DNA of 64,000 nt from contig JBGVKY010000026.1 in the NCBI GenBank assembly GCA_045123995.1, positions 73,600 through 137,599 on the forward strand, read 5' to 3'. This document shows positions 1 through 64,000 of this stretch, piece by piece; the first letter of the stretch is position 1; each line of letters starts with the position of its first letter. Origin of the DNA: Clostridia bacterium (lineage in GTDB: Bacteria > Bacillota > Clostridia > CAKSNL01 > HGM11501). Both the position numbers and the translations under genes were made by a program. Below the pieces are notes generated by a model. It saw only the letters and a list, made by a program, of their open reading frames with translations. It did no database searches and was not told the origin of the DNA.

Positions 1-819
1 TATGCAAACATCACTCAGATTATCTTAAATGGTGCAGAGTGGTTCGCAAGCATGGGTACAGAAAAGAGCAAAGGTACAAAAGTATTCGCGCTGGGTGGAA
101 AAATCAACAACACAGGTCTTGTGGAAATCCCCATGGGTACAACACTCCGTGAAGTTATTTATGACATCGGTGGCGGAATTCCGGGAGGCAAGAAGTTTAA
201 GGCAGCTCAGACAGGCGGACCTTCCGGCGGATGTATTCCTGCAGAACATCTTGATGTTCCCATTGACTATGATAACCTTATTGCTATCGGCTCAATGATG
301 GGTTCCGGCGGTCTTATCGTAATGGATGAAGATACCTGTATGGTTGATATCGCTAAATTCTTCCTGGAATTTACCGTTGATGAATCCTGCGGTAAGTGTG
401 CACCCTGCAGAATCGGTACAAAGAGAATGCTCGAAATCTTAGAAAAGATTACAGAGGGTAAGGGTACACTCGAAGATATCGATACTTTGGAAGAACTTGC
501 TGAAACAATTAAGACCAGTGCTTTCTGCGGACTCGGACAGACAGCTCCCAACCCCGTACTCAGCACATTAAGATATTTCAGAGACGAATATATTGCACAC
601 GTTGTGGACAAGACCTGTCCTGCCGGCGTATGTAAGAAGCTTCTTCGTTATGAAATCGACAAAGAAAAGTGTAAAGGCTGCTCTGCTTGTGCAAGAAAGT
701 GCCCTGTTGGCGCAATCACAGGTGAAATCAAGAGCCCCTATACAATTGATCCCAATAAGTGTATTAAGTGCGGCGTATGTGTTGATACCTGTAAGTTCAA
801 TGCAGTAGTGAAGAAATAA
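1..819 (+). CDS. NADH-binding NuoF-like hydrogenase subunit (HndC/HydB-type), C-terminal part with two ferredoxin-like 4Fe-4S domains. The 5' end lies outside the window
   Basis: Frame 1 is open from nt 1 ([22 protein letters not shown]...). The soluble-ligand-binding and 4Fe-4S motifs CGKCAPCR are followed by two CxxCxxCxxxCP ferredoxin motifs. The gene sits directly upstream of hydA. Confidence 0.8.
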
Positions 820-837
820 GAAAGGGAGGGGATTGAA

Positions 838-2589
838 ATGTCAAAAAATATGGTAAATTTAAAGATAAACGGAAAAGATATACAAGTTCCCGAAGGATAT
901 ACAATTCTTCAGGCTGCAAGAGAAGCCAAAATTCATATTCCCACACTGTGCTATCTTAAGGACTTAAACGAACTTGGCGCATGCAGAATGTGTGTTGTTG
1001 AGATTAAGGGTGCAAGAGCGCTTCAGGCAGCTTGCGTATACCCTGTTGCAGAGGGAATTGAAGTTTTCACCAATTCTCCTAAGGTAAGAAGTGCAAGAAA
1101 GGCTACACTTGAGCTTATTTTATCAAACCACAATAAAAAGTGTCTTTCTTGCGTAAGAAACGGAAACTGCGAACTTCAGAAGCTTTCTGAAGAACTTGGT
1201 ATTGACAAGGTTCGTTTCGGAACAGAAGAAGAAAATACAAAATATGAATTAGATAATAGCTCACCTTCTTATGTAAGAGACAACAATAAGTGCGTACTTT
1301 GCAGAAGATGTATTGCAGCTTGCGATAATCAGCAGATCAGTGTAATTCAGGCAAAGGAAAGAGGCTTTGCTACTAATATAGGCGGAGCATTTGACCTTCC
1401 TGTTGCAGAAACTCCCTGTATTTACTGCGGTCAGTGTATCGTTGCTTGCCCCACAGGTGCTCTTTCTGAAAAGGACGACACACAGAAGGTTTGGGATGCC
1501 ATTGCAGATCCTGATAAGCACGTTGTATTCCAGACAGCTCCCGCTGTAAGAGCAGCAATCGGCGAAGAATTCGGTATTAAAGCAGGAACTGCAACTACTG
1601 GTAAGATGGTCGCTGCTATAAGAGCTTTAGGTGCCGATAAGGTATTTGATACAGATACAGGTGCCGACCTTACAATCATGGAAGAGGGAACAGAATTTAT
1701 CAACAGATTTACAAAGGGCGAAAATCTTCCATTGATCACATCCTGCAGCCCCGGTTGGGTTAAGTATTGTGAAACATACTATCCCGAATTTATTAAGAAT
1801 CTTTCATCTGCAAAATCTCCCATGGAAATGTTCGGTGCAATTCTTAAGACTTATTATTGCGAGAAGAACAATATAGACCCTGAAAAGATTTTCGTAGTTG
1901 CTGTTATGCCCTGTACATCCAAGAAGTTTGAGGCTTCACGCCCTGAAATGAGCGATGCTGGACACGGTCAGGATATTGACGTATCCATCACAACAAGAGA
2001 ACTTGCAAGAATGATTAAGTCTGCAGGTATCGACTATGTAAATCTTGAAGATGAGCATTTCGACCAGCCCTTCGGTGATGCAACAGGCGCAGGCGTTATC
2101 TTCGGTGCAACAGGCGGTGTTATGGAAGCTGCTCTTCGTACAGTAAGCGAAGTTCTTACAGGCAAGAGTCTGGAGAACATTGACTTTAAGGCTGTAAGAG
2201 GAACGAAGGGTGTTAAGACTGCTAAGCTTACAATCGCAGGCAAGGAAGTAAGCATTGCGGTTGCTCATGGTGTTGCAAACATCAATAAGGTTTTGGAAGA
2301 CGTTAAGTCAGGAAAAGCTCATTACGATTTCATCGAAATGATGGCTTGCCCCGGCGGTTGCGTATGCGGTGGTGGACAGCCCATTCACAGCGCAGAATAT
2401 CTTATGGACCATGACCTTAAGGCACTTCGTGCAAAGGCTCTCTACTCTGAAGATACACATTCTGAGCTCAGAAAATCTCACGAAAATCCCTCAATCAAGT
2501 TGCTTTATAAGGAGTTCCTTGGTGAACCTTGCGGACATAAGGCTCACGAACTTCTCCATACAAAGTATCAGGAAAGAGCAAAATATTGA
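838..2589 (+). CDS. hydA: [FeFe]-hydrogenase catalytic subunit (HydA/HndD type) with an N-terminal 2Fe-2S ferredoxin domain, 4Fe-4S domains and an H-cluster domain
   Basis: RBS GGGAGGGG lies before the ATG. The N-terminus is 2Fe-2S plant-type. CxxCxxCxxxCP motifs are present. The H-cluster signature is visible in TSCSPGW, MPCTSKK and MACPGGCVCGGGQP. Confidence 0.9.
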   Translation: MSKNMVNLKINGKDIQVPEGYTILQAAREAKIHIPTLCYLKDLNELGACRMCVVEIKGARALQAACVYPVAEGIEVFTNSPKVRSARKATLELILSNHNKKCLSCVRNGNCELQKLSEELGIDKVRFGTEEENTKYELDNSSPSYVRDNNKCVLCRRCIAACDNQQISVIQAKERGFATNIGGAFDLPVAETPCIYCGQCIVACPTGALSEKDDTQKVWDAIADPDKHVVFQTAPAVRAAIGEEFGIKAGTATTGKMVAAIRALGADKVFDTDTGADLTIMEEGTEFINRFTKGENLPLITSCSPGWVKYCETYYPEFIKNLSSAKSPMEMFGAILKTYYCEKNNIDPEKIFVVAVMPCTSKKFEASRPEMSDAGHGQDIDVSITTRELARMIKSAGIDYVNLEDEHFDQPFGDATGAGVIFGATGGVMEAALRTVSEVLTGKSLENIDFKAVRGTKGVKTAKLTIAGKEVSIAVAHGVANINKVLEDVKSGKAHYDFIEMMACPGGCVCGGGQPIHSAEYLMDHDLKALRAKALYSEDTHSELRKSHENPSIKLLYKEFLGEPCGHKAHELLHTKYQERAKY

Positions 2590-2595
2590 TAAAGA

Positions 2596-2624
2596 AAATC
2601 TCCGCTTCGGCGGAGATTTTTTTG
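2596..2624 (+). terminator. Rho-independent terminator of the hydrogenase operon
   Basis: Hairpin ATCTCCGC-TTCG-GCGGAGAT followed by a T7 run. Confidence 0.8.
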
Positions 2625-2633
2625 TTAAGGAGG

Positions 2634-2880
2634 ATTTTCGTGAAAATTTTCTTTAAGCAATGCATGGGGATAATGAGAGTGCGAGCCGAAAAAATGCTGT
2701 TCGCATTTTTCAAAGTATCGCCCTTACCTTTGAACGGGAGGGGCAATTTTCGTAAAAATTTTCTTTAAGCAATGCATGGGGATAATGAGAGTGCGAGCCA
2801 AAAAAATGCTGTTCGCATTTTTCAAAGTATCGTCCTTACCCTTGAACGGGACGGGCGATTTTCGTAAAAATTTTCTTTGT
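2634..2880. repeat. Tandem direct repeat, 112-bp unit, about 2.2 copies (2634-2745, 2746-2857, partial third copy 2858-2878)
   Basis: Copies 1 and 2 are near-identical (about 5 mismatches). Each unit contains TTGAAC-N17-TAAAAT-like and GCGAGC...GTTCGC plus T-run elements. Confidence 0.9.
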
Positions 2881-2893
2881 TGAAAATTTTTAC

Positions 2894-2933
2894 TTGACAA
2901 ACTGTACTAACTGTATTACAATAAATAATACAG
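2894..2933 (+). promoter_or_regulatory. Sigma-A promoter with consensus -35 TTGACA (2894-2899), 17-bp spacer and -10 TACAAT (2917-2922). It is overlapped by an operator-like inverted repeat CTGTATTA-N7-TAATACAG (2911-2933) and direct half-site repeats ACTGTAcTA/ACTGTAtTA (2901-2918)
   Basis: Read directly from the sequence. The element sits immediately upstream of the GntR-family gene, as expected for an autoregulated YtrA-type operon. Confidence 0.7.
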
Positions 2934-2947
2934 ATGGAGGTGATAAA

Positions 2948-3322
2948 GTGATAAAGTTGGATTACAGAGACAGTCGGGCATTATATGAGCAGGTTAAAGA
3001 AGAAATGAAAAAGCTTATAATCAAAGGGGTGGTAAAAACAGATGAAAAAATCCCGTCAGTAAGAGAATTGGCATGCACTCTGTCCATAAATCCCAACACC
3101 ATTCAGCGGGCATACAGAGAGCTTGAACAGGAGGGATACATCTATTCACTTCGAGCTAAAGGGTTTTTCGTATCGCCCGTAAGCGAAGAAAATACTAAAG
3201 ATAAAGTAAATAAGCTTGAAACAGAGCTTAAAAAAATAGCAAAAGAGCTTTTGTACTTAAACATTGACAAAAAAGAAATACAAGGTATTTTAGATGAATT
3301 ATATAGCGAAAAGGAGGAATGA
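2948..3322 (+). CDS. GntR-family transcriptional regulator, YtrA subfamily (short C-terminal domain)
   Basis: GTG start at 2948 lies 7 nt after RBS GGAGG (2936-2940). The N-terminus VIKLDYRDSRALYEQVKEEM is the classic GntR wHTH start. The protein is about 124 aa. The ORF-track start at 2894 is a TTG inside the promoter -35. Confidence 0.8.
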   Translation: MIKLDYRDSRALYEQVKEEMKKLIIKGVVKTDEKIPSVRELACTLSINPNTIQRAYRELEQEGYIYSLRAKGFFVSPVSEENTKDKVNKLETELKKIAKELLYLNIDKKEIQGILDELYSEKEE

Positions 3323-4224
3323 AAAGAATGATTAAAGCAAGCGGAATAATAAAAAAATTCGGTGATTTTACTGCCCTTTCGGGACTTGATCTTAACGCTA
3401 AAAAAGGCTCAGTTTACGGCCTTGTGGGTCCTAACGGTGCAGGAAAAACCACTTTCATAAAATGTCTTTTGGGCATTTATAAAGAAGACGAAGGAAATAT
3501 AGAAGTAGAAGGCTCGCCCGTGGCAGAAAACGATATAAAACAGAAAATAGTGTACATAGGAGATGATTTATATTTCTTTCACGGCTACTCCATAAAGGAT
3601 TTAGCTAAATATTATTCGGGAATTTATAAAAATTTTAGTTGGGAAGAATACGAAAGATTAAAGTCGGTATTTGGTATTGACGAGAAAAGAAAAATAAAAC
3701 GCTTATCTAAAGGTATGCAAAAACAGGTTATGTTCTGGATTGGAATTGCCTGCAGGGGAGAGCTGCTTGTTTTAGACGAGCCCGTTGACGGACTTGACCC
3801 TGTTATGAGAAAAGCCATGTGGGGCATTGTTTTATCTAAAGTAGCAGAAGATAATTTAACGGTATTGGTATCCAGCCACAATCTCCGTGAGCTTGAAGAT
3901 GTGTGCGACCATGTGGGAATCATGCATGAAGGAAAGGTTGTTATAGAAAAGTCATTAGATGATGTAAAGGGAAATATACATAAAATTCAGGTGGCCTTTG
4001 AAAACGAATTTCCCAAAGAAGTTAAACAAGAACTTAATATACTTAATGAAAATAAATTAGGCAGCGTAAATCTTTTGATTGTAAAGGATACGGAAAGCCG
4101 GATAAGAGAAGTTATGGGAAAATACAATCCTTTAATAATGGATATTTTGCCCCTTACCCTTGAAGAAGTATTTATCTATGAGTTAGGAGGAATGGGATAT
4201 GTTGTCAAAAATGTCTTATCTTAA
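3319..4224 (+). CDS. ABC transporter ATP-binding protein
   Basis: Walker A GPNGAGKTT, the LSKGMQKQ signature and Walker B LVLDEPVDGLD are present. The start overlaps the GntR stop (ATGA). Confidence 0.85.
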   Translation: MKRMIKASGIIKKFGDFTALSGLDLNAKKGSVYGLVGPNGAGKTTFIKCLLGIYKEDEGNIEVEGSPVAENDIKQKIVYIGDDLYFFHGYSIKDLAKYYSGIYKNFSWEEYERLKSVFGIDEKRKIKRLSKGMQKQVMFWIGIACRGELLVLDEPVDGLDPVMRKAMWGIVLSKVAEDNLTVLVSSHNLRELEDVCDHVGIMHEGKVVIEKSLDDVKGNIHKIQVAFENEFPKEVKQELNILNENKLGSVNLLIVKDTESRIREVMGKYNPLIMDILPLTLEEVFIYELGGMGYVVKNVLS

Positions 4225-6238
4225 TAAAAGCATTATAAAATCCGACCTTAAGCGTTTTTGGTATCTTGCGGTATTAAATACCCTCGTAACTTTCTTTTCA
4301 GGCACGTTTTTGGTTATGGACAGATTTTTATACGGAAGGCAAAATCCCCAAAGATTAACAAATCTTCCCGGTGATTTTTACTTCGCCATGATTTTTGGTA
4401 TGATCTTTGCCCTCCTAACCACCGTGGCAGTATTTTCCTACTTAAATAAATCAAATCAGGCAGCATTCTGCCACGCTTTTCCTATAAAGAGAAAATGTCA
4501 CTATCTTTCGCATCTTACATCTGTTGTCATACTGATATCGGCATCGGGGATATTAAACTCTTTGGCATTATTCTTTTATACGTTAAATCATAATGTGGCA
4601 AAAAGCTTTACTCCTGACATAGCAATCAAGTTTTTTGTTGTTTACATGACCTATTCTCTTTTAGTAATGTCACTTACCGCATTTACCCAGATGCTTACGG
4701 GACTTTCTAGTGCCTGCGTAGTATTAACAGCATGCTTTGTGGCAATACCTTTTGCCTTTGAAACTTTCATAAAAAGCTTTTTACAAACCCATGTATACGG
4801 CTATTTCGGAGAAAGCGAATATCTTACGGGAAAAATATTTTATCTTTCCTTTGAGAAGATTTTATCGGTAAGAATTTTAATATATTTAGCCCTGATTTTA
4901 GTATTTCTCCTTTTAGGCTATATACTTTATAAATTCAGAAAAATTGAATGCAACGGAGAAGTGGTAGCTTACATAAAAATGAGACCTGTATTTATATATA
5001 CCGTTGCTCTATTTACCGGCATGGCAAGCTATGCATATTTCGGCGGCTTTTATGGGGCGAACATCTTTTTTATGCTGCCTTTTGGTATACTCGGTATAAT
5101 TATTGCTTATATGCTCTCGAGAAAGAGCTTTAATTTAATAGGAGTACATAAACCTCTCATTATCTATACACTTTTTGTAATAGCGGTATTTTTGGTGGTT
5201 AAGCTTGATTTATCGGGATTTGAACGAAGAATGCCTGATATAGAAAACATTTCATCTGTTGAATTTCCGTCTATGAGTCACTATGATAAAGCAGGTTTTT
5301 ATCCTGAGGAAAAACGAACGGATTATGCTATTGAATACTTTTTATGTGACGATGTTTTTGACGGAAAATTCACCGAGTATGAAGATATAGAAAACATCTT
5401 AAAGCTTCATTCCTATAAAATAGAAATCAGAGATAAAAATCAGGGTCCTTCCTTAAGAATAAAATATAATCTTAAAAACGGAAAAACTATGGAAAGACGC
5501 TATAATATAGATGTATATCAAGACAAAGAATATCTTGAAGATATATATAACAGTCAAAAAATGAGAGGTATTCTTTTCGAACTGGCAAACGGAACGAAAA
5601 AAGAACTTGTGGGTCTAGAAGTTTTTGATGACAGATTAAACTATGCTTTTGCATATTATCAGGGCGCAGGAAACTTAGAAGCGGAAAAAATAAAAGATGC
5701 TCTGATAAAGGATTTACTTGAAACTCCTTATGATGAATTGCCCGAAATATACCATCACGAGGGACTTTTCCCCACTAGCATAACCATGTCATTAAAGGTT
5801 GACGGTCACTATCAGAATGAAGAATTTGAAGAAACTACGGCTACAAAACGTTTAAGCTATACAATTTATCCTACTTATAAAAACACCTGGAAAGTTCTTG
5901 AAGAATTGAATCTTACATCAAAGCTTCCGACATCTGACGATGTGCTTGAAATCGGCGTTAACATAAATGATTTCAATACCTCCTGGGATAACAAAGTAGT
6001 AACCTATGAGGAAAGCGCTTATATTGAAGACTATAAGTATATGTATAAGATAACAGATAAAGAGACAATAAAAGAAATATACGAGTGGGCTTTATCCGAC
6101 AAGGTTATATATCCCGAATTTGCCGAGGGGCACAAGAATGTGGATTTATATATAGTATTCAAGAACGGATACTTTTTAAATCATTCTTTCATATTTGACG
6201 AAACCATCTGGCCCGAACCCTTAAAAAATCTTAATTAG
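4199..6238 (+). CDS. Integral membrane protein (ABC-2-type permease-like N-terminal about 330 aa with multiple TM helices, plus about 340-aa C-terminal soluble domain)
   Basis: Hydrophobic segments run through residue about 330, followed by a charged, aromatic-rich domain. The start overlaps the ATPase gene, so translation is coupled. Confidence 0.6.
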   Translation: MLSKMSYLNKSIIKSDLKRFWYLAVLNTLVTFFSGTFLVMDRFLYGRQNPQRLTNLPGDFYFAMIFGMIFALLTTVAVFSYLNKSNQAAFCHAFPIKRKCHYLSHLTSVVILISASGILNSLALFFYTLNHNVAKSFTPDIAIKFFVVYMTYSLLVMSLTAFTQMLTGLSSACVVLTACFVAIPFAFETFIKSFLQTHVYGYFGESEYLTGKIFYLSFEKILSVRILIYLALILVFLLLGYILYKFRKIECNGEVVAYIKMRPVFIYTVALFTGMASYAYFGGFYGANIFFMLPFGILGIIIAYMLSRKSFNLIGVHKPLIIYTLFVIAVFLVVKLDLSGFERRMPDIENISSVEFPSMSHYDKAGFYPEEKRTDYAIEYFLCDDVFDGKFTEYEDIENILKLHSYKIEIRDKNQGPSLRIKYNLKNGKTMERRYNIDVYQDKEYLEDIYNSQKMRGILFELANGTKKELVGLEVFDDRLNYAFAYYQGAGNLEAEKIKDALIKDLLETPYDELPEIYHHEGLFPTSITMSLKVDGHYQNEEFEETTATKRLSYTIYPTYKNTWKVLEELNLTSKLPTSDDVLEIGVNINDFNTSWDNKVVTYEESAYIEDYKYMYKITDKETIKEIYEWALSDKVIYPEFAEGHKNVDLYIVFKNGYFLNHSFIFDETIWPEPLKNLN

Positions 6239-6300
6239 GCATAAAAATCTTACCTTCTGCATATATAGTTAAAGACTTAACAAATGTGGGAGGTAAGAAA

Positions 6301-6915
6301 ATGGCAAATGAGAACAACATCGTAAAACTTGAAGGAACCATGACAGAAGAACCGGAATTAAGCCATAGAGTTTACGGCGAGGGATTTTATAAGACTGTCT
6401 TATCAGTTCCTAGATTATCAGAGTCTCTGGATTTGATTCCTGTAACAGTATCAGAAAGGCTATTGGCAGGGAATTTTGCCGAGGTCGGCGGTAAATATTA
6501 TATAGAGGGAGAGTTTCGGTCTTATAATAATTATTCTGACGAAGGAAGCAAGCTTAAGCTTACGGTTTTTGCAAAAACGTTCTCAGAGGCTTTTCCAGAA
6601 GATAATAATGAACCTAACGACATATTTTTAGATGGTTATTTGTGCAAGGAACCTACATACAGACAAACACCTTTCGGAAGAGAAATTGCCGATATGCTGC
6701 TGGCGGTAAACAGAGCCTATGGTAAATCAGATTATATTCCGCTTATCGCATGGAGCAGAAATGCCAGATTTTGTTCTACATTGCCTGTGGGAACTCATCT
6801 TAGGGTTTACGGAAGAATTCAGTCAAGACAGTACCAAAAGAAACTGGAGGAAGAAGTTTTAACAAAAACCGCATACGAAGTATCCGTATCGAAACTCGAA
6901 ATAGCAGAAGATTAA
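6301..6915 (+). CDS. SSB-like protein with two tandem OB-fold-like halves (putative single-stranded nucleic-acid-binding protein). It has no acidic C-terminal tail
   Basis: ATG at 6301 is preceded by RBS GGGAGG (6288-6293). Two segments resemble SSB OB-fold starts (NIVKLEGTMTEEPEL... and NDIFLDGYLCKEPTYRQTPFGREIADMLLAVNR). Confidence 0.4.
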   Translation: MANENNIVKLEGTMTEEPELSHRVYGEGFYKTVLSVPRLSESLDLIPVTVSERLLAGNFAEVGGKYYIEGEFRSYNNYSDEGSKLKLTVFAKTFSEAFPEDNNEPNDIFLDGYLCKEPTYRQTPFGREIADMLLAVNRAYGKSDYIPLIAWSRNARFCSTLPVGTHLRVYGRIQSRQYQKKLEEEVLTKTAYEVSVSKLEIAED

Positions 6916-6958
6916 AAAAGAGGATGTAAAAAACTTGGTTTTTTACATCCTCTTTTTT
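6916..6958. terminator. Bidirectional rho-independent terminator
   Basis: Perfect hairpin AAAAAGAGGATGTAAAAAA-CTTGG-TTTTTTACATCCTCTTTTT flanked by A and T runs. Confidence 0.85.
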
Positions 6959-7097
6959 ATGATGGAGGTAACTGTTCAGGCGTTGTCCCGATTTTAGGAG
7001 TAGCAGTCCCCTCGTTGGTATAGTTGTTATCACGGGCAATTTTATTTATAGGAGGTGTTGTGCGACCGTGCTTTTTGGGTAATTTCTTTTTAGACAT
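6957..7097 (-). CDS. Small hypothetical protein (46 aa, MSKKKLPKKHGRTTPPINKIARDNNYTNEGTATPKIGTTPEQLPPS), basic and Pro/Thr rich
   Basis: Strong RBS GAGAGGAGAAAC 8 nt upstream of the ATG on the minus strand. The ORF ends at the bidirectional terminator. It is absent from the ORF track (shorter than 60 aa). Confidence 0.35.
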   Translation of the reverse strand: MSKKKLPKKHGRTTPPINKIARDNNYTNEGTATPKIGTTPEQLPPS

Positions 7098-7221
7098 AAG
7101 TTTCTCCTCTCAGGGATTTATTTTTATTTTATTTTTTGCGGGTTTTCGAGGTTTTATTCCCATAGTATAAAATTCCAAGCTATGGCAAAAATAAACATAA
7201 AACCTATAAAGGGAGATTTTT

Positions 7222-8805
7222 ATGTTTTTATCTAAAATTTTTACTTTTACTCCGCCTTCAGAAGAAGACGATTTTGTCATACTAGGGACAGGTTCTTCCA
7301 TAAAGGAAAAAGAAGACATAAAAGTTTCTTCTTGCCTTAAAGAAAATATGGACTATCTTGATAGTGTTTTCAAAAAAGATAAATCCTATGATGTAAAATC
7401 AAGAGAGTTTTTTATAAAAATGGGGAGATTCAAGGTCAATGCCGCCATATATTTCATTGACGGACTGGTTTCTAATACCAGCGTAAATGATGCTATTTTA
7501 ACACCCTTAATGATTGAATCGGAAAAAATAAAAGAAAAGGATTACGATAGCGTTTTTAACTCACTGGTGCCCCAGAATCAGGTTAAAAAATCGGAAGATA
7601 TGAAAGATATAATAGAAGAAATATGCTATGGAACATGCGCACTTTTCATTGACGGTTATAGTGAGGCGATATTGCCTCAGGTAATAGGCTGGGAAAAAAG
7701 AGGTGTAGACGAACCTAAAACTGAACCTGCCATTTTTGGTCCCAACCAGGCATTTAATGAAACTTTGAAGGTAAATACCTCCATGATGAGAAAAATGATC
7801 CGCTCTCCCGAGCTGGTTATTGAAAATATAACCGTAGGGGAGGTTGCTAAATGTAACTGTGCCGTTTTATATATGGAGAATATAACAAATCAGTCATTAG
7901 TAAAAGAAGTGAAAAAACGGATAGAAGGGCTTAAAGTCGACCACATTATAAGCTCGGGAGAGCTTATGCAGTTTATAGAAAACAACAGTTTCATAACGCT
8001 ACCGCAGATTATATCCACAGAAAGGCCTGACAGATGTGTGAAAAGCATTATGTCCGGAAGGGTAGTGGTATTGGTGGATAATTCTCCTCTGGCACTTATC
8101 ATGCCGGCAACTGTTTTTGAACTTACAGAATCGGCAGAAGACGTATATTTAAGGCCTGCATATGCACTTTTGGTAAAAAGCATAAGATATCTTGGGATTT
8201 TACTTTCTATCTACCTTCCTGGTATTTATATAGCTGCAATAACGTATCATACCACGATTTTTCCCACGGGAATGTTAACCACTATAATGAGGGCTGGAAG
8301 AAAAGTCCCCTTCGATTCGGTGACAGAGCTTGTAGTAATGGTTATAGCGTTTGAAATTGTTAGGGAAGCAAGTTCCAGAGTTCCGGGATTTTTGGGGTCA
8401 AGCCTCGGCATAATAGGGCCCTTGGTTTTAGGACAGGCTAGTATAAGTGCCAATATAGTAAGTCCGGTCATGCTTATTGTTTTTTCCATAGCAACCATAG
8501 GTTCTTTTGTTACCCCTAATTTTTCAATGGCGTTTTCGGGCAGAGTATTAAATATAATCTATATAATTCTTGGCAGCACGGGAGGATTTTTAGGGATAGC
8601 CGTTGGAATTTTCTGCCAAATGATGCTGTGGCATGAAACTAAATCTTTTGGCGTAAATATGATTTTACCCTTTTCCGAGAAGCAAAGCTTAATTCCTGAG
8701 CCTCTAAAGGTAACGCCTATATGGAAGCATGAAACAAGGCCGGGTTACCTCAAAACAAAAAGAATTAAGGAACAGGCTCATATAAGCAGACCTTGGAAGA
8801 AATGA
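7222..8805 (+). CDS. Spore germinant receptor, GerA-family A subunit
   Basis: GerA-family core with C-terminal TM helices (FIDGLVSNTSVNDAILTPLM...). RBS AAGGGAG is present. Confidence 0.85.
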   Translation: MFLSKIFTFTPPSEEDDFVILGTGSSIKEKEDIKVSSCLKENMDYLDSVFKKDKSYDVKSREFFIKMGRFKVNAAIYFIDGLVSNTSVNDAILTPLMIESEKIKEKDYDSVFNSLVPQNQVKKSEDMKDIIEEICYGTCALFIDGYSEAILPQVIGWEKRGVDEPKTEPAIFGPNQAFNETLKVNTSMMRKMIRSPELVIENITVGEVAKCNCAVLYMENITNQSLVKEVKKRIEGLKVDHIISSGELMQFIENNSFITLPQIISTERPDRCVKSIMSGRVVVLVDNSPLALIMPATVFELTESAEDVYLRPAYALLVKSIRYLGILLSIYLPGIYIAAITYHTTIFPTGMLTTIMRAGRKVPFDSVTELVVMVIAFEIVREASSRVPGFLGSSLGIIGPLVLGQASISANIVSPVMLIVFSIATIGSFVTPNFSMAFSGRVLNIIYIILGSTGGFLGIAVGIFCQMMLWHETKSFGVNMILPFSEKQSLIPEPLKVTPIWKHETRPGYLKTKRIKEQAHISRPWKK

Positions 8806-8809
8806 GGGG

Positions 8810-9859
8810 TTGATTTTGAAAATAAAAAATAAAACCTTGCTATTTGCAACGGTTAACTTTGTAACTGTAAAAATATTTACTTTTACAAGTCAAAGTATTA
8901 TTGATGCAGGCCAAAACAGTGCTTGGATTATGGTTATATTGAATACTTTTATAAACGCTTTTTTGTTTTATATTATATATCGGCTTTTTTTGAGAAGCGG
9001 AAAGAAAGATATTTTTTCCATCATGACGCCTTTTTTAAGGAAGACTTTTTCTGTTTTGGTATTTTCATACTTTATTTTTACCGCGGGAATTACCCTAAGG
9101 CTTTTAATTCAGGGAGTAATAAGGAACTTTATGCCCGAATCTCCGTCGCTATTTATTTCTTCTTTTTTTATAATTGCAATAATTTATGGAGCCACAAAGG
9201 GGATAAATTCAAATCTTTCCCTTTCGTTAGTTATAGCACCATTACTGGCCTTTACCATAATTGTTTCTGTGGTAATGCTTCCTTATTATGATTTTACCAA
9301 TTTATTTCCGATTTTAGGGGAGAATAATTTTTATATAAAATCTATTTATGCATTTAACTATTTTTCTGATTTTTTGATATTTATACTTTTGATGCCTTAT
9401 ATTGAAAATAAAGGAAACTTCCTTAAAACTGGGCTTTGGGCTATATTTGTTTCCGGTGCGGTGTGCCTTTTGGTAGTCCTTTGCCAGATTTTATCAATCC
9501 CTTTGGAGAAAGAGGTTTTTTCGCCTTTTTACTATATGGTTACGTTTTTATCAGGAAGCAGAAGCCCTATAAATTTTGTGAAAATATTCAAGCTTTTATT
9601 TCTTTTTAATTTTCTTTTGTATTTTTCCACAGCAACAGCTCTTGCAACGTATACATTGAAAAGAGGGTTTTCAATAAAATATGAAAAAAAGCTTGTGGGA
9701 GTATGCGCACTTTTGATTTTACTGACAGAAGAGGTTTTGCAGGGCTCTTGTGTTTTTCTGGATGTGTATACTGTATTTTATAAGTATTCCTTTATTATCT
9801 TTCCTTTGATTCCGTTGCTTTCTTATGCCTTTACTAAAAAGAAGGGGATTGAAAAATGA
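8810..9859 (+). CDS. Spore germinant receptor B subunit (APC-superfamily-like integral membrane protein)
   Basis: About 10 TM helices. It is coupled to the A subunit. TTG start at 8810 or 8816 after GAGGGG. Confidence 0.8.
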   Translation: MILKIKNKTLLFATVNFVTVKIFTFTSQSIIDAGQNSAWIMVILNTFINAFLFYIIYRLFLRSGKKDIFSIMTPFLRKTFSVLVFSYFIFTAGITLRLLIQGVIRNFMPESPSLFISSFFIIAIIYGATKGINSNLSLSLVIAPLLAFTIIVSVVMLPYYDFTNLFPILGENNFYIKSIYAFNYFSDFLIFILLMPYIENKGNFLKTGLWAIFVSGAVCLLVVLCQILSIPLEKEVFSPFYYMVTFLSGSRSPINFVKIFKLLFLFNFLLYFSTATALATYTLKRGFSIKYEKKLVGVCALLILLTEEVLQGSCVFLDVYTVFYKYSFIIFPLIPLLSYAFTKKKGIEK

Positions 9860-11082
9860 AATATTATATAGTTTTTATTATATTGCTTTCAATTTTCCTG
9901 GTATCTACCGGCGGTTTCTATGATGCAAAAGAGATTTCTGATACCGTTTCGGTTGTAGCTATGGCTATAGATAAAGGAGAAAATATGCCACTTAGGGTCT
10001 CGTTTCATATTGAAAGTGCAGGAGGAAAGGAAGGGGAAGAAGAAAAGAAAGGCGGAGAAGAAAAAGAAGGTGAGAACAAAAAAAGCAAAGATGTTGTTGC
10101 TGTAGAAGCTCCTACTATTTTATCAGCATTCGCCAGAGCCAACAGTGTAAACAGCTTGGATTTAAATGTTGACAACGTGAAAATGGTGATTTTTTCTAAA
10201 GAACTGGCTGAAGAAGGTATATTTTTGCCCGTTAAAGAGCTGGCTTCTTCAACGGAGTTTCAGAACAATGCCTATCTTTCAGTAGCAAAAGGGAAAGCAG
10301 AGGATGTACTAAATAATGTTACTCCTGAGGACGAGGAGTATCTTTCTGTTTACTATGAAAAGATAATTTTTAGACATTACAGTTCTGCTACCAGGAATTT
10401 TCTTTTGAGCGAGACTTATTTCTCTCTTATAGAGGAAGATGGTGGAGATTTTCTTCTTCCTTTGGTATCAGTAAGAAAAAAAGACGGCTTCGAAAACTCA
10501 TTTAGTGACGATGTAAGTTCGAACCTGACAGCAGGGATGATACCTAAAGAATCTAAGCATAAAATCGAATTTTTAGGTGGTGCGGTGTTTTCGGAAGGGA
10601 AGCTTAAAGGATACCTTACGGAAAGCGAGATGCTTTCAGCAGGCTTTATAATGAGTTTTTTTGCTACAAGAGATATAAGTGTTGAATATCCTGAAAAATC
10701 GGGGAATTTTGTAACATTGAATTTAGAAGAACACTATAAAAGTAAAATGGATATAGAGGCAAAAGATAAAATGAAAACTTCGGTAAAGCTATACTTGAAA
10801 GGAACGTACGAATTTATTCCCGAGGGAAATTTCGATACATTTAGAAAAGACTTTCCCGAATACCTCAAAAAAACAATAAAAAAAGATGCCGAGGAAGTTA
10901 TAAAGAAATGTATTTTTAATTACAATGCAGATATTTTCGGTATAAAAAAAGAAGCTAAAAAAGAATTTTTAACCAAAGCGAAAATGGATGAATATAAGAT
11001 TCCTGTAAAAATTAAAAGTGCAGAGTTTAATGTAGAGGTGAAGCTCAAAATGACAGAAAACGGGAGGTTTGCCGAAAGATGA
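9856..11082 (+). CDS. Spore germinant receptor C subunit (GerAC-like). It has an N-terminal signal-anchor without a lipobox Cys and a low-complexity E/K-rich insert
   Basis: GerC-like size and position. Overlapping start (ATGA). MKYYIVFIILLSIFLVSTGG has no Cys. Insert EGEEEKKGGEEKEGENKK. Confidence 0.7.
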   Translation: MKYYIVFIILLSIFLVSTGGFYDAKEISDTVSVVAMAIDKGENMPLRVSFHIESAGGKEGEEEKKGGEEKEGENKKSKDVVAVEAPTILSAFARANSVNSLDLNVDNVKMVIFSKELAEEGIFLPVKELASSTEFQNNAYLSVAKGKAEDVLNNVTPEDEEYLSVYYEKIIFRHYSSATRNFLLSETYFSLIEEDGGDFLLPLVSVRKKDGFENSFSDDVSSNLTAGMIPKESKHKIEFLGGAVFSEGKLKGYLTESEMLSAGFIMSFFATRDISVEYPEKSGNFVTLNLEEHYKSKMDIEAKDKMKTSVKLYLKGTYEFIPEGNFDTFRKDFPEYLKKTIKKDAEEVIKKCIFNYNADIFGIKKEAKKEFLTKAKMDEYKIPVKIKSAEFNVEVKLKMTENGRFAER

Positions 11083-11258
11083 TTATATTTGTTAAAATAG
11101 CTGAAATTCTTTTTATGGCACTTACCCTGATACGTACTGCGGTATACGGAATATGGACAATTAAAAACCGAAATGTTTCCGGTGGCATTTTTATTATTTT
11201 TTTGTGTATAACCTCAATAGCACTTTTTGTCATGACCCTTATAACCGATTACAGATAA
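11079..11258 (+). CDS. 59-aa two-TM small membrane protein, candidate germinant-receptor D subunit
   Basis: ATG overlaps the gerC stop (ATGA). Sequence MIIFVKIAEILFMALTLIRTAVYGIWTIKNRNVSGGIFIIFLCITSIALFVMTLITDYR has two hydrophobic helices. Not in the ORF track. Confidence 0.5.
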   Translation: MIIFVKIAEILFMALTLIRTAVYGIWTIKNRNVSGGIFIIFLCITSIALFVMTLITDYR

Positions 11259-11291
11259 TTCTTTACAAAAAAACAAAAATGTATTATAATT

Positions 11292-11330
11292 TATGCGGAG
11301 AGATTAGAAGATTTCTCCGCACAATTTTTG
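11292..11330 (+). terminator. Hairpin plus T-run, likely terminator of the ger operon (or leader element of ruvX)
   Basis: TGCGGAGA-gattagaagatt-TCTCCGCA followed by CAATTTTTG. Confidence 0.5.
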
Positions 11331-11347
11331 TGAAAAAGGGGATTTTT

Positions 11348-11758
11348 ATGAGAATAATGGGGATAGATTACGGTGATGTAAGAATAGGTATTGCCGTAAG
11401 TGATTTAACCGGAATGATTGCACAGGGAGTCGGAGTAATTTCAGGCAGAGACGAAGAAAAGCGTCTTTCAGAGCTTGATACATATATGAAAGAATACAAC
11501 CCTGAAACTGTGGTGTTGGGCTATCCTTTGAATATGAACGGGACAAAAGGAGAGCGTGCTGAAAAATCAGAGGCTTTCAAGGATGTGTTAGTTAAAAAAT
11601 ACAACGTTAATGTGGTTTTGTGGGACGAAAGACTTTCCTCTATGGCAGCACACCGTACATTGGAAGAAGCGGGAGTGAGCGGAAAGAAGCGCAAGGGTAA
11701 GGTTGATCCCCTTGCGGCAGCTTTTATACTTCAGGGATATTTGGACAGTAAGTTTTAA
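11348..11758 (+). CDS. ruvX: Putative pre-16S rRNA nuclease / Holliday-junction-resolvase-like YqgF (RuvX)
   Basis: MRIMGIDYGDVRIGIAVSD start typical of the YqgF RNase H fold. RBS AAAAGGGGA is present. The in-frame upstream extension in the ORF track is not coding-like. Confidence 0.85.
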   Translation: MRIMGIDYGDVRIGIAVSDLTGMIAQGVGVISGRDEEKRLSELDTYMKEYNPETVVLGYPLNMNGTKGERAEKSEAFKDVLVKKYNVNVVLWDERLSSMAAHRTLEEAGVSGKKRKGKVDPLAAAFILQGYLDSKF

Positions 11759-11772
11759 TTTGGAGGATAAAA

Positions 11773-12297
11773 ATGCCTAATTTCAGAAAAGCAGAAGATA
11801 AGGATATAGATGAAGTAGTAAAGATTTACGAAGAAATACATACTTTAGAAGAACAAGGAATTACAAGTGTGGGATGGATTAGAGGTGTGTATCCCACTTA
11901 CGATACTGCTAATAATGCTTTTGGACGCGGAGATTTGTTTGTTGCGGAAAATGAAGGAAAAATAATAGGCTCTGCAATTATAAATAAAATACAGATGGAT
12001 TCCTATAAAGAAGGAAAATGGCACTACGAAGCACCAGAAGACGAAGTTATGGTGCTTCACACTCTTGTTATTTCTCAGAAAGAAGCAAAAAAAGGATACG
12101 GAATGGAATTTGTGAAGTTTTATGAAGAATATGCTTTGTCACACGGCTGTAAACATTTAAGAATGGATACAAACGAGAAGAATCAAAGAGCAAGAACTTT
12201 GTATAAAAAACTGGGATATAACGAAATAGGCATAGTGGATTGTGTATTTAATGGGATAAAGGGTGTTGGCTTGGTTTTACTTGAGAAAAAACTTTAA
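11773..12297 (+). CDS. GNAT-family N-acetyltransferase
   Basis: Size and acetyl-CoA-binding-type motifs are present. RBS GGAGGA. Confidence 0.7.
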   Translation: MPNFRKAEDKDIDEVVKIYEEIHTLEEQGITSVGWIRGVYPTYDTANNAFGRGDLFVAENEGKIIGSAIINKIQMDSYKEGKWHYEAPEDEVMVLHTLVISQKEAKKGYGMEFVKFYEEYALSHGCKHLRMDTNEKNQRARTLYKKLGYNEIGIVDCVFNGIKGVGLVLLEKKL

Positions 12298-12325
12298 TAC
12301 TTTTGAAGGCTGAAAGGAGTCGGAT

Positions 12326-13093
12326 ATGTCTGAGTTTTTATTTTTGGGAACAGGAGCAGCAGACTGGGATATTTCTGACAAAAAGAATTTTGTAAGAAGG
12401 CATTCTGCAGCTTTGGTAAATTATAATCTTATGATAGATTGTGGAAGACATATATTTGATTTTGAAGAGAGTTTTGGAAAAGAAAATCTCTATGATAACA
12501 TCAAAGATGTAATTATAACACATCCTCATGGAGATCATGTTTCTAAAGATTCAATACTTAAGCTGTCGAAAAAAAGAAAGTTTAATTTGTGGTGCGACAG
12601 AAAAATTGCAGAACTCGTGGGAAAGCATCCTAATATTGAAATCCATATATTAAATGCGTTCAAAGAAGAAAAAATCGGCGAATATAAAGTAATTCCCCTT
12701 ATGGCGAACCACAGCGTTGTGACCAATGAAAATTCGACAGCTTTTCACTACATAATAGAAACTTATGATGGGAAAAAGATTTTTTACGGACTTGACGGAG
12801 CTTGGTTTTTAAGACCATCGTGGGAGGAAATGAAGAAACATAAGTTTGACATCATGGTATTCGACTGCACAGTGGGAGAGGGGGAGGACTGGAGACTTTT
12901 TGAGCATAACACCATCCCTATGCTGAGGCTTATGACAAATGAGATAAAAAGACAGAATATGTTGTCGGAAAATGGTAAACTTATAGCTTCTCATATGGCA
13001 AAAAGCTTACACGGCACTCATGAAGAAACCGAAAGTATACTCGGGGAGTTTGATATGACAGCGGCTTACGACGGGCTATTACTTTCGTTTTAA
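12326..13093 (+). CDS. MBL-fold metallo-hydrolase
   Basis: HxHxDH motif ITHPHGDHV. RBS GAAAGGAG. Confidence 0.8.
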   Translation: MSEFLFLGTGAADWDISDKKNFVRRHSAALVNYNLMIDCGRHIFDFEESFGKENLYDNIKDVIITHPHGDHVSKDSILKLSKKRKFNLWCDRKIAELVGKHPNIEIHILNAFKEEKIGEYKVIPLMANHSVVTNENSTAFHYIIETYDGKKIFYGLDGAWFLRPSWEEMKKHKFDIMVFDCTVGEGEDWRLFEHNTIPMLRLMTNEIKRQNMLSENGKLIASHMAKSLHGTHEETESILGEFDMTAAYDGLLLSF

Positions 13094-13097
13094 CTAA

Positions 13098-14165
13098 TTA
13101 AATCTTTTTTAATCGGTAAAGAAAAGACGCTAGAGCGATTGTTAATCCGGATAATGTTTTTTTGACAGAAACGTTATCGCCGTTAACCGGTTCACCCTCT
13201 CCTAAATATTTTTGGAAAATATTCATGATTCCTAAAGTTGCGTGTTGTCTTAGAGTAGGAGGTAGACTCATAATCTCGTCAGAAACCGATTCTATATAAC
13301 CGGAAAGTATCCCTTGTTTGCATAAAGGTCTTAAATTACCTTTATCATCAAGAATCGCCTCTATATTGTGAAGCCCACGGAATGATTCGAAGTAGTACGT
13401 GTTTTCAAAAGGGACAAGTCTTTTTCCCAATGCATTTACATAATCATTGCAAGCAGAAAAACCGAAAACTTTATATCGTCGTTTTTCGTAGTCGATGTTT
13501 AGGTTTTCTTTGAATGAATCGAGCGCTTCAGGAGAAAACCCTTGCCCGTTAAAAGAAAAGCACAATTTTATTATATCGGAATTCATGGTGATGAATTGCG
13601 CTTTGTTTCCGCCCTTCGAGTGACCTGAAACTGTGATTTTAGAATATATGCCCCAGGAATTTTCTGAAGCTTTTTTGTTAAACCAGTTTAATGCTTCGGT
13701 TTGTTGATCGGTAGCGTAGTCGTTTTTAAGAGTAATGAAATTTTCGGCCTTGCCGTCTTTAGCATAGGTTATGTAAGTATTTTCTTCCGGAATCCCTGAC
13801 AAACCTTCGCCGTTATCGATCCATTCACCGTCTCCGGTCCCTTTGAAAACCACGGAAATAGTATTGTCAGGATTATCGAAACAACAGGCAGTAAGTCCGC
13901 TTTTTGAATAAGTGAAGTTTATAAGCTTTGAATCTGATAGAAATTCGTTATCAGAAACAGCATTTTTTATGATGTTTAATCTTTGTATGTCCCGCTTTTT
14001 CCACGGGACAGTTTTTTCGTTTAAATAGGCGTTTTCCAAATCTGATACTATGGTCTTCAAAGTTTTATTTTCTTTTGGGAGGCTCTTATCAGCTAAATAC
14101 AAATAAGTATTTAATATCGCTTCGTTATTAGCTTTCTTAATCAATTCAAGGGGAATTTTATTCAT
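13098..14165 (-). CDS. Alpha/beta-hydrolase, lipase-like (DUF2974/Mbeg1-like)
   Basis: GHSKGG nucleophile-elbow motif. Start chosen at MNKIPLELIKK (ATG 14165). The upstream extension to 14312 in the ORF track is unlikely. Confidence 0.55.
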   Translation of the reverse strand: MNKIPLELIKKANNEAILNTYLYLADKSLPKENKTLKTIVSDLENAYLNEKTVPWKKRDIQRLNIIKNAVSDNEFLSDSKLINFTYSKSGLTACCFDNPDNTISVVFKGTGDGEWIDNGEGLSGIPEENTYITYAKDGKAENFITLKNDYATDQQTEALNWFNKKASENSWGIYSKITVSGHSKGGNKAQFITMNSDIIKLCFSFNGQGFSPEALDSFKENLNIDYEKRRYKVFGFSACNDYVNALGKRLVPFENTYYFESFRGLHNIEAILDDKGNLRPLCKQGILSGYIESVSDEIMSLPPTLRQHATLGIMNIFQKYLGEGEPVNGDNVSVKKTLSGLTIALASFLYRLKKI

Positions 14166-14341
14166 AAAAAGAGACCTTTCTTTTATCTTTATTCTCTTAT
14201 ATGAAGCATTCTGTATTACAATTACAGTAAATACGGAATATTTGGAGTTAAAATTAAAAGTGTTTGATAATTTTCGGCATGTTCTTTTGTTTTTGGGAAT
14301 ATATTGAACCATACGATGAATTTGTATGGGAGGAAATATAT

Positions 14342-14602
14342 GTGAAATGTTATATAGAAGAACGGGCGGTCGAGCTTGCTAAGTATATTATTGATAATAA
14401 ATGCACGGTAAGGACTACGGCGAAACACTTCGGCATTTCTAAATCTACTGTACATAAAGATGTTACGGAACGGCTTAAGAAAGTTAAACCTGCTTTGGCA
14501 AAGGAGGTATACGAAATATTAAAGGAAAACAAAGAAGAAAGGCACATAAGGGGAGGACTTGCTACAAAAAAGAAATATTTCGAAAAACGTATAGGAAAAT
14601 AA
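14342..14602 (+). CDS. spoIIID: Stage III sporulation protein D (SpoIIID), a small HTH mother-cell transcription factor
   Basis: GTG start 8 nt after GGGAGG (14328-14333). Sequence VKCYIEERAVELAKYIIDNKCTVRTTAKHFGISKSTVHKDVTERL closely matches the SpoIIID HTH region. Confidence 0.85.
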   Translation: MKCYIEERAVELAKYIIDNKCTVRTTAKHFGISKSTVHKDVTERLKKVKPALAKEVYEILKENKEERHIRGGLATKKKYFEKRIGK

Positions 14603-14654
14603 AAAATAGTATTGTTATAATTGGAAAAATGTGATATACTTCTACTGGTGATGT

Positions 14655-15779
14655 TTGGTGAAGAAAAAAAGCTTTAAGTATTTTGTAAATAACTTTGACT
14701 GGTATATATTTATTGCGGCAGTTTTGTCCAGTGTTTTTGGAATTATGCTTATTTACAGTGCAGGCATAGCAGGAGGGACAAACGTACGAGACCTTTTGGT
14801 TCAGAGCGTTGCTCTTTTGCTGGGAATCGGCGTGATGGCATTGGTTTGCTATATCGATTATGACATTTTCGAGGTTTTGGGCTGGGCGATAGGCGGAGTC
14901 GGAGTCGCTGTTTTGATTGTCGTGCTTGTAATCGGAACCGGCGGAGAAGAAGTTGGAACAAAGGGCTGGATTGATTTGGGACCGGTCAGCGTACAACCCT
15001 CGGAATTTGCTAAAATTGCTTTTATTATTTCGATGGCTATGCACATTTCCAAGGTTGAGGAAAAGATAAATGAGCCTAAGAATTTATTCTTTTTAATACT
15101 TCATTTCAGTGTATATGCTGCATTGGTGTTGTTTCAGCCGGACTATGGAACCACTATGGTTTTCGGATTCACTTTTATTGGAATGCTCTTTATGGCGGGG
15201 GTGAGAATAAAATACTTTCTCATGGCGATATCTGCAGCTTTGGTTGCAGCTATTCCTGTATGGACGTTTGTCTTAAGCGATTTCCAGAGAGCCAGAATAC
15301 TGACGTTCTTGAATCCTGAAAATTCGCCTTTGGATGATGGATATCAGGTACTTCAATCCATGCTCGCTATTGGTTCCGGCCAAATAACCGGAAACGGATA
15401 CATGAAAGGAAATCAGACGCAGATGGGCTATCTTCCGCAGGCGAGAACAGACTTTATTTTTTCAGTAGCAGGGGAAGAGTTTGGATTTATAGGTTGTCTT
15501 TTAATACTGGCACTCTTGCTTTTTATAATTATAAGATGCTTTATAAATGCTTCAAAAGCCAAAGATACATTTGGAAGACTCCTTTGTATAGGGGTGGGAT
15601 GCTTTCTTTTGTTCCACACAATGGAAAATATCGGCATGTGCTTGAATCTTTTGCCGGTAACCGGAATACCGCTTCCATTTTTCAGTTCGGGAGGCTCAAA
15701 TCTCTTAGCTTCATACATGGCGATAGGTCTTGTGCTTAATGTCGGATTGAGACATAAGGTTTATGGACTTTGGATGTAA
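14655..15779 (+). CDS. SEDS-family protein (FtsW/RodA/SpoVE)
   Basis: 10-TM SEDS architecture with conserved C-terminal PVTGIPLPFFSSGGSNLLA. Confidence 0.85.
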   Translation: MVKKKSFKYFVNNFDWYIFIAAVLSSVFGIMLIYSAGIAGGTNVRDLLVQSVALLLGIGVMALVCYIDYDIFEVLGWAIGGVGVAVLIVVLVIGTGGEEVGTKGWIDLGPVSVQPSEFAKIAFIISMAMHISKVEEKINEPKNLFFLILHFSVYAALVLFQPDYGTTMVFGFTFIGMLFMAGVRIKYFLMAISAALVAAIPVWTFVLSDFQRARILTFLNPENSPLDDGYQVLQSMLAIGSGQITGNGYMKGNQTQMGYLPQARTDFIFSVAGEEFGFIGCLLILALLLFIIIRCFINASKAKDTFGRLLCIGVGCFLLFHTMENIGMCLNLLPVTGIPLPFFSSGGSNLLASYMAIGLVLNVGLRHKVYGLWM

Positions 15780-15812
15780 AAAACCGTTTGCTTTGCAAAC
15801 GGTTTTTTTATA
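15780..15812 (+). terminator. Rho-independent terminator
   Basis: AAACCGTTTGC-TTTG-CAAACGGTTT followed by T7. Confidence 0.85.
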
Positions 15813-15864
15813 AAATTGCCCTAAGACAGGAAGCAGGAAATATTTATACTATGCAATTATACTA

Positions 15865-15893
15865 TTGAAAAAAATGTATTTTTATGGTATACT
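15865..15893 (+). promoter_or_regulatory. Sigma-A-like promoter TTGAAA-N17-TATACT
   Basis: Read from sequence upstream of the MATE gene. Confidence 0.5.
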
Positions 15894-15904
15894 GATACAC
15901 TGAG

Positions 15905-17287
15905 GTGAGATTTTTGCTTAAAAAACTTTTTGCTCCGACAGATATGACAGTCGGCACTCCGTGGAAGAGCATACTTATATTTACTCTTCCTATGATTATA
16001 GGTAATATTGCTCAGCAACTTTATAATACTGTTGACAGTATTGTTGTGGGAAGATATGTTGGAGATAATGCCTTTGGTGCAGTAGGTAGTGCAGGCCCCC
16101 TGCTTAATTTGCTTTTAGTTCTCTTTATGGGAGTATCCACCGGTGCGGGAGTTATGACTGCCCAGTATTTCGGAGCCAAGAACAGAGAAAAACTTTCTTA
16201 TACAGTTGGAAATGCTATTACACTTACGGCTATATGCAGTGTTCTGCTCATAATAATTGCCGCGCCTATTCTTGGGTGGATGCTCGGAGTATTAAAGGTT
16301 AAACCGGAACATTTTAAGTGGTGTTATGACTATCTTATGATTTCCATTATCGGTATTGCGGGAATGGGATATTATAACATATTGAGCGGTATTATAAGAG
16401 GTATGGGGGATTCTGTATCTGCGCTTATTTATCTTTTGGTTGCAACAGTTACCAATATTGTTTTAGATATTTTGTTTGTGGCAAATTTAGGAATGGAAGT
16501 CGGGGGAGTTGCTCTTGCAACGGTAATTTCTCAGTTATTTTCTTCGGTTTTGTGTATTGTTAAGCTCAGCAAAATGAAAGAGAACTTTGATTTCGGATTG
16601 AAATACCTCAAACCAAAGAAAGAATATATGATGAAGATAATAACCCTTGGAGTGCCCTCGGGACTTACCCAGGCTATATTCTCTTCTGCTATGCTCATTG
16701 TACAGGGGCTTACAAACAGTTTTACAACGACATTTGTAAATGCAAACATAATAATTATGCGAGTTGACGGTTTTGCAATGATGCCTAATTTCTCCTTTGG
16801 AATGGCGCTTACTACATATGCAGGACAGAATGTTGGAGCGAAGCTTTATGACAGAGTAACAAAAGGAGCAAAACAGGGAACCTTAATGGCTTTTGGATGC
16901 TCTGCTATAATTACGGGAATCATTCTTCTTTTCGGTAAAAATCTCATGGGTGTATTCACCCAAACAAAAGAACTCATAGATTTAAGCTATCATCTTATGA
17001 CGATTTTAGCTCCCGGTTATCTTGCTATGGCAATAACCCAGAGCTTGTCGGGAATTATGCGCGGTGCAGGAGATACAATGACTCCCATGTGGATTTCTCT
17101 TATGACAACCGTTGCCATAAGAGTGCCGCTTGCGTACGGAATTTCAGAACTTACAAAAACTCCGGAGTTACCTTTCGGAAGGCACGAGTGCATCCAACTT
17201 TCACTTCTGGCTTCCTGGGTTATTGGAGCTATACTTACAGCTATTTTCTATTCAAGAGGAAAGTGGAAGAATAAAGCCGTAAACTGA
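15905..17287 (+). CDS. MATE-family efflux transporter
   Basis: 12-TM architecture with typical MATE N-terminus ILIFTLPMIIGNIAQQLYNTVDSIVVG. The start is ambiguous (GTG 15905 or ATG 15941). Confidence 0.85.
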   Translation: MRFLLKKLFAPTDMTVGTPWKSILIFTLPMIIGNIAQQLYNTVDSIVVGRYVGDNAFGAVGSAGPLLNLLLVLFMGVSTGAGVMTAQYFGAKNREKLSYTVGNAITLTAICSVLLIIIAAPILGWMLGVLKVKPEHFKWCYDYLMISIIGIAGMGYYNILSGIIRGMGDSVSALIYLLVATVTNIVLDILFVANLGMEVGGVALATVISQLFSSVLCIVKLSKMKENFDFGLKYLKPKKEYMMKIITLGVPSGLTQAIFSSAMLIVQGLTNSFTTTFVNANIIIMRVDGFAMMPNFSFGMALTTYAGQNVGAKLYDRVTKGAKQGTLMAFGCSAIITGIILLFGKNLMGVFTQTKELIDLSYHLMTILAPGYLAMAITQSLSGIMRGAGDTMTPMWISLMTTVAIRVPLAYGISELTKTPELPFGRHECIQLSLLASWVIGAILTAIFYSRGKWKNKAVN

Positions 17288-17290
17288 ATC

Positions 17291-17319
17291 TTCAAAACGT
17301 ATAAAATCTATGATATACT
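17291..17319 (+). promoter_or_regulatory. Sigma-A-like promoter TTCAAA-N17-TATACT
   Basis: Read from sequence. Followed by a structured leader (see findings). Confidence 0.45.
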
Positions 17320-17468
17320 GAGTTTGCAAGACAAACTCAATGAATTGCCTTACGGCATGAGCGGAACGCCAATTTATGACAACGAAGTTGTCAATTCATT
17401 AAAATTGGGAACATCTAAATCGTATAAAAATTCTAGAATAGTTTAAACCATTAAAAAGGAGAAATTTT

Positions 17469-18413
17469 ATGTCAGATAGCTTTTTGGGTACCTTGTCACC
17501 TTTACTTATGTTGTTTTTTTGCATTTTGTTCGGATATATTCTAAACAAGCTTAAAATTATGCCGGAGTCCACTACAACGGTACTTTCAAAATGTGAAAAG
17601 TATCTGTTTATGCCGGCTTTAGGATATTCAACTTTTTCTAAATATTGCACGGTTAAAAGTATTTATGAAAATGCAAATGTTGTTTTATATTCTCTGATAG
17701 CAATAGCAATAGCCTTAGTAATAGCTATTCCTCTTTCAAGATGTTTTGAAAAAGACGATATAAATAAAAGAAATATTTATAAGTATGCATTGGTTTTTGC
17801 AAATCATGGCTTTATGGGTAATGCCATAGTTCCCCTTGTTTTAGGAGGACAGAGTCATTTATATACATATCTTTTGTTTACGTTGCCTCTTAATTTTTTA
17901 ACTTATGCATGGGGAGTTGTGATTCTTACACCGAAAGAATTGCGCTCAGGCAATGTGTTTAAAAATCTGCTTAATGCACCAATGATAGGAATGCTTGCCG
18001 GGATGGTTATAGGTCTTACAGGCACACAACAATATATACCCCAGTTTGTAAATACTACTGCCGAAACTCTTCAAGGTTGTATGGGTCCTGTTGCAATGAT
18101 ACTTACAGGTTTTGTTATTGGTAATTATGAATTTAAGGGCTTAATCTCGAATGCAAAAGTTTATATAGCAACTTTTTTAAGATTGATACTTCTTCCGACT
18201 GTAATTTTGACAGTTCTGCTATTACTTGGTGCAAGTAAATATACTATTGCACTTGCATTGTTTGCATATGCAACACCGCTTGGTTTAAATACAGTTGTTT
18301 TCCCGGCGGTTTATGGGGGAGATACGCAAACAGGTGCAAGTATGGCTATGATAAGCCACGTCTTATGTGTTATAACAATACCTGTAATGTATGGCTTGCT
18401 AACTCTGATTTAA
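17469..18413 (+). CDS. AEC-family (auxin efflux carrier / malate permease-like) membrane transporter
   Basis: Two 5-TM halves at AEC length. RBS AAAGGAGA. Confidence 0.75.
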   Translation: MSDSFLGTLSPLLMLFFCILFGYILNKLKIMPESTTTVLSKCEKYLFMPALGYSTFSKYCTVKSIYENANVVLYSLIAIAIALVIAIPLSRCFEKDDINKRNIYKYALVFANHGFMGNAIVPLVLGGQSHLYTYLLFTLPLNFLTYAWGVVILTPKELRSGNVFKNLLNAPMIGMLAGMVIGLTGTQQYIPQFVNTTAETLQGCMGPVAMILTGFVIGNYEFKGLISNAKVYIATFLRLILLPTVILTVLLLLGASKYTIALALFAYATPLGLNTVVFPAVYGGDTQTGASMAMISHVLCVITIPVMYGLLTLI

Positions 18414-18569
18414 TTTATTTTGCATATTCATAAAGGAAAACGAAATGAAAAAATGTTATAATGATTTCAAGCGGTGATTGCATATCGACAAAATAAGTGG
18501 CATCTAAATCATTCACTGATTCTATAATAAAAAAATAATTTATTTTTCGGCAAATAAAGGAGAATGACC

Positions 18570-19526
18570 ATGGATTATACTAAAGTTACCATATACACTA
18601 ACTCAGAAGGTGTGGATTTAATAGCAGCGATGCTTTATGATCTCGATATTACAGGTATTCAGATAATGGACAAGACCGATTTTGAAGAATTTATGAAACA
18701 AAATCTCAGAGCATGGGACGTGGTTGACGAAGAATTTATGAGTTCTATGATGTCGCAGGAAACCACAGTCACATTCTATCTTGAAAATAATGCAGAAAAA
18801 GAAAGCATAATATCTATCATAAAGGATAAGCTTGTAAAGATGCCTGCAGGTGAATGCGGGAGACTAAAAGTTGAAGAGTCTTTAGTTAAAGACGAAGACT
18901 GGGCAAATAACTGGAAGAAATATTATAAGCCTTTAAGAATAGGAGAACATATAATAATAAAACCCACCTGGGAAGAAGTGAAGCCTGAAGAAAAGGATGT
19001 TATTGTGGAGTTAGACCCCGGAATGGCATTCGGAACAGGAAGTCATGCCAGCACAAATATGTGCCTTGAATTTTTAGAAAAGGTTATAAAAAAAGGTGAC
19101 AGAGTTCTGGATATTGGTACCGGAAGCGGAATACTCGGAATTGCTGCTTTGAAATTGGGAGCACAAAGCGTTACTGCCGTAGACATAGATCCTCTTGCGG
19201 TGAAAATAGCAAAGGAAAATGCGGCACTTAACGGCTTTTCAGAGCCTGAATTTACTGTTTTCGAAGGAGATTTGGCAGATAAGGTAAAAGGAGAATATGA
19301 CGTTGTAATAGCTAATATCGTAGCTGATATTATTTGCGAACTCTCAAAAACAGTCGGAAATTACATAAAAAAAGACGGGATTTTTATAACCTCCGGAATT
19401 ATTGATTTTAAAGCAGATAAAGTAAGAAATGCCCTTAAAGAAAATGGCATCAAAATTAAAGGAGAAAAATTAAGCAAGGACTGGAATGCTTTTATGTGCT
19501 GCAGAAAGGAAGATGACAATGAATAG
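18570..19526 (+). CDS. prmA: Ribosomal protein L11 methyltransferase
   Basis: DPGMAFGTGSHASTNMCLEFLE and VLDIGTGSGILGIAA motifs. ATG 18570 has better RBS spacing than 18564. Confidence 0.9.
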   Translation: MDYTKVTIYTNSEGVDLIAAMLYDLDITGIQIMDKTDFEEFMKQNLRAWDVVDEEFMSSMMSQETTVTFYLENNAEKESIISIIKDKLVKMPAGECGRLKVEESLVKDEDWANNWKKYYKPLRIGEHIIIKPTWEEVKPEEKDVIVELDPGMAFGTGSHASTNMCLEFLEKVIKKGDRVLDIGTGSGILGIAALKLGAQSVTAVDIDPLAVKIAKENAALNGFSEPEFTVFEGDLADKVKGEYDVVIANIVADIICELSKTVGNYIKKDGIFITSGIIDFKADKVRNALKENGIKIKGEKLSKDWNAFMCCRKEDDNE

Positions 19527-20856
19527 CTTAAATAAAGATTTTTACGAAAAATTAAAAGGTATTTACACAATACACCCTGAAACATATGAAAAATACGATG
19601 TTAAAAGAGGACTCAGAAACAAAGATGGCACAGGTGTTTTGGTAGGGCTTACTTCCATAGGTGATGTAAGAGGATACATCATTGAAGAAAAGGATAAAAT
19701 AAATGTCCCCGGAAAGCTTACATATCGCGGAATAAATATGGTTGACATTGTTAAAGAAAACGAAAAAAGAGGACAACACGCTTTTGAAGAAACTGTATAT
19801 CTTATTTTAATGGGCGAACTTCCTACAAAAGATGAACTTAAGGAATTTAAGGAAATTTTGGCAAAGAAAAGAGAACTTCCCAGGGGATTTACCGAAGATA
19901 TGATTCTTAAAGCTCCCAGCCCCAACATAATGAATAAGCTGGCAAGAGCAGTTTTAGCATCTTATTCCTATGACGAAAATCCTGACAGCACAAGCATTGA
20001 AAATCTGGTAAGACAATCTATTGAGCTTATTTCCAGATTCCCCTCAATGGTTTCTTACGGATACCAGGCAAAAAAGCATTATTATGATGGAGACAGCTTA
20101 TTTTTACACAGTCCTTTGCCGGAATATGACACTGCACAGAATTTTCTTCATATGATAAGAAAGGATAATAAATTCACAGAACTGGAAGCAAGCGTATTGG
20201 ATCTTCTTTTAGTTATACATGCGGAACACGGCGGTGGTAACAACTCAAGCTTTGCAACTCATGTTGTATCTTCCAGCGGAACAGATACGTACAGCGCAAT
20301 AGCTGCGGCTGTAGGATCTTTAAAAGGACCAAGACACGGCGGTGCAAACGCAAAAGTTATAGGAATGATAGATGAAATAAAAGCCTGCTGCAACTGGAAA
20401 GACGAAGGGGCTCTTAAAGACTATCTTGTAAAAATAGTAAATAAAGAGGCTTACGATAAAAGCGGACTTGTGTACGGTATGGGACACGCTATATATACAT
20501 TAAGTGACCCGAGAGCTGAGCTTCTTAAAGAAAAAGCGGAACATATGGCAGCAGAAACCGGCAGAGAAAAGGAATTTGAGCTTTATAAGAGAATTGAGGC
20601 CTTGACTCCAGGAATTTTCAATGAAATCAAAGGAAATAAAAAGCACTTGTGTGCCAATGTTGATTTGTATTCCGGTTTTGTATACAGCATGCTTGGTATT
20701 CCAGAGGAGCTTTACACTCCCTTGTTTGCAATAGCAAGAGTTCCCAGCTGGTGTGCTCACAGAATGGAAGAAATTGTGGCAGGCGGAAAAATTATTCGTC
20801 CCGCGTATAAGAGCGTCAGCATCAAGAGAAGCTATACTCCTATAGAAGAAAGATAA
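19516..20856 (+). CDS. Citrate synthase (Si-type, GltA family)
   Basis: HAEHGGG...SS and GPRHGGAN motifs and catalytic His/Asp region. RBS GAAAGGAAG. Overlaps the prmA 3' end by 11 nt. Confidence 0.85.
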   Translation, partial: TMNSLNKDFYEKLKGIYTIHPETYEKYDVKRGLRNKDGTGVLVGLTSIGDVRGYIIEEKDKINVPGKLTYRGINMVDIVKENEKRGQHAFEETVYLILMGELPTKDELKEFKEILAKKRELPRGFTEDMILKAPSPNIMNKLARAVLASYSYDENPDSTSIENLVRQSIELISRFPSMVSYGYQAKKHYYDGDSLFLHSPLPEYDTAQNFLHMIRKDNKFTELEASVLDLLLVIHAEHGGGNNSSFATHVVSSSGTDTYSAIAAAVGSLKGPRHGGANAKVIGMIDEIKACCNWKDEGALKDYLVKIVNKEAYDKSGLVYGMGHAIYTLSDPRAELLKEKAEHMAAETGREKEFELYKRIEALTPGIFNEIKGNKKHLCANVDLYSGFVYSMLGIPEELYTPLFAIARVPSWCAHRMEEIVAGGKIIRPAYKSVSIKRSYTPIEER

Positions 20857-20861
20857 AGCTT

Positions 20862-20890
20862 AAAGGTGTGCAGAGAGCACACCTTTAATA
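20862..20890 (+). terminator. Probable terminator
   Basis: AAAGGTGTGC-AGAGA-GCACACCTTT followed by AATAAAA (weak T tail). Confidence 0.5.
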
Positions 20891-20906
20891 AAAGGAAGTG
20901 AAAAAA

Positions 20907-22553
20907 ATGCCATTAGACGGTATAACACTTTACTCGGTAGCGAATGAACTTAAAGAATTAGTTGATTCTTCCGTTCAGAAAATATATCAGCCGGAAAAAG
21001 ACGAAATACTTTTGGTTTTACACACGAAAGATGGAACAAAGAAGCTTATTTTAAGCTCAAGCCCTCAGAATCCAAGGGTATATATAACCAATGCTTCTTA
21101 TAAAAATCCAGAAAGTGCGCCTATGTTTTGCATGCTTTTAAGAAAGCATTTTACAGGGGGAAAAATAAAGGCTGTAAACCAAGCCGGACTTGACAGAATT
21201 ATAGACTTAACCTTTGAATGTCATTCGGAACTTGGAGACCTTACCAATAAGCATATCGTTATTGAAATAATGAGCAGAAATTCAAACATAATTGTAACTG
21301 ACGAAGAATATAAAATTTACGATTGTTTAAGAAAAAACGACCTGTTTTCAGAAAGCGACAGAACAATTTTACCGGGATTTATATATAAATTTCCCTCAAA
21401 AGATGGTAAGTGCGATATATTAAAATCGGATGATAAAGAGATATTAGATTTTCTCAGTTGTGAAAATCCGTCATATCCCAAGCTTTTACTGGGTTTTTCT
21501 CCCTTGGCAGACAGGGAAGGGGAGTTTTACGGTTCTAAAGAAAAATATGCTTTAGAAATAAAAAACAAGCTTGAAAGCAGAGAGTTTAGTCCCACGGTTA
21601 TATTTGATGAAGACAATAAACCTTTTGATTTCTGGTGCTTTGATATAAAAGAATACGGAGATAAATTTACCAAAAAAACTTTCCCGTCAATGAGCGAAGC
21701 CTTGGAGACGTATTACCATGAAAAAGCATTAAAAGAACACCTGAAACAGAAAAATGCAAGCCTTTCCAAACTTCTCTCCAATCTTATCACAAGAGCGGAA
21801 AAAAAGCTCAAAATCCAGAGAAAAGAGCTTTTGGATGCAGGAAAAAAAGAAGAATTCAAGGTTATGGGTGACTTAATAAAGGCAAATCTTTATAAAATAA
21901 AAGAAGGAGAGAAGATAGCGGAAGTTTCCGACTGGTCTTCCTGGGAAGAGAAAATCATCCACATTCCTTTGGACGAAAATCTTTCGCCTTCTGAAAACGC
22001 TCAAAGATATTACAAAAAGTACGCCAAGGCAAAAAAAGCCGAAGAGGTTTTGACAGAACAAATTTCAAAAACCTTAAACGAGATAGAATATCTTAAAAGT
22101 GTGCTCTTATCCTTAAGCGAGTCAGAAAATATTGAAGATATTACTCAAATTAAGGAAGAACTTGCTGACGGGGGCTATATTAAGGTTGAAAAAGGAAAGA
22201 AAAAGAAAGAAAGTGAATCAAAGCCCCTTTTATTTGAGCGTGAAGGATTTTCTATATATGTGGGAAAAAATAACAAGCAAAATGACCTTCTGACATTGAA
22301 AACAGCAGAGCCTTATGATATATGGCTACATGTTAAAAATAATACGGGCTCTCATGTAATAATAGTAACCGACGGCAAAGAGGTTCCGCCATCGGTTATT
22401 GAATACGGGGCAAGTCTTGCGGCAAAACACAGCAAAGCAAAAGGTGCTCCTAAAACAGAGGTGGATTATACATTAGCAAAGTATGTCAAAAAGCCTCAGG
22501 GGGCAAAACCCGGAATGGTAATCTACACTAATTATCAAACCTGTGTGATTTAA
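20907..22553 (+). CDS. rqcH: RqcH (FbpA/Rqc2 homolog, NFACT-domain ribosome quality control protein)
   Basis: N-terminal NFACT-N (MPLDGITLYSVANEL), coiled-coil middle and NFACT-R C-terminus. About 548 aa. Confidence 0.8.
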   Translation: MPLDGITLYSVANELKELVDSSVQKIYQPEKDEILLVLHTKDGTKKLILSSSPQNPRVYITNASYKNPESAPMFCMLLRKHFTGGKIKAVNQAGLDRIIDLTFECHSELGDLTNKHIVIEIMSRNSNIIVTDEEYKIYDCLRKNDLFSESDRTILPGFIYKFPSKDGKCDILKSDDKEILDFLSCENPSYPKLLLGFSPLADREGEFYGSKEKYALEIKNKLESREFSPTVIFDEDNKPFDFWCFDIKEYGDKFTKKTFPSMSEALETYYHEKALKEHLKQKNASLSKLLSNLITRAEKKLKIQRKELLDAGKKEEFKVMGDLIKANLYKIKEGEKIAEVSDWSSWEEKIIHIPLDENLSPSENAQRYYKKYAKAKKAEEVLTEQISKTLNEIEYLKSVLLSLSESENIEDITQIKEELADGGYIKVEKGKKKKESESKPLLFEREGFSIYVGKNNKQNDLLTLKTAEPYDIWLHVKNNTGSHVIIVTDGKEVPPSVIEYGASLAAKHSKAKGAPKTEVDYTLAKYVKKPQGAKPGMVIYTNYQTCVI

Positions 22554-22572
22554 GAAAAAAGCGCAAAAAATA

Positions 22573-22601
22573 TTGACCTTCGACAATTTTTGTGGTATAA
22601 T
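22573..22601 (+). promoter_or_regulatory. Strong sigma-A promoter TTGACC-N17-TATAAT with an extended TG
   Basis: Read from sequence upstream of the ATPase-korDABC cluster. Confidence 0.65.
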
Positions 22602-22631
22602 CTAATAATTAAATTAAAGGGGAGAGGTCTG

Positions 22632-23252
22632 ATGAAAAAAATTCACATTTTTGTAGGGCATTACGGAAGCGGAAAGACAGAATTAGCCGTTAATTTTGCC
22701 CTTAAAAACAAGGTGGATTTAATAGCTGACCTGGATACAGTTAACCCCTATTTCAGAACTAATGATGTAAAGATGCTTTTGGAAAAAGAAAATATCAAAG
22801 TGGTTGTTCCGCATTATGCAGGTACAAATGTGGATTTGCCGTCTTTACCGCCCGAAATCTATTCCGCATTTACCGAAAATAAAGTGGCCGTTTTGGATAT
22901 CGGCGGAGATGATGATGGAGCAGCTGTCTTAGGAAGATTCAAAAACCTTATAACAGAAGAAAATGCAGAAATTTATTTTGTTATAAATGTTTTAAGGCCT
23001 GAAACTGATACGCCTGAGAAGATAATAGAGATGATAAGAGCAATCGAATATACATCAAGGCAAAAGGTTACTTATCTTGTAAACAATACAAATCTTATGG
23101 GAGAAACAGAATATTCTCATGTATTAAAGGGAGAAAAAATCGTCAGGGAAGTTTCTTCTTTAACGGGTATTCCTTTTTACGGGAATTCGGTAAAGAAAGA
23201 GCTTGCAAAAAAAGATGATTTTTCAATAGATAAATATATCACTATGCTTTAG
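22632..23252 (+). CDS. P-loop NTPase of unknown function (Walker A GHYGSGKT)
   Basis: ATG at 22632 after GGGGAGAGG. Walker A and aspartate-rich Walker B VLDIGGDDDG. Co-oriented with and 26 nt upstream of korD. Confidence 0.5.
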   Translation: MKKIHIFVGHYGSGKTELAVNFALKNKVDLIADLDTVNPYFRTNDVKMLLEKENIKVVVPHYAGTNVDLPSLPPEIYSAFTENKVAVLDIGGDDDGAAVLGRFKNLITEENAEIYFVINVLRPETDTPEKIIEMIRAIEYTSRQKVTYLVNNTNLMGETEYSHVLKGEKIVREVSSLTGIPFYGNSVKKELAKKDDFSIDKYITML

Positions 23253-23278
23253 TGTCAATAAAGAAAGGAATGATACAT

Positions 23279-23485
23279 ATGTCAAAGGCTCATTTCAATG
23301 AAGAAGTTTGTAAAGGCTGCGGTCTTTGCACAACAGTTTGTCCTAAAAATATTGTTGTTATCAATAAAGACAAACTCAATAAAAAAGGTTATAATCCCGC
23401 AGGAGTGACGGATGTGGAAAAATGCATAGGTTGTGCATTTTGTGCGATGATTTGTCCCGACTGTGCAATAGAAGTAAAGGAGTGA
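23279..23485 (+). CDS. korD: 2-oxoacid:ferredoxin oxidoreductase delta subunit (2x[4Fe-4S] ferredoxin)
   Basis: Two CxxCxxCxxxCP motifs. RBS AAAGGAA. Confidence 0.8.
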   Translation: MSKAHFNEEVCKGCGLCTTVCPKNIVVINKDKLNKKGYNPAGVTDVEKCIGCAFCAMICPDCAIEVKE

Positions 23486-23490
23486 CAAAA

Positions 23491-24558
23491 ATGGAAGAAA
23501 AGGTTTTAATGAAAGGAAACGAGGCTTTGGCTCGTGCGGCTATAGAGGCCGGATGTAAACATTTCTTCGGCTATCCCATAACTCCTCAGACAGAGGTTGC
23601 GGCTTATATGGCTAAGCAGATGCCAAAAATTGGAGGAACTTTCCTTCAGGCTGAAAGCGAAGTTTCTGCAATCAACATGGTTTACGGAGCGGCAGGTGCA
23701 GGCGCAAGGGTTATGACATCATCTTCAAGCCCCGGAATCAGCTTGAAATCAGAAGGTATTTCATACATCGCAGGAAGCGATCTCCCCTGTGTAATTTGTA
23801 ATATTGTGCGAGGAGGCCCCGGACTTGGCGGTATCCAGCCTGCACAGAGTGACTATTTTCAGGCTACAAAAGGCGGCGGTCACGGTGACTATCATTTAAT
23901 CGTTTTAGCCCCTGCTTCCGTTCAGGAAATGGTAGACCTTGTAAAAGAAGCTTTTGATCTTGCAGACTTTTACAGAATGCCTGTTATGATTATGGGTGAC
24001 GGAATGCTGGGTCAGATGATGGAACCTGTTGTGTTCGGTAACTACAAGAGCAAAAAAGAGCTTTCAGAAAAAACATGGGCTACGAAGGGAACAAACATGG
24101 AAAGAGAACACAATATTGTAAACTCTCTTTACATCACCCCCGATGAGCTTGAAAAACTGGTTCAGGAAAGATATAAAAAGTACGACGTAATCAAGAAAGA
24201 AGAATCAAGAGCAGAAGAATATATGTGCGAGGATGCAGATATTATCATTGCGGCATACGGAACAATTGCCCGCGTGGCAAAATCTGCTATCAGCCGTGCA
24301 AGAGAAAAGGGAATAAAGGTTGGCCTTATTCGTCCTATTACTCTTTGGCCTTTCCCCACGGAAGTATATGCTAAATATGCTGGTAAAATCAAATCTTTCC
24401 TTGCTGTAGAAATGAGCATGGGACAGATGATAGAAGATGTACGACTTTCTGTCGAAGGAAAGACTCCTGTTGATTTCTACGGACGTACAGGCGGTATGAT
24501 TCCCAGCCCTGAAGAAATCGTTGAAAAATTAGAAGCTATGATGGGAGGCAGAAAATAA
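23491..24558 (+). CDS. korA: 2-oxoglutarate/2-oxoacid:ferredoxin oxidoreductase alpha subunit
   Basis: ATG at 23491 after AAGGAG. The N-terminus [22 protein letters not shown] is typical of KorA/PorA. Confidence 0.85.
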
Positions 24559-25301
24559 TGGCAACATTCAAAAGACCTCACGCACTTTGTGATGTGACAC
24601 TCCATTATTGCCCCGGTTGTAATCACGGTATAGTTCACCGTCTGGTTGCAGAGGTAATAGATGAGCTTGGTATAGAGGGAAAAACTGTAGGTATAGCACC
24701 TGTTGGTTGTGCAGTTTTTGCATATAACTATTTCAACTGCGATATGCAGGAAGCAGCACACGGACGTGCTCCCGCTGTAGCAACAGGCGTTAAGAGAGTT
24801 CATCCTGACAATGTAGTATTTACATACCAGGGAGACGGAGACCTCGCTGCAATCGGTACTGCTGAAACTGTACATGCGGCAGCAAGAGGAGAAAATATAA
24901 CCGTTATATTCATAAACAATGCAATATACGGAATGACAGGTGGACAGATGGCGCCCACCACGCTGCCCGGACAGATAACTCAGACTTCCCCTTATGGAAG
25001 AAATACAGAGACTCAGGGGCATCCTATAAGAGTTTGTGAAATGCTTTCAACTTTGGACGGTGTTGCTCTCGCTCAGCGTTGTGCTGTAAACAATATCAAA
25101 AACATCAAAGAGACCAAGAAGGCAATCAAGAAAGCTTTCGAAAATCAGATAAACAAAAAAGGTTTTTCCATAGTTGAAGTTTTATCAACCTGTCCTACCA
25201 ACTGGGGACTTACACCCGTAGAGGCATTAAAGTGGCTTGAAGACAATATGATGCCTTACTATCCTCTTGGAGTATATAAAGACAAGGACGGTGATAAATA
25301 A
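24558..25301 (+). CDS. korB: 2-oxoacid:ferredoxin oxidoreductase beta subunit (TPP-binding)
   Basis: Cys motif CPGCNHG and TPP-binding GDG...N region. Confidence 0.85.
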
Positions 25302-25831
25302 TGGCAACTCATGAAATTATACTTGCAGGTTTCGGCGGACAAGGTATTTTGTTTGCAGGAAAATTACTTGCATATTGCGGAATGGTTTCTGATAAAGAGC
25401 TTTCATGGCTTCCTTCTTATGGTCCTGAAATGAGAGGCGGAACATGTAACTGCCATGTTATTTTATCCGATGAGCCCGTAAGCTCTCCATTGATCACAAA
25501 ACCCAGCGTTCTTTTTGCAATGAACCAGCCCTCTTTGGACAAATTTATTGATTCGGTACAGGAAGGCGGAGTTGTGGTATACGATGCTTCTTTGGTATCA
25601 GGCGATATAAAGAGAAAGGACATAAAGGCGGTTGGTATTCCTGCAACAAAGCTTGCCAATGAAATGGGAGCTTCCAAGCTTGCCAACATGATTTTGGTAG
25701 GAGCAATGCTTAAGGCTACTGATATTGCAGATATCAAGGTTGTTGAAACTGCACTTTCAAAGGTTATTCCTGCGAAAAAGACTGATATGCTCGAACTTAA
25801 CTTAAATTGCATCAAAAAAGGTATGGAATAA
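25301..25831 (+). CDS. korC: 2-oxoacid:ferredoxin oxidoreductase gamma subunit
   Basis: ILAGFGGQGILFAGK motif. Confidence 0.85.
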   Translation: MATHEIILAGFGGQGILFAGKLLAYCGMVSDKELSWLPSYGPEMRGGTCNCHVILSDEPVSSPLITKPSVLFAMNQPSLDKFIDSVQEGGVVVYDASLVSGDIKRKDIKAVGIPATKLANEMGASKLANMILVGAMLKATDIADIKVVETALSKVIPAKKTDMLELNLNCIKKGME

Positions 25832-25834
25832 GAA

Positions 25835-25872
25835 AAAAAGCTGAAATTTACGAAAGTGAATTTCAGCTTTTT
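25835..25872 (+). terminator. Rho-independent terminator
   Basis: AAAGCTGAAATT-tacgaaagtg-AATTTCAGCTTT followed by T run. Confidence 0.8.
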
Positions 25873-25875
25873 CTA

Positions 25876-25904
25876 TTGCAATAAATATTTACCTATGCTA
25901 TAAT
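25876..25904 (+). promoter_or_regulatory. Sigma-A-like promoter TTGCAA-N17-TATAAT
   Basis: Read from sequence. Confidence 0.55.
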
Positions 25905-25951
25905 TTGCTTGTATATTAAGAAAATAACCATTTTTGAAAAGAGGGGTAAAT

Positions 25952-26947
25952 ATGAATTACTATGTAGGTCATCATTCACAGATAAGAGGAGCAGAAGAAC
26001 ATATCTTAGTGGGCGGAAAAGGAAACGGAATGAGACTTCTTACTGTAAGAAACGGAAAAGGTCTTGATTTAACCATTTCTGTTGACAGATGTATGGATGT
26101 GCCAAGAATTAGTTATAAAGGCGTGAATGTAGGTTATTTCGCCCCATCAGGCTATGTGGCACCTTCTTACTATAACGGAGATTTCTTAAACTCTTTTACA
26201 GCAGGATTTTTTACTACTTGCGGTCTTACAACTGTGGGCGGTCCCTCTGAAGACCAGGGGGAATTTTGCCCTATGCATGGGACAATTTCTAATATTCCTG
26301 CAGAAAGTTTTTCTATTGAAGAAACAGACGAGGGAATAACCATTTCTGGTAAAATTAGAGATGCGGCACTTTTCAGAAGAAAGCTTACACTTAACCGTAA
26401 ATATTTTATTTCATACAAAGAAAACATAATAAAAATGGAGGATGAGATTGTAAACGAGGGCACAGAAGAGTCTCCCTTAATGCTTCTCTATCATTGCAAC
26501 ATTGGATATCCTCTTTTAAGCGAAAATTCAAAGGTTGTAATTCCTGCTAACAGTGTCATTCCCAGAAACGAGATCGCTGCTAAAGGCCTTAAAGATGCAC
26601 TTAAAATGACAAAGCCTCAGCACGGCATAGAAGAAGAGTGCTTCTTCTATGATGTCAAGGATAAGGATAGTTATGCTAAGGTTGGAATATATTCTCCTTC
26701 AGAAAACATAGGACTTACCCTTGGTTTTGATAAAAGACAGCTTAGCAAGTTTACGGAGTGGAAAATGATGGGAGAAATTGAATATGCTTTAGGGTTGGAA
26801 CCAGGCATTTGTTTCCCCGAAGAAAGAAAGGTTTTAAGAGAAAGAGGAGAGCTTAAATTCTTAAAACCCTCTGAAAGCTATAAAACATCATTATCTTTTG
26901 AATTTTTTAATAGCATTGAAGCTTTCGATGAAGAATTATTAAAATAA
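25952..26947 (+). CDS. Aldose-1-epimerase-like (galactose mutarotase fold, DUF4432-type) protein
   Basis: ATG at 25952 after AAGAGGGG. Beta-sandwich-like composition. Located next to galT. Confidence 0.4.
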   Translation: MNYYVGHHSQIRGAEEHILVGGKGNGMRLLTVRNGKGLDLTISVDRCMDVPRISYKGVNVGYFAPSGYVAPSYYNGDFLNSFTAGFFTTCGLTTVGGPSEDQGEFCPMHGTISNIPAESFSIEETDEGITISGKIRDAALFRRKLTLNRKYFISYKENIIKMEDEIVNEGTEESPLMLLYHCNIGYPLLSENSKVVIPANSVIPRNEIAAKGLKDALKMTKPQHGIEEECFFYDVKDKDSYAKVGIYSPSENIGLTLGFDKRQLSKFTEWKMMGEIEYALGLEPGICFPEERKVLRERGELKFLKPSESYKTSLSFEFFNSIEAFDEELLK

Positions 26948-28272
26948 AAGGCAGTACTGCCTTTTATTTTTTTTCCATAAAAGTATAAAGGTAAACCGGA
27001 TAAAGTTATTCCGATACTAAAAAAAGCTAAAATTCTTGCTTTTAGACCGGAGAAAAATAATTGGTTTATCAGAACATAAATGCCACTTAAAATGGCGATT
27101 AAGGGGATAAAAGGGTAGAGGGGTACTTTATAATTTCGTTTTAGATTAGGCTTCTTTTTTCTCAAAATAATAACAGCCAGAAATGTCATGGTATAAAAAA
27201 TCCAAGAAGAAAAAGTAGCTAAGTCTGTAAGAGAGTCAAAGGAGCCGAAAAATATATAAATACAAGCTAATATACCTATAAAACACATAGAATTGCTGGG
27301 GACAGAATTTTCATTGAGAAAAAGCCAGGTTCTGCTTAAAGGAAAAAGCTTATTTATACTTAAAGCATATAAAACACGGGAACCCGTTATCAAAAAAGCG
27401 TTTGCTGCCCCCGTTACACACAAAATTATCCCGAGTTTTACAAGCATTTTTCCGGTAGGACCAAAGATTTTTAATGCAACCGTGGTTGCAGGGGATGTAG
27501 ATGCCATAAGCTCATTTGCAGACACAACATTAAGATAGGAAATGTTTATAATTACATATAAAATAATAATTAGTGTAACTCCGATAATTATAGCTTTGGG
27601 AAGATGCTTTTTTGGATTTTTTATCTCGCCCGAAATTGCACCTATATTAGCCCAACCTTCAAAGGTGAATAATACGGCTAAAAGAGTTGCACTTAAGGAA
27701 GTAAGTATATTTTTATCCTCGGATACCAACGGAATAATAACGCTGCCGTTGCCTTTACCTTTTATAAAACCACCAAATATAAAAAGTGCCAACAATATAA
27801 TTTTAGAAATTGTAAAAAGTGCCTGAGATTTTAAGATATTTTTCCCTTTGCAATTAAGGCATAGCAAAATAATTACAAATGAAATTGCCAAGGGTAAAAT
27901 AAATTCTTCACTGAAATATTCTGATAATTCAGCGCTGATTCTTACAGCATATCCAGCTATAAAAGCAGGATAAAAAATGATTATTTGCGTGTATCCTGCA
28001 AGAAAACCTATTTTTTCATTATAGACAGAAGTGAGATAATTCATCATTCCTCCGGTATCAGGAAAAATAGTAGCAATTTCTGCAAAAGTCAAGGCTGAAA
28101 AAAGGGTTATAACGCCACCTAAAATCCATGAAAGAATTCCGCCTCCGGGAGCTCCTCCTGTGGCATTATATATGACGTAAGGTTTGAAAAACACGCCTGC
28201 TCCTATAACATTGTCTAAAATCAATAAGACCGCTCCTGTCAGCCCCAAATGCCTTTTAAGTTCACTTTTCAT
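26878..28272 (-). CDS. APC-superfamily amino acid permease
   Basis: 12-TM APC-type protein (GAVLLILDNVIGAGVF...). The C-terminal 28 aa are low-complexity, run through the terminator hairpin and extend 70 bp into the convergent gene. Confidence 0.8.
   Translation of the reverse strand: MKSELKRHLGLTGAVLLILDNVIGAGVFFKPYVIYNATGGAPGGGILSWILGGVITLFSALTFAEIATIFPDTGGMMNYLTSVYNEKIGFLAGYTQIIIFYPAFIAGYAVRISAELSEYFSEEFILPLAISFVIILLCLNCKGKNILKSQALFTISKIILLALFIFGGFIKGKGNGSVIIPLVSEDKNILTSLSATLLAVLFTFEGWANIGAISGEIKNPKKHLPKAIIIGVTLIIILYVIINISYLNVVSANELMASTSPATTVALKIFGPTGKMLVKLGIILCVTGAANAFLITGSRVLYALSINKLFPLSRTWLFLNENSVPSNSMCFIGILACIYIFFGSFDSLTDLATFSSWIFYTMTFLAVIILRKKKPNLKRNYKVPLYPFIPLIAILSGIYVLINQLFFSGLKARILAFFSIGITLSGLPLYFYGKKIKGSTAFYFNNSSSKASMLLKNSKDNDVL
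26947..26973. terminator. Bidirectional terminator hairpin AAAGGCAGTACTGCCTTT followed by T8
   Basis: Read from sequence. The terminator lies inside the last 20 codons of the convergent permease ORF. Confidence 0.7.
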
Positions 28273-28378
28273 AAAATGCCTCTTTTTGTTTATTTAGTTA
28301 TATATATAAAATGATCATATTAATTATTCTAAAGACATAAAAAGATATAATTAAAAGTAAAAAAAGAGCCAAAATTCA

Positions 28379-28407
28379 TTGACACTTTTTCTTTGCTGTG
28401 GCATAAT
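28379..28407 (+). promoter_or_regulatory. Sigma-A promoter TTGACA-N17-CATAAT
   Basis: Read from sequence upstream of galT. Confidence 0.55.
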
Positions 28408-28444
28408 TATAATAAGAGATTTTTGACAAAAGGGAGTTGCTTAA

Positions 28445-29935
28445 ATGATTTTTAAAAGCATTAAAAAATTAGTTACTTATGGTCTTGAGAAAGGTTTAAT
28501 AAAAAAGGAAGACGAAATTTTCATCATAAATCAGTTAATAGCAGAACTTAATCTTGATTTTTATAATGACTGCGATGAAACATTTTCCAATATAAATTTA
28601 GAGGAAACTCTGAAAGAATTGTGTGATTATGCCGTTAATGAAAAAATCATTGATGACGGAATAGTTTCTAAAGACCTTTTTGATACGAAATTAATGGGTA
28701 TTTTAACTCCAAGACCGTCAGAAGTTATAAATAAATTTAAAGAGGCTTATTTGGTTTCCCCCAAGGAAGCAACAGATTTTTACTATAAATTCAGCCGTGA
28801 TACAGATTATATAAGAACTTACAGGGTAAAGAAGGACTTGAAATGGGTGACCGAAAGCTCATACGGAGATATAGATATAACAATAAATTTATCTAAGCCT
28901 GAAAAAGACCCAAAAGCCATTGCCTTAGCTAAAACGGAAAAGCAGACAGGCTATCCTAAATGTCAACTTTGCAAAGAAAGCGAAGGATATAGAGGAAGAA
29001 TGGATTTTCCCGCAAGAGAAAACCACAGAATTATACCTATAACAATTAACAATAAACCATGGTGCTTTCAGTATTCACCCTATGTTTATTACAATGAACA
29101 TTGCATAGTGTTTAATAAAGACCATACACCTATGGCGATAAATAAGGAAACATTTGAAAAGCTTTTGAGCTTTGTTGAACAATTTCCTCACTATTTCTTG
29201 GGTTCCAACGCTGACCTTCCGATAGTAGGAGGTTCGATTTTGAGTCATGACCATTTTCAGGGAGGAAACTATGAATTTGCAATGGCTAAAGCTCCTATAG
29301 AAAAGGAAATAGAGTTTGTTGGCTTCAGCGATATAACTGCAGGCGTAGTAAAGTGGCCTATGTCTACCATAAGAATTAAAGGAAAAGACAAAGTAAGGCT
29401 TTGTCTTTTGGCTGATAAAATATTGAAATCCTGGATTGGTTATACCGACGAAGATGCGTTTATAATTGCAGAAACAAACGGAGAAAGACATAATACTATA
29501 ACGCCTATTGCCAGAATGAGAGACGGATTTTTCGAGCTTGATTTAGTTTTAAGAAATAATATTACTACAGAAGAACACCCTATGGGAGTTTATCATCCAC
29601 ATAAGGAACTGCACAATATCAAAAAAGAAAATATAGGTTTAATTGAAGTTATGGGACTTGCTGTACTTCCGTCACGCCTCAAAGAAGAATTGAAGCTTTT
29701 GGGAGAGGCTTTGGCAGAGAATATAGATTTTGCAAACGACGAAAGAATCTCAAAGCATAAAGAATGGTCAGATAACTTCAGGGATAAATATACTTTTACA
29801 AAGGACAATGCAGAAGATATATTAAAAGATGAAGTAGGAAAGACATTCGTAAAGGTTTTAGAGCATGCAGGTGTTTATAAATGTACAAAAGAGGGAAGAT
29901 GTGCGTTTGACAGATTTATAAATTCTGTAAAATAA
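28445..29935 (+). CDS. galT: UDP-glucose--hexose-1-phosphate uridylyltransferase (long Gram-positive type GalT)
   Basis: About 496 aa with ILSHDHFQGG and CQLC/CFQYSPYVYYNEHCIVF motifs. Confidence 0.8.
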   Translation: MIFKSIKKLVTYGLEKGLIKKEDEIFIINQLIAELNLDFYNDCDETFSNINLEETLKELCDYAVNEKIIDDGIVSKDLFDTKLMGILTPRPSEVINKFKEAYLVSPKEATDFYYKFSRDTDYIRTYRVKKDLKWVTESSYGDIDITINLSKPEKDPKAIALAKTEKQTGYPKCQLCKESEGYRGRMDFPARENHRIIPITINNKPWCFQYSPYVYYNEHCIVFNKDHTPMAINKETFEKLLSFVEQFPHYFLGSNADLPIVGGSILSHDHFQGGNYEFAMAKAPIEKEIEFVGFSDITAGVVKWPMSTIRIKGKDKVRLCLLADKILKSWIGYTDEDAFIIAETNGERHNTITPIARMRDGFFELDLVLRNNITTEEHPMGVYHPHKELHNIKKENIGLIEVMGLAVLPSRLKEELKLLGEALAENIDFANDERISKHKEWSDNFRDKYTFTKDNAEDILKDEVGKTFVKVLEHAGVYKCTKEGRCAFDRFINSVK

Positions 29936-29957
29936 ATTAAATCTAAGAGGTAAGGGT

Positions 29958-31028
29958 ATGAAGATTATACATACTGCCGATTTTCATTTAGACTCGGCGA
30001 TGAAAACCAATTTATCAAAAGAAGATGCAAAAACAAGAAAAAATGAAATACTGAATACCTTCGAAAGAATGGTTGATTTCGCCGTCAAAAATGAAGTTAA
30101 AGTTATTTTGATAGCAGGGGATCTGTTCGATACAAAAGCTGTAACTAGAAAGACAAAAAATGTTATTACCGACTGCATAGAAAGAAATCCTCACATTGAT
30201 TTTCTTTACCTAAAAGGAAATCACGACAAAGAGGTTTCTTTATATGAAGAAGAAATGCCTTCAAATCTTAAACTTTTTTCTGATGAATGGACAACTTACA
30301 GCTACGGTGACTTAAAGATTACAGGCGCCAATCTTACAGGCAATACAACTTTGTATAATTCTTTGTTACTTAATAGCTCAGATATTAATATTGTAGTTTT
30401 ACATGGACAGGAAACGAAATATGTAGGCAAGGATAAAACCGAGGCTGTAAATATACCCTTACTTAAAAATCGTTTTATAGATTATCTCGCATTAGGGCAC
30501 ATTCACACCTACAAGGAAGATTTAATTGATAACAGAGGAAGATGGGTTTATTCGGGTTGTCCTGATGGAAGAGGCTATGATGAATGCGGAGTTAAAGGTT
30601 TTGTTTTGATTGACGTAAAAGACGGTATTTTGACTCACGAATTTATTGAGTTTCAGAGCCGTTTGATAACTGAAGTGCCTGTTGATATATCACATTGTCT
30701 TAAGACCACAGAAGTTGATGCAGCTGTTGCCAAGGAGCTTCGAAAGATTGATAAAGATAATTTAGTCAAGGTTAAACTCACGGGTAAAGTATCTGTTGAC
30801 GCAAATTATGATATATCCTATATGGAAGATAAATATAAAAACGATTTCTTCGCTTTCAAAATTGACGGAGATGATGTGGGACTTAAGTTCGATATTGAAG
30901 ATTATAAATATTCTTCATCCCTTAAAGGAGAATTTATAAGAACCGTATTATCTGAGGATTATACCGAGGAAGAAAAAAGAGCAGTAATTGAACTTGGGAT
31001 CCGTGCTCTTTCAGGAGAGGAGATCTGA
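29958..31028 (+). CDS. Metallophosphoesterase, SbcD/Mre11-like nuclease (YhaO-like)
   Basis: DFHLD, GDLFD and GNHD calcineurin-like motifs. Confidence 0.8.
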   Translation: MKIIHTADFHLDSAMKTNLSKEDAKTRKNEILNTFERMVDFAVKNEVKVILIAGDLFDTKAVTRKTKNVITDCIERNPHIDFLYLKGNHDKEVSLYEEEMPSNLKLFSDEWTTYSYGDLKITGANLTGNTTLYNSLLLNSSDINIVVLHGQETKYVGKDKTEAVNIPLLKNRFIDYLALGHIHTYKEDLIDNRGRWVYSGCPDGRGYDECGVKGFVLIDVKDGILTHEFIEFQSRLITEVPVDISHCLKTTEVDAAVAKELRKIDKDNLVKVKLTGKVSVDANYDISYMEDKYKNDFFAFKIDGDDVGLKFDIEDYKYSSSLKGEFIRTVLSEDYTEEEKRAVIELGIRALSGEEI

Positions 31029-31029
31029 C

Positions 31030-33447
31030 ATGAAATTAAAAGAATGTTTTGTGGAAAATTTCGGCAAGCTCCATCACTATAAAATGGAATTTACAGATGG
31101 CCTTAATATCCTTCTCGAAGAAAACGGATTTGGTAAAACCACTTTAGCAGCATTTATAGAAGCTGTTTTTTATGGCCTTGATTCCGGAAGAGGAAAAGAA
31201 AGCAACAGAAAGAAATATGACCCGTGGCAGGGAGGACGCTTCGGCGGAAGTGTTGTTTTTTCCATCGGGGATAAAAACTATCGTTTGGAACGTTTTTTCG
31301 GCAAAAAAGAAAAAGAGGATACATTCACTCTTTATAATAACGATACAGGCCTTATTTCTAAAGACTACACAGAAAACATCGGAACGGAACTTTTCGGCAT
31401 TGACAAAGAATCTTATGAAAAAAGCGCATTTATCCCTCAGGGCAAGGTGGAAGCAGACCTTTCGAAAACAGGTGATATAAATGCCAGACTTTCTGATTTA
31501 TTAGAAAGTGAAAATGATTTAGCTTCTTTTGAGGATGCAATAAAGGCAATTATTGATGCAAAAAATAAATTCAAAAGAACAGGTGGAATAATTAAAACTT
31601 TAGAAAACAGTATAAGCTCTTTGGAGGATGAAATAAAAAAGGCCGAGGAACTTATTGGAATTCAGGAAGATATCAAAAACTACATTTCAGAAAAAAGAAA
31701 AAATAAAAAGAGCGTTCAATTAAATATAGAAAAGGCCCATTCCGACCTGCAGAAAAAAGAGAAGATTGCTTTTTATGAAAATCTCAAAAAAGATGTAGAA
31801 CTGTCCGAGAAGAGGATAGAGGCTTTATTGGCTGAAGTTAAAAAAATTCCTGAAGAAAAAGAACTTTCTGAAATCAGGATAAATACAGAAAACTATAAAA
31901 GCGTTTTAGCCATATACAATTCAAAAAAACTCACTTTTGAAGAAGAGGAGACTTTAAGGGAGCTAAAAGGTGAACTTGGAGAAAAAATTCTTCTGCCCGA
32001 CGAGGTAGGAGAGATAAAGACTCTTTTTTCTAAGTATCATACGTTGAAAGAACTGGTAACCTCGGCTGATTTAACAGACGAGGAAGATAAAAAGCTTTCC
32101 GCTCTTATTTCTTTGTTCGAAAGAAGTAAACCCGAAGAAGAGCTTAATGAAATTCTTTGCGAAGCAAAAAAATGCGAAGAAGGCGGAAGAAATAAGAAGT
32201 TTATACCTCTCATAACAGGGCTTCTCGTTATTTTTGCAGGAATTGTGCCTTTGCTAATGAATAAAGCCATATTCTCTGTACCTTTCTTTATAATTGGAGC
32301 AAGTTTCTTATTTATTTCTGTATTAAAAAATAAAATAGCAACGAAAAAAAACAAAGAATTCGATAGCAAAGTTAAAGCTTTCTTCAAAAAATACGATATT
32401 TCTTATACCGGTGACATACAGTTTTCTGCCAGAGAATTGAAAGAAAAGACAGAAGAGTATTTTACACTTTCAAACAAAAGAAATCAGGCTGATTCCTATA
32501 AGAAAAATGCCGAACTTTTATCTCAGGAAGATAAAATCAGGGAAAAAGCAAAATGTTTTTTTGCCGGATTTGAAAGTGTAGATGAGGCGGAAAGAGAATT
32601 TAATGACTTGATAAAAAAGTCAGGACTCTTATATAATTTAATAAATAAAATTAAAGAGTTGGAATTAGGCAAAGGTCAGATTGATACAGCGCTTGTTAAA
32701 TTAAAGGATTTAACGGACGAATACACTGACAAAGAGCCGGAAACGGCTTATGAATACCTATCTGCCCTCAAAGTAAAAAAAGACAGAGAAGAGGAAGTTT
32801 TGGAAGAAAAAAAAGCTAAGCTTAAGGAGTTTTTAAAGGAAAACGGCGTTTTAGAAATAGAAAACAAAGAAGAAATAAGTAAATCTCAGCTCGAAGCATT
32901 GAATGAAAGTTTAGAATTACTGGATGAAGAAATTATATCTTCCGAAAAACGCCTTATGGACATGGCAACCAAAACAGATTTGCTTCCTGAGCTCATTGAG
33001 GAGAAAGACGCTCTTGACGACAAGCTCAATTTAGCTAAAAAGAAATTATCCATTACAGAAAAAGCTGAAGAGGCTTTAAGTAAGGCAAAAGAAAATCTGG
33101 CCATTAAGTATCTGGGGCCGCTTACGGAAAATTTCGAAAAGTATAAAAAGCTTCTCCTGGCACCCGGTGATGCAAAATTAGATACAGAACTTAACGTAGG
33201 CGTTGTGGAAGCAGGGGAAAAACATTCTTCTGCAAGTTATAGTGCGGGAATAAGGGATATTTTGGCTTTAGCGCTACGGTTTTCACTTATAGAATCTCTT
33301 TTTGAAAATGAAAAACCCCTTGTAATTTTAGATGATCCTTTTGTAAATCTTGATGAAGAAAGGATAAGAGAAGCTAAAAAAGCTCTGGAAATTCTTTCCG
33401 AAGAATATCAGATTTTGTATTTTATCTGCCACGAAAGCCGAAAATAA
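31030..33447 (+). CDS. SbcC/Rad50-like AAA ATPase with long coiled coil and an internal TM hairpin (YhaN-like)
   Basis: ATG at 31030 after AGGAGAGGAG. N-terminal Walker A GFGKTT, C-terminal signature/D-loop ILDDPFVNLD. Two hydrophobic helices around residues 400-445. Confidence 0.75.
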   Translation: MKLKECFVENFGKLHHYKMEFTDGLNILLEENGFGKTTLAAFIEAVFYGLDSGRGKESNRKKYDPWQGGRFGGSVVFSIGDKNYRLERFFGKKEKEDTFTLYNNDTGLISKDYTENIGTELFGIDKESYEKSAFIPQGKVEADLSKTGDINARLSDLLESENDLASFEDAIKAIIDAKNKFKRTGGIIKTLENSISSLEDEIKKAEELIGIQEDIKNYISEKRKNKKSVQLNIEKAHSDLQKKEKIAFYENLKKDVELSEKRIEALLAEVKKIPEEKELSEIRINTENYKSVLAIYNSKKLTFEEEETLRELKGELGEKILLPDEVGEIKTLFSKYHTLKELVTSADLTDEEDKKLSALISLFERSKPEEELNEILCEAKKCEEGGRNKKFIPLITGLLVIFAGIVPLLMNKAIFSVPFFIIGASFLFISVLKNKIATKKNKEFDSKVKAFFKKYDISYTGDIQFSARELKEKTEEYFTLSNKRNQADSYKKNAELLSQEDKIREKAKCFFAGFESVDEAEREFNDLIKKSGLLYNLINKIKELELGKGQIDTALVKLKDLTDEYTDKEPETAYEYLSALKVKKDREEEVLEEKKAKLKEFLKENGVLEIENKEEISKSQLEALNESLELLDEEIISSEKRLMDMATKTDLLPELIEEKDALDDKLNLAKKKLSITEKAEEALSKAKENLAIKYLGPLTENFEKYKKLLLAPGDAKLDTELNVGVVEAGEKHSSASYSAGIRDILALALRFSLIESLFENEKPLVILDDPFVNLDEERIREAKKALEILSEEYQILYFICHESRK

Positions 33448-33456
33448 GAGGTAAAT

Positions 33457-34128
33457 ATGGAACTTTTATATTCAGACAAATATATGGTTATTTGCATAAA
33501 AGAGCCCGGGATTTTATCTCAGGGAGATGAAAAAGGCGGAGAAAACATGATTTCGCTGCTTAAAAATGAATCGGATGGGGACATTTATCCGGTACATCGT
33601 TTGGACAGGAATGTAGGAGGGGTAATGGTCTTTGCAAAAACAAAGGAAGCAGCTAAAAAACTGTCTGAAATCATATCAGATAAGGAGAAATTCACTAAAG
33701 AATATCTTGCAATAGTACATGGAGAAACCGAAAAATCAGGAACATATAAAGACTTAATATATAAAAGTGCCCGTGAAAGCAAGGCTTTTGTAGTAAAAAA
33801 AGAAAGAAAAGGCGTAAAAGAAGGAGTTTTGGAATTCACCCGTATAAATACAAAAGAAACTCCTTCGGGCATTTACAGCCTTTTGAAGGTGAAGCTGCAC
33901 ACAGGAAGATTCCACCAGATAAGAGTTCGATTTGCATCCAGAAAACATCCGCTGGCAGGAGACGGAAAGTATGGCAGTCGTGACAATAAGTGCGATGTGG
34001 CTCTCTGGTCGTATAAAATAGGCTTTATGCATCCTGAAACTAAAGAGGAATTAAAATTCATATCATTACCTTGTGTGGAGTCCTACCCATGGGATTTATT
34101 TCGAGATAATTTAATTGAGTCAAAATAG
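33457..34128 (+). CDS. RluA-family pseudouridine synthase (no S4 domain)
   Basis: HRLDRNVGGVMVFAKT catalytic Asp motif. Confidence 0.8.
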   Translation: MELLYSDKYMVICIKEPGILSQGDEKGGENMISLLKNESDGDIYPVHRLDRNVGGVMVFAKTKEAAKKLSEIISDKEKFTKEYLAIVHGETEKSGTYKDLIYKSARESKAFVVKKERKGVKEGVLEFTRINTKETPSGIYSLLKVKLHTGRFHQIRVRFASRKHPLAGDGKYGSRDNKCDVALWSYKIGFMHPETKEELKFISLPCVESYPWDLFRDNLIESK

Positions 34129-34158
34129 CAATATATTTATATAAAATAGCAATATATT
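34122..34158 (+). promoter_or_regulatory. Two perfect 16-bp direct repeats AAAATAGCAATATATT with 21-bp spacing, abutting the -35 of the downstream promoter (TTTACT ... TATAAT, about 34163-34192)
   Basis: Read from sequence. The first repeat overlaps the rluA-family stop codon. Confidence 0.55.
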
Positions 34159-34221
34159 CCATTTACTTTAAGTTTTTTTGTTATATAATGAAATCATCCT
34201 AATTACGAAAGGGTGTATATA

Positions 34222-35259
34222 ATGAAAGATAAGTTAAGACTTGGTATTATCGGGGCTTGTGGATTTGGTGAATTCCATCTGGATGGTATTTCCAGAATTC
34301 ACAATGCAGAAGTTGTGGCGATTTGCGATTTAAAGGAAGAATATGCTCAGCATGTCATGAAAAGATATCGCATAGAAAGTTTCTACAAAGACTATAAGGA
34401 ACTTCTTGCAAGAGAAGATATTGATGCGGTAACACTTCCTCTTCCTGACCAGTTACATAAGCAGATTACAATCGATGCTTTAAGAGCAGGAAAGCACGTT
34501 CTTTGCGAAAAGCCCATGGCTTTAAATCTTGAAGACTGCAAAGAAATGATTAAAGTTGCAGAAGAATGCGGCAAGAAACTTATGGTAGGACAGGTAGGAA
34601 GATATACTCCTTCTGTTGTAGAAGTTAAGAAGCTTTTAGATGCCAACGAAATTGGCGAGATATTCATGATTGAATCCGAATATTCCCATGACTATTCAAA
34701 GGTCAGAGGAGCAAATGACTGGAGAGTTGTTCCTGAAAGAGAACCAATCATCGGTGGAGGATGCCATTCAGTTGACTTAATCCGTATACTTGTAGGTGAT
34801 CCCGAAGAAGTATTTGCTTATGCGAACAATAAATCACTCACAGACTGGCCTATACACGACTGCACAATGGCTCTTATGAAGTTCCCCTCAGGTATAATAG
34901 GTAAGGTTACAACCACAATAGGTTGCAAGAGAAGATATGCTCACCGTACAATGATATATGGAACAAAAGGAACAATCGAGTTTGATAACACTTCACCTAC
35001 AATTACACTTTTCAAAGAAAAGTTTACGGATGAAGGCTCCTTAAATAAATACAGCCAGCAGACATTGGAAATCAAAATCCCTGTTTCCATCAACAATCAC
35101 AATCTGGGCGGTGAAGTAGAAGATTTCTGCAATAGTATAATTAACGATACTCCTATACTCTGCACAGGTTTAGAGGGTGCAAAGACAGTTTCTGTTTGCG
35201 AAGCTATTGTTAAATCTTTCAAATCAGGCGAAAAAGTTAAAGTTGATTACAATATATAA
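34222..35259 (+). CDS. Gfo/Idh/MocA-family NAD(P)-dependent oxidoreductase
   Basis: LRLGIIGACGFGEFH Rossmann start and EKP motif. ATG 34222 after AAAGGGTG. Confidence 0.8.
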   Translation: MKDKLRLGIIGACGFGEFHLDGISRIHNAEVVAICDLKEEYAQHVMKRYRIESFYKDYKELLAREDIDAVTLPLPDQLHKQITIDALRAGKHVLCEKPMALNLEDCKEMIKVAEECGKKLMVGQVGRYTPSVVEVKKLLDANEIGEIFMIESEYSHDYSKVRGANDWRVVPEREPIIGGGCHSVDLIRILVGDPEEVFAYANNKSLTDWPIHDCTMALMKFPSGIIGKVTTTIGCKRRYAHRTMIYGTKGTIEFDNTSPTITLFKEKFTDEGSLNKYSQQTLEIKIPVSINNHNLGGEVEDFCNSIINDTPILCTGLEGAKTVSVCEAIVKSFKSGEKVKVDYNI

Positions 35260-35265
35260 AAAAAT

Positions 35266-35305
35266 AAAACCCTTGCAATGCAAGGGTTTTATTTTTTATT
35301 TTTCT
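35266..35305. terminator. Bidirectional terminator
   Basis: AAAACCCTTGCAATGCAAGGGTTTT flanked by A and T runs. Confidence 0.8.
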
Positions 35306-36591
35306 TTTATGATTTCTGTGCCGCCCATATAGGGTCTTAATGCAGCCGGGATTTTTATGCTGTATTTTTCTCCGTCGAAGAGCAAGTTGTTTTCAAGGAA
35401 TGCTATAAGCATTCTGGGAGGAGCAACCACAGTATTATTAAGAGTATGAGCAAGATACTTTCTGCCGTCTGCTCCTTTAACTCTTATGCCGAGTCTTCTT
35501 GCCTGAGCATCTCCTAAGTTAGAGCAAGAGCAAACTTCAAAGTATTTCTGCTGCTTGGGACTCCAGGCTTCAACGTCATAGGACTTAACCTTAAGATCAG
35601 CAAGGTCGCCTGTACAGCACTCTAAAGTACGAACAGGAATGTCCAAAGAACGGAAAAGCTCTACAGAATAGCTCCACATTTTGTTAAACCAATCCATGCT
35701 CTCTTCAGGTTTGCATATAACAATCATTTCCTGTTTTTCAAACTGGTGTATTCTGTAAATACCACGTTCTTCAATACCGTGAGCACCCTTTTCTTTTCTG
35801 AAGCAGGGAGAATAACTTGTAAGAGTTAAAGGCAAGATTGCCTCATCGTTAATTGTATCAATGAATTTTCCTATCATTGAGTGTTCGCTTGTACCGATTA
35901 AGTATAAATCTTCACCTTCGATTTTATACATCATTGCATCCATTTCTTCAAAGCTCATAACACCGGTTACAACGTTGCTTCTAATCATGTAGGGAGGGAT
36001 GCAATAGGTAAAGCCTTTATTTATCATAAAATCTCTTGCATAAGCTAAAACAGCACTGTGAAGTCTTGCAATATCACCCATAAGATAGTAAAAGCCTTCA
36101 CCGGCAACCTTGCCTGCAGCTTCTTTATCGATACCATTAAATTTAGCCATTATATCTGTGTGATAGGGTATTTCAAAAGAAGGAACGCTTTTTTCGCCAA
36201 ACTGCTCAACCTCTACGTTTTCGGCATCGTCTTTTCCTACGGGAACAGAAGGGTCAACGATATTGGGAATTTTCATCATGACTTCTTTGAGTTCTGCTTC
36301 TAAGGAAACTTCCTTTTCTTCAAGAGCCTTAAGCTCTTCTGCCTGAGCGTTAACCTGAGCTTTGATTTCTTCAGCTTCATCTTTTTTTCCTTGACCTATA
36401 AGCATACCGATCTGCTTACTTAATGTGTTTCTGTTTGAACGAAGGGAAGAGGCCTTGGTGTTTGCGGCACATTTTTCATCATACAGACGAATTGCTTCAT
36501 CTACTAAAGGAAGCTTTGCATCCTTGAATTTCTTTTTAATATTTTCCTTTACAATATCGGGATTTTCTTTGACGAATTTAATATCTAACAT
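35296..36591 (-). CDS. serS: Seryl-tRNA synthetase
   Basis: MLDIKFVKENPD start and class II motifs. ATG 36591 after AGAGAGGA. Confidence 0.9.
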   Translation of the reverse strand: MLDIKFVKENPDIVKENIKKKFKDAKLPLVDEAIRLYDEKCAANTKASSLRSNRNTLSKQIGMLIGQGKKDEAEEIKAQVNAQAEELKALEEKEVSLEAELKEVMMKIPNIVDPSVPVGKDDAENVEVEQFGEKSVPSFEIPYHTDIMAKFNGIDKEAAGKVAGEGFYYLMGDIARLHSAVLAYARDFMINKGFTYCIPPYMIRSNVVTGVMSFEEMDAMMYKIEGEDLYLIGTSEHSMIGKFIDTINDEAILPLTLTSYSPCFRKEKGAHGIEERGIYRIHQFEKQEMIVICKPEESMDWFNKMWSYSVELFRSLDIPVRTLECCTGDLADLKVKSYDVEAWSPKQQKYFEVCSCSNLGDAQARRLGIRVKGADGRKYLAHTLNNTVVAPPRMLIAFLENNLLFDGEKYSIKIPAALRPYMGGTEIIKEK

Positions 36592-36623
36592 ATGAATTCC
36601 TCTCTTTATAATGTAATAAATAA

Positions 36624-36652
36624 ATTTTACATCAAAAAGCATTAAATGTCAA
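36624..36652 (-). promoter_or_regulatory. Sigma-A promoter for serS (TTGACA-N17-TAAAAT on the minus strand)
   Basis: Read from sequence. Gives a 5' UTR of about 26 nt. Confidence 0.5.
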
Positions 36653-36690
36653 TATTTAGGCGGTTTTTATTTTACTAAATCCGTTTTTTA

Positions 36691-36719
36691 TTGACATAAG
36701 AACAGTATTTAGATATAAT
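36691..36719 (+). promoter_or_regulatory. Sigma-A promoter TTGACA-N17-TATAAT for the ABC exporter
   Basis: Read from sequence. Confidence 0.6.
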
Positions 36720-36756
36720 TAAAGTATGCTAAGTAGTACTATTTTTGAGGTGAGTT

Positions 36757-38421
36757 ATGAATAACGATAAATTTAACAGAGGAGTATTATCCTGGCTATT
36801 TAATAAAATAAAAACGCAGAAACTCGGCATAATTTTTTTAACTATTATAGGTGTTGCAGTTTCGCTTTTATCTGTTTACAGAGCTTTCTGTTACAGAGAG
36901 ATAATTGATTTAATCAAGCCTGTTTCTGAAGGGCTTAAGCAGGACGAAATTACAAAATGGATTATTACTTTTATCATCATTGTAATTTTATCTATTATTT
37001 TAAGTCTTTTATCCAATTACATCAAAGAATATTCTCTTATAACACTACTTAATAAAATCAGAAAAGAAATAATCACTTCAGTTTATAAAAAAGATTACGG
37101 TAAAATCTCGGAATTTCATTCAGGAGATATATTAAACAGAGTATTCAGTGACGCAAGAATTGTATCCAATAACGCAATAAGCTTGGCACCTTCATTTTTC
37201 GCCTTAACTGTAAGGCTTTTGGGCTCTTTTGTATTTATGTATATGATTAGTCCCGGAATATCTTTGATTTTGCTTTTTGCAGGGCTTATATTAAGCGGAC
37301 TTTCTCTACTTTTTAAGAAGAAGGCTAAAAAATTACATAAAGAAACACAAAAAGCCGAAGGCGATGTAAGAGCGGTATTTCAGGAGCAAACCACAGGACT
37401 TCTGATGATAAAAGTTTTTTCTGCGGAAAAGCAAATGGAAGAAAAGGCAGATAGTGTACAGTCTATCTATAAAAAGAAGCATCTTCATCAGAAGCTTTTT
37501 TCATGCCTTTTGGGATTTATTCATCTCGCTGCTTATAATTTCGCACTGGTAATTGTTTTCTTATACAGCATTTATGCTATAATGAACGGAGCTATGGGAT
37601 ACGGTTCGTTGACAGCCATGCTGCAACTGGCAAACAGCATACAGAGCTCATTGAATGAAATAGGAGGAATATTGCCCAGAATCTATTCCACAACAGCATC
37701 CGGTGAAAGAATTATTGAAATCCTTGAACTGCAAGAGGAAAAAGAGCAGAATCTTCCAAATAACGATTTTGAAAAAATCACTTTTGATAAGGTTTGTTTC
37801 AATTACGGAAGAAAAGACATACTTAAAGATTTATCTTTTTCTTTTAAGAAGAATGAGATTATCGGAATACAAGGTCCATCCGGCATAGGTAAAAGTACCA
37901 TTCTTCTGCTTTTGCTTGGCATTTATAATCCTTTATCAGGAAAAATCTCTCTTATAAATAAAGACACAGAAACAGAAATATGCAAGGATACAAGAAAGCT
38001 TTTTTCTTATATTCCGCAGGGAAATTTGCTTTTTTCCGGAACAATAAAAGAAAACATTCTTTTTGCAAAAGAAAAAGCCACTGAAAAGGAGATTAAAAAT
38101 GCTCTTGCGGCATCCTGCGCAGACGATTTTATAAAGGATTTACCATTAGGAACAGATACTTTGATAGGGGAGGGAGGCTTAGGTCTTTCTGAAGGGCAGC
38201 AACAAAGAATAGCCATTGCAAGAGCCATTGTTTCTGATTCTGAAATTATGCTTTTTGACGAAGCTACAAGTGCTCTTGATGAAGCTACAGAAAGCAAGCT
38301 CATAGAAAATCTCAAAGGAATAAATAAGACTTGCGTTATTGTAACTCACAGAAAGTCAGCCTTGAGCATTTGCGATTCCTCATATATCTTAACCGAAGAT
38401 GGCTTTGACAAAGTAAAATAA
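36757..38421 (+). CDS. ABC exporter, fused permease-ATPase (ABCB type)
   Basis: 6-TM N-terminal domain. Walker A GPSGIGKST, LSEGQQQRIAIARA and Walker B LFDEATSALD. Confidence 0.85.
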   Translation: MNNDKFNRGVLSWLFNKIKTQKLGIIFLTIIGVAVSLLSVYRAFCYREIIDLIKPVSEGLKQDEITKWIITFIIIVILSIILSLLSNYIKEYSLITLLNKIRKEIITSVYKKDYGKISEFHSGDILNRVFSDARIVSNNAISLAPSFFALTVRLLGSFVFMYMISPGISLILLFAGLILSGLSLLFKKKAKKLHKETQKAEGDVRAVFQEQTTGLLMIKVFSAEKQMEEKADSVQSIYKKKHLHQKLFSCLLGFIHLAAYNFALVIVFLYSIYAIMNGAMGYGSLTAMLQLANSIQSSLNEIGGILPRIYSTTASGERIIEILELQEEKEQNLPNNDFEKITFDKVCFNYGRKDILKDLSFSFKKNEIIGIQGPSGIGKSTILLLLLGIYNPLSGKISLINKDTETEICKDTRKLFSYIPQGNLLFSGTIKENILFAKEKATEKEIKNALAASCADDFIKDLPLGTDTLIGEGGLGLSEGQQQRIAIARAIVSDSEIMLFDEATSALDEATESKLIENLKGINKTCVIVTHRKSALSICDSSYILTEDGFDKVK

Positions 38422-38445
38422 TCATTATGAGTTAGGGGACAGTTT

Positions 38446-39390
38446 ATGAAAATAGTTGTACTTGATGCGAAAACTTTAGGAGACGATATATCTTTAGATA
38501 TATTAAAAAAAGCGGGGGAGTGTACCTTTTATAAAGAAACTGCCCCGTCAGAAATTCGCGAAAGAATTATTGATGCGGATGTTCTTGTGTTAAATAAATT
38601 GAAGCTCAACGAGGGCAATCTTGCTGATGCTGAAAACTTAAAGCTTATTTGTGTAACTGCCACAGGCTATGATAATATTGATATTGAATACTGTAAAAAA
38701 AGAAATATAGCCGTTTCCAATGTGGTGGGATATTCTTCTCATTCCGTGGCTCAAAACACTTTAGCACAGGTTTTGGCACTTTACACGAATCTTTTTGCTT
38801 ATAACAACTTTGTAAGAAGCGGAGATTATACTAAAAGCGGTGTTGCAAACAGACTTACCCCTGTATACCACGAGCTTTTCGGGAAAACCTGGGGAATAAT
38901 AGGATACGGAAACATAGGAAAAGAGGTAGGGGAGGCAGCTAAAGCTTTAGGATGTAACATCCTTTATACAAGACATAAAAATGATGGTATTTCCGTGGAT
39001 TTGAAAACTTTGTGTGAAAAATCTGATATCATAACAATACACACCCCATTAAATGAAGATACAAGAGCTATTATAAACGAAGAAAAGATTTTCATTATGA
39101 AGGATGGAGTTTTAATAGTAAATGCAGCCAGAGGGGCTGTTACTGACGAAAAAGCCATTGTAAAAGGAATAAAAAGCGGGAAAATTGGATTTTTCGGATC
39201 AGATGTTTATTCCGAAGAGCCTTTTAGCAAAGAGCATCCCTTTAATGAAATAAAAGATTATCCTAATGTGCTTTTAACTCCGCACATGGCCTGGGGATCT
39301 TTTGAAGCCAGAATACGTTGCATTGAAGAAATATATGAAAATATAAAGGCTTTTAACGAGGGAAAGTTAAGAAACCGGGTGGATTTATAA
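38446..39390 (+). CDS. D-isomer-specific 2-hydroxyacid dehydrogenase (glycerate/hydroxypyruvate reductase family)
   Basis: GIIGYGNIGKEV NAD-binding motif and catalytic R/E/H region. Confidence 0.8.
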   Translation: MKIVVLDAKTLGDDISLDILKKAGECTFYKETAPSEIRERIIDADVLVLNKLKLNEGNLADAENLKLICVTATGYDNIDIEYCKKRNIAVSNVVGYSSHSVAQNTLAQVLALYTNLFAYNNFVRSGDYTKSGVANRLTPVYHELFGKTWGIIGYGNIGKEVGEAAKALGCNILYTRHKNDGISVDLKTLCEKSDIITIHTPLNEDTRAIINEEKIFIMKDGVLIVNAARGAVTDEKAIVKGIKSGKIGFFGSDVYSEEPFSKEHPFNEIKDYPNVLLTPHMAWGSFEARIRCIEEIYENIKAFNEGKLRNRVDL

Positions 39391-39427
39391 AAAACAGCTA
39401 TTACGGAAAACGTAATAGCTGTTTTTT
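39390..39427. terminator. Bidirectional terminator
   Basis: AAAAACAGCTATTACG-GAAAA-CGTAATAGCTGTTTTT. Confidence 0.85.
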
Positions 39428-40473
39428 TACTTTTCTTCGGGAAATTCACGGCTTCGCATAATTTCTTTTTTCGCTTTCGCACTGTATTGTGCATAGAATT
39501 TATGTGTTACCTCAATGTTTTTGTGACCCATAAGTTCTGCGACCATTTTAATATCGACTCCTTCTTCCAAAAGAGTGCATGCAAAGGTTCTTCTGAGTGC
39601 GTGAGGTCTTGTTTTATCCTTATTTGTTATTCCTGCCATAAGACAGTAGGTTTTAAGATTGTGTTCAACGCTGGAAATGGTAAGTCTTTCGCCGTTTCTT
39701 GATACAAAAAGAGCATCTGTCTTATAATTTTGTTCGTTTCGCCATTCTATGTAGCTTAAAAGTTCATTTTCAACCTGAACAGGCATAAAAATCTCATCTT
39801 CATTTCCGCCTTTTCTGGTAACAGTAAAGGAAGAAGTTTCGAAATCCACATCAGAAACGTCTAAATTAACCAATTCGCTAACACGAACACCTGTTCCTAA
39901 ATAGGTGAGATACAGCGCTATATCGCGTTTTTTTCTGTTTAGGTATTCGGTGAGGAGGCGGCCTGTAAAATAGTTTTCACCGTTCAATATTACATCCATA
40001 AGACGCATGGTTTCCTGAATAGTCAGTGGTTTTTTTATTTTCTGAACCAGTTTATTCATATCAATCTTAAGAGTAACATTTTGGGAAATTTTATCTGTTT
40101 TATAAAGATAAGAAAACAAGCTCCTTAAAGAAGACATTTTACGGTTTATCCCGAAAGAAGAATTTCTGTGGGTTCTTGTGTAGCTTTCTCCGTCAGATGT
40201 AACGTAGGAGAGTGTGTACTGCTTTAAATAAGATTTATATTCAAGCAGGTCATCTACAGAAATTTTATCCATATCAGCTTCAGAGAAAGACTCCAATGAA
40301 TCATAATTAAAACGACCTGATTCTATTAAAAAATTTAAGAAGATACGAACGTCAAGAGCGAGAGCAAGCTGTGTATTTATTGATTCGCCGTCGTAATAGT
40401 AGTCAATGAATCTGAATACAAAATCAGGTAATTCTGAAAGACGGCTTCTTAATTTAGTTTGTTTATCTATCAT
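39427..40473 (-). CDS. Tyrosine site-specific recombinase (Xer-like, phage-integrase family)
   Basis: C-terminal catalytic motifs HALRRTFA, LMGH and Y in KFYAQYS. N-terminal SAM-like core-binding domain. Confidence 0.8.
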   Translation of the reverse strand: MIDKQTKLRSRLSELPDFVFRFIDYYYDGESINTQLALALDVRIFLNFLIESGRFNYDSLESFSEADMDKISVDDLLEYKSYLKQYTLSYVTSDGESYTRTHRNSSFGINRKMSSLRSLFSYLYKTDKISQNVTLKIDMNKLVQKIKKPLTIQETMRLMDVILNGENYFTGRLLTEYLNRKKRDIALYLTYLGTGVRVSELVNLDVSDVDFETSSFTVTRKGGNEDEIFMPVQVENELLSYIEWRNEQNYKTDALFVSRNGERLTISSVEHNLKTYCLMAGITNKDKTRPHALRRTFACTLLEEGVDIKMVAELMGHKNIEVTHKFYAQYSAKAKKEIMRSREFPEEK

Positions 40474-40523
40474 TGTGAAAAACTCCTTAAAAGCCCGGGG
40501 AGGGCTAAAATACGTTAATCCAA

Positions 40524-40554
40524 TTAAGATAAATAGTTATTTATCTTAATTTAT
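40524..40554. repeat. Perfect 31-bp palindrome AATTAAGATAAATA-GTT-TATTTATCTTAATT
   Basis: Read from sequence. Located 50 bp upstream of the recombinase start and downstream of pgm. Confidence 0.8.
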
Positions 40555-40599
40555 TTATAAATCAGCCTTAATCTCTCCTGTCGGATTTTTTAGATTTTT

Positions 40600-42303
40600 T
40601 TATAAAACCAGCTTTTTTAAATCCTCGATTAACTTATCTGATAATTCTTCCGAAGACTTTTTGTCTGGAGCTTTTGCCCCTACATAAATTTTGAGTTTTG
40701 GTTCTGTTCCTGAAGGACGAAGCACTGCCCAGATTCCGCCTTCAATTTCAAAGTATAATACATTTGATTTTGGTAATATGAGCTTTTCGGTTTCGCCGGT
40801 TTCAAAATTCTTTTTGAGCTGTTTATTATAATCCCTTAAAGCCAATACCTTCTTCCCTGCTAAAAGTGCGGGAGGATTATTTCTTACATTTTCCATAGAA
40901 GCTTTTATTTCATCAGCTCCGGTTAATCCCTCTCTCACTATGTTGTAAACGCCTTCTTTATACCAGCCATACTTATTGTAAAGCTTTGTGAGAGCATCGT
41001 AAAGTGTCATGCCTTTTTGGTTGTAATAGGTTGCCATTTCGGCTATAAGCATAGAAGATACAACACCGTCTTTATCTCTAGCGTGAATTCCTGCAAGATA
41101 TCCGTAGCTTTCTTCAAAACCGAAAACATAGTGCATATTTCCGTTTTCTTCGTGTTTATAAATAAGCTCCCCTATAAACTTAAAGCCTGTAAGACATTCA
41201 AACATGGTAACGCCGTAATTCTCTGCAATTGAACGGATTATATCTGTAGTTACGATTGTTTTAACAACAAAAGGATTTTGAGGCATACTTCCCTTTTTGG
41301 CGCGTTCTGAAAGAATATATTCACATAAAAGAGCGCCTATCTGATTACCGGTAAGACAAACGTATTCGCCACAGGAATTTTTAACAACAACGCCCACTCT
41401 GTCGCAGTCCGGGTCTGTTCCCAGAATAAGATCAACATCGTGTTTTTTAGCTATTTCAATACCTAAATTAAAGCCTTCTTTTTCTTCAGGATTAGGCGAT
41501 TTAACAGTAGGAAAATCTCCGTCAGGAGTACATTGCTCCTTAACTTCATATACATTTTTAAGTCCTATATGAGAAAAAGCTTTCATTACGGGTTTATATC
41601 CCGCTCCGTGAAACGGAGTATATATAATCTTGAAACTCTCCCCTGCTTTTTCTGTAATTTCAGGATTTATTCTCTGTTTATAAACCTCTTTAAGGAATTC
41701 GTTTTCTGTTTCTTCTCCGATAATCTCTATAAGCTCCGGATTAACGGGATTTTCAAATTCCTGGAATAAAGGCATTGATTTTATGAGTTTTACTATCTCC
41801 GCTGCAACTTCAGGGCCTATCTGGCATCCGTCATCTCCGTAAACTTTATATCCGTTGTATTTGGCCGGATTGTGGCTAGCGGTTATCATGATTCCTGCCG
41901 CACATTTATAAAATCGGGTTGCGAAACTTACCAACGGAACAGGTTTTAATTCATCAAAAAGATATACTTTTATGCCGTATCTTGTGAGGGTTTCGGCAGA
42001 TTCTTTTGCAAATTCTTTTGACTTGTGTCTTGAATCGTAACCTATTAAAACGGAAAGGTTTTCTTTGTTCAGGCTTTTTAAGTAAAGAGCCAGTGCTTTT
42101 GTTGCACGTCTCACAACGTATATATTCATTCTGTTTGTTCCGGCAGCTATTATTCCCCTTAAGCCCGCAGTACCGAATTCCAGTTCTGCACCAAAACGTT
42201 CCTTTATCTCTTCTTCGTTATCTTTGATGCTTAAAAGTTCGTTTTTAAGCTCAAAATCCAAGTTTTCATACGAAAGCCATTCGTTGTATTTTTCTTTATG
42301 CAT
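40600..42303 (-). CDS. Phosphoglucomutase/phosphomannomutase (alpha-D-phosphohexomutase)
   Basis: Active-site TASHNP and GTAGLRG motifs. Confidence 0.9.
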   Translation of the reverse strand: MHKEKYNEWLSYENLDFELKNELLSIKDNEEEIKERFGAELEFGTAGLRGIIAAGTNRMNIYVVRRATKALALYLKSLNKENLSVLIGYDSRHKSKEFAKESAETLTRYGIKVYLFDELKPVPLVSFATRFYKCAAGIMITASHNPAKYNGYKVYGDDGCQIGPEVAAEIVKLIKSMPLFQEFENPVNPELIEIIGEETENEFLKEVYKQRINPEITEKAGESFKIIYTPFHGAGYKPVMKAFSHIGLKNVYEVKEQCTPDGDFPTVKSPNPEEKEGFNLGIEIAKKHDVDLILGTDPDCDRVGVVVKNSCGEYVCLTGNQIGALLCEYILSERAKKGSMPQNPFVVKTIVTTDIIRSIAENYGVTMFECLTGFKFIGELIYKHEENGNMHYVFGFEESYGYLAGIHARDKDGVVSSMLIAEMATYYNQKGMTLYDALTKLYNKYGWYKEGVYNIVREGLTGADEIKASMENVRNNPPALLAGKKVLALRDYNKQLKKNFETGETEKLILPKSNVLYFEIEGGIWAVLRPSGTEPKLKIYVGAKAPDKKSSEELSDKLIEDLKKLVL

Positions 42304-42384
42304 ATTATAGCCTCCTCATAGAATATTACATTGATATTATACCACAAAGCGGGAATTTCGTAAAGTTTTTTATTTGTCGAAAAT

Positions 42385-42415
42385 AAAAAAAGAACGCCAA
42401 CGGCGTTCTTTTTTA
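42385..42415 (-). terminator. Terminator of ispH-rpsA
   Basis: AAGAACGCCGTTGGCGTTCTT followed by TTTTTATTTT on the minus strand. Confidence 0.8.
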
Positions 42416-42423
42416 CAAGTAAA

Positions 42424-44427
42424 TTATTCAGCCTCAGTAGTTTCTGCGTCTTCAGCAGGAGCTTCTTCTGTTGCGGAAGCTTCCTCAACTACCTCTTCGG
42501 GAAGTAATGCTCTTATGGAAAGAGCGATCTTGGGAGCAGGAGTTGCATCCCAGTTGATGTCAATTATCTTAGCATCAACTTTCTGTCCCTTTGAAAGTTC
42601 ATCAGAGGGCTTTGCAATTCTCTTGTTAGCAATCTGAGAAATGTGGATAAGACCTTCTACTCCGGGGATGAGTTCTGCAAAAGCACCGAATGCTGTAACG
42701 TTTGTGATTGTAACATTTACAACGTTGCCAATTTCGAACTTGCTCTTAGCAATTACCCAGGGATTTTCCTCATCCTTCTTGTAGCCTAAGGAAATCTTAT
42801 TTTTTCCGTTTTCATCTGTATCAATCTTTAAGATTCTTACGGTGATTTCATCACCAACATTAACTACTTCCGTGGGATGCTTAATCTTAGCCCAGGAAAG
42901 CTGAGAAATGTGAAGAAGGCCTTCTACCCCTCCTAAGTCAACGAATGCACCAAAATCAGTAATAGTCTTAACTACACCGGTGTATTCCTTGCCAACTTCA
43001 GCGTCAGCCCAAAAAGCTTCGGACTTCTTTGCTTTTTCAGCAAGAAGAACCTGCTTGATGGAACCTAAAATCTTCTTGGAACGTCTGTCAAGCTTAATAA
43101 TCTTAACAGGAACTGTTTTTGCAGGATCTACTAAAACAGAAAGATCGCTTAAATATCTGTCATTAGCCTGAGAGCCGGGAACGAATACTCTGATTCCTTC
43201 GCAAAGTACGATAACTCCGCCTTTAACAGCTTCAATTACGATACCAGAAAGAACAGTGCCGTTTTCCATAGCTTCTTCTAAAACAGCGAATTTCTTCTCG
43301 TTGTCAAGTTTCTTCTTAGAAAGAAGAACGGTGCCTTCTACATCGTTTACGCGAATTACAAATACATCGATAACATCGCCCACTTTAACAATATCTTCGG
43401 GTGCGAGTGTAGGATCGTCTGTTAATTCGCTTGCAGGAATGATACCGTCTGACTTATAATTAAGGTTGACGATAACTTCGTTGGGATGAACCGCAACGAC
43501 TGTTCCTTTAACCTTTTCCCCTGTATGTAAGGTAACGAGAGTGTTTTCAAGCACTTCCGCCCAGTTTTCCTCCTCATTTATATTCTGTGTTACTTTTGTG
43601 TTTTCTTCCATTGTATGAAGAACCTCCTTTATTATCCAGTCCGGTGTTGATGCACCGGCTGTTACACCAATTCGTTTGCGGATATATTCCTCCGCGTCCG
43701 GCAGTTCATATGCGCCCTCTATATGATATACTTTATCACATACTGTCCTTGCTATCTCTACCAGTTTTTTATTGTTGGAGCTGTGCTTCCCTCCTATTAC
43801 AAAGAAAACGTCCGACTCCTTTGCGATTTTTTCGGCTTCTTTTTGCCTTAATTCAGTCGCACTACATATTGTATCAAAAAACAGTGCTGTTTGGCAAGTG
43901 TTTTTTATAAATTCTTTTAAATCTTTCCAAAAAATTGTGCTTGCGGTGGTCTGGGATACGACACAAAGCTTTTTTTCTTTTAAATCTTTGAGTTTTTCAC
44001 GAGCTTCTGCCATATCTTTGATTATTATAGCTGAGTTATCACACCATCCGTTTATGCCTATTACTTCAGGGTGGCTCTCATCCCCCGCAATTATTATATT
44101 ATAACACTCATTATGATATTTTTCAACTATTGTTTGAATTTTTTTTACAAAGGGACATGTTGCATCTATGAATTTTCCGTTTATTCTTTCTAAAACATCT
44201 TTTGAAACACCGTGACTTCTTATTACGAGGGTTTCGGAAGAGGCAAGATTTTCGGGATAATCTGCAACCTTTACTCCTTTTTTTGAAAGTTCTTCCACAA
44301 CTCTTTCGTTATGGATTATCGGGCCTAATGTAACTATATTATCCCCGTTGTTTATACCCTTATTAACAAAATCCAAAGCTCTTGAAACTCCGAAGCAGAA
44401 GCCTGCAGATTTAGCAACCTTAATCAT
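42424..44427 (-). CDS. ispH: Bifunctional 4-hydroxy-3-methylbut-2-enyl diphosphate reductase (IspH) fused to ribosomal protein S1 domains
   Basis: N-terminal IspH (AGFCFGV, Cys ligands) followed by four S1 repeats and an acidic tail. Confidence 0.85.
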   Translation of the reverse strand: MIKVAKSAGFCFGVSRALDFVNKGINNGDNIVTLGPIIHNERVVEELSKKGVKVADYPENLASSETLVIRSHGVSKDVLERINGKFIDATCPFVKKIQTIVEKYHNECYNIIIAGDESHPEVIGINGWCDNSAIIIKDMAEAREKLKDLKEKKLCVVSQTTASTIFWKDLKEFIKNTCQTALFFDTICSATELRQKEAEKIAKESDVFFVIGGKHSSNNKKLVEIARTVCDKVYHIEGAYELPDAEEYIRKRIGVTAGASTPDWIIKEVLHTMEENTKVTQNINEEENWAEVLENTLVTLHTGEKVKGTVVAVHPNEVIVNLNYKSDGIIPASELTDDPTLAPEDIVKVGDVIDVFVIRVNDVEGTVLLSKKKLDNEKKFAVLEEAMENGTVLSGIVIEAVKGGVIVLCEGIRVFVPGSQANDRYLSDLSVLVDPAKTVPVKIIKLDRRSKKILGSIKQVLLAEKAKKSEAFWADAEVGKEYTGVVKTITDFGAFVDLGGVEGLLHISQLSWAKIKHPTEVVNVGDEITVRILKIDTDENGKNKISLGYKKDEENPWVIAKSKFEIGNVVNVTITNVTAFGAFAELIPGVEGLIHISQIANKRIAKPSDELSKGQKVDAKIIDINWDATPAPKIALSIRALLPEEVVEEASATEEAPAEDAETTEAE

Positions 44428-45014
44428 TTTTTATCCTCTTTTGCAAGGTCATAGATTTTATCCATAAGTTCTTTTGTAAGCTTATCATAATCCTCTTCTG
44501 TAAGTTTCTGTTTCTTATATTCAGAGTAATCAATAGGCTCTCCTATTTTTATATGTACTTTTCTGAAAATGCGGTTGTTGTCAGAAAGTCCAACCGGAAC
44601 TATTTTTGCCCCGGTAAGCATCGAAAGCCTCACTGCTCCCTGTTTACCCGGTGTATTATCTTCCTTTTTTGATCTTGTTCCCTGGGGGAACATTAAAAGA
44701 GCGTGACCGCTTTTTAGAAGCTTTATTGCTGTTTTTATTGCAGCTATATCATTTGATCCTCTGTCAACAGGGAACGCTCCCAAAGAGGATATCAGTTTAG
44801 CAAAAAGCTTGTTTTTGAAAAGCTCTTTTTTGGACATAAATGTGAGTTTTCTGTCCATGGATTCTGCTATATATACAGGGTCTTTAAGGCCGGGGTGATT
44901 TGAACATACTATAATTCCTTCTTCTTTGGGAACCATAGAGTTATCGGGCTTTTTAAATCCGTAAAAAATACTGTCATAAATCCTTATTATAAATATCAAT
45001 ATTTTATAAAACAT
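44424..45014 (-). CDS. plsC: 1-acyl-sn-glycerol-3-phosphate acyltransferase
   Basis: NHPGLKDP (HX4D) and FPQGTRS motifs. Confidence 0.8.
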   Translation of the reverse strand: MFYKILIFIIRIYDSIFYGFKKPDNSMVPKEEGIIVCSNHPGLKDPVYIAESMDRKLTFMSKKELFKNKLFAKLISSLGAFPVDRGSNDIAAIKTAIKLLKSGHALLMFPQGTRSKKEDNTPGKQGAVRLSMLTGAKIVPVGLSDNNRIFRKVHIKIGEPIDYSEYKKQKLTEEDYDKLTKELMDKIYDLAKEDKK

Positions 45015-45026
45015 AAAGTTCCTCTT

Positions 45027-45692
45027 TCACATCTTTTCGATGATTAGATTTTTCACTTTTTCGATAGATTCTTCCAAAGTAAAAGAAGTAGTGTCCACCA
45101 ATATGGCGTCAGAAGCCTGAGCCAGAGGCATGTATTCTCTGGAGCTGTCATTTTTATCTCTGAAACGCATATCCTCCAGAACTTCTTCAAAAGTCACATT
45201 TTCTCCCTTTTCCTTAAGTTCAAGAAAACGTCTTTCTGCTCTTGCTTTTACGTCGGCAGTCAAAAATATTTTGACTTTAGCAAACGGGAGTACATTTGTG
45301 CCTATATCACGTCCGTCCATAATGCAATTATGGTTTTTTGCCAAAGCTCTCTGGAAATCCACCATTTTTTCACGAACCTCGCGGATTACTGCAACGTGAG
45401 ATGCAGCTAAAGAAATTTCAGGTGTTCTGATTAACCCGGAAACGTCTTCCCCGTTTAAGAATACGTGCTGTACTCCGTCTATATAATCAATGTCTATATT
45501 TATGTTTTTAAGGGAATCTATAACACCTTTTATGTCTTTCGAAGAGTCAATACCCGCTCTTACACAATAAAGCCCTACAGCTCTGTACATAGCGCCTGTA
45601 TCTATATAGATAAAGCCCAGTTCCTTGGCTACCGCCTTTGCTATAGTGCTCTTTCCAGCTCCTGAAGGACCATCTATCGCTATATTTATCAT
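45027..45692 (-). CDS. cmk: Cytidylate kinase
   Basis: IAIDGPSGAGKST motif. Confidence 0.9.
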   Translation of the reverse strand: MINIAIDGPSGAGKSTIAKAVAKELGFIYIDTGAMYRAVGLYCVRAGIDSSKDIKGVIDSLKNINIDIDYIDGVQHVFLNGEDVSGLIRTPEISLAASHVAVIREVREKMVDFQRALAKNHNCIMDGRDIGTNVLPFAKVKIFLTADVKARAERRFLELKEKGENVTFEEVLEDMRFRDKNDSSREYMPLAQASDAILVDTTSFTLEESIEKVKNLIIEKM

Positions 45693-45717
45693 TTGAATCC
45701 TCCTTTGTCACTATTAT

Positions 45718-46131
45718 TTATATAACTCTGTGACCTAAACCTATTGCAACTTCGTTTAAATGCAACAACCCTATTCCGCAGAAAATACATACTGTTATAT
45801 GCTCGTTAAAACGCGCAATACCGATTTTTCCACCGGCATTTAGCCCTATTGCCTTTGTCATAATTGCTGCCAGTGCCTCTCTTGCTGCCCCAGCAACAGC
45901 TCCTTCTTCTGAGTGAGAAGAGCCTATAAGACCTTCTCTCTTGGCGCCAACCACAGAACGTTCTACAATTTTGTTTACAGAGCTTATAAATTCTCCGCCG
46001 AAATCAATGGCGCAGCAGGAAATTCCTTTAGAGGAGGTATCTTCTTTGAAAGACTTTTCTTCCTCTCTGTCTTTAGTTAAAGCTGCTTTTATTGCGAAAG
46101 CAGCAATATCTTTGCTACCGTAATCGGGCAT
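45718..46131 (-). CDS. HutP-family protein (putative RNA-binding antiterminator-like)
   Basis: Resembles HutP in the SHSEEGAVAGAAREAL and GLLHLNEVAIGLGH regions. About 137 aa. Confidence 0.4.
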   Translation of the reverse strand: MPDYGSKDIAAFAIKAALTKDREEEKSFKEDTSSKGISCCAIDFGGEFISSVNKIVERSVVGAKREGLIGSSHSEEGAVAGAAREALAAIMTKAIGLNAGGKIGIARFNEHITVCIFCGIGLLHLNEVAIGLGHRVI

Positions 46132-46197
46132 AACATTGCCTCCTTTAGGGATTAAATCGTCTAATTATATCACATTCTAAAAAAATAATCAATATTT

Positions 46198-47412
46198 TTA
46201 TAGATTTTTTCCTGCCAGATAACCGGTAGAAAAAGCTATCTGAAGATTAAAGCCTCCTGTATAGGCGTCAACATCGATAATTTCACCTGCAAAGAAGAGC
46301 CCTTCTATTATTTTAGATTCCATTGTGGAAGGATTTATTTCTGACACCTTTATACCGCCTGACGTTATTATAGCCTCGGATACAGGTCTGAACTCTTTTA
46401 TTCTGACGGTTAGATGCTTAAGAAGAAAACAAAGATGCTTTCTTTCCTCTTTAGTAATTTCGTTAGGCTTTTTTCTCTGGTCTATACCGCTTAAGCTGAC
46501 TATTACAGGTATCATTTTTTGCGGAAGAAGGTCATTAAGAGAATTTATAAAATCTTTGTTGGAATACTTTTCAAAGTCTCTTAAAACTCTTTTATCCAGT
46601 GTTTCTTCATCCAGTGCAGGTTTTAAGTCTATCTCAATTTTATAATCTGTTACTTTCTTTTTTATATGTGCACTTGCACTTAAAATCAAAGGTCCCGATA
46701 CTCCAAAGTGGGTAAATAACATTTCGCCCATGTCGGAAAATTTCTTTTTTTCTTTTTCGAATAAAGTAACTTTAACATTCTTAAGAGAAAGTCCCATCAT
46801 TTCCCTGGGAAAAGTTTCCTCCGTAACTAAAGGAACTAACGATGGTCTTATTTCTGTTACGGTGTGTCCGAGATTTTTTGCAAACTTGTACCCGTCTCCC
46901 GTAGAGCCTGTTGTGGGATAGCTAAGTCCTCCTGTCGCAAGAATTACTCTGTCTGCATATATAATGCTTTTATCAGAAAGAATAACGCCTTTTACTTTTC
47001 CCTCTTGTGCGATTATCTCAGTGACACATGCTTTTTTTGTAACAACATCATACTTTTTCATTTTGGAAACCAAAGCATTTACTATATCCTGAGCTTTGTC
47101 AGACTCAGGAAAAACTCTGTTGCCGCGCTCGGTTTTAAGTTTTACACCTTCATTTTCGAAAAACTCAATTGTGTCTTCCGTAGAAAATGCATTTAAAGCA
47201 CTGTATAAAAAGCGGCCGTTAACCGGAACGTTTTTTATAACTTCTTCGGGGGAACAGTTATTTGTAACGTTACATCTTCCCTTCCCTGTTATGGAAAGCT
47301 TTTTGCCAAAACGGTCGTTTTTTTCTATTAAAATGACTTCGTTACCGTTTTCTCCTGCAGAGGCTGCGGCCATAAGACCTGCAGCTCCGGCACCTATTAT
47401 AATTACTTTCAT
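46198..47412 (-). CDS. FAD-dependent flavoprotein, HI0933/YhiN (BaiN) family
   Basis: IIGAGAAGLMAA dinucleotide-binding motif and KGRCNVTN. Confidence 0.8.
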   Translation of the reverse strand: MKVIIIGAGAAGLMAAASAGENGNEVILIEKNDRFGKKLSITGKGRCNVTNNCSPEEVIKNVPVNGRFLYSALNAFSTEDTIEFFENEGVKLKTERGNRVFPESDKAQDIVNALVSKMKKYDVVTKKACVTEIIAQEGKVKGVILSDKSIIYADRVILATGGLSYPTTGSTGDGYKFAKNLGHTVTEIRPSLVPLVTEETFPREMMGLSLKNVKVTLFEKEKKKFSDMGEMLFTHFGVSGPLILSASAHIKKKVTDYKIEIDLKPALDEETLDKRVLRDFEKYSNKDFINSLNDLLPQKMIPVIVSLSGIDQRKKPNEITKEERKHLCFLLKHLTVRIKEFRPVSEAIITSGGIKVSEINPSTMESKIIEGLFFAGEIIDVDAYTGGFNLQIAFSTGYLAGKNL

Positions 47413-47413
47413 A

Positions 47414-48148
47414 TTATTTCTCCCGCTTTACGGCTGATATAAAAATGCGTTCTTCTTTTGCTTTGGGTCTTTTAAGTGTTTTATCACCATAAAAATTTAT
47501 ATGGGTAAATCCAGCTTTTTTCAAAAGGGTTTTAAGTTTTTTTAAAGACCATGCTCTTTCTGTCTGTTCTTCAGTTATCTTTGAAAAAGCACCTTCTTCA
47601 TCCTCGGTAAAAAACGTAAGATAAAAATCACAAAGTTTTTCTTTTTTGTCGTAAAAACTTTCCCATACATAAAAAATCCCGTTTTCATCATAGGTGTAAC
47701 AGTTTTCGCCCAGTACTTTTTTTAGTTTGTATGGGGTATTTATATCAAATATAAACATCCCGTCGTAATCAAGATAATTATGGACTAAAGAAAATGTTTT
47801 TAAAAGGTCATTCTCATCTAAAATATAATTTACACAGTCAAGACTTGAAATTATTGCTCCCATAGTACCGTAAAGCTCAAATTCAGTCATATCCTGACTT
47901 AAGTATAAGCTATTTTCATCCTTTTCTCTAGCCTTATTAAGCATGGATAAGGATGAATCTACCCCTGTCATATCAAAACCTCTTTCTGACATGATTTTGG
48001 TGAGAGTCCCTGTTCCACACCCTAAATCAAGTATGAGTTTGGGGGCTATTTTATGTTTTTCGAATAAGGCACAGTAAAAATCAGCCCATTTTTCGTATTT
48101 CACATCACACATTAACTTATCATAAATATCAGCAAATTCTGTGTACAT
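47414..48148 (-). CDS. Class I SAM-dependent methyltransferase
   Basis: LDLGCGTG motif I. Confidence 0.75.
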   Translation of the reverse strand: MYTEFADIYDKLMCDVKYEKWADFYCALFEKHKIAPKLILDLGCGTGTLTKIMSERGFDMTGVDSSLSMLNKAREKDENSLYLSQDMTEFELYGTMGAIISSLDCVNYILDENDLLKTFSLVHNYLDYDGMFIFDINTPYKLKKVLGENCYTYDENGIFYVWESFYDKKEKLCDFYLTFFTEDEEGAFSKITEEQTERAWSLKKLKTLLKKAGFTHINFYGDKTLKRPKAKEERIFISAVKREK

Positions 48149-48166
48149 AAAATCACCCCTTAATGA

Positions 48167-50356
48167 TTAAAGTTTAGTAAGTTTTGCATATACTGCCATG
48201 AGATTTTTCTCTCCGCAATCATCGAAAGCTATTTTAAGTCTCATATCGTTGCCCACTGCCTGAGCTTCAAGTATTGTTCCGTTACCGAATTTAGCATGAC
48301 TCACCCTATCCCCTTTTTCAAAATCAAATTTCACTAAAGGAGAAGCAGTCCTGGTCTTAAAGGATTTGAAATTAACAGTTTCAGCTCTCGTTTCTTTTTG
48401 GATGTAGGGATAGTCTTCAAAGGTCAATTTAGGAGTTATATCTTCCTTGCAAAAGTCTGGTATTTCTTTGATAAATATGGATGGTTTATGAAATTCTGTT
48501 TTTCCGAAAACTCTTCTCTGGTTAGCATGAGTGATAAAAAGTTCTTTTTTAGCTCTGGTAATAGCTACATATGCCAGTCTTCTTTCCTCTTCGATACCGT
48601 CTTCTTCATATTTTGAACGTTCGCTGGGAAAAAGACCATCTTCGCAACCTGCTATGAATACAACAGGAAATTCAAGACCTTTAGCCATATGTATGGTCAT
48701 TAAAGTAACCGAATCTTCTGCCTCATCATAGTTATCTATGTCTGAAACTAAAGATATGCTGTCTACATAGCTTCTTAAAGAAGAATCTTCTTCGCTTTCT
48801 TCAAAGCTCTTAGCTCCGCTTATAAGTTCTCCCAGATTATCCAATCTTGATTGAGACTCTATGTCGTTTACCATGGTCAAAGCATTGTAATAACCGGTCT
48901 TTTTAATAACTTTTTCAACAAATTCTCCCAAAGGTAAGCTTTCTGATTCCTGCCTTAAGTCCTCTATCATTGATGCATATTCAAGCATTTTCTCACCGCT
49001 TTTACCTATCTCAGAAGAATAGTTAACTATTGTTTCGTAAAGGCTTATCCCTTTTTCTAAAGCAAGGTCTTCAGCCTTATCCATAGAGGTCTTACCTATA
49101 CCCCTCTTAGGCTCATTTATGCTTCTTTTGAGGCTTATGTCATCGTCTGGGTTAACAATTACTCTTAAATAAGCTAAAATATCCTTTATTTCTTTTCTGT
49201 CATAAAATCTTACTCCTGATAAAAGTCTGTGAGGAATTCCGGCAAATCTGAAACGCTCTTCCAAAACTCTCGACTGATTGTTGGTTCTGAAAAGAACAAC
49301 CATATCTTTAAGGGCAAAATTTTTCTTAAGTTCATTTATTTTTCCTGCAATAAAATCGGCTTCGGAATATTCGTTGTCCGATCTATAAATTTTGATTAAA
49401 TCTCCTTTTCCCATATCAGTCCAGAGATTTTTTCCTTTACGACCGGTATTATGCTCTATAACTCCGTTTGCGGCATCTAATATATTTTGCGTAGACCGGT
49501 AATTTTGTTCGAGGCGGATAGTTAAAGCCTCGGGAAATTCCTTTTCAAAATCCAGAATGTTTCTTATGTCTGCTCCTCTGAACTTATAAATGCTCTGATC
49601 ATCATCGCCTACAACACAAATGTTTCTGTGTTCTCCGCAAAGGAGACTTATGAGCTGATACTGCGCATTATTTGTATCCTGATACTCATCAACTAAAATA
49701 TATCTGAATTTCCTTTTATAAAAACCAAGGACTTCAGGGTTTTCTTTAAAAAGTCTCACCGTGAGCATAATGAGGTCATCGAAATCCATGGCGTTATTAG
49801 AAAGGAGCATCTTTTGATATTCCGAATAAATTCTTCCGTAAATACTTCTTAAATAATCATTCCCGTAGGTATATAAAAACTCTTCAGGAGTAATCATTTT
49901 ATTTTTAGCATCAGAAATAACAGAAGCACAATTCTTGACAGGAATTTTATCCGAATCGATATTGAGGCGTTTCATACATTCTTTCACTACATTTTTCTGG
50001 TCGGAATCGTCATATATAGTAAAACCGGATTTGTAGCCAAGGTATTCTGAATTGCTCCTTAATATAGCAAGGCAGGTGCTATGGAAGGTTTTTATCCACA
50101 TTGAATCAGCATAGTCTCCGCAAAGAGTGGTAAGTCTTTCCTTCATTTCTGCCGCGGCTTTGTTTGTAAAGGTAATGGCCAGAATGCTATACGGAGACAC
50201 ATTTTTTTCAGATAACAGATATGCAATTCTATGGGTAAGGACTCTTGTTTTGCCGCTTCCTGCTCCTGCCAATATTAAAATTGGTCCGTCAGGGGATGTT
50301 ACGGCTTTTAACTGTTCTGGGTTTAAGCCTTCTAAAAGTTGGCTCATCTTATTCAT
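48167..50356 (-). CDS. pcrA: ATP-dependent DNA helicase PcrA (UvrD family)
   Basis: GAGSGKT Walker A and UvrD helicase motifs. About 729 aa. Confidence 0.9.
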   Translation of the reverse strand: MNKMSQLLEGLNPEQLKAVTSPDGPILILAGAGSGKTRVLTHRIAYLLSEKNVSPYSILAITFTNKAAAEMKERLTTLCGDYADSMWIKTFHSTCLAILRSNSEYLGYKSGFTIYDDSDQKNVVKECMKRLNIDSDKIPVKNCASVISDAKNKMITPEEFLYTYGNDYLRSIYGRIYSEYQKMLLSNNAMDFDDLIMLTVRLFKENPEVLGFYKRKFRYILVDEYQDTNNAQYQLISLLCGEHRNICVVGDDDQSIYKFRGADIRNILDFEKEFPEALTIRLEQNYRSTQNILDAANGVIEHNTGRKGKNLWTDMGKGDLIKIYRSDNEYSEADFIAGKINELKKNFALKDMVVLFRTNNQSRVLEERFRFAGIPHRLLSGVRFYDRKEIKDILAYLRVIVNPDDDISLKRSINEPKRGIGKTSMDKAEDLALEKGISLYETIVNYSSEIGKSGEKMLEYASMIEDLRQESESLPLGEFVEKVIKKTGYYNALTMVNDIESQSRLDNLGELISGAKSFEESEEDSSLRSYVDSISLVSDIDNYDEAEDSVTLMTIHMAKGLEFPVVFIAGCEDGLFPSERSKYEEDGIEEERRLAYVAITRAKKELFITHANQRRVFGKTEFHKPSIFIKEIPDFCKEDITPKLTFEDYPYIQKETRAETVNFKSFKTRTASPLVKFDFEKGDRVSHAKFGNGTILEAQAVGNDMRLKIAFDDCGEKNLMAVYAKLTKL

Positions 50357-50379
50357 TCCTTTCAGTCTGTTCAGTAAAA

Positions 50380-50412
50380 TACAGGGCTAAGCCAAGCTTT
50401 AGCCCTGTAATA
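50380..50412 (-). terminator. Terminator downstream of transketolase
   Basis: ACAGGGCTAAAGCTTGGCTTAGCCCTGT followed by ATTTT on the minus strand. Confidence 0.6.
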
Positions 50413-50418
50413 AAGCCC

Positions 50419-51354
50419 TTATTTGTTGTCTATAGCATCTTTCGCTGCGTTTTTGATATCTTCTGATGTCATTCCGTAAACCTTCAAAAGTTCTGCGGGC
50501 TTACCGCTTCTTCCGAATATATCCTTTACGCCGATTTTTCTTAAAATCGCAGGGGATTTTTCCGAAAGCACATCCGCAACCGCTGTTCCGAGACCGCCTA
50601 TAACGCTGTGGTCTTCTACAGTCACAATTGCACCGGTTTCCTTTGCCGCTTTAACTATAATTTCTTCATCAATAGGTTTAATTGAAGCCATATTGATGAC
50701 TCTTGCGTTGATACCTTCTTCCTTGAGCATTTCAGCAGCTTCAAGGGATGCTTTTGCCATAAGTCCGGTGGTAATTATAGTAACATCTCCACCCTCTTTG
50801 ATAACCTGAGCTTTTCCTATTTCAAACTTAAAGTTTTCAGCATCGAAAATATCTTCAGATGCAAGTCGGCAGAATCTTAAATATACAGGACCGTTATGGT
50901 TGATTGCGAATTCGACTGCTGCTCTCGCCTCAACTGAATCAGCAGGATTTATTACAACCATACCGGGAATGGAGCGCATGAGAGCCATATCCTCGAGACA
51001 CTGATGAGTCGCTCCGTCTTCCCCGACTGTAATACCTGCATGGGTTGCTCCTATTTTTACATTGAGGTGAGGATATCCTACGGAGTTTCTTATCTGCTCA
51101 AAAGCTCTTCCTGCCGCAAACATAGCGAAGGAACTTGCAAAAACTGTTTTACCTGTCGCTGCAATGCCCGATGCAACACCGATCATATTTGCTTCCGCAA
51201 TACCGGTATCGAAGAAACGGTCAGGATATGCTTTTTTGAAAATTCCGGTTTTTGTTGCTTCTGCAAGGTCAGCATCCAAAACCACAAAGTCGTATTTATC
51301 GGCGAATTCCTTAAGAGCCTCGCCGTAAGCTTCTCTTGTTGCCTTTTTAGCCAT
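50419..51354 (-). CDS. Transketolase, C-terminal subunit
   Basis: Pyrimidine-binding and C-terminal domains. Split-tkt arrangement. Confidence 0.85.
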   Translation of the reverse strand: MAKKATREAYGEALKEFADKYDFVVLDADLAEATKTGIFKKAYPDRFFDTGIAEANMIGVASGIAATGKTVFASSFAMFAAGRAFEQIRNSVGYPHLNVKIGATHAGITVGEDGATHQCLEDMALMRSIPGMVVINPADSVEARAAVEFAINHNGPVYLRFCRLASEDIFDAENFKFEIGKAQVIKEGGDVTIITTGLMAKASLEAAEMLKEEGINARVINMASIKPIDEEIIVKAAKETGAIVTVEDHSVIGGLGTAVADVLSEKSPAILRKIGVKDIFGRSGKPAELLKVYGMTSEDIKNAAKDAIDNK

Positions 51355-51371
51355 AATCCTTTCCCCTCCTC

Positions 51372-52202
51372 TTAGTTAAGCTTCGCAAGATATGTATCAA
51401 GCTCTTTTATTGCAATGTTGTACTGTTCTTCATTCGGGGCTTTTCCGTGCCATTCAACGGCATTTTCCATATACGAAACACCCTTGCCCTTTACAGTGTT
51501 CATAATTACCGCTGTAGGTTTGTTCTTGGTTTCTTTAGCTGCTTTAAGGGAAGCTCTTATTTCATCATAATTATGACCGTCTATTGTAATTACATTCCAG
51601 CCGAAAGCCTCGTATTTCTTGTCAATAGGAGCAGAGTTCATTACATCCTTTGTTGCACCGTCAATTTGAAGCCCGTTTACGTCTACGAAAATACAAAGGT
51701 TATCCAGCTTGTAGTGACTTGCATACATCGCTGCTTCCCAGACCTGCCCTTCTTCTATTTCGCCGTCACCCAGTACTGCATATACTCTGTAATCTTTTTT
51801 GTATATCTTTCCGGAGAGAGCCATACCGCAAGCGGCAGAAACACCCATACCCAAAGAACCGGTGGACATATCAACACCGGGAACATTTTTCATATCAGGA
51901 TGTCCCTGAAGGTAGCTGTCTGTATGACGGAAAGTTTTTAAATCTTCCTTGTCGAAAAATCCTCTTTCAGCCAAAGCACCGTAAAGAGCAGGACTGCAAT
52001 GTCCTTTTGAAAGAACGAATCTGTCCCTGTCCTCCTTTTTGGGATTCTTGGGGTCAATATTCATTTCCTCGAAATAAAGAACCGCCATAAGGTCAGCTAT
52101 GGAAAGTGAGCCTCCGGGATGTCCGGCTGCTGCGTGATATACTGCCGTTACAGCGTTTTTTCGAATGTTATATGCTACTTTTTCTAACTCTTTGTTCTGC
52201 AA
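51372..52202 (-). CDS. Transketolase, N-terminal (TPP-binding) subunit
   Basis: GHPGGSLS, GDGE and GSLGMG motifs. TTG start after AAGGAG. Confidence 0.85.
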   Translation of the reverse strand: MQNKELEKVAYNIRKNAVTAVYHAAAGHPGGSLSIADLMAVLYFEEMNIDPKNPKKEDRDRFVLSKGHCSPALYGALAERGFFDKEDLKTFRHTDSYLQGHPDMKNVPGVDMSTGSLGMGVSAACGMALSGKIYKKDYRVYAVLGDGEIEEGQVWEAAMYASHYKLDNLCIFVDVNGLQIDGATKDVMNSAPIDKKYEAFGWNVITIDGHNYDEIRASLKAAKETKNKPTAVIMNTVKGKGVSYMENAVEWHGKAPNEEQYNIAIKELDTYLAKLN

Positions 52203-52243
52203 TTCGATTCGCTCCTTTTTATGTAAAGTAAAATTCTTTTAAA

Positions 52244-52272
52244 TTATAGCATAAATTAGCCTGAATTTCAAG
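52244..52272 (-). promoter_or_regulatory. Sigma-A promoter (TTGAAA-N17-TATAAT on the minus strand) for transketolase
   Basis: Read from sequence. Confidence 0.5.
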
Positions 52273-52292
52273 GCTTTTATAGATAAAATACC

Positions 52293-52970
52293 TTAAATAA
52301 TTCCAAAAAGAATAAAACCTATTGTGTTAATGGCAAAGTTTGCAAACATGTGTACCAGATATGAAGAAAAAAGGGTTTTTGTTTTTTCGTTAAGGTATGA
52401 AAAAATGATTCCGCCAATAAACAGTCCAGTAAGCAAAAGTATAAATACCCAAACTGAAAACCAACCTATCATCATAGCTATGTGATAGACGGAAAAAATC
52501 AAACTGTTGAATATGTACGAAAACTTCTTCCCTTTACTTTTTTTAAGCTGGGAAAACGTAAATCCTCTGAAAAAGAACTCTTCCAGTAAAGAATTGATAA
52601 AAGAAATATATATGGATACAAAAATAAAGTTTTCTTTGTTTACGCCGATGTTTTTAGAGAGAGTTCCTGCAACATTGGAAAAATCAAATACATCTCTAAG
52701 CAGAAAATAGCCTGTAATTATTACAAGATATACCGAAACGCCAAGAAGTAATGAAATTGCAAACCCTTTTTTTGAGAAATTGAGAATTTCTTTTAAAGAG
52801 ATTGTCCTATCAATAAAAATGAAAATTAACGGTATTATCAAAAAAAGAACTGTTTTTATAAGTGATTTTATAAAATAAGGGGGCATAAAAACACCGTCAA
52901 CAAGTGCCATTATAAAGCAGGCAAAAGTTATAAATATACATAAATAAAGCGATCGTTTTTCTTTAATCAA
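52293..52970 (-). CDS. CPBP-family intramembrane metalloprotease (CAAX protease / Abi-like)
   Basis: EEFFFRG and FSVYH motifs in a multi-TM protein. Confidence 0.75.
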   Translation of the reverse strand: MIKEKRSLYLCIFITFACFIMALVDGVFMPPYFIKSLIKTVLFLIIPLIFIFIDRTISLKEILNFSKKGFAISLLLGVSVYLVIITGYFLLRDVFDFSNVAGTLSKNIGVNKENFIFVSIYISFINSLLEEFFFRGFTFSQLKKSKGKKFSYIFNSLIFSVYHIAMMIGWFSVWVFILLLTGLFIGGIIFSYLNEKTKTLFSSYLVHMFANFAINTIGFILFGII

Positions 52971-53013
52971 CCCTATCCCCTCCTTCTTAATACAGAAATC
53001 ATTATAATATAAA

Positions 53014-53040
53014 ATGAATTTTTTTGCAATATAAAAACGT
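53014..53040. terminator. Bidirectional-type terminator after rsmA
   Basis: AAAAACGTAGCC-TTTG-GCTACGTTTTT. Confidence 0.8.
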
Positions 53041-53060
53041 AGCCTTTGGCTACGTTTTTA

Positions 53061-53921
53061 TTACCCATTCTTTTTTGATTCGGAAAATCTTAATGCTAAT
53101 TGAGAAAACTCCTGCATCGAAAGGGTTTCACCTCTTAAATTTGAGTCGTAACCCGCTTTTTCGAGAATTGCTCTGATTTCTTCCTTGCTTCCGTAGTTAT
53201 TGGAATTAGAAAGAGCATTCAGCATTGTTTTCCTTCTTTGTGCAAAGGATGCTTTGACTAACCTAAAATAGTCTTTTTCAGGTGTCTCTATAGGCGGAGA
53301 ATCAAGCAAAGTCAATTTAACTACTGCCGAATCTACTTTAGGCGCAGGAATAAAGCTTTCCTTTGGCACAAGGGCTATGATTTCGGCGTCTGCATAGTAA
53401 GAAATAGCTAAAGTAAGAGCGCCGTAATCCTTTGTCCCTGCCTTAGCCACAATTCTGTCCGCTACTTCCTTCTGAACCATGACCACTATGTTTCTGAAAG
53501 GTAGTTTTTCTTCCAGGAGCTTCATCAAGATAGGACTCGTAAGATAGTAAGGCAAGTTAGCCGCTACGCTTACATTCATTCCCTGAAATTCCTCTTCAAG
53601 AAGCTTTTTAAGGTCGGTTTTCATTACGTCAGAAAAAAGAACTTTAATATTGTCAAAGCCAACCAAAGTGGATTTTAAGACCGGTTCCAGTGTCTTATCA
53701 ATTTCTAAAGAAATTACTTTCTTTGCACACGTACCTAAAACTGCAGTAAGAGTTCCGAAACCAGGGCCTATTTCAAGGATACCGTCAGCATCTGCCGCGT
53801 CTGCTATTTTTTTAAGTATACTTGCATCTGTAAGGAAGTTCTGGCCAAAGCCTTTTTTGAAGCTGAAACCAAACTCGTCACACAGATGCTTTATCACTGT
53901 AGGATTAGTTAAATCGTACAT
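53061..53921 (-). CDS. rsmA: 16S rRNA (adenine1518/1519-N6)-dimethyltransferase
   Basis: GQNFL and LEIGPGFGTLT motifs. Confidence 0.9.
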   Translation of the reverse strand: MYDLTNPTVIKHLCDEFGFSFKKGFGQNFLTDASILKKIADAADADGILEIGPGFGTLTAVLGTCAKKVISLEIDKTLEPVLKSTLVGFDNIKVLFSDVMKTDLKKLLEEEFQGMNVSVAANLPYYLTSPILMKLLEEKLPFRNIVVMVQKEVADRIVAKAGTKDYGALTLAISYYADAEIIALVPKESFIPAPKVDSAVVKLTLLDSPPIETPEKDYFRLVKASFAQRRKTMLNALSNSNNYGSKEEIRAILEKAGYDSNLRGETLSMQEFSQLALRFSESKKNG

Positions 53922-53924
53922 GGC

Positions 53925-55319
53925 TTAAACTGGATATGCGCTGTTTTCAGCGTCTACAAGATTTGAGTCCACCTTGTATTTACGGGCCTGTCTTTCCTTG
54001 AAGTATTTAACGGCAACCTGACCGAAAAGTGCATAGGAAAGAACATCTTCTTCCTGCTCCATATACTCTGCCATTTCTGCTCTGTATTTATCAAGCTCGG
54101 CAGGAATCTTATCTGCAGGTCTACAGGTTATGGTTTTTTCGTCGCCGATTATCTTCTTCCTTATTTCATCGGAAATCGGAACGGGAGTTCTGCCGTATTC
54201 CCCTCTTACAATGCCCTTTGTTTCGTTGGAAATCATTTTATATCTTTCGCCGCAGATTACGTTCAAAACAGCCTGAGTACCTACAATCTGGCTTGTAGGG
54301 GTAACGAGAGGAGGAAATCCTAAATCTTCACGAACCTTGGGAACTTCCATGAGAACTTCTTCAAGCTTGTCTTCTTTTCCTTGCTGTTTAAGCTGAGAAA
54401 CAAGGTTTGAAAGCATACCCCCGGGAACCTGATAGAGAAGTGTGTTTACGTCAACAGATAAAAGTTTGGGATCAAGCAATCCGCTCTTTATATATTCTGC
54501 TCTTAATGACTTGAAATAGTCGGCTATTTCGGTAAGGACCTCAAGCTTTAAGCCTGTATCGTAAGGCGTTCCTTTAAGTGTTTCTACCAAAGGCTCCGTG
54601 GGAGGCTGGCTTGTTCCCATTGCCATGGGAGAAAGAGCAGTATCTACTATATCACAACCTGCTTCAATGGCCTTTAAATAGGTCATGGAAGCAACACCGC
54701 TGGTATAGTGAGTGTGAAGCTCAATGGGAATTTTAACATTCTGCTTCAAAGCTTTTACTAAATCTGCTGCAGCATAGGGAACCAAGAGCCCTGCCATATC
54801 TTTTATGCAAATACTGTCAGCGCCCATTTCTTCAAGTTCCTTAGCCAGTTTTACGAAGCTGTCATGTGTGTGAGGACCGCCGATTGTATAAGAAAGTGCT
54901 GCCTGAACATGGCCTTTTTCCTTTTTTGTTGCTTCAATTGCTGTTCTTAAATTTCTTGTATCATTCAATGCATCGAAAATTCTTATTATATCTATACCAT
55001 TAGCAATGGATTTTTGCACAAAATATTCAACAACATCATCCCCGTAATGCTTATAGCCAAGTATATTCTGACCTCTGAAAAGCATCTGGAGTTTTGTATT
55101 TTTCACTTTATCTCTTATTTTTCTTAATCTTTCCCAGGGGTCTTCATTAAGGAATCTTAAGCATGAATCAAATGTAGCTCCTCCCCATGCTTCCAAAGCG
55201 TGATAACCCGCTTTGTCAAGCATTTCAAGAGCCGGGAGCATTTGTTCTGTTGTCATTCTTGTTGCAATCAGTGACTGATGCGCATCACGAAGAACGGTTT
55301 CTGTAATTTTAACACCCAT
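53925..55319 (-). CDS. Pyruvate/oxaloacetate carboxyltransferase domain protein (OadA/5S-like, no biotinyl domain)
   Basis: TIM-barrel carboxyltransferase start MGVKITETVLRDAHQSL. The C-terminus lacks an AMKM motif. Confidence 0.8.
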   Translation of the reverse strand: MGVKITETVLRDAHQSLIATRMTTEQMLPALEMLDKAGYHALEAWGGATFDSCLRFLNEDPWERLRKIRDKVKNTKLQMLFRGQNILGYKHYGDDVVEYFVQKSIANGIDIIRIFDALNDTRNLRTAIEATKKEKGHVQAALSYTIGGPHTHDSFVKLAKELEEMGADSICIKDMAGLLVPYAAADLVKALKQNVKIPIELHTHYTSGVASMTYLKAIEAGCDIVDTALSPMAMGTSQPPTEPLVETLKGTPYDTGLKLEVLTEIADYFKSLRAEYIKSGLLDPKLLSVDVNTLLYQVPGGMLSNLVSQLKQQGKEDKLEEVLMEVPKVREDLGFPPLVTPTSQIVGTQAVLNVICGERYKMISNETKGIVRGEYGRTPVPISDEIRKKIIGDEKTITCRPADKIPAELDKYRAEMAEYMEQEEDVLSYALFGQVAVKYFKERQARKYKVDSNLVDAENSAYPV

Positions 55320-55343
55320 TTAATTATCTCCTATCTAAATGAA

Positions 55344-56552
55344 TTAAGAATAAATTGCCAGGAAAACACCGGCCGCAACTGCAGAGCCGATTACGCCCGC
55401 AACATTAGGCCCCATGGCATGCATCAAAAGGAAGTTTGATGGATTTTCCTCCTGTCCTACCTTCTGGCTCATTCTTGCAGCCATAGGAACGGCAGAAACG
55501 CCTGCTGAACCGATTAAAGGATTAATCTTACCACCGGAAAATTTATACATAAGTTTACCGAATAATACTCCGCCTGCAGTGCTTATGGAAAATGCCACAA
55601 GACCGAGTGCTATGATTTTAATAGTATCCCAGGTAAGGAATGTATCTGCGGTAGCTGTTGCACCCACAGTAACGCCCAAGAATATTGTAACTATATTCAT
55701 AAGCTCGTTCTGTGCGGTTTTTGTAAGTCTTTCTGTTACTCCGCATTCCTTGAAAAGATTCCCCAGCATAAGCATACCTACAAGAGGCACTGCATCAGGA
55801 ACAATGAGTCCAACCACGATAGTAACTGTAATCGGGAAAATTATCTTTTCCTTTTTTGATACTGGGCGAAGCTGCCCCATGACAACGCTTCTCTCCTTTT
55901 TGGTTGTGAGAGCTTTCATTATAGGGGGCTGAATCATAGGAATCAACGCCATATAAGAGTATGCTGCCACAGCTATAGCTGAAAGCAATTCAGGCGCCAG
56001 AGTCTTTGTTACATAAATTGCCGTGGGTCCGTCGGCGCCACCGATTATCCCGATAGCTGATGCCTGTTTTTCCGTGAATCCTATAAGATTTGCACCGAGA
56101 TATGTTATGAAAACACCAAGCTGTGCTGCTGCACCAAGCAATATGCTCTTGGGATTTGCTATTAAAGGGCCAAAGTCCGTCATGGCACCGATTCCGAGGA
56201 AAATCAAAGGAGGATATATACCAAGTTTAACACCTAAGTAAAGAAGGTCTAAAAGTCCCCCCTCTTTTGCGATTTTAGCGAAATCTATACCTTTTTCAAC
56301 CGCTTCGGCTCCGGTGAAATAATCGGCGTGAAAAACGCCGGCTCCTGGCAGATTTGCAAGAAGCATACCAAAAGCAATCGGAAGCAAAAGCAAAGGTTCA
56401 TACTGCTTTACGATTGCAAGATAGAAAAGGACACAGGCAATTGCTACCATCACAAGGTTTAACGGGTTTCCGTTTTCACCAAACAATATAGAAACACCTG
56501 TTTTATCGAGGAAGTTTAACATACCTTCCCCTAATATATTTAAGAAATTCAA
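55344..56552 (-). CDS. Na+-transporting decarboxylase beta subunit (OadB/GcdB family)
   Basis: Multi-TM protein at characteristic OadB length with Gly-rich helices. Confidence 0.8.
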
Positions 56553-56566
56553 TGTGTTTCCCTCCC

Positions 56567-56962
56567 TTAGTTAAGGGTTACCAATACGTCGCCTGTATTA
56601 ACTGACTGACCCTGATTTACTGCAACAGATGCTACAACACCGTCAGCTTCAGCCATAATCTCATTTTCCATCTTCATGGCTTCAAGTATAACTAAAACCT
56701 GTCCCTTTGTAACAGAATCTCCTGCTTTCACCTTTACAGCATTGATAGTTCCGGGCATCGGAGCATTAACTGTTACGTTGCCTGATACCTGAGGAGCCTT
56801 CTGGCTCTGAGGAGCAGCCTGTACCGGAGCAGGAGTTGCCTGAGGAGGTGCCTGAACCACCGGAGCCACGGGCATTGCTGCCTGAGAAACGCCAAGTTCT
56901 TCTACTTCTACTTCATATGCTTTTCCGTTTACTTTTATATTGAATTTTCTCATTATAAACAC
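56567..56962 (-). CDS. Biotin carboxyl carrier protein (biotinyl domain)
   Basis: EAMKMENEI biotinylation motif with an Ala/Pro-rich linker. Confidence 0.85.
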
Positions 56963-56979
56963 CCTTTTTCTTTAATATT

Positions 56980-57288
56980 TTAGTTTTTGGTTTTGAGTCT
57001 TCTGTATGAACGAATACGAAGATTGCTTACCGATGTGTTGAGTGAAGAAGCTAATGCGGCAGCAAGAACCGCTATAAGTTCCTCTTCGTCAGTGTTATTT
57101 GAAATTGTTTTTGGGGTTGTTTCCGGAGCCTTTACTTCTGATTTATTAGTTTTCACCTCGTTATTTTCAGAAGGTGCAAATACCTTCATAAAGGTAAGAA
57201 CAAGCATCAATATAATTAAGACCGAGAAAATAACTAATACGCCGAGTAAAGTTATGGATAAAACCGGTATAAGGTTATCACCTGACAT
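56980..57288 (-). CDS. Decarboxylase small membrane subunit (OadG-like)
   Basis: Single N-terminal TM helix, about 100 aa. Position within the decarboxylase operon. Confidence 0.6.
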   Translation of the reverse strand: MSGDNLIPVLSITLLGVLVIFSVLIILMLVLTFMKVFAPSENNEVKTNKSEVKAPETTPKTISNNTDEEELIAVLAAALASSLNTSVSNLRIRSYRRLKTKN

Positions 57289-57301
57289 TTATAATACCTC
57301 C

Positions 57302-58747
57302 TTAAAAACAGAATTTCCCGTGTTTTTTAAGAGGAATATCTTCTCTTTTGTCATAGAGCATCTCTAAAGCTGCTGCTACCAAGGGACGGGTTTCGGCAGG
57401 GTTTATGACATCGTCTATAAATCCTAATTGTGCCGCAGAGAATGCACTTGCTGCATGGTTGCAATAATCTCTCTTTGCTTCATCCTTGGTCATTCCGTCT
57501 TTAATTTTATCTTCGTAAAGAAGTACCGTTGCCATATCCGGAGAAAATACTCCAATTGTGGCATCAGCCCAAGCTATAACCTGATCAGCACCTACAGCTC
57601 TTGAACCCATTGCTATTCCGGCGCTTGTGCAGGCTTTAGAGCAAATAACAGTTACCTTAGGTACTGTTGCGTTGCTATATGCATATACAAGCTTGGAAAC
57701 ATATTTGGAAAGTCCGTTTTTCTCTTCTTCGTAAGAAGCCTTATAACCCTCTGTGTCGCTGAAAGTCAATACGGGAATGTTGAAGCTGTCTGCAAAGCTT
57801 ATAAATCCGGCAGCCTTTTCAGAAGCCTTAATATCTATCTCCCCGTTATTTGCAACTACTGCAACAGTTCTTCCGTTGATACGTATAAATCCTGTTAATA
57901 TATTTTCTGCGTAAAAAGGAGAAATCTCAAAAAATTCAAAGTTGTCAGCCACTTGCTTTATAACATCTGCCATATGAAATCCGGGGGCCTGCAACTGCTC
58001 TGAAACTCTGTTTAAATCATCTTTGCATTCTGTTTCGGGAGAAAGCTCTTCTGCATTTCCAGGAAGTAAAGCAATGAGCTCTCGTATCTTTAATACTGCT
58101 TCGGTGTCATTTTCTGCTAAAACATGAGCATTTCCGTTTTCTTTTGCATTTACTTCTCCTCCGGCCATATCCTCAGATGTTATGATTTTGCCGTCTTCTC
58201 CGCATACAGAAGCCCCGTTTAACATAAGCGCACTCTTTTTGGTCATAACTAAAAAATCAGACATTAAAGGAGTGAAAGATGCACCGCCCGCACAGATTCC
58301 AAAAATTGCTGAAATCTGCAAAATGGAACCGGAAGCTTTAGCCGCTTTGCAACTTAATTCACCTAAAGCTGCCAGAGCATCAAGACCTTCGTCAAATCTT
58401 ATGCCTTTAGAATCAAGCATTGATACCAAAGGAGCTCCTGCCTTAAGTGCCATATTTGTTATTTTAGAAATCTTTTTTGCCTGCTCTACACCAAATGCGC
58501 CGCCTTCCGCGTTACCATCCTGAGCATAAACAAAAACCAACCTTGAGTCAACTGTTCCGTAGCCTGTTATAACTCCTTCCTGAGTTAAACCGTCTTTTCT
58601 GCCTGAAAACATATCTGTTTCAATAAAGCTCCCCTCATCAAAGAGAAGGTTTATTCTGTCCCTAGCAGACATGCTTCCGTTTTCGGATTCGTTGGCTTTT
58701 GAAATAATAGTATTTTTACGATTCAAAAGTTCCTGAAGCTTGTCCAA
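57302..58747 (-). CDS. Acyl-CoA carboxyltransferase (methylmalonyl-CoA decarboxylase alpha / propionyl-CoA carboxylase beta-like, 12S-type)
   Basis: Two crotonase-like CT halves. TTG start after AGGGGGT. Confidence 0.8.
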   Translation of the reverse strand: MDKLQELLNRKNTIISKANESENGSMSARDRINLLFDEGSFIETDMFSGRKDGLTQEGVITGYGTVDSRLVFVYAQDGNAEGGAFGVEQAKKISKITNMALKAGAPLVSMLDSKGIRFDEGLDALAALGELSCKAAKASGSILQISAIFGICAGGASFTPLMSDFLVMTKKSALMLNGASVCGEDGKIITSEDMAGGEVNAKENGNAHVLAENDTEAVLKIRELIALLPGNAEELSPETECKDDLNRVSEQLQAPGFHMADVIKQVADNFEFFEISPFYAENILTGFIRINGRTVAVVANNGEIDIKASEKAAGFISFADSFNIPVLTFSDTEGYKASYEEEKNGLSKYVSKLVYAYSNATVPKVTVICSKACTSAGIAMGSRAVGADQVIAWADATIGVFSPDMATVLLYEDKIKDGMTKDEAKRDYCNHAASAFSAAQLGFIDDVINPAETRPLVAAALEMLYDKREDIPLKKHGKFCF

Positions 58748-58817
58748 AAAAATACCCCCTATTATATTAAATTTATAAATTATTTATTATTTAATCCCGC
58801 AAAAGCGGAAAAATAAT

Positions 58818-59168
58818 CTAATGATTGCAATGTGCTCCCGGATCAAAAAAACCCTTTAAGCTTACATTCATATCTTCATCGAAGCCGTACCTGTCGCATA
58901 AATCCTTAAGTGATTTATTGAGGCAAGTTCCTTTTTTGGCCCCTCTTTTTTCAAAATAGCTTAACATACTTAAAAACATAAGTGTTCTTGCATCATCATA
59001 AGGAGCGTCTATTTCTGTTATATAAACAGTATCATGTCTGATTTCGCAAATGCCTTTGCCTGTAAATTTTCCGTCTTCATTGACAGCGAAAAGCAACTGA
59101 CCTTCCTTAAGATCAGGATATAAACTTTTTGCTACTAAAATTTCCTCTATGGGATGTATTTTATACAC
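58818..59168 (-). CDS. Hypothetical protein (116 aa)
   Basis: ORF with coding-like composition. No motif I can name. Confidence 0.4.
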   Translation of the reverse strand: MYKIHPIEEILVAKSLYPDLKEGQLLFAVNEDGKFTGKGICEIRHDTVYITEIDAPYDDARTLMFLSMLSYFEKRGAKKGTCLNKSLKDLCDRYGFDEDMNVSLKGFFDPGAHCNH

Positions 59169-59181
59169 TCTGATGCCGCCT

Positions 59182-59904
59182 TTATCTTATATTTTTATAT
59201 TTTTTTACTTCTTTCATTTCGTTTTCATTAAATTCGCGCCATTTTCCAAGAGGGAGATTACCTATATTAAATACTCCGACAGAAACTCTTTTTAACGCCA
59301 CAACATTGCAGGTGACCGCATTAAACATCTTTTTAACCTGTCTGTTTCTTCCCTCGTGAATTTTCACCTTTATTTCTTGGATTCTGCCGTCATTTTTAAG
59401 CACAGTTATGCCTGCAGGGGAAGTCATTTTTCCGTCAATCAATACGCCGTGTCTGAGTTTTTCTGCTTTTTCTTCTGTAAATTCACCTTTTACGCGTGCG
59501 ATGTAAACCTTATCTATTTCATTTTTGGGGTGAGCAATTGCATTGGCAAAATCTCCGTCGTTTGTTAAAATCAAAAGTCCTTCCGTATCGTAATCCAATC
59601 TTCCTACAGGAAAAACTCTCTCTTTGACATCTTCTATAAGAGATGTAATATCCGCTCTGTCGAACTGGTCTTTTAAGGTGGTAACATATCCTTTTGGCTT
59701 ATTAAGAATTATATATCTTTTTTTCGTTTCTGCTCTAAGCTTTCGTCCATCTAACAAAACCGTGTCTTTATATTCGTCGACAGACATCCCCATTTCTATT
59801 ATGACATGACCATTTACTGTTACTCTTCCGGAAGCTATTATTTCTTCTGCTTTTCTTCTGGAAGCTACGCCGCAAAGCGCCAAATACTTTTGTAATCTTA
59901 TCAT
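59182..59904 (-). CDS. rluB: Pseudouridine synthase, RsuA/RluB family (S4 domain plus catalytic domain)
   Basis: N-terminal S4 (LQKYLALCGVASRRKAEE) and catalytic GRLDYDTEGL. Confidence 0.85.
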   Translation of the reverse strand: MIRLQKYLALCGVASRRKAEEIIASGRVTVNGHVIIEMGMSVDEYKDTVLLDGRKLRAETKKRYIILNKPKGYVTTLKDQFDRADITSLIEDVKERVFPVGRLDYDTEGLLILTNDGDFANAIAHPKNEIDKVYIARVKGEFTEEKAEKLRHGVLIDGKMTSPAGITVLKNDGRIQEIKVKIHEGRNRQVKKMFNAVTCNVVALKRVSVGVFNIGNLPLGKWREFNENEMKEVKKYKNIR

Positions 59905-59909
59905 TATTC

Positions 59910-61037
59910 CTACCTCACCAAATTAAGTAAAGTAATAAGCGTTTTTTTGAACAATTCCTTAAGTATGTAGGATTTTTTATCCAATTCCGCCTGATTTAAG
60001 GCTTTGAGCGGTACGCTCTTGCATAATTCACCGTTAAAATAAACATTTGCGAAACCGAGAGTTTCATCTTTTATGACAGGAGCTTTTATATTTCCATTCA
60101 TAGAATATTCTACGAAAAAATTATCGGACGTTAAAAATCTTCTTACTTCAACTCGTTCATCTACACCGAAAGAAACCTTCTTAGTACTTCCTATAACTTC
60201 TATTTCCCCTAAAGAAATACCGTCATTTAAAAGAACTTCCTTTTTAGGAGGATTTCCAAAAGCGAAATCCAACAATTTCGTATGGTCGTTCCAATCGTCG
60301 GGAGCATTTAATGTTACGGCAATTACTTCCCATCCGTCTCTTTTTGCCGAAGATACCAGGCATCTGCCGGATTTTTTTGTAAATCCGGTCTTTATACCTG
60401 TTGCTCCGGGATACATATCCAAAAGCTTATTGTGATTAACCAGGGTTCTGTCCCACTCTTCCCCCTCCCAGGGGATTGTCGTTTTAGTGCAGGATACTAT
60501 TTCTCTGAATATTTCGGATTTCATGGCGTATGCAGAAATCTTTGCCAGATCATAGGCTGTAGTATAATGAAAATCATCATCTAAACCGTTTGTTGTTGCA
60601 CAGTTAGTGTTATTGGCTCCTGCTAAAGATGCCGTATGATTCATCATCTTAAGAAAATCATCACTGTTCCCCGCAATATGCTCGGCTATAGCAACAGCAG
60701 CATCATTTCCGGACTCCAACATCAGAGCATATAAAAGCTGAGATAGTGTAAGCTGTTCCCCTGCTTCCAACCATACAGATGAGCCTTCAGTGTTGGATGC
60801 ATTTTCAGAAACAGTTACAACATCAGAAAGGGTTCCGTTTTCAATGGCTGTTATAGCCGTAATAATCTTTGTGGTACTGGCCATTGGAAGTTTTTCATAT
60901 GCGTTTTTTTCGAATATAATTCTTCCCGTATCAGCATCGATAACCACCGCCGCTTTTGCAGAAACAGAAACGGCGGAAGTATTTATCGGAGTAATTAAAA
61001 AGATTATTAAAAAGATGAAAAAGATTTTTTTGTGCAC
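59910..61037 (-). CDS. dacB: Serine-type D-alanyl-D-alanine carboxypeptidase (low-molecular-weight PBP, DacB-like)
   Basis: Signal peptide, active-site SxxK (ASTTKI), SGN and KTG motifs. Confidence 0.8.
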   Translation of the reverse strand: MHKKIFFIFLIIFLITPINTSAVSVSAKAAVVIDADTGRIIFEKNAYEKLPMASTTKIITAITAIENGTLSDVVTVSENASNTEGSSVWLEAGEQLTLSQLLYALMLESGNDAAVAIAEHIAGNSDDFLKMMNHTASLAGANNTNCATTNGLDDDFHYTTAYDLAKISAYAMKSEIFREIVSCTKTTIPWEGEEWDRTLVNHNKLLDMYPGATGIKTGFTKKSGRCLVSSAKRDGWEVIAVTLNAPDDWNDHTKLLDFAFGNPPKKEVLLNDGISLGEIEVIGSTKKVSFGVDERVEVRRFLTSDNFFVEYSMNGNIKAPVIKDETLGFANVYFNGELCKSVPLKALNQAELDKKSYILKELFKKTLITLLNLVR

Positions 61038-61096
61038 AACAAGTCACCTGCCTAAAGTATTATATGAGCAGGTAAATTGTTTATTACGACTGTTTA

Positions 61097-61510
61097 TTAT
61101 TCCGCATATTCGTTTTTCTTATTTCCCTTTTCCTTTACAATGTTGTTTACCTTGTCCACCATCTGAGGAATGAACTCAAAAAGCTTGTCAAGTGGTCCGG
61201 GATTGCCGGAATCTATAGGAAGCATTTTAATCTGGTCTGCTCCCACAACTAAAAAACCAACGGGCTTTATGGAAACGCCGGCACCGCTGCCCCCTCCAAA
61301 GGGAGAATCAGCAGTTGCAGTATTAGTCTTAACAGGAATGTCAGAACCGCCTGCTCCAAAACCGAATGCAACTTTTGAAACAGGAATTATGGTTGTTCCG
61401 TCAGGTGTCTGAACAGGCTCTCCTATAATTGTGTTAACATCAACCATTTCCTTGATGTTCTTCATAGAGGCTTCCATTAAACCTTGTATGGGATGTGTCA
61501 TAAAAATCAA
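61097..61510 (-). CDS. ytfJ: Sporulation protein YtfJ (GerW family)
   Basis: Gly-rich GFGAGG/FGGGSGAG core characteristic of YtfJ/GerW. Confidence 0.75.
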   Translation of the reverse strand: MIFMTHPIQGLMEASMKNIKEMVDVNTIIGEPVQTPDGTTIIPVSKVAFGFGAGGSDIPVKTNTATADSPFGGGSGAGVSIKPVGFLVVGADQIKMLPIDSGNPGPLDKLFEFIPQMVDKVNNIVKEKGNKKNEYAE

Positions 61511-62067
61511 TCCTTTCCTTTTAAAGCTTTTTTATAGCTTGTATAAAATTTGTAGCCAGCGAAAATAATATGTGCTAATTTTGTTTTTATTATGCTTTTG
61601 CACTCTATATTAAATACATATCTGTCTTCGAAAATTGGAGTTATATCAATTTTCGGTGGTTCCAAAGTGAATATGACAGACAAAAATCCTATAAGCTTGT
61701 ATATTTCAGAATAAGCCAAACCCACAGCCAGACCTGTAAAGGCGGCATCTTCTGTACCAAAACTCGATTTAATTTCCAATTTTTCAATTATTAAGGCTTT
61801 TTTAATTAAGTGTGATGCATTGTAAAACCCTTGTATTACTGAGAAAAATCGAGTGAAAGCGTCAAACCCGTCTTTATTTTCCTTTTCTTTTTTCTCGGTG
61901 TTTATAACGTTTTTTTCTTTTTGCTTTTTTTCTTTATTTAAGGGAATTTTAATCTTTATAAATCCGAAACTTAAAAAAGTTTCAAACAAACTTTTTTTAT
62001 AACTTATCCTTAGTTTTATAGGGATATAAAGAATTAAAACAAGCAAAAGAATAACTATCAAAATCAA
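61507..62067 (-). CDS. YtfI-like (DUF2953) sporulation-associated membrane protein
   Basis: N-terminal TM segment. Genetic linkage upstream of ytfJ with overlapping stop/start. Confidence 0.5.
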   Translation of the reverse strand: MILIVILLLVLILYIPIKLRISYKKSLFETFLSFGFIKIKIPLNKEKKQKEKNVINTEKKEKENKDGFDAFTRFFSVIQGFYNASHLIKKALIIEKLEIKSSFGTEDAAFTGLAVGLAYSEIYKLIGFLSVIFTLEPPKIDITPIFEDRYVFNIECKSIIKTKLAHIIFAGYKFYTSYKKALKGKD

Positions 62068-62091
62068 CCCTGTAATCAGATTAACACAACC

Positions 62092-62664
62092 TTATTCTTC
62101 ATCTATTTCTTCGGTCTCTATAGTAAGCTGTTCAGCTTCTTCTGTTTCAAGCTCCCTTTCAAGCTCCCCTATATCAGGAAGCTCCTTAAGACTTTCAAGC
62201 CCGAAAACTCTTAAAAATTCTTTTGTAGTGGAGTAAAGCGAGGGTCTTCCGGGAGCATCAGATACTCCTGTAGCCTCTATAAGTCCGCAACCTATAAGTC
62301 TGCTCATGGAGCTCGAACTATCTACACCTCTTATGTAATCCACCTGACTTCTTGTAACAGGTTGTTTATAGGCAACGATGGATAAAACCTCCAACGCCGC
62401 GTTGGATAAAGGTGTATTTCTTTTAGGCTCAGTAACCCTTCTCACATACTCGTAATATTCTTTTTTAGTGGTAAGCTGATAGTCGTTTTCCAGCTTTATC
62501 ACTGCAATTCCGCTTTCTTTATACTTTTCAGAAAGCTTTACGAAAAGGTTCTCAACCTCTTCTTCGGTGATTTCTAAAGATTCTGCAATTAAACTTCTTT
62601 CTACACTTTCCCCGGAAGCGAACAAAATAGCTTCAAAGGCCTTTAATTTTTCACTCTCGCCCAT
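62092..62664 (-). CDS. scpB: Segregation and condensation protein B
   Basis: Two wHTH repeats and acidic C-terminus. ILFASGESV start. Confidence 0.85.
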   Translation of the reverse strand: MGESEKLKAFEAILFASGESVERSLIAESLEITEEEVENLFVKLSEKYKESGIAVIKLENDYQLTTKKEYYEYVRRVTEPKRNTPLSNAALEVLSIVAYKQPVTRSQVDYIRGVDSSSSMSRLIGCGLIEATGVSDAPGRPSLYSTTKEFLRVFGLESLKELPDIGELERELETEEAEQLTIETEEIDEE

Positions 62665-62668
62665 AATT

Positions 62669-63391
62669 TCACCTCTTTACATCAGAAATTGTAATATCGT
62701 CTCCCTCACCCTCGAATTTAACTCGGCTCAATTTTATAAGCTCCAAAAGGGCAAGAAACGAAGCGACTCTCTCGCTTTTTGTTCCGCGGAAAATTTCCTT
62801 GTATTTAAGTTTTGTCTTTCGTTTTATGCTTTTTAATATATCTTTTACTTTCGAGAAAATACTTGCGGGTTTTTTAACCATTACGTCTTTTAAGTTTTCT
62901 TTTCCCGGAGGAAGCATCAAAGCTTTTCTTTCCGCGAGATTAAAAAGAGAGGTCAAGAGCTTTTCTTTCGGCATCTCTTTCATGGGCTTGGCCTTAAATT
63001 TTATAGGCTCTGCCAGACGGAAGAAAATATATTTCGATTCAAACTGTCTGTCCTTTATTTTTTCTGCCGTTTTCTTGAAGAGCTTGTACTCTTTTAAGCG
63101 CTGAAGCAAATCTTTTTCAGGATCATCGCCATTTTCATTTTCTTCTTCGTGCTTAGGTAACAAAAACTTGGATTTTATATATAAAAGTTCTGATGCTACG
63201 ACTAAAAATTCGCTGGAAAAATCAATATTTTCCTCCTGCCAGGAATTGATATATTCAAAATACTGGTCTGTTATTTTAGCCAAGGAAACATCTACAATGC
63301 TTAGTTTATTTTTACTTATGAGATGCAAAAGCAAATCAAGCGGTCCCTCGAATTCATCGAATTTAAATACTATATCTTTCGTTTTTGTCAC
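62669..63391 (-). CDS. scpA: Segregation and condensation protein A (kleisin)
   Basis: FEGPLDLLLHLI N-terminal motif. Confidence 0.85.
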   Translation of the reverse strand: MTKTKDIVFKFDEFEGPLDLLLHLISKNKLSIVDVSLAKITDQYFEYINSWQEENIDFSSEFLVVASELLYIKSKFLLPKHEEENENGDDPEKDLLQRLKEYKLFKKTAEKIKDRQFESKYIFFRLAEPIKFKAKPMKEMPKEKLLTSLFNLAERKALMLPPGKENLKDVMVKKPASIFSKVKDILKSIKRKTKLKYKEIFRGTKSERVASFLALLELIKLSRVKFEGEGDDITISDVKR

Positions 63392-63416
63392 CTCCCCTTT
63401 ATCTTATTAAAAGCTT

Positions 63417-64000
63417 TTATAACTCGAGGCTTAATAAATCCTCATAGCTTTCTCTTTTTACAACAAGTCTGTCTTTGCCGTCCTTTACAAAAACAATAGC
63501 AGGTCTTGGTATTCTGTTATAATTGCTTGCCATAGAATAATTATACGCCCCTGTGGCAAGAACCCCTAAGATATCACCGCTTTCAACAGGACCAATGGGA
63601 ACGTTTTCACCCAACACATCTCCTGATTCGCAGCATTTTCCACAAACTGTAACGATTTTTTCTTTAGGGAGCTCGGCTTTTTCCGGAAGTACAAACTCAT
63701 ATTTTGCTTGATACAAAGCAAATCTGGGATTGTCACTCATTCCCCCATCTACAGACACATAGGTTCTAATTCCTTTGATTTCTTTAACGCTTCCAACAGT
63801 ATAAAGAGTCATCCCAGCAGGTCCGGCTATTGATCTTCCGGGTTCGAAACCAAGGAAAATAAGCTTTTTGCCTTCTTTAATACGTCTTTCTTTTATATAT
63901 GTTAATACCGGCTTTAACACCTCGCTTAAAGGCAGAGGATTATCTTCCTGGGTGTAAATTATTCCAAATCCACCGCCCAGAACAAGATCCTTAAATTCAA
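63417..64000 (-). CDS. lysA: Diaminopimelate decarboxylase, C-terminal part (5' end outside the window)
   Basis: CGKCCESGD and GAYNYSMASNYN motifs. The frame stays open upstream of the tracked GTG to the window edge. Confidence 0.8.
   Translation of the reverse strand, partial: EFKDLVLGGGFGIIYTQEDNPLPLSEVLKPVLTYIKERRIKEGKKLIFLGFEPGRSIAGPAGMTLYTVGSVKEIKGIRTYVSVDGGMSDNPRFALYQAKYEFVLPEKAELPKEKIVTVCGKCCESGDVLGENVPIGPVESGDILGVLATGAYNYSMASNYNRIPRPAIVFVKDGKDRLVVKRESYEDLLSLEL

What the first reader, a model, noticed from the sequence alone, without database searches (positions are those of the whole stretch)
17288..17468. Structured 150-nt leader upstream of the AEC-family transporter
A 7-bp hairpin (GAGTTTG-CAAGA-CAAACTC) follows the TATACT -10 box. 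Next comes a 9-bp long-range stem (AATGAATTG ... CAATTCATT) that encloses a 7-bp hairpin (TGACAAC-GAA-GTTGTCA). Nested stems are riboswitch- or attenuator-like. AEC transporters have no riboswitch class I can name, so this may be an unclassified cis-regulatory RNA.
Basis: seen in the sequence. Interest (0 to 1): 0.5.

Follow-up and report, generated by a model that had tools for sequence, protein, structure and literature searches.

The report
Truncated copy of a hairpin-array repeat
The folded "leader" in front of the transporter gene is real, but it is a half-deleted copy of a dispersed repeat (short hairpins strung between conserved 8-base linkers) that sits in front of many unrelated genes in gut and rumen Clostridia and in phage-like contigs, so it is not a transporter-specific riboswitch.

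Summary
All three stems exist at the stated coordinates. The 87-nt core (17317-17403) folds better than all 200 shuffles (z -3.9). The full 193 nt does not (z -1.47).

The region is not an AEC leader. Thirteen AEC orthologue loci (45-91% aa) have short, unrelated upstream regions. Five close relatives have MATE directly followed by prmA, with no AEC gene.

A metagenome scan with hairpin 2 recovered 30 loci, and 15 full-length (~185-nt) copies of a repeat were assembled from them. A conserved promoter-like flank often follows.

The window copy matches the family profile in two pieces (E 2e-6 and 2e-7) and lacks about 104 internal positions. A second, almost fully deleted copy lies downstream of AEC.

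The local hairpins covary (0/500 shuffles). The long-range stem is invariant, so it is untested. Copies face the downstream gene in 13 of 13 cases, and those genes are unrelated. Rfam has no match.

Function is unknown. A generic 5'-UTR or intercistronic module is the most likely reading.

The parts
17291..17319 (+). Promoter-like site P1: -35 TTCAAA (17291-17296) and extended -10 TGaTATACT (17311-17319). It is orthologous to the prmA promoter of relatives that lack the AEC gene.
   Evidence: Consensus scan. 28-30 of 40 bases match the MATE-prmA intergenic promoters of L015-L018, against 16-24 of 40 for promoters upstream of other copies of the repeat. Alignment A1.
17319..17339 (+). H0, the first hairpin of the repeat (TGAGTTTG-CAAGA-CAAACTCA). 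It abuts the -10 box and sits at the left edge of the inserted DNA.
   Evidence: Nearly the same hairpin starts the copies in L026 and L036. Other copies have different perfect 7-10 bp stems at the same position: 12 of 30 contexts, against 0.5% of control positions.
17340..17360 (+). Linker L1 (ATGAATTG), hairpin H1 ((T)GCC-TTAC-GGC(A)) and the first 5 bases (CATGA) of linker L2. The copy breaks here.
   Evidence: nhmmer with the family profile: window 17320-17361 matches model positions 3-46, E 2.4e-6. Sequence comparison.
17361..17400 (+). About 104 model positions (L2 to R2) are missing between 17360 and 17361.
   Evidence: nhmmer: window 17366-17401 matches model positions 151-186, E 1.6e-7..
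17401..17439 (+). Pb copy P2, the conserved promoter-like right flank of the repeat (AAAATTGGgaaCATCTAAATC...ATTCTAGAAT).
   Evidence: A profile of this flank built without the window rows hits 17383-17468, E 1.4e-8. Alignment A3.
17456..17471 (+). Shine-Dalgarno sequence AAGGAG (17456-17461) and ATG (17469-17471) of the AEC gene. It is not paired with the repeat in the predicted fold.
17469..18413 (+). AEC / Mem_trans (PF03547) transporter gene, bracketed by the two decayed repeat copies. It is absent from this position in close relatives.
   Evidence: Pfam E 1.2e-24. Relatives L015-L019 have MATE, then about 70 nt, then prmA.
18450..18469 (+). Copy B, left remnant: a -10-like TGTTATAAT plus the first 7 bases of an H0 (GATTTCA).
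   Evidence: 19 of 20 bases match L043:788-807, which is the -10 plus H0 start of a full-length copy.
18490..18528 (+). Copy B, right remnant: Pb copy P3 (AAAATAAGTGGCATCTAAATCATTCACTGATTCTATAAT). Its -10-like hexamer is placed where the ancestral prmA -10 sits relative to the prmA 5' UTR.
   Evidence: Profile hit at 18491-18528, E 2.2e-4. 18 of 19 bases match L043:986-1004 and 25 of 27 match L044:1245-1271. Alignments A1 and A3.
17260..19320 (.). Approximate extent of a tract that diverges from the otherwise ~99% identical relative L015. It was probably imported by recombination and carries the repeat copies and the AEC gene.
   Evidence: Sliding identity of window against L015: about 0.97-1.00 left of 17200 and right of about 19320-19800, but 0.73-0.94 across 18521-19320.

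Best explanation
Shown: the interval is not a leader that evolved with the AEC transporter. It is an internally deleted copy of a dispersed intergenic repeat of about 185 nt.

The family consensus has this order:
- a variable perfect hairpin, H0;
- four units of linker ATGAATTG plus a short variable hairpin;
- a centre, ATTAAAAGG;
- four to five units of linker (C)AATTCATG plus a hairpin, the last being ACAAC-NNN-GTTGT-CAATTCAT;
- often a conserved promoter-like flank, Pb (TTGGCATCTAAA..TTCTATAAT).

The window copy keeps H0, L1, H1, H5, R3, H6, R4 and Pb, and lacks about 104 central positions. A second copy, reduced to its two flanks, lies between AEC and prmA.

The DNA from H0 to the second Pb, including AEC, sits exactly downstream of the -10 box of the ancestral prmA promoter. 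It lies inside a tract that looks imported by recombination.

Inferred: the array is transcribed with the downstream gene, from P1 here, as a generic 5'-UTR or intercistronic module. Its stable hairpins act constitutively, for example by protecting the mRNA 5' region from nucleases or Rho, or by insulating translation of the next gene. They do not sense a ligand. In this window the copy is a decaying remnant with little or no specific regulatory role. Transcription of AEC may start at P1, and possibly also at P2.
For: Family membership:
- A scan with hairpin 2 plus R4 found 30 metagenome loci. The contexts share the whole architecture.
- The profile of 13 full copies hits the window only at 17320-17361 and 17366-17401, at model positions 3-46 and 151-186.

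Structure:
- Full copies fold with z -5.2.
- Local hairpins on a MAFFT alignment are 97.6% paired, with 8 pairs and 14 cells showing double changes, and 0 of 500 shuffles reaching this.
- Inter-linker segments form stems of at least 4 bp in 26% of cases, against 0.4% when shuffled. There are 35 distinct arms.
- H0 is a perfect stem of 7-10 bp, with about 9 different sequences.

Not specific to AEC:
- Orthologues lack it.
- Downstream genes are unrelated.

Location and orientation:
- Copies are intergenic and point toward the downstream gene in 13 of 13 determinable cases, usually 17-75 nt from its start.
- Three arrays lie between co-oriented phage genes in L054.
- The related contigs L054 and L079 keep the arrays at 85% identity, with compensatory differences.

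Insertion:
- Relatives with 87-99% identical MATE have MATE directly followed by prmA.
- P1 is orthologous to their promoter.
- The divergent tract is shown.
- Copy B is shown.
Against: - No expression data exist, so transcription, the start site and any RNA-level role are inferred.
- In at least 7 copies a sigma70-like -10 box ends on the first base of H0. A start about 7 nt downstream would leave H0's 5' arm out of that transcript, which is odd for an RNA hairpin.
- Stems are almost always perfect Watson-Crick, and G.U pairs are no commoner than A.C mismatches (1 against 1 in 83 stems; about 1.6% G.U). There is therefore no RNA-strand signature, and both strands fold equally well.
- The linker-to-linker (long-range) pairing has no covariation support (144 of 500 shuffles).
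- Many copies are partial, as expected for dispensable repeats.
- H6 is invariant by construction of the search.
Confidence: 0.75

Rival explanations
1. A selfish or DNA-level repeat, not an RNA device. The arrays would be REP/BIME-, MITE- or BOX-like elements whose hairpins matter in single-stranded DNA, for example as substrates of a HUH or other recombinase, or are kept perfect by intrastrand template switching. They would spread into promoter-proximal AT-rich sites, and effects on neighbouring genes would be incidental. This overlaps the best explanation on identity and differs on the level of action.
For: - Stems are almost always perfect Watson-Crick, with no excess of G.U.
- Triloops closed by C-G (GAA, GCA, AAA, ACA) are common, and units such as GCGAAGC occur.
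- Both strands fold equally well.
- Linkers are conserved as sequence without covariation.
- Partial and internally deleted copies are frequent.
- The element begins at a fixed position after unrelated resident -10 boxes.
- The left and right linkers are mutual reverse complements, like terminal inverted repeats.
- Two copies bracket a gene that is absent in relatives.
Against: - No transposase or recombinase was found to be associated.
- No clean target-site duplication was identified.
- Orientation relative to the downstream gene is uniform (13 of 13), which is unusual for MITEs.
- Arrays are retained at orthologous positions in the related contigs L054 and L079 (85% identical) and evolve at the same rate as the flanking genes, with compensatory changes. 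This suggests selection rather than recent mobility.
- Density looks low: there is only this one locus in the 64-kb window and none in about 120 kb of unselected loci.
Confidence: 0.3
2. One reading: a ligand-sensing riboswitch or a transcription attenuator that controls the AEC transporter.
For: - It is located between a promoter-like site and the AEC start codon.
- It has nested stems.
- There is no Rfam match, so it would be unclassified.
Against: - It is absent upstream of all 13 AEC orthologue loci examined, including a 91%-identical one with a 37-nt spacer.
- The same element precedes functionally unrelated genes and phage structural genes.
- There is no terminator-like site in 17288-17468.
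- The Shine-Dalgarno sequence is not sequestered by the conserved part.
- The sequence between the hairpins consists of repeated linkers, not a conserved ligand pocket.
- The window copy has lost about 104 of 187 consensus positions.
Confidence: 0.03
3. The palindromes are operators for transcription factors: DNA-binding sites overlapping the transcription start site and lying upstream of P2.
For: - H0 is an inverted repeat placed at about -6 to +15 relative to P1.
- TGACAAC-N3-GTTGTCA is a typical operator shape.
Against: - H0 differs completely in sequence between copies while keeping its palindromy, so no single protein could read it.
- Neither palindrome recurs elsewhere in the 64-kb window.
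- The same units occur in arrays between phage genes with no promoter.
Confidence: 0.04
4. A remnant of a coding sequence. Frame +1 is open for 52 codons, from the MATE stop codon to 17446.
For: The open frame is seen (ORF 17324-17446).
Against: - An exhaustive HMMER search of 1.84 billion representative proteins gave only three borderline hits (E 1e-4 to 7e-4). All were to internally repetitive proteins, where scores are summed over repeats.
- There is no Pfam match.
- The region is explained base by base by the repeat family.
Confidence: 0.02

Closest known systems
REP/BIME elements (repetitive extragenic palindromes and their mosaic clusters) of Enterobacteria and Pseudomonas
   Same: - Short intergenic palindromic units arranged in clusters with conserved short linkers.
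- Co-transcribed with flanking genes.
- Thought to stabilise mRNA or to act as protein-binding or recombination sites.
- Prone to partial copies.

This description of REP/BIME rests on my own knowledge and on the review PMC3184786, which was listed but not read in detail.
   Different: - REP stems are conserved in sequence within a genome, number in the hundreds, carry a GTAG-type head and are linked to RAYT transposases.
- Here the stems are variable and covarying, and the 8-nt linkers are the conserved part.
- Here units are arranged as a left block and an inverted right block.
- Copy density looks low and no RAYT was seen.
BOX elements of Streptococcus pneumoniae (boxA-(boxB)n-boxC), and bcr1-type repeats of the Bacillus cereus group
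   Same: - Modular intergenic repeats in Firmicutes with a variable number of internal units.
- Strong predicted secondary structure.
- Located in 5' UTRs or between genes, with effects on neighbouring gene expression.

This comparison rests on my own knowledge.
   Different: - No sequence relationship was tested or seen.
- BOX modules are 45-59 nt and conserved in sequence.
- The present units are about 20 nt, with an invariant linker and a free-sequence hairpin.
Correia elements (CREE) of Neisseria
   Same: - Small intergenic repeats.
- They lie next to promoters, contribute promoter elements to the downstream gene and are transcribed into hairpin-forming 5' UTRs.

This comparison rests on my own knowledge.
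   Different: - Correia elements are a single long inverted repeat with 26-bp termini and a TA target duplication.
- The element here is an array of many small hairpins, and no duplication was identified.
Integron attC sites / Vibrio cholerae repeats
   Same: - Imperfectly symmetric elements of 60-140 nt between co-oriented genes.
- Structure rather than sequence is conserved.
- They bracket single-gene cassettes, as the two copies bracket AEC here.
   Different: - The R''/L''/L'/R' core (RYYYAAC ... GTTRRRY) and the extrahelical bases are absent.
- No integron integrase is nearby.
- Some arrays lie next to promoter-like boxes rather than promoterless cassettes.
Riboswitches and attenuators (Rfam cis-regulatory families)
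   Same: Position between a promoter and a ribosome-binding site, with nested stems.
   Different: - No covariance-model match.
- No conserved junction or pocket sequence.
- No expression platform.
- No association with a gene function.

Membership tests
Any Rfam 15 family (riboswitch, leader, sRNA) | A match to the family covariance model at or near its gathering score. | tested here: not met
   Window 17000-17800: the best hit has E 2.7, at 18.9 bits against a gathering score of 49.9. Eight loci with full-length copies gave no hit on the arrays at E <= 1.
Riboswitch or leader specific to AEC (PF03547) transporters | Conservation upstream of orthologous transporter genes. | tested here: not met
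   10 GTDB loci (45-79% aa) and 3 contigs with a 91% orthologue have short, unrelated upstream regions. Only L005 shares the Pb-like flank, without any hairpin array.
Intrinsic-terminator attenuator | A G+C-rich hairpin followed by a U-run in the leader, with a mutually exclusive antiterminator. | tested here: not met
   No terminator-like site in 17288-17468. H0 and H6 are followed by AATGAATT and ATTCATTAAAA.
Hairpin-array repeat (family defined here) | A significant match to the profile built from full-length copies, in the family's order of units. | tested here: met
   nhmmer E 2.4e-6 (model 3-46) and E 1.6e-7 (model 151-186), colinear, with no other hit in the 64 kb.
Hairpin-array repeat (family defined here) | Conserved linkers ATGAATTG (left block) and CAATTCAT(G) (right block), separated by short hairpins. 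| tested here: met
   The window has L1, a truncated L2, R3 (one substitution) and R4, with H1, H5 and H6 between them. It has only 3.5 of the usual 8-9 linkers.
Hairpin-array repeat (family defined here) | A variable perfect hairpin H0 abutting L1, and the Pb flank after R4. | tested here: met
   H0 is at 17319-17339. Pb gives a profile hit at E 1.4e-8.
MITE (miniature inverted-repeat transposable element) | Terminal inverted repeats. | tested here: inconclusive
   L1 and R4 are exact reverse complements (helix 1, invariant). But the same 8-mer is repeated internally, and H0 and Pb lie outside it.
MITE (miniature inverted-repeat transposable element) | Target-site duplication and pairs of empty and filled sites. 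| tested here: inconclusive
   An empty site exists in relatives, but the insert also carries a gene and lies in a recombined tract. Both borders fall at -10-like hexamers, which cannot be told apart from promoter consensus.
MITE / REP | Many copies per genome, and a cognate transposase or RAYT. | not testable with these tools
   No complete genome of a carrier organism was available. There is one locus in this 64-kb window and up to 3 arrays within 5 kb in some contigs.
REP elements | Sequence-conserved imperfect palindromes of 20-40 nt with a conserved GTAG-like head. | tested here: not met
   Stems differ in sequence between and within copies, with 35 distinct arms among 83 stems. The conserved part is the linker.
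Integron attC | R''-L''...L'-R' core sites (RYYYAAC / GTTRRRY). | tested here: not met
   By inspection of the consensus, the termini are ATGAATTG and CAATTCAT. No integrase was seen among the neighbouring ORFs.
CRISPR array | Direct repeats of at least 23 nt separated by unique non-palindromic spacers of similar length. | tested here: not met
   The repeats are 8-9 nt. The spacers are 9-16-nt palindromes. Linker orientation inverts at mid-array.

The most novel reading that the evidence does not exclude
The hairpin arrays may be a previously undescribed class of structured intergenic element in Clostridia and the phage-like contigs that carry them.

The design is invariant 8-nt linkers alternating with hairpins of free sequence, in a left block and an inverted right block. 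The array starts right after a resident promoter's -10 box and ends in its own promoter-like box.

Such an element could serve as a portable 'promoter-in / promoter-out' expression boundary. It could also serve as the recombination substrate by which single genes, here the AEC transporter bracketed by two copies, are moved between loci. It might act as RNA or as single-stranded DNA through a dedicated, still unidentified partner protein that reads the linkers.
Probability: 0.25. Interest if true: 0.7.

Novelty: new variant of a known kind. Interest (0 to 1): 0.42.

Why it matters
For this locus, the result removes a false riboswitch lead. It also shows that the AEC gene is a recent, strain-specific acquisition placed under the prmA promoter region.

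More generally, it reveals a repeat family with three notable properties:
- It is absent from Rfam, and no match was found in the GenBank phage and PLSDB plasmid collections.
- It is kept by compensatory change over at least 15% sequence divergence.
- It is strictly co-oriented with the downstream gene, and it also occurs in phage-like contigs.

If the arrays prove to be functional, they would be a compact, portable module for gene expression or gene shuffling in gut and rumen Clostridia. They would also be a recurring source of false positives in riboswitch screens.

Tried and rejected
1. Rfam at a permissive E-value, on the window and on eight full-length copies: nothing.

2. Coding-remnant idea. 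The 42-aa open frame was searched against 1.84 billion proteins. Only repeat-inflated borderline hits came back. Rejected.

3. BLAST of a full copy against the PLSDB plasmid and GenBank phage collections: no match.

4. Literature search by linker sequence and by descriptive terms: no description of this element was found.

5. Long-range linker pairing (L1:R4, L2:R3 and so on). The columns are invariant or show uncompensated changes, with one compensated case (L036), and 144 of 500 shuffles reach the observed score.

6. Strand assignment from G.U against A.C counts: 1 against 1. Uninformative.

7. H0 as an inverted duplication of the local target sequence. Rejected, because L026, L036 and the window share H0 but have unrelated upstream DNA.

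8. Pb as a general promoter class of this organism. TGGCATCYRRA is not enriched in the window (10 found, 7.5 expected).

9. RNAalifold on the full copies chose an alternative helix (L1 plus the H1 5' arm pairing with the centre and R1), with little covariation. The repeated linkers allow several competing folds, so no single global structure is claimed.

10. The first inter-linker hairpin count used fuzzy linker matching and admitted many chance triples of linker-like words. It was redone on profile-defined copies.

Full report
THE OBSERVATION

The interval 17288-17468 is the 181-nt spacer between a MATE efflux gene (15905-17287) and an AEC / Mem_trans gene (17469-18413). prmA follows downstream.

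The three stems exist as described:
- TGAGTTTG/CAAACTCA at 17319-17339.
- TGACAAC-GAA-GTTGTCA at 17377-17393.
- AATGAATTG (17339-17347) with CAATTCATT (17392-17400). This 3' arm shares two bases with the second hairpin.

A sigma70-like site, TTCAAA-17-TGaTATACT, ends at 17319.

As a whole the interval does not fold unusually well (z -1.47). The 87-nt core 17317-17403 does (z -3.9; 0 of 200 shuffles). Two perfect hairpins of at least 7 bp arise in 0.9% of shuffles. Rfam gives nothing (best E 2.7), and no terminator-like site lies in the interval.

IS IT AN AEC LEADER?

No.
- Ten GTDB loci with AEC orthologues (45-79% aa) have short upstream spacers, different upstream genes and no similar sequence.
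- The closest orthologue (91% aa; three contigs) sits 37 nt after a glycosyltransferase gene and is followed by glycerate kinase.

WHERE DID THE REGION COME FROM?

Homologues of the upstream MATE protein at 99, 93, 90 and 87% identity, from five assemblies, all show MATE, then about 70 nt, then prmA, with no AEC gene.

The spacer in these relatives is a promoter: TTGCAA-17-TGATAAAAT. The window's P1 is its orthologue, matching at 28-30 of 40 positions. It matches promoters upstream of other copies of the repeat at only 16-24 of 40.

The DNA from about 17320 to about 18534 is therefore an insertion immediately downstream of the ancestral -10 box. It comprises the leader, the AEC gene and 120 nt downstream.

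Identity to the 99% relative is about 0.97-1.00 on both sides but falls to 0.73-0.94 across prmA (18521-19320). The insertion therefore lies in a tract that was probably imported by homologous recombination from an unsampled relative.

THE KEY RESULT

A metagenome scan with TGACAACNNNGTTGTCAATTCAT (hairpin 2 plus the 3' long-range arm) returned 30 loci. Their contexts are homologous well beyond the pattern.

Fifteen full-length copies define a repeat of about 185 nt, with this order:
- H0, a perfect hairpin of 7-10 bp.
- L1 ATGAATTG, then H1 (G)CC-TTAC-GG(C).
- L2, then H2 GAAATC-AAA-GATTTC.
- L3, then H3 GAGCC-TTGC-GGCTC.
- L4, then H4 GCAC(C)-TTC-(G)GTGC.
- Centre ATTAAAAGG.
- R1 CAATTCAATTCATG, then segment X GAGCG-N-AGCGAG.
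- R2 AATTCATG, then H5 GGC-TTTA-GCC.
- R3 AATTCATG, then H6 ACAAC-NNN-GTTGT.
- R4 CAATTCAT.

L026 and L036 begin with TGAGTTTGCAAAGCAAA(C/A)TCA, essentially the window's hairpin 1.

A profile HMM of 13 full copies hits the window at only two colinear places:
- 17320-17361, model positions 3-46, E 2.4e-6.
- 17366-17401, model positions 151-186, E 1.6e-7.

The window copy therefore lacks about 104 central positions (L2 to R2). The junction lies at CATGA|GCGG (17360/17361).

A CONSERVED RIGHT FLANK AND A SECOND COPY

In many copies R4 is followed, at fixed spacing, by AAAA..TTGGCATCTAAA..(10-12)..TTCTATAAT. I call this flank Pb (alignment A3).

A profile of this flank, built without the window rows, hits the window at only two places:
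- 17383-17468, E 1.4e-8 (copy P2).
- 18491-18528, E 2.2e-4 (copy P3, just upstream of prmA).

Two further matches point to a second copy:
- 18450-18469 matches the -10 box plus the first 7 bases of H0 of L043 at 19 of 20 positions.
- 18490-18508 matches the bases that follow R4 in L043 at 18 of 19 positions.

In L043 these two pieces are 180 nt apart. In the window they are 20 nt apart. A second copy (B), with almost its whole array deleted, therefore lies between AEC and prmA, and the AEC gene is bracketed by two decayed copies in direct orientation. The -10-like hexamer of P3 sits where the ancestral -10 box sat relative to the prmA 5' UTR.

IS THE STRUCTURE REAL IN THE FAMILY?

- Full copies fold with z -5.2 on the gene strand and -6.0 on the other strand.
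- On a plain MAFFT alignment of 13 copies, the local hairpins H1-H6 are 97.6% paired. Eight pairs and 14 cells show changes on both sides. No shuffle out of 500 reaches these values, and slid controls fall to 30-46% paired.
- H6 is invariant, but this follows from the search pattern.
- H0 cannot be aligned because its sequence differs entirely between subfamilies. Examples are TGAGTTTGC, TGATTTCATC, TGCGGTTGA, TGAGCCTGCC, TGCATTGC and TGATGAAAAC. A perfect stem of at least 7 bp abuts L1 in 12 of 30 contexts, against 0.5% of control positions.
- Without any alignment, segments between like linkers form end-anchored stems of at least 4 bp in 26% of cases, against 0.4% when shuffled, with 35 distinct arms. 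In profile-defined copies, 83 of 111 segments are hairpins.
It has one compensated case and several uncompensated ones, and 144 of 500 shuffles reach the observed score. Comparison says nothing for or against it.
- RNAalifold prefers a competing helix. The repeated linkers allow several global folds.

WHERE THE COPIES SIT

- All copies are intergenic.
- Copies with a definable orientation point toward the downstream gene in 13 of 13 cases. R4 usually lies 17-75 nt before the start codon.
- The downstream genes are unrelated: 23S-rRNA-IVS / four-helix-bundle proteins (three times), a laccase-domain protein, IspH-S1, VanW, RnfD, hypothetical proteins, and here AEC and prmA.
- Related arrays occur in IMG/VR contigs. 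L054 has three arrays between co-oriented genes, including terminase and portal genes, and they fill almost the whole spacers.
- L054 and L079 are 85% identical across genes and arrays alike. The arrays differ by compensatory or symmetric changes, for example GGCGC..GCGCC against GGTGC..GCACC.
- In at least 7 copies a good sigma70-type promoter with an extended -10 box ends exactly on the first base of H0. These promoters are unrelated to each other.

INTERPRETATION

Shown:
- The finding is a truncated member of a dispersed family of hairpin-array repeats.
- It is neither AEC-specific nor a known RNA family.
- It arrived together with the AEC gene in a strain-specific insertion.

Inferred, at moderate to low confidence:
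- The arrays are transcribed with the downstream gene and act as a constitutive structural module in 5' UTRs and intercistronic spacers. Possible roles are protection from nucleases or Rho, or translational insulation.
- The strict co-orientation, the proximity to ribosome-binding sites, the retention in the related contigs L054 and L079, and the compensatory changes favour a selected, strand-specific role.

Against an RNA role:
- The stems are almost always perfect Watson-Crick, with no G.U excess.
- Both strands fold equally well.
- C-G-closed triloops, which are favoured in DNA, are common.
- A transcript starting from the abutting -10 box would lack the 5' arm of H0.
- Partial copies are frequent.

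A DNA-level or selfish-repeat nature, similar to REP/BIME, BOX or MITE elements, therefore remains a serious rival. The element's systematic start right after a resident -10 box and its end in a -10-like box are unexplained.

COMPARISON WITH KNOWN SYSTEMS

The element works most like the intergenic palindromic repeat families: REP/BIME, BOX, bcr1 and Correia. It fails the defining features of several classes (see the membership table):
- REP: sequence-conserved stems and a GTAG head.
- attC: the core sites.
- CRISPR arrays.
- Riboswitches and attenuators.

MITE status is inconclusive. No match was found in Rfam 15, in the GenBank phage or PLSDB plasmid collections, or in the searchable literature. 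I rate it a new variant of a known kind.

LIMITS

- There are no expression data.
- No complete carrier genome was available.
- The family was sampled through one 20-base pattern and one linker pattern, so its subfamily composition and its taxonomic range are biased.

Noticed in passing
L015:1012-2544 and L016:1006-2683, compared with window 13098-14602: In the two closest relatives, a 510-aa large serine recombinase gene (Resolvase, Recombinase and Zn_ribbon_recom domains) lies directly upstream of rodA. In L016 it overlaps a 59-aa SpoIIID fragment. The window has an intact spoIIID (14264-14602) and no recombinase. spoIIID may be split by a skin-like intervening element in the relatives.
   Followed up: partly
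window about 17260-19320: prmA and the end of the MATE gene are only 73-94% identical to the relative L015, which is otherwise about 99% identical. This looks like a recombination import that brought in the AEC gene.
   Followed up: yes
L033:6824-7195, L044:528-878, L047:557-907: Small 23S-rRNA-intervening-sequence / four-helix-bundle (Avd-like, PF05635) genes start 17-28 nt after a full hairpin array in three independent contigs. In L033 the gene is followed by a second, left-half array.
   Followed up: partly
L054 (IMG/VR contig, 5.1 kb): 237-384, 2871-3015, 4512-4763: Three G+C-richer arrays of the same design fill the spacers between co-oriented phage genes (terminase large subunit, portal). 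Units such as GCGAAGC and GAAATC-NNN-GATTTC appear in different orders in the different arrays, and one array carries an insert of about 110 nt at its centre.
   Followed up: partly
L005:2930-2965: A 73%-identical AEC orthologue has the Pb-like box (TTGGCATCTAAATTATACAGCTTCTATAGT) upstream but no hairpin array. Pb can therefore occur on its own.
   Followed up: partly
window 18564-18572: The mechanical ORF call starts prmA at ATG 18564 (MTMDY...). The relatives and the Shine-Dalgarno spacing point to ATG 18570 (MDY...).
   Followed up: no
window 13580-13597: AATTCAT and ATGAATT occur 11 nt apart, forming a small palindrome of the two linker words, at the 3' part of the 13098-14312 minus-strand ORF. 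Probably chance.
   Followed up: no
L029:60-138: A sub-threshold match to Rfam Clostridiales-2 RNA (28 bits against a gathering score of 58.6; E 0.005), unrelated to the array.
   Followed up: no

What the first reader, a model, noticed from the sequence alone, without database searches (positions are those of the whole stretch)
39391..40599. Lone tyrosine recombinase flanked by a bidirectional terminator and a perfect 31-bp palindrome: candidate single-recombinase Xer/dif-like module
The 348-aa recombinase is isolated between housekeeping genes (2-hydroxyacid dehydrogenase and pgm), with no phage or transposon genes nearby. Fifty bp upstream of its start lies AATTAAGATAAATA-GTT-TATTTATCTTAATT (11-bp arms plus 9-bp centre, or 14+3+14). 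This resembles XerS/difSL-type systems, in which the dif site is adjacent to its dedicated recombinase. The perfect symmetry is atypical for dif, so an operator or pgm terminator role is also possible.
Basis: partly seen in the sequence, partly recalled or inferred. Interest (0 to 1): 0.55.

Follow-up and report, generated by a model that had tools for sequence, protein, structure and literature searches.

The report
Xer recombinase with adjacent dif site
An uncultured gut Clostridia bacterium carries, at the point where chromosome replication ends, a XerS-like recombinase gene just downstream of a conserved 30-bp palindrome; this is most likely a self-contained module that separates joined sister chromosomes, a known kind of system in a new protein family with a new site sequence.

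Summary

- Skew is about +0.14 over the 34 kb to the left and about -0.14 over the 24 kb to the right.
- Cumulative G-C peaks at base 40504, 18 bp from the palindrome.
- Genes converge at 39.4 kb, so this is the replication terminus.

The 348-aa protein has all six tyrosine-recombinase catalytic residues. Its best curated matches are XerS, XerA, XerC and XerD, each below its family cut-off. No mobile-element genes are nearby.

In seven related genomes (81-97% identity) the palindrome lies in a 35-bp conserved island in otherwise diverged DNA.
- It stays 36-54 bp upstream of the gene even where flanking genes differ.
- One arm substitution is mirrored in the other arm.
- The skew peak falls within about 1 kb of the gene start in all six loci with usable flanks.

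More distant orthologues (64% identity or less) lie elsewhere, often beside recG, and have no such site within 10 kb.

Most likely this is a dif/Xer chromosome-dimer-resolution module that works like XerS/difSL but belongs to neither XerS nor difSL. I could not test whether XerC/XerD exist elsewhere in the genome. It is a new variant of a known kind, of moderate interest.

The parts
40522..40551 (-). Candidate dif site: a 30-bp palindrome. In gene orientation it reads AATTAAGATAAATA-AC-TATTTATCTTAATT. It can be read as 12-bp arms around a 6-bp TAACTA centre, or 11-bp arms around an 8-bp centre. Only the central AC/GT breaks the symmetry.
   Evidence: Perfect 14+2+14 inverted repeat. Unique in the window. 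Present once, upstream of the orthologous gene, in L001-L007. It lies 18 bp from the cumulative G-C maximum. The central AC has the same orientation relative to the gene in all 8 sequences.
40519..40553 (-). 35-bp island of near-invariance around the palindrome. It includes three extra invariant bases (GGA in gene orientation, 40519-40521) on the gene-proximal side and two (TA, 40552-40553) on the distal side.
   Evidence: Alignment A2 of 8 intergenic regions. 31 of the 35 island positions are invariant while the flanks are scrambled. The variable position inside the 12-bp arms changes A to C in the left arm together with T to G in the right arm.
39427..40473 (-). Xer-type tyrosine recombinase gene, 348 aa, XerS-like in length and N-terminal architecture.
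   Evidence: NCBIfam scores: XerS 151 bits over the full length (residues 5-340 against model 7-354/360), XerA 147, XerC 144, XerD 140, all below their cut-offs. Catalytic residues R197, K221, H291, R294, H317 and Y327 align to XerD R148, K172, H244, R247, H270 and Y279, numbered from my knowledge of E. coli XerD, and are invariant in A1. AlphaFold model has pLDDT 81.5; the best PDB matches are XerA and XerD.
40483..40487 (-). Shine-Dalgarno sequence AGGAG, 9 nt upstream of the recombinase ATG.
   Evidence: Read directly from the sequence. GGAG is kept in L001-L003 and L007.
39389..39427 (.). Bidirectional intrinsic terminator shared by the convergent 2-hydroxyacid dehydrogenase and recombinase genes. 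It marks the point where gene orientation switches from + to -.
   Evidence: for the structure; for the gene orientation map.
39390..40551 (.). Replication-terminus interval: the stretch within which GC skew changes sign. Cumulative G-C is flat across the recombinase gene and peaks at 40504.
   Evidence: Skew is about +0.14 to the left and about -0.14 to the right. In the greedy ORF map, 31 of 34 ORFs left of 39.4 kb are on the + strand and 26 of 27 to the right are on the - strand.

Best explanation
This is a dif/Xer chromosome-dimer-resolution module located at the replication terminus.

Inferred mechanism, by analogy with XerS/difSL, XerH/difH and XerA/dif:
- Two copies of the same recombinase bind the two identical arms of the 30-bp site.
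- When homologous recombination has joined the sister chromosomes into a dimer, two copies of the site are brought together at the division septum.
- Four subunits cut and exchange strands across a 6-8-bp central region (TAACTA or ATAACTAT), converting the dimer into two monomers.
- The non-palindromic central AC/GT is the only feature that gives the site a direction. It would force parallel alignment, so that recombination deletes rather than inverts, as the asymmetric spacer does in loxP.
- Activation by an FtsK-type translocase is expected but is not shown here.
- Because the site lies between pgm and the recombinase start codon, recombinase bound there may also affect the gene's own transcription.

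Shown here: the site, its conservation, its linkage to the gene, its position at the terminus, the intact active site, and the Xer affinity of the protein.
Inferred: binding, cleavage positions, dimer resolution, FtsK dependence, and the absence of other Xer proteins.
For: 1. Terminus position. Cumulative G-C peaks at 40504, 18 bp from the site. Skew is +0.10 to +0.21 over windows covering 1-34 kb and -0.06 to -0.15 over 40-64 kb. Genes converge at 39.4 kb. In related loci the skew maximum lies -32, -32, +25, +740, +87 and +1016 bp from the gene start (L001-L005; L007).

2. Phylogenetic footprint. There is a 35-bp near-invariant island in otherwise diverged intergenic DNA across 8 genomes whose recombinases are 81-97% identical. 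One arm position changes symmetrically in both arms, and the central AC keeps a fixed orientation.

3. Linkage to the recombinase rather than to its neighbours. In L004 and L005, 2.9 and 1.6 kb of sugar-metabolism genes separate pgm from the site. Genes downstream of the recombinase also differ there. The site still stays 36-54 bp upstream of the gene.

4. The protein is Xer-like. The top four NCBIfam hits are XerS, XerA, XerC and XerD at 140-151 bits; integron integrases and invertases score 60 or less, and a phage-type integrase scores 17. All 16 family members tested behave the same way. The catalytic hexad is intact. The closest folds are XerA and XerD.

5. The family is a vertically inherited chromosomal gene. 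Relatives were confirmed at 159 places in the genome scan; the 80 kept are mostly MAGs labelled Clostridia, Lachnospiraceae, Oscillospiraceae or Bacillota, about 60% identical, with 118 invariant columns. In 27-34 loci the gene sits next to asp23-fakA-recG-rsmD.

6. No competing dif. No match to B. subtilis or E. coli dif or to difSL with 8 mismatches or fewer in the window, or with 7 or fewer in any of the 80 loci.

7. The layout repeats the evidence used to define XerS/difSL: a recombinase of about 350 aa at the skew shift, preceded by a roughly 50-bp conserved region and followed by a terminator, with variable neighbours (PMC1914069). It also meets the dif criteria listed for Legionella (PMC9765430).
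Against: - No functional data exist.
- The eight genomes that carry the site are close relatives with partly shared synteny, so terminus position and site conservation amount to roughly one evolutionary observation.
- The exact position of the skew peak is only good to about 1 kb, because cumulative skew is flat across the recombinase gene.
- Orthologues at 64% identity or less are mostly not at a skew switch and have no comparable site within 10 kb. The family as a whole is therefore not shown to be Xer, and the cognate site of those relatives is unknown.
- Perfectly symmetric arms are also typical of transcription-factor operators.
- The 18-nt core is low in information. At least 120 unrelated metagenome contigs carry AGATAAATA-NN-TATTTATCT, and one phage family carries a 28-bp identical stretch in a non-recombination context.
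- XerC/XerD could exist elsewhere in the genome.
- The test for polar FtsK-guiding motifs was inconclusive.
Confidence: 0.7

Rival explanations
1. The palindrome is only a transcriptional operator. A homodimeric regulator, either the recombinase itself or another protein, binds it to control the recombinase gene. The real dif site lies elsewhere.
For: The site is 36-54 bp upstream of the start codon in all 8 genomes, where a promoter or operator would sit. Perfect dyad symmetry is typical of operators. The mirrored arm substitution fits any homodimeric binder. In relatives at 64% identity or less the gene works without an adjacent site.
Against: This reading does not explain why the gene and site sit at the skew switch in every testable locus of the clade. 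No sigma-70-like promoter overlaps the site. No other dif candidate exists in the 64-kb terminus window. The two roles are not mutually exclusive; difSL was itself proposed to lie within or downstream of the xerS promoter (PMC1914069).
Confidence: 0.12
2. The site and recombinase do recombine, but as an accessory system. The genome also has XerC/XerD and a canonical dif, and this module does something else, such as acting as a redundant resolution system or a docking site for mobile elements.
For: Whole-genome content could not be examined. L. helveticus is reported to carry xerS alongside xerC and xerD (PMC3025954). XerC/XerD are said to be ancient and widespread in Firmicutes (PMC8136486).
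Against: No canonical dif lies within 40 kb to the left or 23 kb to the right of the skew switch, which is where dif normally lies. The related terminus loci also lack one. No second recombinase is present in the window.
Confidence: 0.1
3. The palindrome acts at the RNA level, as a hairpin that terminates or attenuates pgm transcription or serves as a processing signal.
For: It would fold into a 13-bp hairpin; the 121-nt region folds at -23.8 kcal/mol, z = -2.96. The single variable stem position keeps its pairing. pgm has no other terminator before the recombinase gene. An identical palindrome sits between two co-directional phage genes.
Against: The stem has one G-C pair per arm and is not followed by a T-run, so the terminator scan does not call it, unlike eight canonical terminators in the same window. 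Every stem and loop base but one is invariant, which is more constraint than a structure needs. The element persists when the upstream gene is not pgm. There is no Rfam match.
Confidence: 0.05
4. The recombinase is the integrase or invertase of a degraded mobile or invertible element, and the palindrome is its leftover att or inversion site.
For: Gene-next-to-site modules are typical of integrative elements (PMC1914069 discussion). Tn1549 integrase appears among the fold matches.
Against: No phage, transposon or conjugation genes are in the window. No second copy or half-site of the palindrome exceeds chance expectation. There is no tRNA. The family is conserved at about 60% identity in fixed housekeeping contexts. 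Xer models far outscore integrase and invertase models.
Confidence: 0.03

Closest known systems
XerS/difSL of Streptococcaceae (Le Bourgeois et al. 2007, PMC1914069; Nolivos et al. 2010, PMC2965235)
   Same: Both have one recombinase of about 350 aa (348 here, 356 for XerS) with an extended N-terminal domain. XerS is the only curated model that aligns over the full length, and it is the best NCBIfam hit. In both, the site lies immediately upstream of the gene, a terminator follows the gene, the module sits at the GC-skew shift, and the neighbouring genes vary.
   Different: The protein scores 151 bits against a XerS cut-off of 267, about the same distance as to XerA, XerC and XerD. The site has no sequence similarity to difSL. 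It is 30 bp with perfect 12-14-bp arms, whereas difSL is 31 bp with unequal, imperfect arms and an 11-bp centre (PMC5357621). The host is Clostridia rather than Streptococcaceae. The gene-site linkage is confined to one clade of the family.
XerH/difH of Helicobacter and Campylobacter (Debowski 2012, PMC3325230; Bebel 2016)
   Same: A single recombinase of 354-362 aa, with the site near the gene and two similar arms bound by one protein.
   Different: Sequence similarity is weak (41 bits, catalytic domain only), and the fold match is poorer than to XerA or XerD. The difH arms are imperfect (11 and 10 bp) and unrelated in sequence.
XerA/dif of Archaea (Cortez 2010; Serre 2013)
   Same: A single recombinase acts on a fairly symmetric 11-6-11 site. 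As here, some species keep the gene and site together while others have them apart (PMC5357621). XerA is the second-best NCBIfam hit and the best PDB sequence and fold match.
   Different: XerA is about 280 aa and lacks the N-terminal extension; its model starts aligning at residue 62 here. It acts without FtsK, and it is archaeal.
XerL/dif of Legionellales (PMC9765430)
   Same: [quoted passage not shown]
   Different: XerL is a different and larger recombinase (its catalytic tyrosine is Y387), and in Legionella its gene is not adjacent to the site. I made no sequence comparison.
Cre/loxP (site architecture only)
   Same: Perfect inverted arms bound by a homotetramer, with direction set solely by an asymmetric centre. 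This rests on established knowledge.
   Different: loxP is 13-8-13 with a fully asymmetric 8-bp spacer, whereas here only the central 2 bp are asymmetric. Cre is a phage-plasmid resolution enzyme and only a distant fold match.

Membership tests
XerS (NCBIfam NF003462 equivalog) | The protein reaches the curated XerS cut-off of 267 bits. | tested here: not met
   151.2 bits. The best E-value among the 16 family members was 2.1e-52; only the window protein's score (151.2 bits) was checked against the cut-off.
XerS/difSL module | A recombinase of about 356 aa with an extended N-terminal domain. | tested here: met
   348 aa. The XerS model aligns residues 5-340 to model positions 7-354 of 360. The XerA, XerC and XerD models start aligning only at residues 62-101.
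XerS/difSL module | The recombination site lies immediately upstream of the recombinase gene and is physically linked to it across species. | tested here: met
   The site is 36-54 bp upstream of the gene in the window and in L001-L007, despite changed flanks. This holds only within this clade; 73 more distant loci lack it.
XerS/difSL module | The site matches the 31-bp difSL consensus ATTTTTCCGAAAAACTATAATTTTCTTGAAA. I quoted this sequence from memory; its arms are confirmed in PMC5357621. | tested here: not met
   No match with 9 mismatches or fewer in the window, or with 7 or fewer in the 80 loci.
XerS/difSL module | The genome lacks XerC/XerD and a canonical dif. | not testable with these tools
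   Only 64 kb of the genome is available. Within it there is no second tyrosine recombinase and no canonical dif.
XerS/difSL module | Recombination depends on a septal FtsK translocase. | not testable with these tools
   No FtsK gene was among the ten window proteins scanned; the 729-aa ORF is a PcrA/UvrD helicase. An experiment is required.
Xer-type tyrosine recombinase (general) | The catalytic residues R-K-H-R-H/W-Y are present. | tested here: met
   R197, K221, H291, R294, H317 and Y327 align to the XerD catalytic residues and are invariant in A1.
Xer-type tyrosine recombinase (general) | The protein is closer to Xer families than to mobile-element integrases or invertases. | tested here: met
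   XerS, XerA, XerC and XerD score 140-151 bits. Integron integrase scores 60, invertases 41-57, and a phage-type integrase 17. The top PDB hits are XerA and XerD.
Xer-type tyrosine recombinase (general) | It is a chromosomal, vertically inherited gene in a housekeeping context. | tested here: met
   The window neighbours are housekeeping genes. Distant orthologues lie beside asp23-fakA-recG-rsmD in 27-34 loci. Only 2 other tyrosine recombinases occur in 1.36 Mb of related loci.
dif site (criteria as in PMC9765430 and PMC1914069) | About 28-31 bp, AT-rich, non-coding, with two inverted arms around a 6-8-bp centre. | tested here: met
   30 bp, 4 G/C bases in 30, intergenic, readable as 12-6-12 or 11-8-11.
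dif site (criteria as in PMC9765430 and PMC1914069) | The site lies at the cumulative GC-skew maximum, the replication terminus. | tested here: met
   18 bp from the maximum in the window, and within about 1 kb in the six related loci with usable flanks. A whole-genome skew profile is not available.
dif site (criteria as in PMC9765430 and PMC1914069) | One copy per chromosome. | tested here: inconclusive
   The site is unique in the 64-kb window and occurs once in each related locus of 2.5-21 kb. The rest of the genome was not seen.
dif site (criteria as in PMC9765430 and PMC1914069) | The sequence is conserved across relatives while the flanking genes vary. | tested here: met
   A 35-bp near-invariant island. 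Flanks differ in L004 and L005 on both sides.
dif site (criteria as in PMC9765430 and PMC1914069) | The cognate recombinase recombines the site. | not testable with these tools
   An experiment is required.
Canonical XerCD/dif | A 28-bp site resembling the B. subtilis or E. coli dif, with distinct XerC and XerD arms. | tested here: not met
   The best match to B. subtilis dif in the window has 9 of 28 mismatches and lies elsewhere. The arms here are identical to each other.
Intrinsic terminator (as a reading of the palindrome) | A G+C-containing stem followed by a T-run. | tested here: not met
   The scan does not call it. It has 1 G/C per arm, against 4-5 in the eight canonical terminators of the window.

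The most novel reading that the evidence does not exclude
This is an undescribed single-recombinase Xer system of uncultured gut Clostridia, and the family's only dimer-resolution enzyme. Its dif site is loxP-like: perfectly symmetric arms, with direction encoded by just two central base pairs. The gene-plus-site module arose recently in one clade, when a housekeeping xer gene that ancestrally sat beside recG moved to the terminus next to its own target. That would be an independent origin of the 'module' layout seen in XerS, XerH and some XerA systems.
Probability: 0.4. Interest if true: 0.6.

Novelty: new variant of a known kind. Interest (0 to 1): 0.5.

Why it matters
Single-recombinase Xer systems are few: XerS, XerH, XerA and XerL. 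Each has shown something about how one protein can do the ordered, directional strand exchange that XerC and XerD share between them.

A further system would be useful in three ways.
- Its arms are perfectly identical and only 2 bp of the centre are asymmetric. That makes it a clean natural test of how direction and order of cleavage are set without arm asymmetry.
- It would give a handle on the replication terminus and on chromosome segregation in a large, uncultured group of gut Clostridia.
- The contrast between genomes where the gene sits next to the site and sister lineages where it sits beside recG bears on how such self-contained modules form.

Practically, a compact 30-bp site with a 348-aa recombinase could become a recombination tool, and the site is a candidate docking point for Xer-exploiting mobile elements in gut bacteria.

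Tried and rejected
1. Metagenome scan for AGATAAATANNTATTTATCT. All were unrelated AT-rich palindromes with every kind of centre, and none had a Xer homologue nearby. The pattern was too short, so the scan shows only that the core alone carries little information.

2. Viral scan for the 26-bp core as a test for Xer-exploiting elements. It returned 14 contigs of one tailed-phage family. There the element lies between a baseplate-like gene and the gene for a structural protein of about 1800 aa, with no recombinase nearby. I rejected this as evidence for an integrative element; it remains an unexplained coincidence.

3. Search for the same or a similar site near the 73 more distant orthologues, allowing up to 6 mismatches, and for imperfect palindromes near the skew switches of L013, L016 and L027. 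I found only ordinary terminators and one unique palindrome in L013. The cognate sites of distant relatives remain unknown.

4. The apparent upstream palindromes in distant loci turned out to be TTGAAA-17-TATACT/TATAAT promoters.

5. Test for polar FtsK-guiding motifs. GAAGAAG is 40:9 and TACGGAA is 22:0 towards the site. However, 64 kb is too little sequence, and the polarity is confounded with coding strand.

6. Residues co-varying with the arm substitution. Six such residues were found, all within positions 2-56, but they cannot be separated from shared ancestry.

7. Rfam and tRNA scans of the locus found nothing above the gathering thresholds.

8. Literature searches found no description of such a system in Clostridia.
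Full report
**What is there**

The minus-strand ORF 39427..40473 encodes a 348-aa protein with a Pfam Phage_integrase domain (111.6 bits).

It ends in a perfect 17-nt inverted repeat with a 5-nt loop, flanked by A and T runs (39389-39427). This overlaps the stop codons of both convergent genes and is a textbook bidirectional terminator.

Upstream of the ORF, 48 nt from the ATG, lies a perfect inverted repeat with arms at 40522-40535 and 40538-40551 and 2 nt between them.

The palindrome is not a chance feature.
- Markov simulations of the window gave a mean of 0.09 perfect inverted repeats with arms of at least 12 nt, and none with arms of at least 14.
- Among the ten real inverted repeats of that size in the window, eight are canonical terminators with 4-5 G/C per arm.
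- This one has a single G/C per arm, lacks the flanking A and T runs of those eight, and the terminator scan does not call it.
- Its 20-nt core is unique in the 64 kb even with three mismatches allowed.

**The locus is the replication terminus**

- GC skew is positive (+0.10 to +0.21) over windows covering 1-34 kb and negative (-0.06 to -0.15) over 40-64 kb.
- At base resolution the cumulative G-C count peaks at 40504, 18 bp from the palindrome.
- The curve is flat across the recombinase gene (1858 at 39.5 kb, 1865 at 40.5 kb). The switch is therefore located only to the roughly 1.1 kb between the bidirectional terminator and the palindrome.
- In the greedy ORF map, 31 of 34 ORFs to the left are on the + strand and 26 of 27 to the right are on the - strand, so the two sets converge at 39.4 kb. 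Convergent, co-oriented genes together with a cumulative-skew maximum mark a terminus, not an origin (convention as stated in PMC9765430).
- The neighbours are housekeeping genes: serS, an ABC exporter, a 2-hydroxyacid dehydrogenase, pgm, an ispH-S1 fusion, an acyltransferase, cmk and pcrA.
- The window has no second tyrosine recombinase. There is no tRNA or Rfam family at the locus.
- No match to B. subtilis dif, E. coli dif or difSL with 8 mismatches or fewer exists anywhere in the window.

**The protein**

- The four best NCBIfam models are XerS (151 bits, cut-off 267), archaeal XerA (147), XerC (144) and XerD (140).
- Integron integrases, invertases and a phage-type integrase score 60 or less.
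- Only the XerS model aligns over the full length (residues 5-340 against model 7-354/360). The others start aligning at residues 62-101.
- All 16 family members tested give the same ranking.
- Against E. coli XerD, the catalytic residues R148, K172, H244, R247, H270 and Y279 (numbering from my knowledge of XerD) align to R197, K221, H291, R294, H317 and Y327. These positions are invariant across the family.
- An AlphaFold model (pLDDT 81.5) matches XerA and XerD best, then Tn1549 integrase and XerH. That is consistent with a Xer assignment but does not discriminate.
- The protein is therefore a Xer-type recombinase, XerS-like in size and N-terminal architecture. By the curated threshold it is not a XerS.

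**Comparative evidence**

A genome scan confirmed relatives at 159 places. I kept 80 loci, mostly uncultured Clostridia MAGs.

Seven loci (L001-L007, 81-97% protein identity) carry the palindrome. Each has one copy, 36-54 bp upstream of the gene.

Aligning the eight intergenic regions shows a 35-bp near-invariant island (window 40519-40553) inside otherwise scrambled sequence.
- The core is TT[A/C]AGATAAATA-AC-TATTTATCT[T/G]AA.
- The variable position inside the 12-bp arms changes in both arms together: A...T in the window and L001, C...G in L002-L007.
- The central AC always has the same orientation relative to the gene.
- Three further bases on the gene side (GGA) are invariant.

The site follows the recombinase, not its neighbours.
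- In L001-L003 and L007 pgm is directly upstream, as in the window.
- In L004 and L005, 2.9 and 1.6 kb encoding a sugar-phosphate-isomerase-like protein and a rhamnosidase-like protein (my reading of the ORF translations) lie between pgm and the site.
- In those two loci the genes downstream of the recombinase are also different.
- This argues against a pgm terminator.

In all six loci with usable flanks, the cumulative-skew maximum lies -32 to +1016 bp from the gene start, with positive skew on one side and negative on the other.

**The wider family behaves differently**

Among 44 loci whose recombinase is 64% identical or less, skew is mostly monotonic across 21 kb, and no related site lies within 10 kb.

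In 27-34 of the 80 loci the gene is divergent from the conserved asp23-fakA-recG-rsmD cluster. Its upstream 'palindromes' there are ordinary TTGAAA-17-TATACT promoters.

Taken together:
- The family is a stable, vertically inherited chromosomal gene, about 60% identical across families with 118 invariant columns.
- This fits a housekeeping Xer and not a mobile-element integrase.
- The gene-next-to-site arrangement is specific to the window's clade.
- The same split is reported for archaeal XerA, where some species keep xerA and dif together and others apart (PMC5357621).

**Interpretation**

The anatomy repeats, point for point, the evidence by which XerS/difSL was discovered: a recombinase of about 350 aa at the skew shift, preceded by a short, highly conserved non-coding block, followed by a terminator, with variable neighbours (PMC1914069). 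It also meets the dif criteria used for Legionella: about 30 bp, AT-rich, palindromic, non-coding, at the skew maximum, with varying flanks (PMC9765430).

I therefore read the palindrome as the dif site and the gene as its dedicated recombinase (confidence 0.7).

By inference from established tyrosine-recombinase mechanism:
- Identical subunits bind both arms and exchange strands across a 6-8-bp centre (TAACTA or ATAACTAT).
- The non-palindromic AC/GT pair is the only source of direction, as the asymmetric spacer is in loxP.
- FtsK control is expected but untested.
- Because the site lies between pgm and the start codon, with no recognisable terminator or promoter nearby, bound recombinase may also modulate its own expression. 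The same was speculated for difSL.

**Rivals**

- Operator only (0.12). This explains the position and the symmetry but not the terminus location.
- An accessory system alongside XerCD (0.10). It cannot be excluded without the genome, although no canonical dif lies in the terminus window or in the related loci.
- An RNA hairpin or terminator (0.05). The element would fold, but it lacks terminator features and is far more constrained in sequence than a structure requires.
- A mobile-element remnant or invertase (0.03). This is contradicted by the gene context, by the uniqueness of the site and by the family's conservation.

**Cautions**

- The eight site-bearing genomes are close relatives, so they amount to roughly one evolutionary observation.
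- The core sequence alone is low in information. At least 120 unrelated metagenome contigs carry AGATAAATA-NN-TATTTATCT.
- One tailed-phage family carries a 28-bp identical stretch between structural genes, with no recombinase nearby.
- Tests for polar FtsK-guiding motifs were inconclusive.

**Novelty**

Literature searches found single-recombinase Xer systems only for Streptococcaceae (XerS), Epsilonproteobacteria (XerH), Archaea (XerA) and Legionellales (XerL), and nothing for Clostridia.

This is a known kind of system. What is new:
- a distinct protein family;
- an unrelated and unusually symmetric site;
- a clade-restricted module.

I rate it a new variant of a known kind, with interest 0.5.

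Noticed in passing
L201-L214 (e.g. L206 4173-4198), L133 2060-2090, L145 4672-4702: A 28-bp stretch identical to the window palindrome (AATTAAGATAAATAACTATTTATCTTAA) is strictly conserved in one family of tailed-phage contigs. It sits 10-12 nt upstream of the ATG of a structural protein of about 1800 aa and downstream of a baseplate-like gene, while the flanks diverge. No recombinase is nearby. This may be coincidence or a shared hairpin or operator role; it is unexplained.
   Followed up: partly
L035-L047, L052, L058, L065-L069, L072: about 100-130 bp upstream of the recombinase start: A conserved block, TTTTACTATAtTATTtCC..TTAGTCCATAG, followed by TAATATAAAAATAATATTACA, lies between the recombinase gene and the divergent asp23 gene. 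It is upstream of an ordinary TTGAAA-17-TATACT promoter. Its function is unknown.
   Followed up: no
27-34 of the 80 loci L001-L080 (cluster members include L008, L009, L014, L032): In many distant relatives the recombinase gene is divergent from the conserved asp23-fakA-recG-rsmD cluster, so it sits next to a Holliday-junction helicase gene rather than at the terminus.
   Followed up: partly
window, whole length; switch between 39402 and 47176: The heptamer TACGGAA occurs 16 times on the + strand and never on the - strand left of 39.4 kb, then 6 times on the - strand and never on the + strand to the right. Pooled over L001-L005 and L007 the ratio is 27:5. It could be a polar, FtsK-guiding-type motif, but this is confounded with coding strand.
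   Followed up: partly
L004 12358-13191 (-); L005 11868-12914 (-): The side of the terminus downstream of the recombinase is variable. L004 has a second, unrelated 277-aa tyrosine recombinase 1.3 kb away (37 bits to the query). L005 has what look like RHS-like toxin genes (my reading of the translations; no family search was run).
   Followed up: no
window 30988-33447 (+): An 819-aa ORF with no Pfam match at E <= 1e-5.
   Followed up: no
window 42424-44427 (-): IspH (LytB) is fused to four S1 domains in one 667-aa protein. The fusion is conserved in L001-L005 and L007.
   Followed up: no
recombinase residues 2, 11, 38, 42, 54, 56: All six residues that separate the window and L001 (arm base A/T) from L002-L007 (arm base C/G) lie in the first 56 residues of the protein. 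This cannot be told apart from shared ancestry.
   Followed up: partly
L013 about 11912-11934 (1912 bp after the gene start): A unique palindrome, TTTATGTGAT-TTC-ATCACATAAA, lies about 180 bp from that locus's skew maximum. None of the other 79 loci matches it within 4 mismatches. It is a possible dif candidate for that lineage, but it has not been tested.
   Followed up: partly

What the first reader, a model, noticed from the sequence alone, without database searches (positions are those of the whole stretch)
53925..58747. Five-gene biotin decarboxylase locus with two different carboxyltransferases sharing one carrier and one Na+ pump
The order on the minus strand is a 12S-type acyl-CoA carboxyltransferase, an OadG-like subunit, a free biotin carrier, an OadB-type membrane subunit and a 5S-type pyruvate/oxaloacetate carboxyltransferase without its own biotinyl domain. 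The gene set could give a methylmalonyl-CoA (or glutaconyl-CoA) decarboxylase, an oxaloacetate decarboxylase or a transcarboxylase-like activity from one operon.
Basis: partly seen in the sequence, partly recalled or inferred. Interest (0 to 1): 0.5.

Follow-up and report, generated by a model that had tools for sequence, protein, structure and literature searches.

The report
Two-headed biotin sodium-pump operon
The five genes are real and form one tightly packed operon that joins an oxaloacetate-driven sodium pump to a second, unusually diverged acyl-CoA carboxyltransferase; the layout is widespread in gut Clostridia but, in the literature I could search, has not been studied as a unit.

Summary
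Five minus-strand genes sit at exactly the stated coordinates: a 12S-type acyl-CoA carboxyltransferase (CT12S), an OadG-like anchor, a free biotin carrier, OadB, and a 5S-type carboxyltransferase (CT5S) with no biotin domain. Gaps are 13-24 nt and I found no convincing internal terminator.

The layout is not a local oddity. I found it in 114 loci from Lachnospiraceae (including Lachnospira eligens and Enterocloster), Christensenellaceae and uncultured Clostridia. 101 of them have OadB and 13 lack it.

The constant core is CT12S + carrier + CT5S, which is the parts list of a transcarboxylase. OadB is a frequent but optional module.

The "methylmalonyl-CoA decarboxylase" reading is poorly supported:
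- CT12S scores 437 bits on the mmdA model, against 984 for a genuine MmdA that sits beside mutase and epimerase genes.
- No mutase or epimerase lies near any of the two-transferase operons found.
- Conserved active-site motifs are altered, although the gene is under purifying selection (dN/dS about 0.07).

Glutaconyl-CoA decarboxylase is also disfavoured.

Best reading: an oxaloacetate-decarboxylating Na+ pump whose carboxybiotin is shared with a second transferase, most plausibly producing malonyl-CoA from acetyl-CoA. That last step is inferred, not shown.

Classification: new variant of a known kind. Interest is moderate.

The parts
58748..58817 (-). Non-coding leader and probable promoter region upstream of the first gene
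   Evidence: This is a 70-nt AT-rich gap after the upstream ORF, containing a small CCGC-TTTT-GCGG hairpin. Relatives always have a 70-150 nt gap here, several with clear hairpin + T-run terminators after the upstream gene. The RBS AGGGGGTATT and the TTG start are conserved. The promoter itself is not identified: consensus matches were no more frequent than in shuffled sequence.
57302..58747 (-). CT12S: diverged 12S/PCC-beta-type acyl-CoA carboxyltransferase, 481 aa, TTG start
   Evidence: - Family: PF01039, E=6e-111; TIGR01117 437 bits.
- Closest solved structure: 1vrg, E=1e-108.
- AlphaFold model: pLDDT 85.6, TM 0.91-0.92 to PCC-beta and transcarboxylase 12S.
- Oxyanion hole 1, G154-G155, is kept. 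Hole 2 is S375-A376 instead of G-A. I378 occupies the PccB D422 position. There are three deletions relative to canonical enzymes.
- dN/dS 0.073 against the 85%-identical orthologue.
56980..57288 (-). OadG-family membrane anchor, 102 aa
   Evidence: PF04277, E=6e-15; TIGR01195 50.5 bits against a cut-off of 36. It has one N-terminal hydrophobic helix (residues about 12-30) and a C-terminal EELIAVLAAALA segment.
56567..56953 (-). Free biotin carboxyl carrier protein, 128 aa from the ATG at 56953 (the ORF also opens at a GTG at 56962)
   Evidence: PF00364, E=2e-22. The best NCBIfam models are small carrier subunits, including MmdC, all below their cut-offs. The protein has an N-terminal [19 protein letters not shown] segment, an Ala/Pro-rich linker and biotinyl K94 in EAMKME.
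55344..56552 (-). OadB-type Na+-translocating carboxybiotin decarboxylase, 402 aa
   Evidence: PF03977, E=3e-165; TIGR01109 519 bits against a cut-off of 191. It scores 412 bits against Salmonella OadB (6iva), and the GGADGPT and [17 protein letters not shown] motifs are intact.
53925..55319 (-). CT5S: 5S/OadA-type oxaloacetate/pyruvate carboxyltransferase without a biotinyl domain, 464 aa
   Evidence: HMGL-like + PYC_OADA domains; NF008985 813 bits against a cut-off of 718. Closest solved structures are PycB 5ks8 (E=5e-155), V. cholerae OadA 2nx9 (6e-152) and transcarboxylase 5S 1rqb (2e-139). The motifs RDAHQS, IKDMAG and HTHYTSG are present.
53061..53921 (-). rsmA/ksgA 16S rRNA dimethyltransferase, probably a co-transcribed passenger
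   Evidence: TIGR00755 248 bits against a cut-off of 171. It starts 3 nt after the CT5S stop codon. The same adjacency is seen in all short-clade relatives but not in Lachnospiraceae.

Best explanation
The operon encodes one membrane-anchored, biotin-dependent complex built around a shared carboxybiotin carrier.

1. CT5S takes the carboxyl group of oxaloacetate and puts it on the biotin of the free carrier protein, releasing pyruvate.
2. The swinging carboxybiotin then has two destinations. At OadB, held to the soluble parts by OadG, it is decarboxylated and the energy is used to export Na+. This is the bulk, energy-conserving route, a PEP carboxykinase + oxaloacetate decarboxylase bypass of pyruvate kinase.
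3. At CT12S the carboxyl group is instead passed to an acyl-CoA, most plausibly turning acetyl-CoA into malonyl-CoA for lipid synthesis without spending ATP.

In effect this is a transcarboxylase core (CT12S + carrier + CT5S) onto which a Na+ pump module (OadB + OadG) has been grafted.

Shown: gene content, operon structure, intact pump and CT5S motifs, conserved pairing of the two transferases, purifying selection on CT12S, and the absence of methylmalonyl-CoA pathway genes nearby.

Inferred: the direction of flux, the sharing of the carrier, that CT12S is catalytically active, and the identity of its acyl-CoA substrate.
For: Pump half:
- CT5S passes the curated short-form OadA model, and OadB and OadG pass their family cut-offs.
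- OadB keeps the conserved GGADGPT and [17 protein letters not shown] motifs when aligned to solved Salmonella OadB.
- A separate biotin carrier alongside OadA, OadB and a small anchor subunit is an experimentally known Firmicute arrangement in E. faecalis (PMC6193673).
- A GTP-dependent PEP carboxykinase follows the operon directly in relatives L005/L006.

Pairing of the two transferases:
- 58 of 65 judgeable genomes found via CT12S carry CT12S..carrier..OadB..CT5S.
- 39 of 43 judgeable loci found via CT5S have a CT12S-type gene and a carrier immediately upstream. 30 of these have OadB and 9 do not.
- Overall there are 114 such loci, 101 with OadB and 13 without. In the OadB-less versions, such as [Clostridium] aerotolerans, carboxyl transfer between the two transferases is the only chemistry available.

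CT12S is functional:
- dN/dS is 0.073.
- Oxyanion hole 1 (GG) is invariant in the clade.
- The fold is confidently predicted and matches transcarboxylase 12S at TM 0.91.

Substrate:
- Ile occupies the position where Ile, rather than Asp, broadens specificity to acetyl-CoA (PMC7835884).
- The P. shermanii transcarboxylase also converts acetyl-CoA + oxaloacetate to malonyl-CoA + pyruvate (PMC8085960).

Context: neighbours are housekeeping genes, with no mutase, epimerase, citrate lyase or glutamate-fermentation genes.
Against: - No enzyme assay exists for any two-transferase version.
- Oxaloacetate decarboxylase activity was not detected in C. thermocellum, which carries a related cluster (PMC5414155, PMC8303734).
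- CT12S has lost several motifs that are nearly invariant in active relatives. DSGGARIQEG has become DSKGIRFDEG, the QPxxLAG loop is deleted, and YGGAY has become CTSAG, which replaces the first Gly of oxyanion hole 2 with Ser. It evolves 3-4 times faster than OadB and CT5S. Its activity is therefore not assured.
- I could not check whether this genome lacks acetyl-CoA carboxylase, so the malonyl-CoA role has no direct genomic support here.
- No fatty-acid synthesis genes are linked to the operon in any locus.
- Many butyrivibrio (Lachnospiraceae) genomes are predicted to have at least some acetyl-CoA carboxylase subunits (PMC4478896).
Confidence: 0.5

Rival explanations
1. Dual decarboxylase. 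The complex pumps Na+ using either oxaloacetate (through CT5S) or (S)-methylmalonyl-CoA or malonyl-CoA (through CT12S). Both transferases load the same carrier and both fluxes end in decarboxylation at OadB.
For: The closest curated family for CT12S is mmdA. Its closest structures are PCC-beta and transcarboxylase 12S. Genuine methylmalonyl-CoA decarboxylase operons use the same OadG-carrier-OadB module in the same order. A few two-transferase operons (L016, L017, L023) carry a fully canonical transferase scoring 923 bits on the mmdA model.
Against: The mmdA score is 437 bits, against 923-984 for canonical proteins. No mutase, MeaB or epimerase lies in the 64-kb window or beside any of the two-transferase operons, whereas the genuine MmdA operon (L087) and the one exceptional locus L019 have them adjacent. 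In a survey of human gut genomes, Lachnospiraceae are listed under the acrylate route for propionate production rather than among the typical succinate-pathway taxa (PMC9403272), yet they carry this operon. The OadB-less versions cannot be decarboxylases.
Confidence: 0.15
2. Oxaloacetate decarboxylase only. CT12S has become a non-catalytic scaffold (a pseudoenzyme) that organises the soluble head of the complex, as the 12S hexamer does in transcarboxylase, and only CT5S turns over.
For: The first Gly of oxyanion hole 2 is replaced, the DSGGAR motif has degenerated, a conserved loop is deleted and the N-terminus is shortened. dN is 0.087, against 0.022-0.029 for CT5S and OadB. Only 62% of the positions that are at least 97% conserved in canonical relatives are retained.
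Against: The replacement motif (CTSAG) is itself conserved within the clade, and the hole 1 GG is invariant. dN/dS of 0.07 indicates strong constraint. Oxyanion holes use backbone amides, so Gly to Ser need not inactivate the enzyme (inference). Independent lineages, including ones with canonical motifs, keep a CT12S in the same operon. OadB-less clusters would have no function if CT12S were inert. The E. faecalis enzyme is described with four subunits and no such scaffold (PMC6193673).
Confidence: 0.2
3. Carboxylase operating in reverse. The complex mainly fixes CO2 onto pyruvate (anaplerosis for the citrate synthase encoded in the window) and onto acetyl-CoA. It would be driven either by the Na+ gradient through OadB running backwards or by a biotin carboxylase (PycA/AccC-like) encoded elsewhere that loads the same carrier.
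For: The best solved-structure match for CT5S is, narrowly, a two-subunit pyruvate carboxylase beta subunit, and CT5S exceeds the cut-off of the domain-type PycB model NF006761. Citrate synthase at 19486-20856 needs oxaloacetate. In-vitro reversal of these Na+ pumps has been reported; this is from my own knowledge of the Dimroth and Hilpert work and was not checked here.
Against: No biotin carboxylase (ATP-grasp) gene is among the annotated ORFs of the 64-kb window, and none turned up among the recurrent neighbour families of related loci. CT5S lacks the fused carrier domain of PycB and falls below the PycB equivalog cut-off. A PEP carboxykinase next to the operon in relatives gives a simpler oxaloacetate source.
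Confidence: 0.1

Closest known systems
Na+-translocating oxaloacetate decarboxylase, four-subunit Firmicute form (Enterococcus faecalis OadA/OadB/OadD/OadH; PMC6193673)
   Same: It has a biotin-free carboxyltransferase alpha subunit, a separate small biotin carrier, the OadB pump and a small single-helix anchor. CT5S passes the curated short-form OadA model.
   Different: This operon adds a 481-aa acyl-CoA-type carboxyltransferase as its first gene. It lies among housekeeping genes rather than in a citrate-fermentation cluster with citrate lyase. The anchor is an OadG-family protein rather than OadH.
Methylmalonyl-CoA decarboxylase Na+ pump (Veillonella/Propionigenium MmdABCD(E); Lutispora-type operon, locus L087)
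   Same: The first four genes are in the same order: acyl-CoA carboxyltransferase, OadG-like protein, carrier, OadB.
   Different: The genuine operon is fused to mutase, MeaB and epimerase genes and has no CT5S. Its transferase scores 984 bits on the mmdA model, against 437 here, and keeps all four canonical motifs.
Transcarboxylase of Propionibacterium (12S, 5S, 1.3S; EC 2.1.3.1)
   Same: It has the same three soluble parts: a 12S-fold transferase (TM 0.91 to 1on3), a 5S-fold transferase without a biotin domain (E=2e-139 to 1rqb), and a small carrier with an N-terminal anchoring segment and a flexible linker.
   Different: The operon here additionally encodes OadB and OadG, so the complex should be membrane-bound and able to release CO2 while pumping Na+. 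CT5S is below the 5S equivalog cut-off (568 bits, cut-off 827). There is no methylmalonyl-CoA pathway context.
Clostridium thermocellum Cthe_0699-0701 / Clo1313_1523-1526, annotated as oxaloacetate decarboxylase and used in models as a putative transcarboxylase for malonyl-CoA
   Same: It combines a carboxyl transferase, a biotin carrier and a 5S/OadA-like gene in one cluster (PMC3561251, PMC5414155). Its transferase was recovered from the membrane fraction (PMC3039559).
   Different: As described in those papers the cluster is listed without an OadB pump subunit, and oxaloacetate decarboxylase activity was not detected. Its function is a modelling assumption, not a measurement. I did not retrieve its sequence, so its relationship to the window proteins is untested.
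Glutaconyl-CoA decarboxylase (GcdABCD; PMC7145394)
   Same: The general architecture matches: a soluble transferase head, a carrier with an Ala/Pro linker, a GcdD/OadG-like anchor and a GcdB/OadB pump.
   Different: GcdA is about 65 kDa and belongs to a different branch. No GcdA structure is among the matches at E<=1e-20. There is no glutamate-fermentation context and no second transferase.

Membership tests
Na+-translocating oxaloacetate decarboxylase (EC 7.2.4.2) | Alpha subunit with a 5S/OadA-type carboxyltransferase domain | tested here: met
   HMGL-like + PYC_OADA domains. NF008985 (oxaloacetate decarboxylase subunit alpha, short form) 813 bits against a cut-off of 718. Caveat: the CT5S of an OadB-less cluster also passes this model, so the label does not by itself prove a pump.
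Na+-translocating oxaloacetate decarboxylase (EC 7.2.4.2) | Beta subunit OadB with conserved carboxybiotin-decarboxylase and Na+-site motifs | tested here: met
   TIGR01109 519 bits against a cut-off of 191. 412 bits to solved Salmonella OadB, with GGADGPT and [17 protein letters not shown] intact.
Na+-translocating oxaloacetate decarboxylase (EC 7.2.4.2) | Gamma (OadG) anchor and a biotinylated carrier with the MKM motif | tested here: met
   TIGR01195 50.5 bits against a cut-off of 36. The carrier has EAMKME with K94. It is a separate polypeptide, as in E. faecalis (PMC6193673).
Na+-translocating oxaloacetate decarboxylase (EC 7.2.4.2) | Na+-dependent, avidin-sensitive decarboxylation of oxaloacetate | not testable with these tools
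   This needs membranes or purified complex.
Na+-translocating oxaloacetate decarboxylase (EC 7.2.4.2) | A single carboxyltransferase in the complex | tested here: not met
   A second, acyl-CoA-type transferase is the first gene of the same operon.
Methylmalonyl-CoA decarboxylase Na+ pump (EC 7.2.4.3) | Alpha subunit belonging to the MmdA group | tested here: not met
   TIGR01117 gives 437 bits (cut-off 998.8). A genuine mutase-linked MmdA scores 984 and a canonical transferase scores 923. Identity to canonical proteins is 42-45%. Three of the four near-invariant motifs are altered.
Methylmalonyl-CoA decarboxylase Na+ pump (EC 7.2.4.3) | Genomic link to methylmalonyl-CoA mutase and epimerase (succinate-to-propionate pathway) | tested here: not met
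   None is present in the 64-kb window or beside any two-transferase operon. They are adjacent in the canonical control L087 and in L019, which has a canonical transferase. The rest of the genome could not be examined.
Methylmalonyl-CoA decarboxylase Na+ pump (EC 7.2.4.3) | Beta (OadB-like), gamma (carrier) and delta (OadG-like) subunits | tested here: met
   All three are present in the same order as in L087. The equivalog models for MmdC and MmdD are below their cut-offs (112 bits vs 200; 24 bits vs 150).
Transcarboxylase (methylmalonyl-CoA carboxytransferase, EC 2.1.3.1) | A 12S-type and a 5S-type carboxyltransferase plus a small separate biotin carrier encoded together | tested here: met
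   The CT12S model matches 1on3 at TM 0.91. CT5S matches 1rqb at E=2e-139. A 128-aa carrier lies between them. The trio is conserved in 114 loci.
Transcarboxylase (methylmalonyl-CoA carboxytransferase, EC 2.1.3.1) | 5S subunit meeting the curated 5S equivalog | tested here: not met
   NF008984 gives 568 bits against a cut-off of 827.
Transcarboxylase (methylmalonyl-CoA carboxytransferase, EC 2.1.3.1) | Soluble complex without membrane subunits | tested here: not met
   OadB and OadG are encoded inside the operon. Thirteen related loci do lack OadB.
Transcarboxylase (methylmalonyl-CoA carboxytransferase, EC 2.1.3.1) | Carboxyl transfer between oxaloacetate and an acyl-CoA | not testable with these tools
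   This needs an enzyme assay.
Glutaconyl-CoA decarboxylase (EC 7.2.4.5) | GcdA-type alpha subunit (about 65 kDa) | tested here: not met
   CT12S is 481 aa. No GcdA chain is among the 44 solved-structure sequences at E<=1e-20, and all top fold matches are PCC-beta, 12S or AccB.
Two-subunit pyruvate carboxylase (PycA/PycB) | PycB with a fused C-terminal biotinyl domain, and a biotin carboxylase partner | tested here: not met
   CT5S ends at residue 464 with no Biotin_lipoyl domain. NF010644 gives 668 bits against a cut-off of 734. No ATP-grasp biotin carboxylase is among the annotated ORFs of the window. The rest of the genome was not examined.

The most novel reading that the evidence does not exclude
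In many gut Clostridia this complex would be a three-way carboxybiotin hub that replaces acetyl-CoA carboxylase. Oxaloacetate made by PEP carboxykinase would donate its carboxyl group both to a Na+ pump, conserving extra energy in place of pyruvate kinase, and to acetyl-CoA, giving ATP-free malonyl-CoA synthesis. Catabolic energy conservation and lipid precursor supply would then be physically coupled in one membrane machine.
Probability: 0.3. Interest if true: 0.75.

Novelty: new variant of a known kind. Interest (0 to 1): 0.5.

Why it matters
All described biotin-dependent Na+ pumps have one carboxyltransferase and one substrate. An operon that hard-wires two different transferases to one carrier and one pump implies a branched carboxyl-transfer machine.

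It is present in abundant, cultivable human and animal gut bacteria such as Lachnospira eligens and Enterocloster, so it can be tested directly.

If the second head makes malonyl-CoA, that would explain how Clostridia reported to lack a standard acetyl-CoA carboxylase obtain their lipid precursor. It would also change ATP-yield estimates for gut fermenters and offer an ATP-free malonyl-CoA route for metabolic engineering.

If the second head is inert, it would be a clear case of an enzyme recruited as a scaffold.

Either way, current automatic annotation ("acyl-CoA carboxylase subunit beta" or "methylmalonyl-CoA decarboxylase alpha" next to "oxaloacetate decarboxylase") is misleading for pathway reconstruction, for example in predicting propionate production.

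Tried and rejected
- An exact look-up of the window's CT12S found nothing. The 99%-identical P0001 located the source lineage, an uncultured Clostridia MAG (GCA_045595485.1).
- Rfam and tRNA scans of the whole window found nothing, so there is no riboswitch or leader RNA upstream of the operon.
- The promoter scan gave no more matches than shuffled sequence, so I name no promoter.
- I looked for methylmalonyl-CoA mutase, MeaB, epimerase and BirA near all loci, using the Lutispora proteins as queries. They occur only in the canonical control L087 and in one deltaproteobacterial locus, L019.
- I clustered 979 neighbouring ORFs from 114 loci and annotated the 20 most recurrent families, hoping for fab, acc, citrate lyase or glutamate-fermentation genes. 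Only housekeeping genes recur.
- I annotated 41 further ORFs of the window for metabolic context. There is no fab, acc or mutase gene.
- I could not test whether the genome lacks acetyl-CoA carboxylase.
- Two papers I wanted, a Tong 2013 review under the id I recalled and Repizo 2013 on the E. faecalis complex, are not held. I used other sources for the same facts.
- Literature searches found no paper that describes the two-transferase OadB operon as such. The library is limited to open-access text.
- I rejected glutaconyl-CoA decarboxylase, a PycB belonging to a system elsewhere, and horizontal acquisition. Against the last, the chromosomal neighbourhood is shared across families (ScpAB-YtfJ-DacB-RluB upstream; HI0933-like, Cmk, PlsC and IspH-S1 downstream).

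Full report
**What is there.**
- CT12S, a 481-aa carboxyl-transferase-domain protein (57302-58747).
- A 102-aa OadG-family protein (56980-57288).
- A biotinyl carrier (56567-56962; the ATG at 56953, seven bases after an AGGGTG Shine-Dalgarno sequence, is the more likely start and gives 128 aa).
- A 402-aa OadB (55344-56552).
- CT5S, a 464-aa HMGL-like + PYC_OADA protein with no biotinyl domain (53925-55319).

The gaps are 13, 17 (or 26), 14 and 24 nt, and every gene has its own ribosome-binding site. The only terminator-like matches inside the operon are weak hairpins within coding sequence. The only strong minus-strand terminator in the scanned region is at 50409-50380. rsmA starts 3 nt after the CT5S stop codon and is probably co-transcribed. 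Upstream of CT12S is a 70-nt AT-rich gap. In relatives this gap is 70-150 nt and often begins with a clear hairpin + T-run after the preceding gene. The RBS AGGGGGTATT and the unusual TTG start are conserved, so the unit starts at CT12S. Rfam and tRNA scans found nothing in the window.

**The individual parts.**
- CT5S passes NCBI's curated equivalog for the short, biotin-free "oxaloacetate decarboxylase subunit alpha" (NF008985, 813 bits, cut-off 718). It fails the equivalogs for PycB (668/734) and transcarboxylase 5S (568/827). By sequence it is almost equally close to solved PycB, V. cholerae OadA and P. shermanii 5S.
- CT5S carries the motifs RDAHQS, IKDMAG and HTHYTSG. From my own knowledge of OadA and pyruvate carboxylase, these contain the metal ligands and the carbamylated lysine.
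- OadB scores 412 bits against solved Salmonella OadB, with GGADGPT and [17 protein letters not shown] unchanged.
- The carrier has an N-terminal [19 protein letters not shown] segment, an Ala/Pro-rich linker and biotinyl K94 in EAMKME. This is the three-part build described for GcdC (PMC7145394).
- OadG has one N-terminal hydrophobic helix and a conserved C-terminal segment.
- A biotin-free OadA plus a separate carrier, OadB and a small anchor is an experimentally established Firmicute oxaloacetate decarboxylase (PMC6193673).

**CT12S is the odd part.**
- Its closest relatives form a small clade of about 26 sequence clusters, 460-486 aa long and at least 49% identical. All are from uncultured Clostridia. 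Ordinary 514-516-aa "MmdA/PCC-beta" proteins are only 42-45% identical.
- On the mmdA model it scores 437 bits. A genuine MmdA from Lutispora scores 984, and a canonical transferase from a two-transferase operon scores 923. Even the genuine MmdA is just under the model's cut-off of 998.8, so the comparison between scores matters more than the cut-off.
- About 90 canonical sequences share four nearly invariant motifs: DSGGARIQEG, GPCAGGAVY, ANQPxxxAGxLD and RKAYGGAY. The window protein has DSKGIRFDEG, GICAGGASF, ANN-----GEID and SKACTSAG, plus deletions of 8 and 7 residues elsewhere.
- Published structures define two oxyanion holes. Hole 1 is Gly-Gly/Ala and stabilises the acyl-CoA enolate. Hole 2 is Gly-Ala/Gly and stabilises carboxybiotin (bioRxiv 10.64898/2026.02.06.704326).
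- From the alignment to 1vrg, hole 1 is G154-G155, retained and invariant in the clade. Hole 2 is S375-A376, where the first Gly has become Ser.
- The residue equivalent to PccB D422 / AccB I420, which tunes propionyl-CoA versus acetyl-CoA use (PMC7835884), is I378.
- The gene is not decaying. dN/dS against the 85%-identical orthologue is 0.073, although dN (0.087) is 3-4 times that of OadB (0.029) and CT5S (0.022).
- The replacement motif CTSAG is itself conserved. An AlphaFold model is confident (pLDDT 85.6) and superposes on PCC-beta and transcarboxylase 12S at TM 0.91-0.92. No GcdA structure is among the sequence matches at E<=1e-20.

**How general the arrangement is.**
- Every short-clade relative has the same five genes followed by rsmA, in the same neighbourhood: lysA, scpA, scpB, DUF2953, ytfJ, dacB-like, rluB, a 116-aa ORF, then the operon.
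- A scan of one genome per species, using an alignment of the short clade, returned 80 loci. Of the 65 that extend far enough to judge, 58 have CT12S..carrier..OadB..CT5S in that order. Four (Lacrimispora, including cultured [Clostridium] aerotolerans) have CT12S-OadG-like-carrier-CT5S without OadB. Three are otherwise arranged. These include Lachnospira eligens, Enterocloster, Pilosibacter and Christensenellaceae.
- That scan was seeded from CT12S peptides, so I repeated the test from the other side. A metagenome scan with an alignment of CT5S proteins returned 80 loci at 65-76% identity. Of the 43 with at least 4.6 kb upstream, 30 have the full arrangement, 9 have CT12S-carrier-CT5S without OadB, 1 has carrier-CT5S, and 4 have CT5S alone.
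- Altogether there are 114 loci with the two-transferase cluster, 101 with OadB and 13 without.
- In a neighbour-joining tree (approximate, no support values) the operon occurs with at least three CT12S lineages: canonical, the short clade, and a large Lachnospiraceae clade with its own motif variants (DCAGLRLQEA, CGGG, YGSAY/NGTAG, and an insertion replacing QPxxLAG).
- The constant core is therefore CT12S + carrier + CT5S, and the pump is a frequent but dispensable addition.

**Context argues against the propionate pathway.**
- The genuine MmdA control (Lutispora, L087) sits in mutase-large / B12-small / MeaB / epimerase / MmdA / OadG / carrier / OadB, followed by BirA. It has no CT5S.
- Using those proteins as queries, I found no mutase, MeaB or epimerase in the window or beside any two-transferase operon. 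The only exception is one deltaproteobacterial locus, L019. It has a canonical transferase, and its 5S homologue carries a biotin domain and lies on the other strand.
- The 20 most recurrent neighbour families across the 114 loci are housekeeping: ScpA/B, YtfJ, D-Ala-D-Ala carboxypeptidase, RluB, thiamin pyrophosphokinase, NfnAB-like proteins, an RpiR-like regulator, an HI0933-like flavoprotein, Cmk and IspH-S1. Several of these also lie downstream in the window, which indicates vertical inheritance at one ancestral locus.
- There are no citrate lyase, glutamate-fermentation or fab genes.
- In a survey of human gut genomes, Lachnospiraceae are listed under the acrylate route for propionate, and the 12S/5S transcarboxylase was recognised only in Propionibacterium and Corynebacterium (PMC9403272).
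- A GTP-dependent PEP carboxykinase, a phosphoglycerate-mutase-like gene and glucose-6-phosphate isomerase directly follow the operon in L005/L006. That fits a glycolytic PEP to oxaloacetate to pyruvate route.

**Most likely mechanism.**
- The pump half is well supported. Oxaloacetate is decarboxylated via CT5S, the carrier and OadB/OadG, with Na+ export.
- CT12S almost certainly works on the same carrier. It is the only carrier in the operon, the pairing is conserved, and in OadB-less clusters carboxyl transfer between the two heads is the only possible biotin chemistry.
- Without a methylmalonyl-CoA source, the sensible direction is carboxylation of an abundant acyl-CoA. Acetyl-CoA to malonyl-CoA is the obvious candidate.
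- There is precedent. [quoted passage not shown] Its transferase is found in the membrane fraction (PMC3039559). Acetyl-CoA carboxylase subunits are predicted inconsistently in butyrivibrios, while fab genes are near-universal there (PMC4478896).
- None of this is a measurement on a two-transferase complex, and oxaloacetate decarboxylase activity was not detected in C. thermocellum (PMC5414155, PMC8303734).

**Rivals.**
- Oxaloacetate decarboxylase only, with CT12S as a non-catalytic scaffold: about 0.2. This is favoured by the altered hole 2, the degraded DSGGAR motif and the faster evolution. It is disfavoured by strong purifying selection, conserved replacement motifs, canonical transferases in some operons and the OadB-less clusters.
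- Reverse operation as a carboxylase, driven by the Na+ gradient or by a biotin carboxylase encoded elsewhere: about 0.1.

The decisive genomic test is whether accABCD, a biotin carboxylase and mutase/epimerase are present in the same genomes.

**Verdict.** The methylmalonyl-/glutaconyl-CoA decarboxylase readings are not supported. The arrangement is common in public genomes and piecemeal-annotated. The open-access literature I could search does not describe it as a unit. I class it as a new variant of a known kind, a biotin-dependent Na+ pump with a transcarboxylase core, of moderate interest.

Noticed in passing
window 53061-53921 (-): rsmA/ksgA starts 3 nt after the CT5S stop codon and keeps this position in all short-clade relatives. 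A ribosome-maturation gene therefore appears to ride on the transcript of a central-metabolism operon. It is not adjacent in Lachnospiraceae.
   Followed up: partly
window 58818-59168 (-): A 116-aa ORF with no Pfam or NCBIfam match lies directly upstream of the operon. It is conserved (52-78% identity) at the same position in every short-clade relative and absent from the Lachnospiraceae loci.
   Followed up: partly
L066 11498-12352; L040 11470-12219: In Lachnospira eligens and [Clostridium] aerotolerans the OadG-like gene is 249-284 aa long. A lipoprotein-like signal and an extra, probably extracytoplasmic, domain of about 150 aa precede the transmembrane helix and the OadG C-terminal segment. 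This enlarged anchor is kept even where OadB is missing.
   Followed up: no
L005 13643-15481; L006 9272-11110: A GTP-type PEP carboxykinase, then a phosphoglycerate-mutase-family gene and glucose-6-phosphate isomerase, follow rsmA directly in one branch of the short clade. This links the operon to glycolysis there.
   Followed up: partly
L139 9977-11062 and about 30 other Lachnospiraceae-type loci: An RpiR-family regulator (HTH_6 + SIS domains) sits immediately downstream of CT5S in 31 loci. It is a candidate sugar-phosphate-sensing regulator of the operon. It is absent from the window.
   Followed up: no
L040 12735-14147: The curated model NF008985, 'oxaloacetate decarboxylase subunit alpha', is also passed (742 bits, cut-off 718) by the CT5S of a cluster with no OadB. 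The name would be assigned even where no Na+-pumping decarboxylase can be formed from the cluster.
   Followed up: partly
window about 39000-40600: Cumulative GC skew peaks near 40 kb, and gene orientation switches there from mostly plus strand to all minus strand (convergent). A tyrosine recombinase (Phage_integrase family, 39427-40473) sits exactly at the switch. This looks like a replication terminus with a Xer-type recombinase, or an integration site.
   Followed up: no
window 52-2589 (+): A NuoF-like Fe-S subunit (apparently cut by the window start) is followed by a 583-aa [FeFe]-hydrogenase with an N-terminal 2Fe-2S/NuoG-like domain. This is the layout of a multimeric, possibly electron-bifurcating, hydrogenase.
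   Followed up: no
window 19486-20856 and 23422-25831 (+): Citrate synthase and a three-subunit 2-oxoacid:ferredoxin oxidoreductase are encoded in the window. The cell therefore consumes oxaloacetate for biosynthesis as well.
   Followed up: no
window 4199-6238 (+) and 30988-33447 (+): Two large ORFs (679 and 819 aa) have no Pfam match at E<=1e-5. The first follows a GntR regulator and an ABC ATPase. The second overlaps the end of a calcineurin-like phosphoesterase gene.
   Followed up: no
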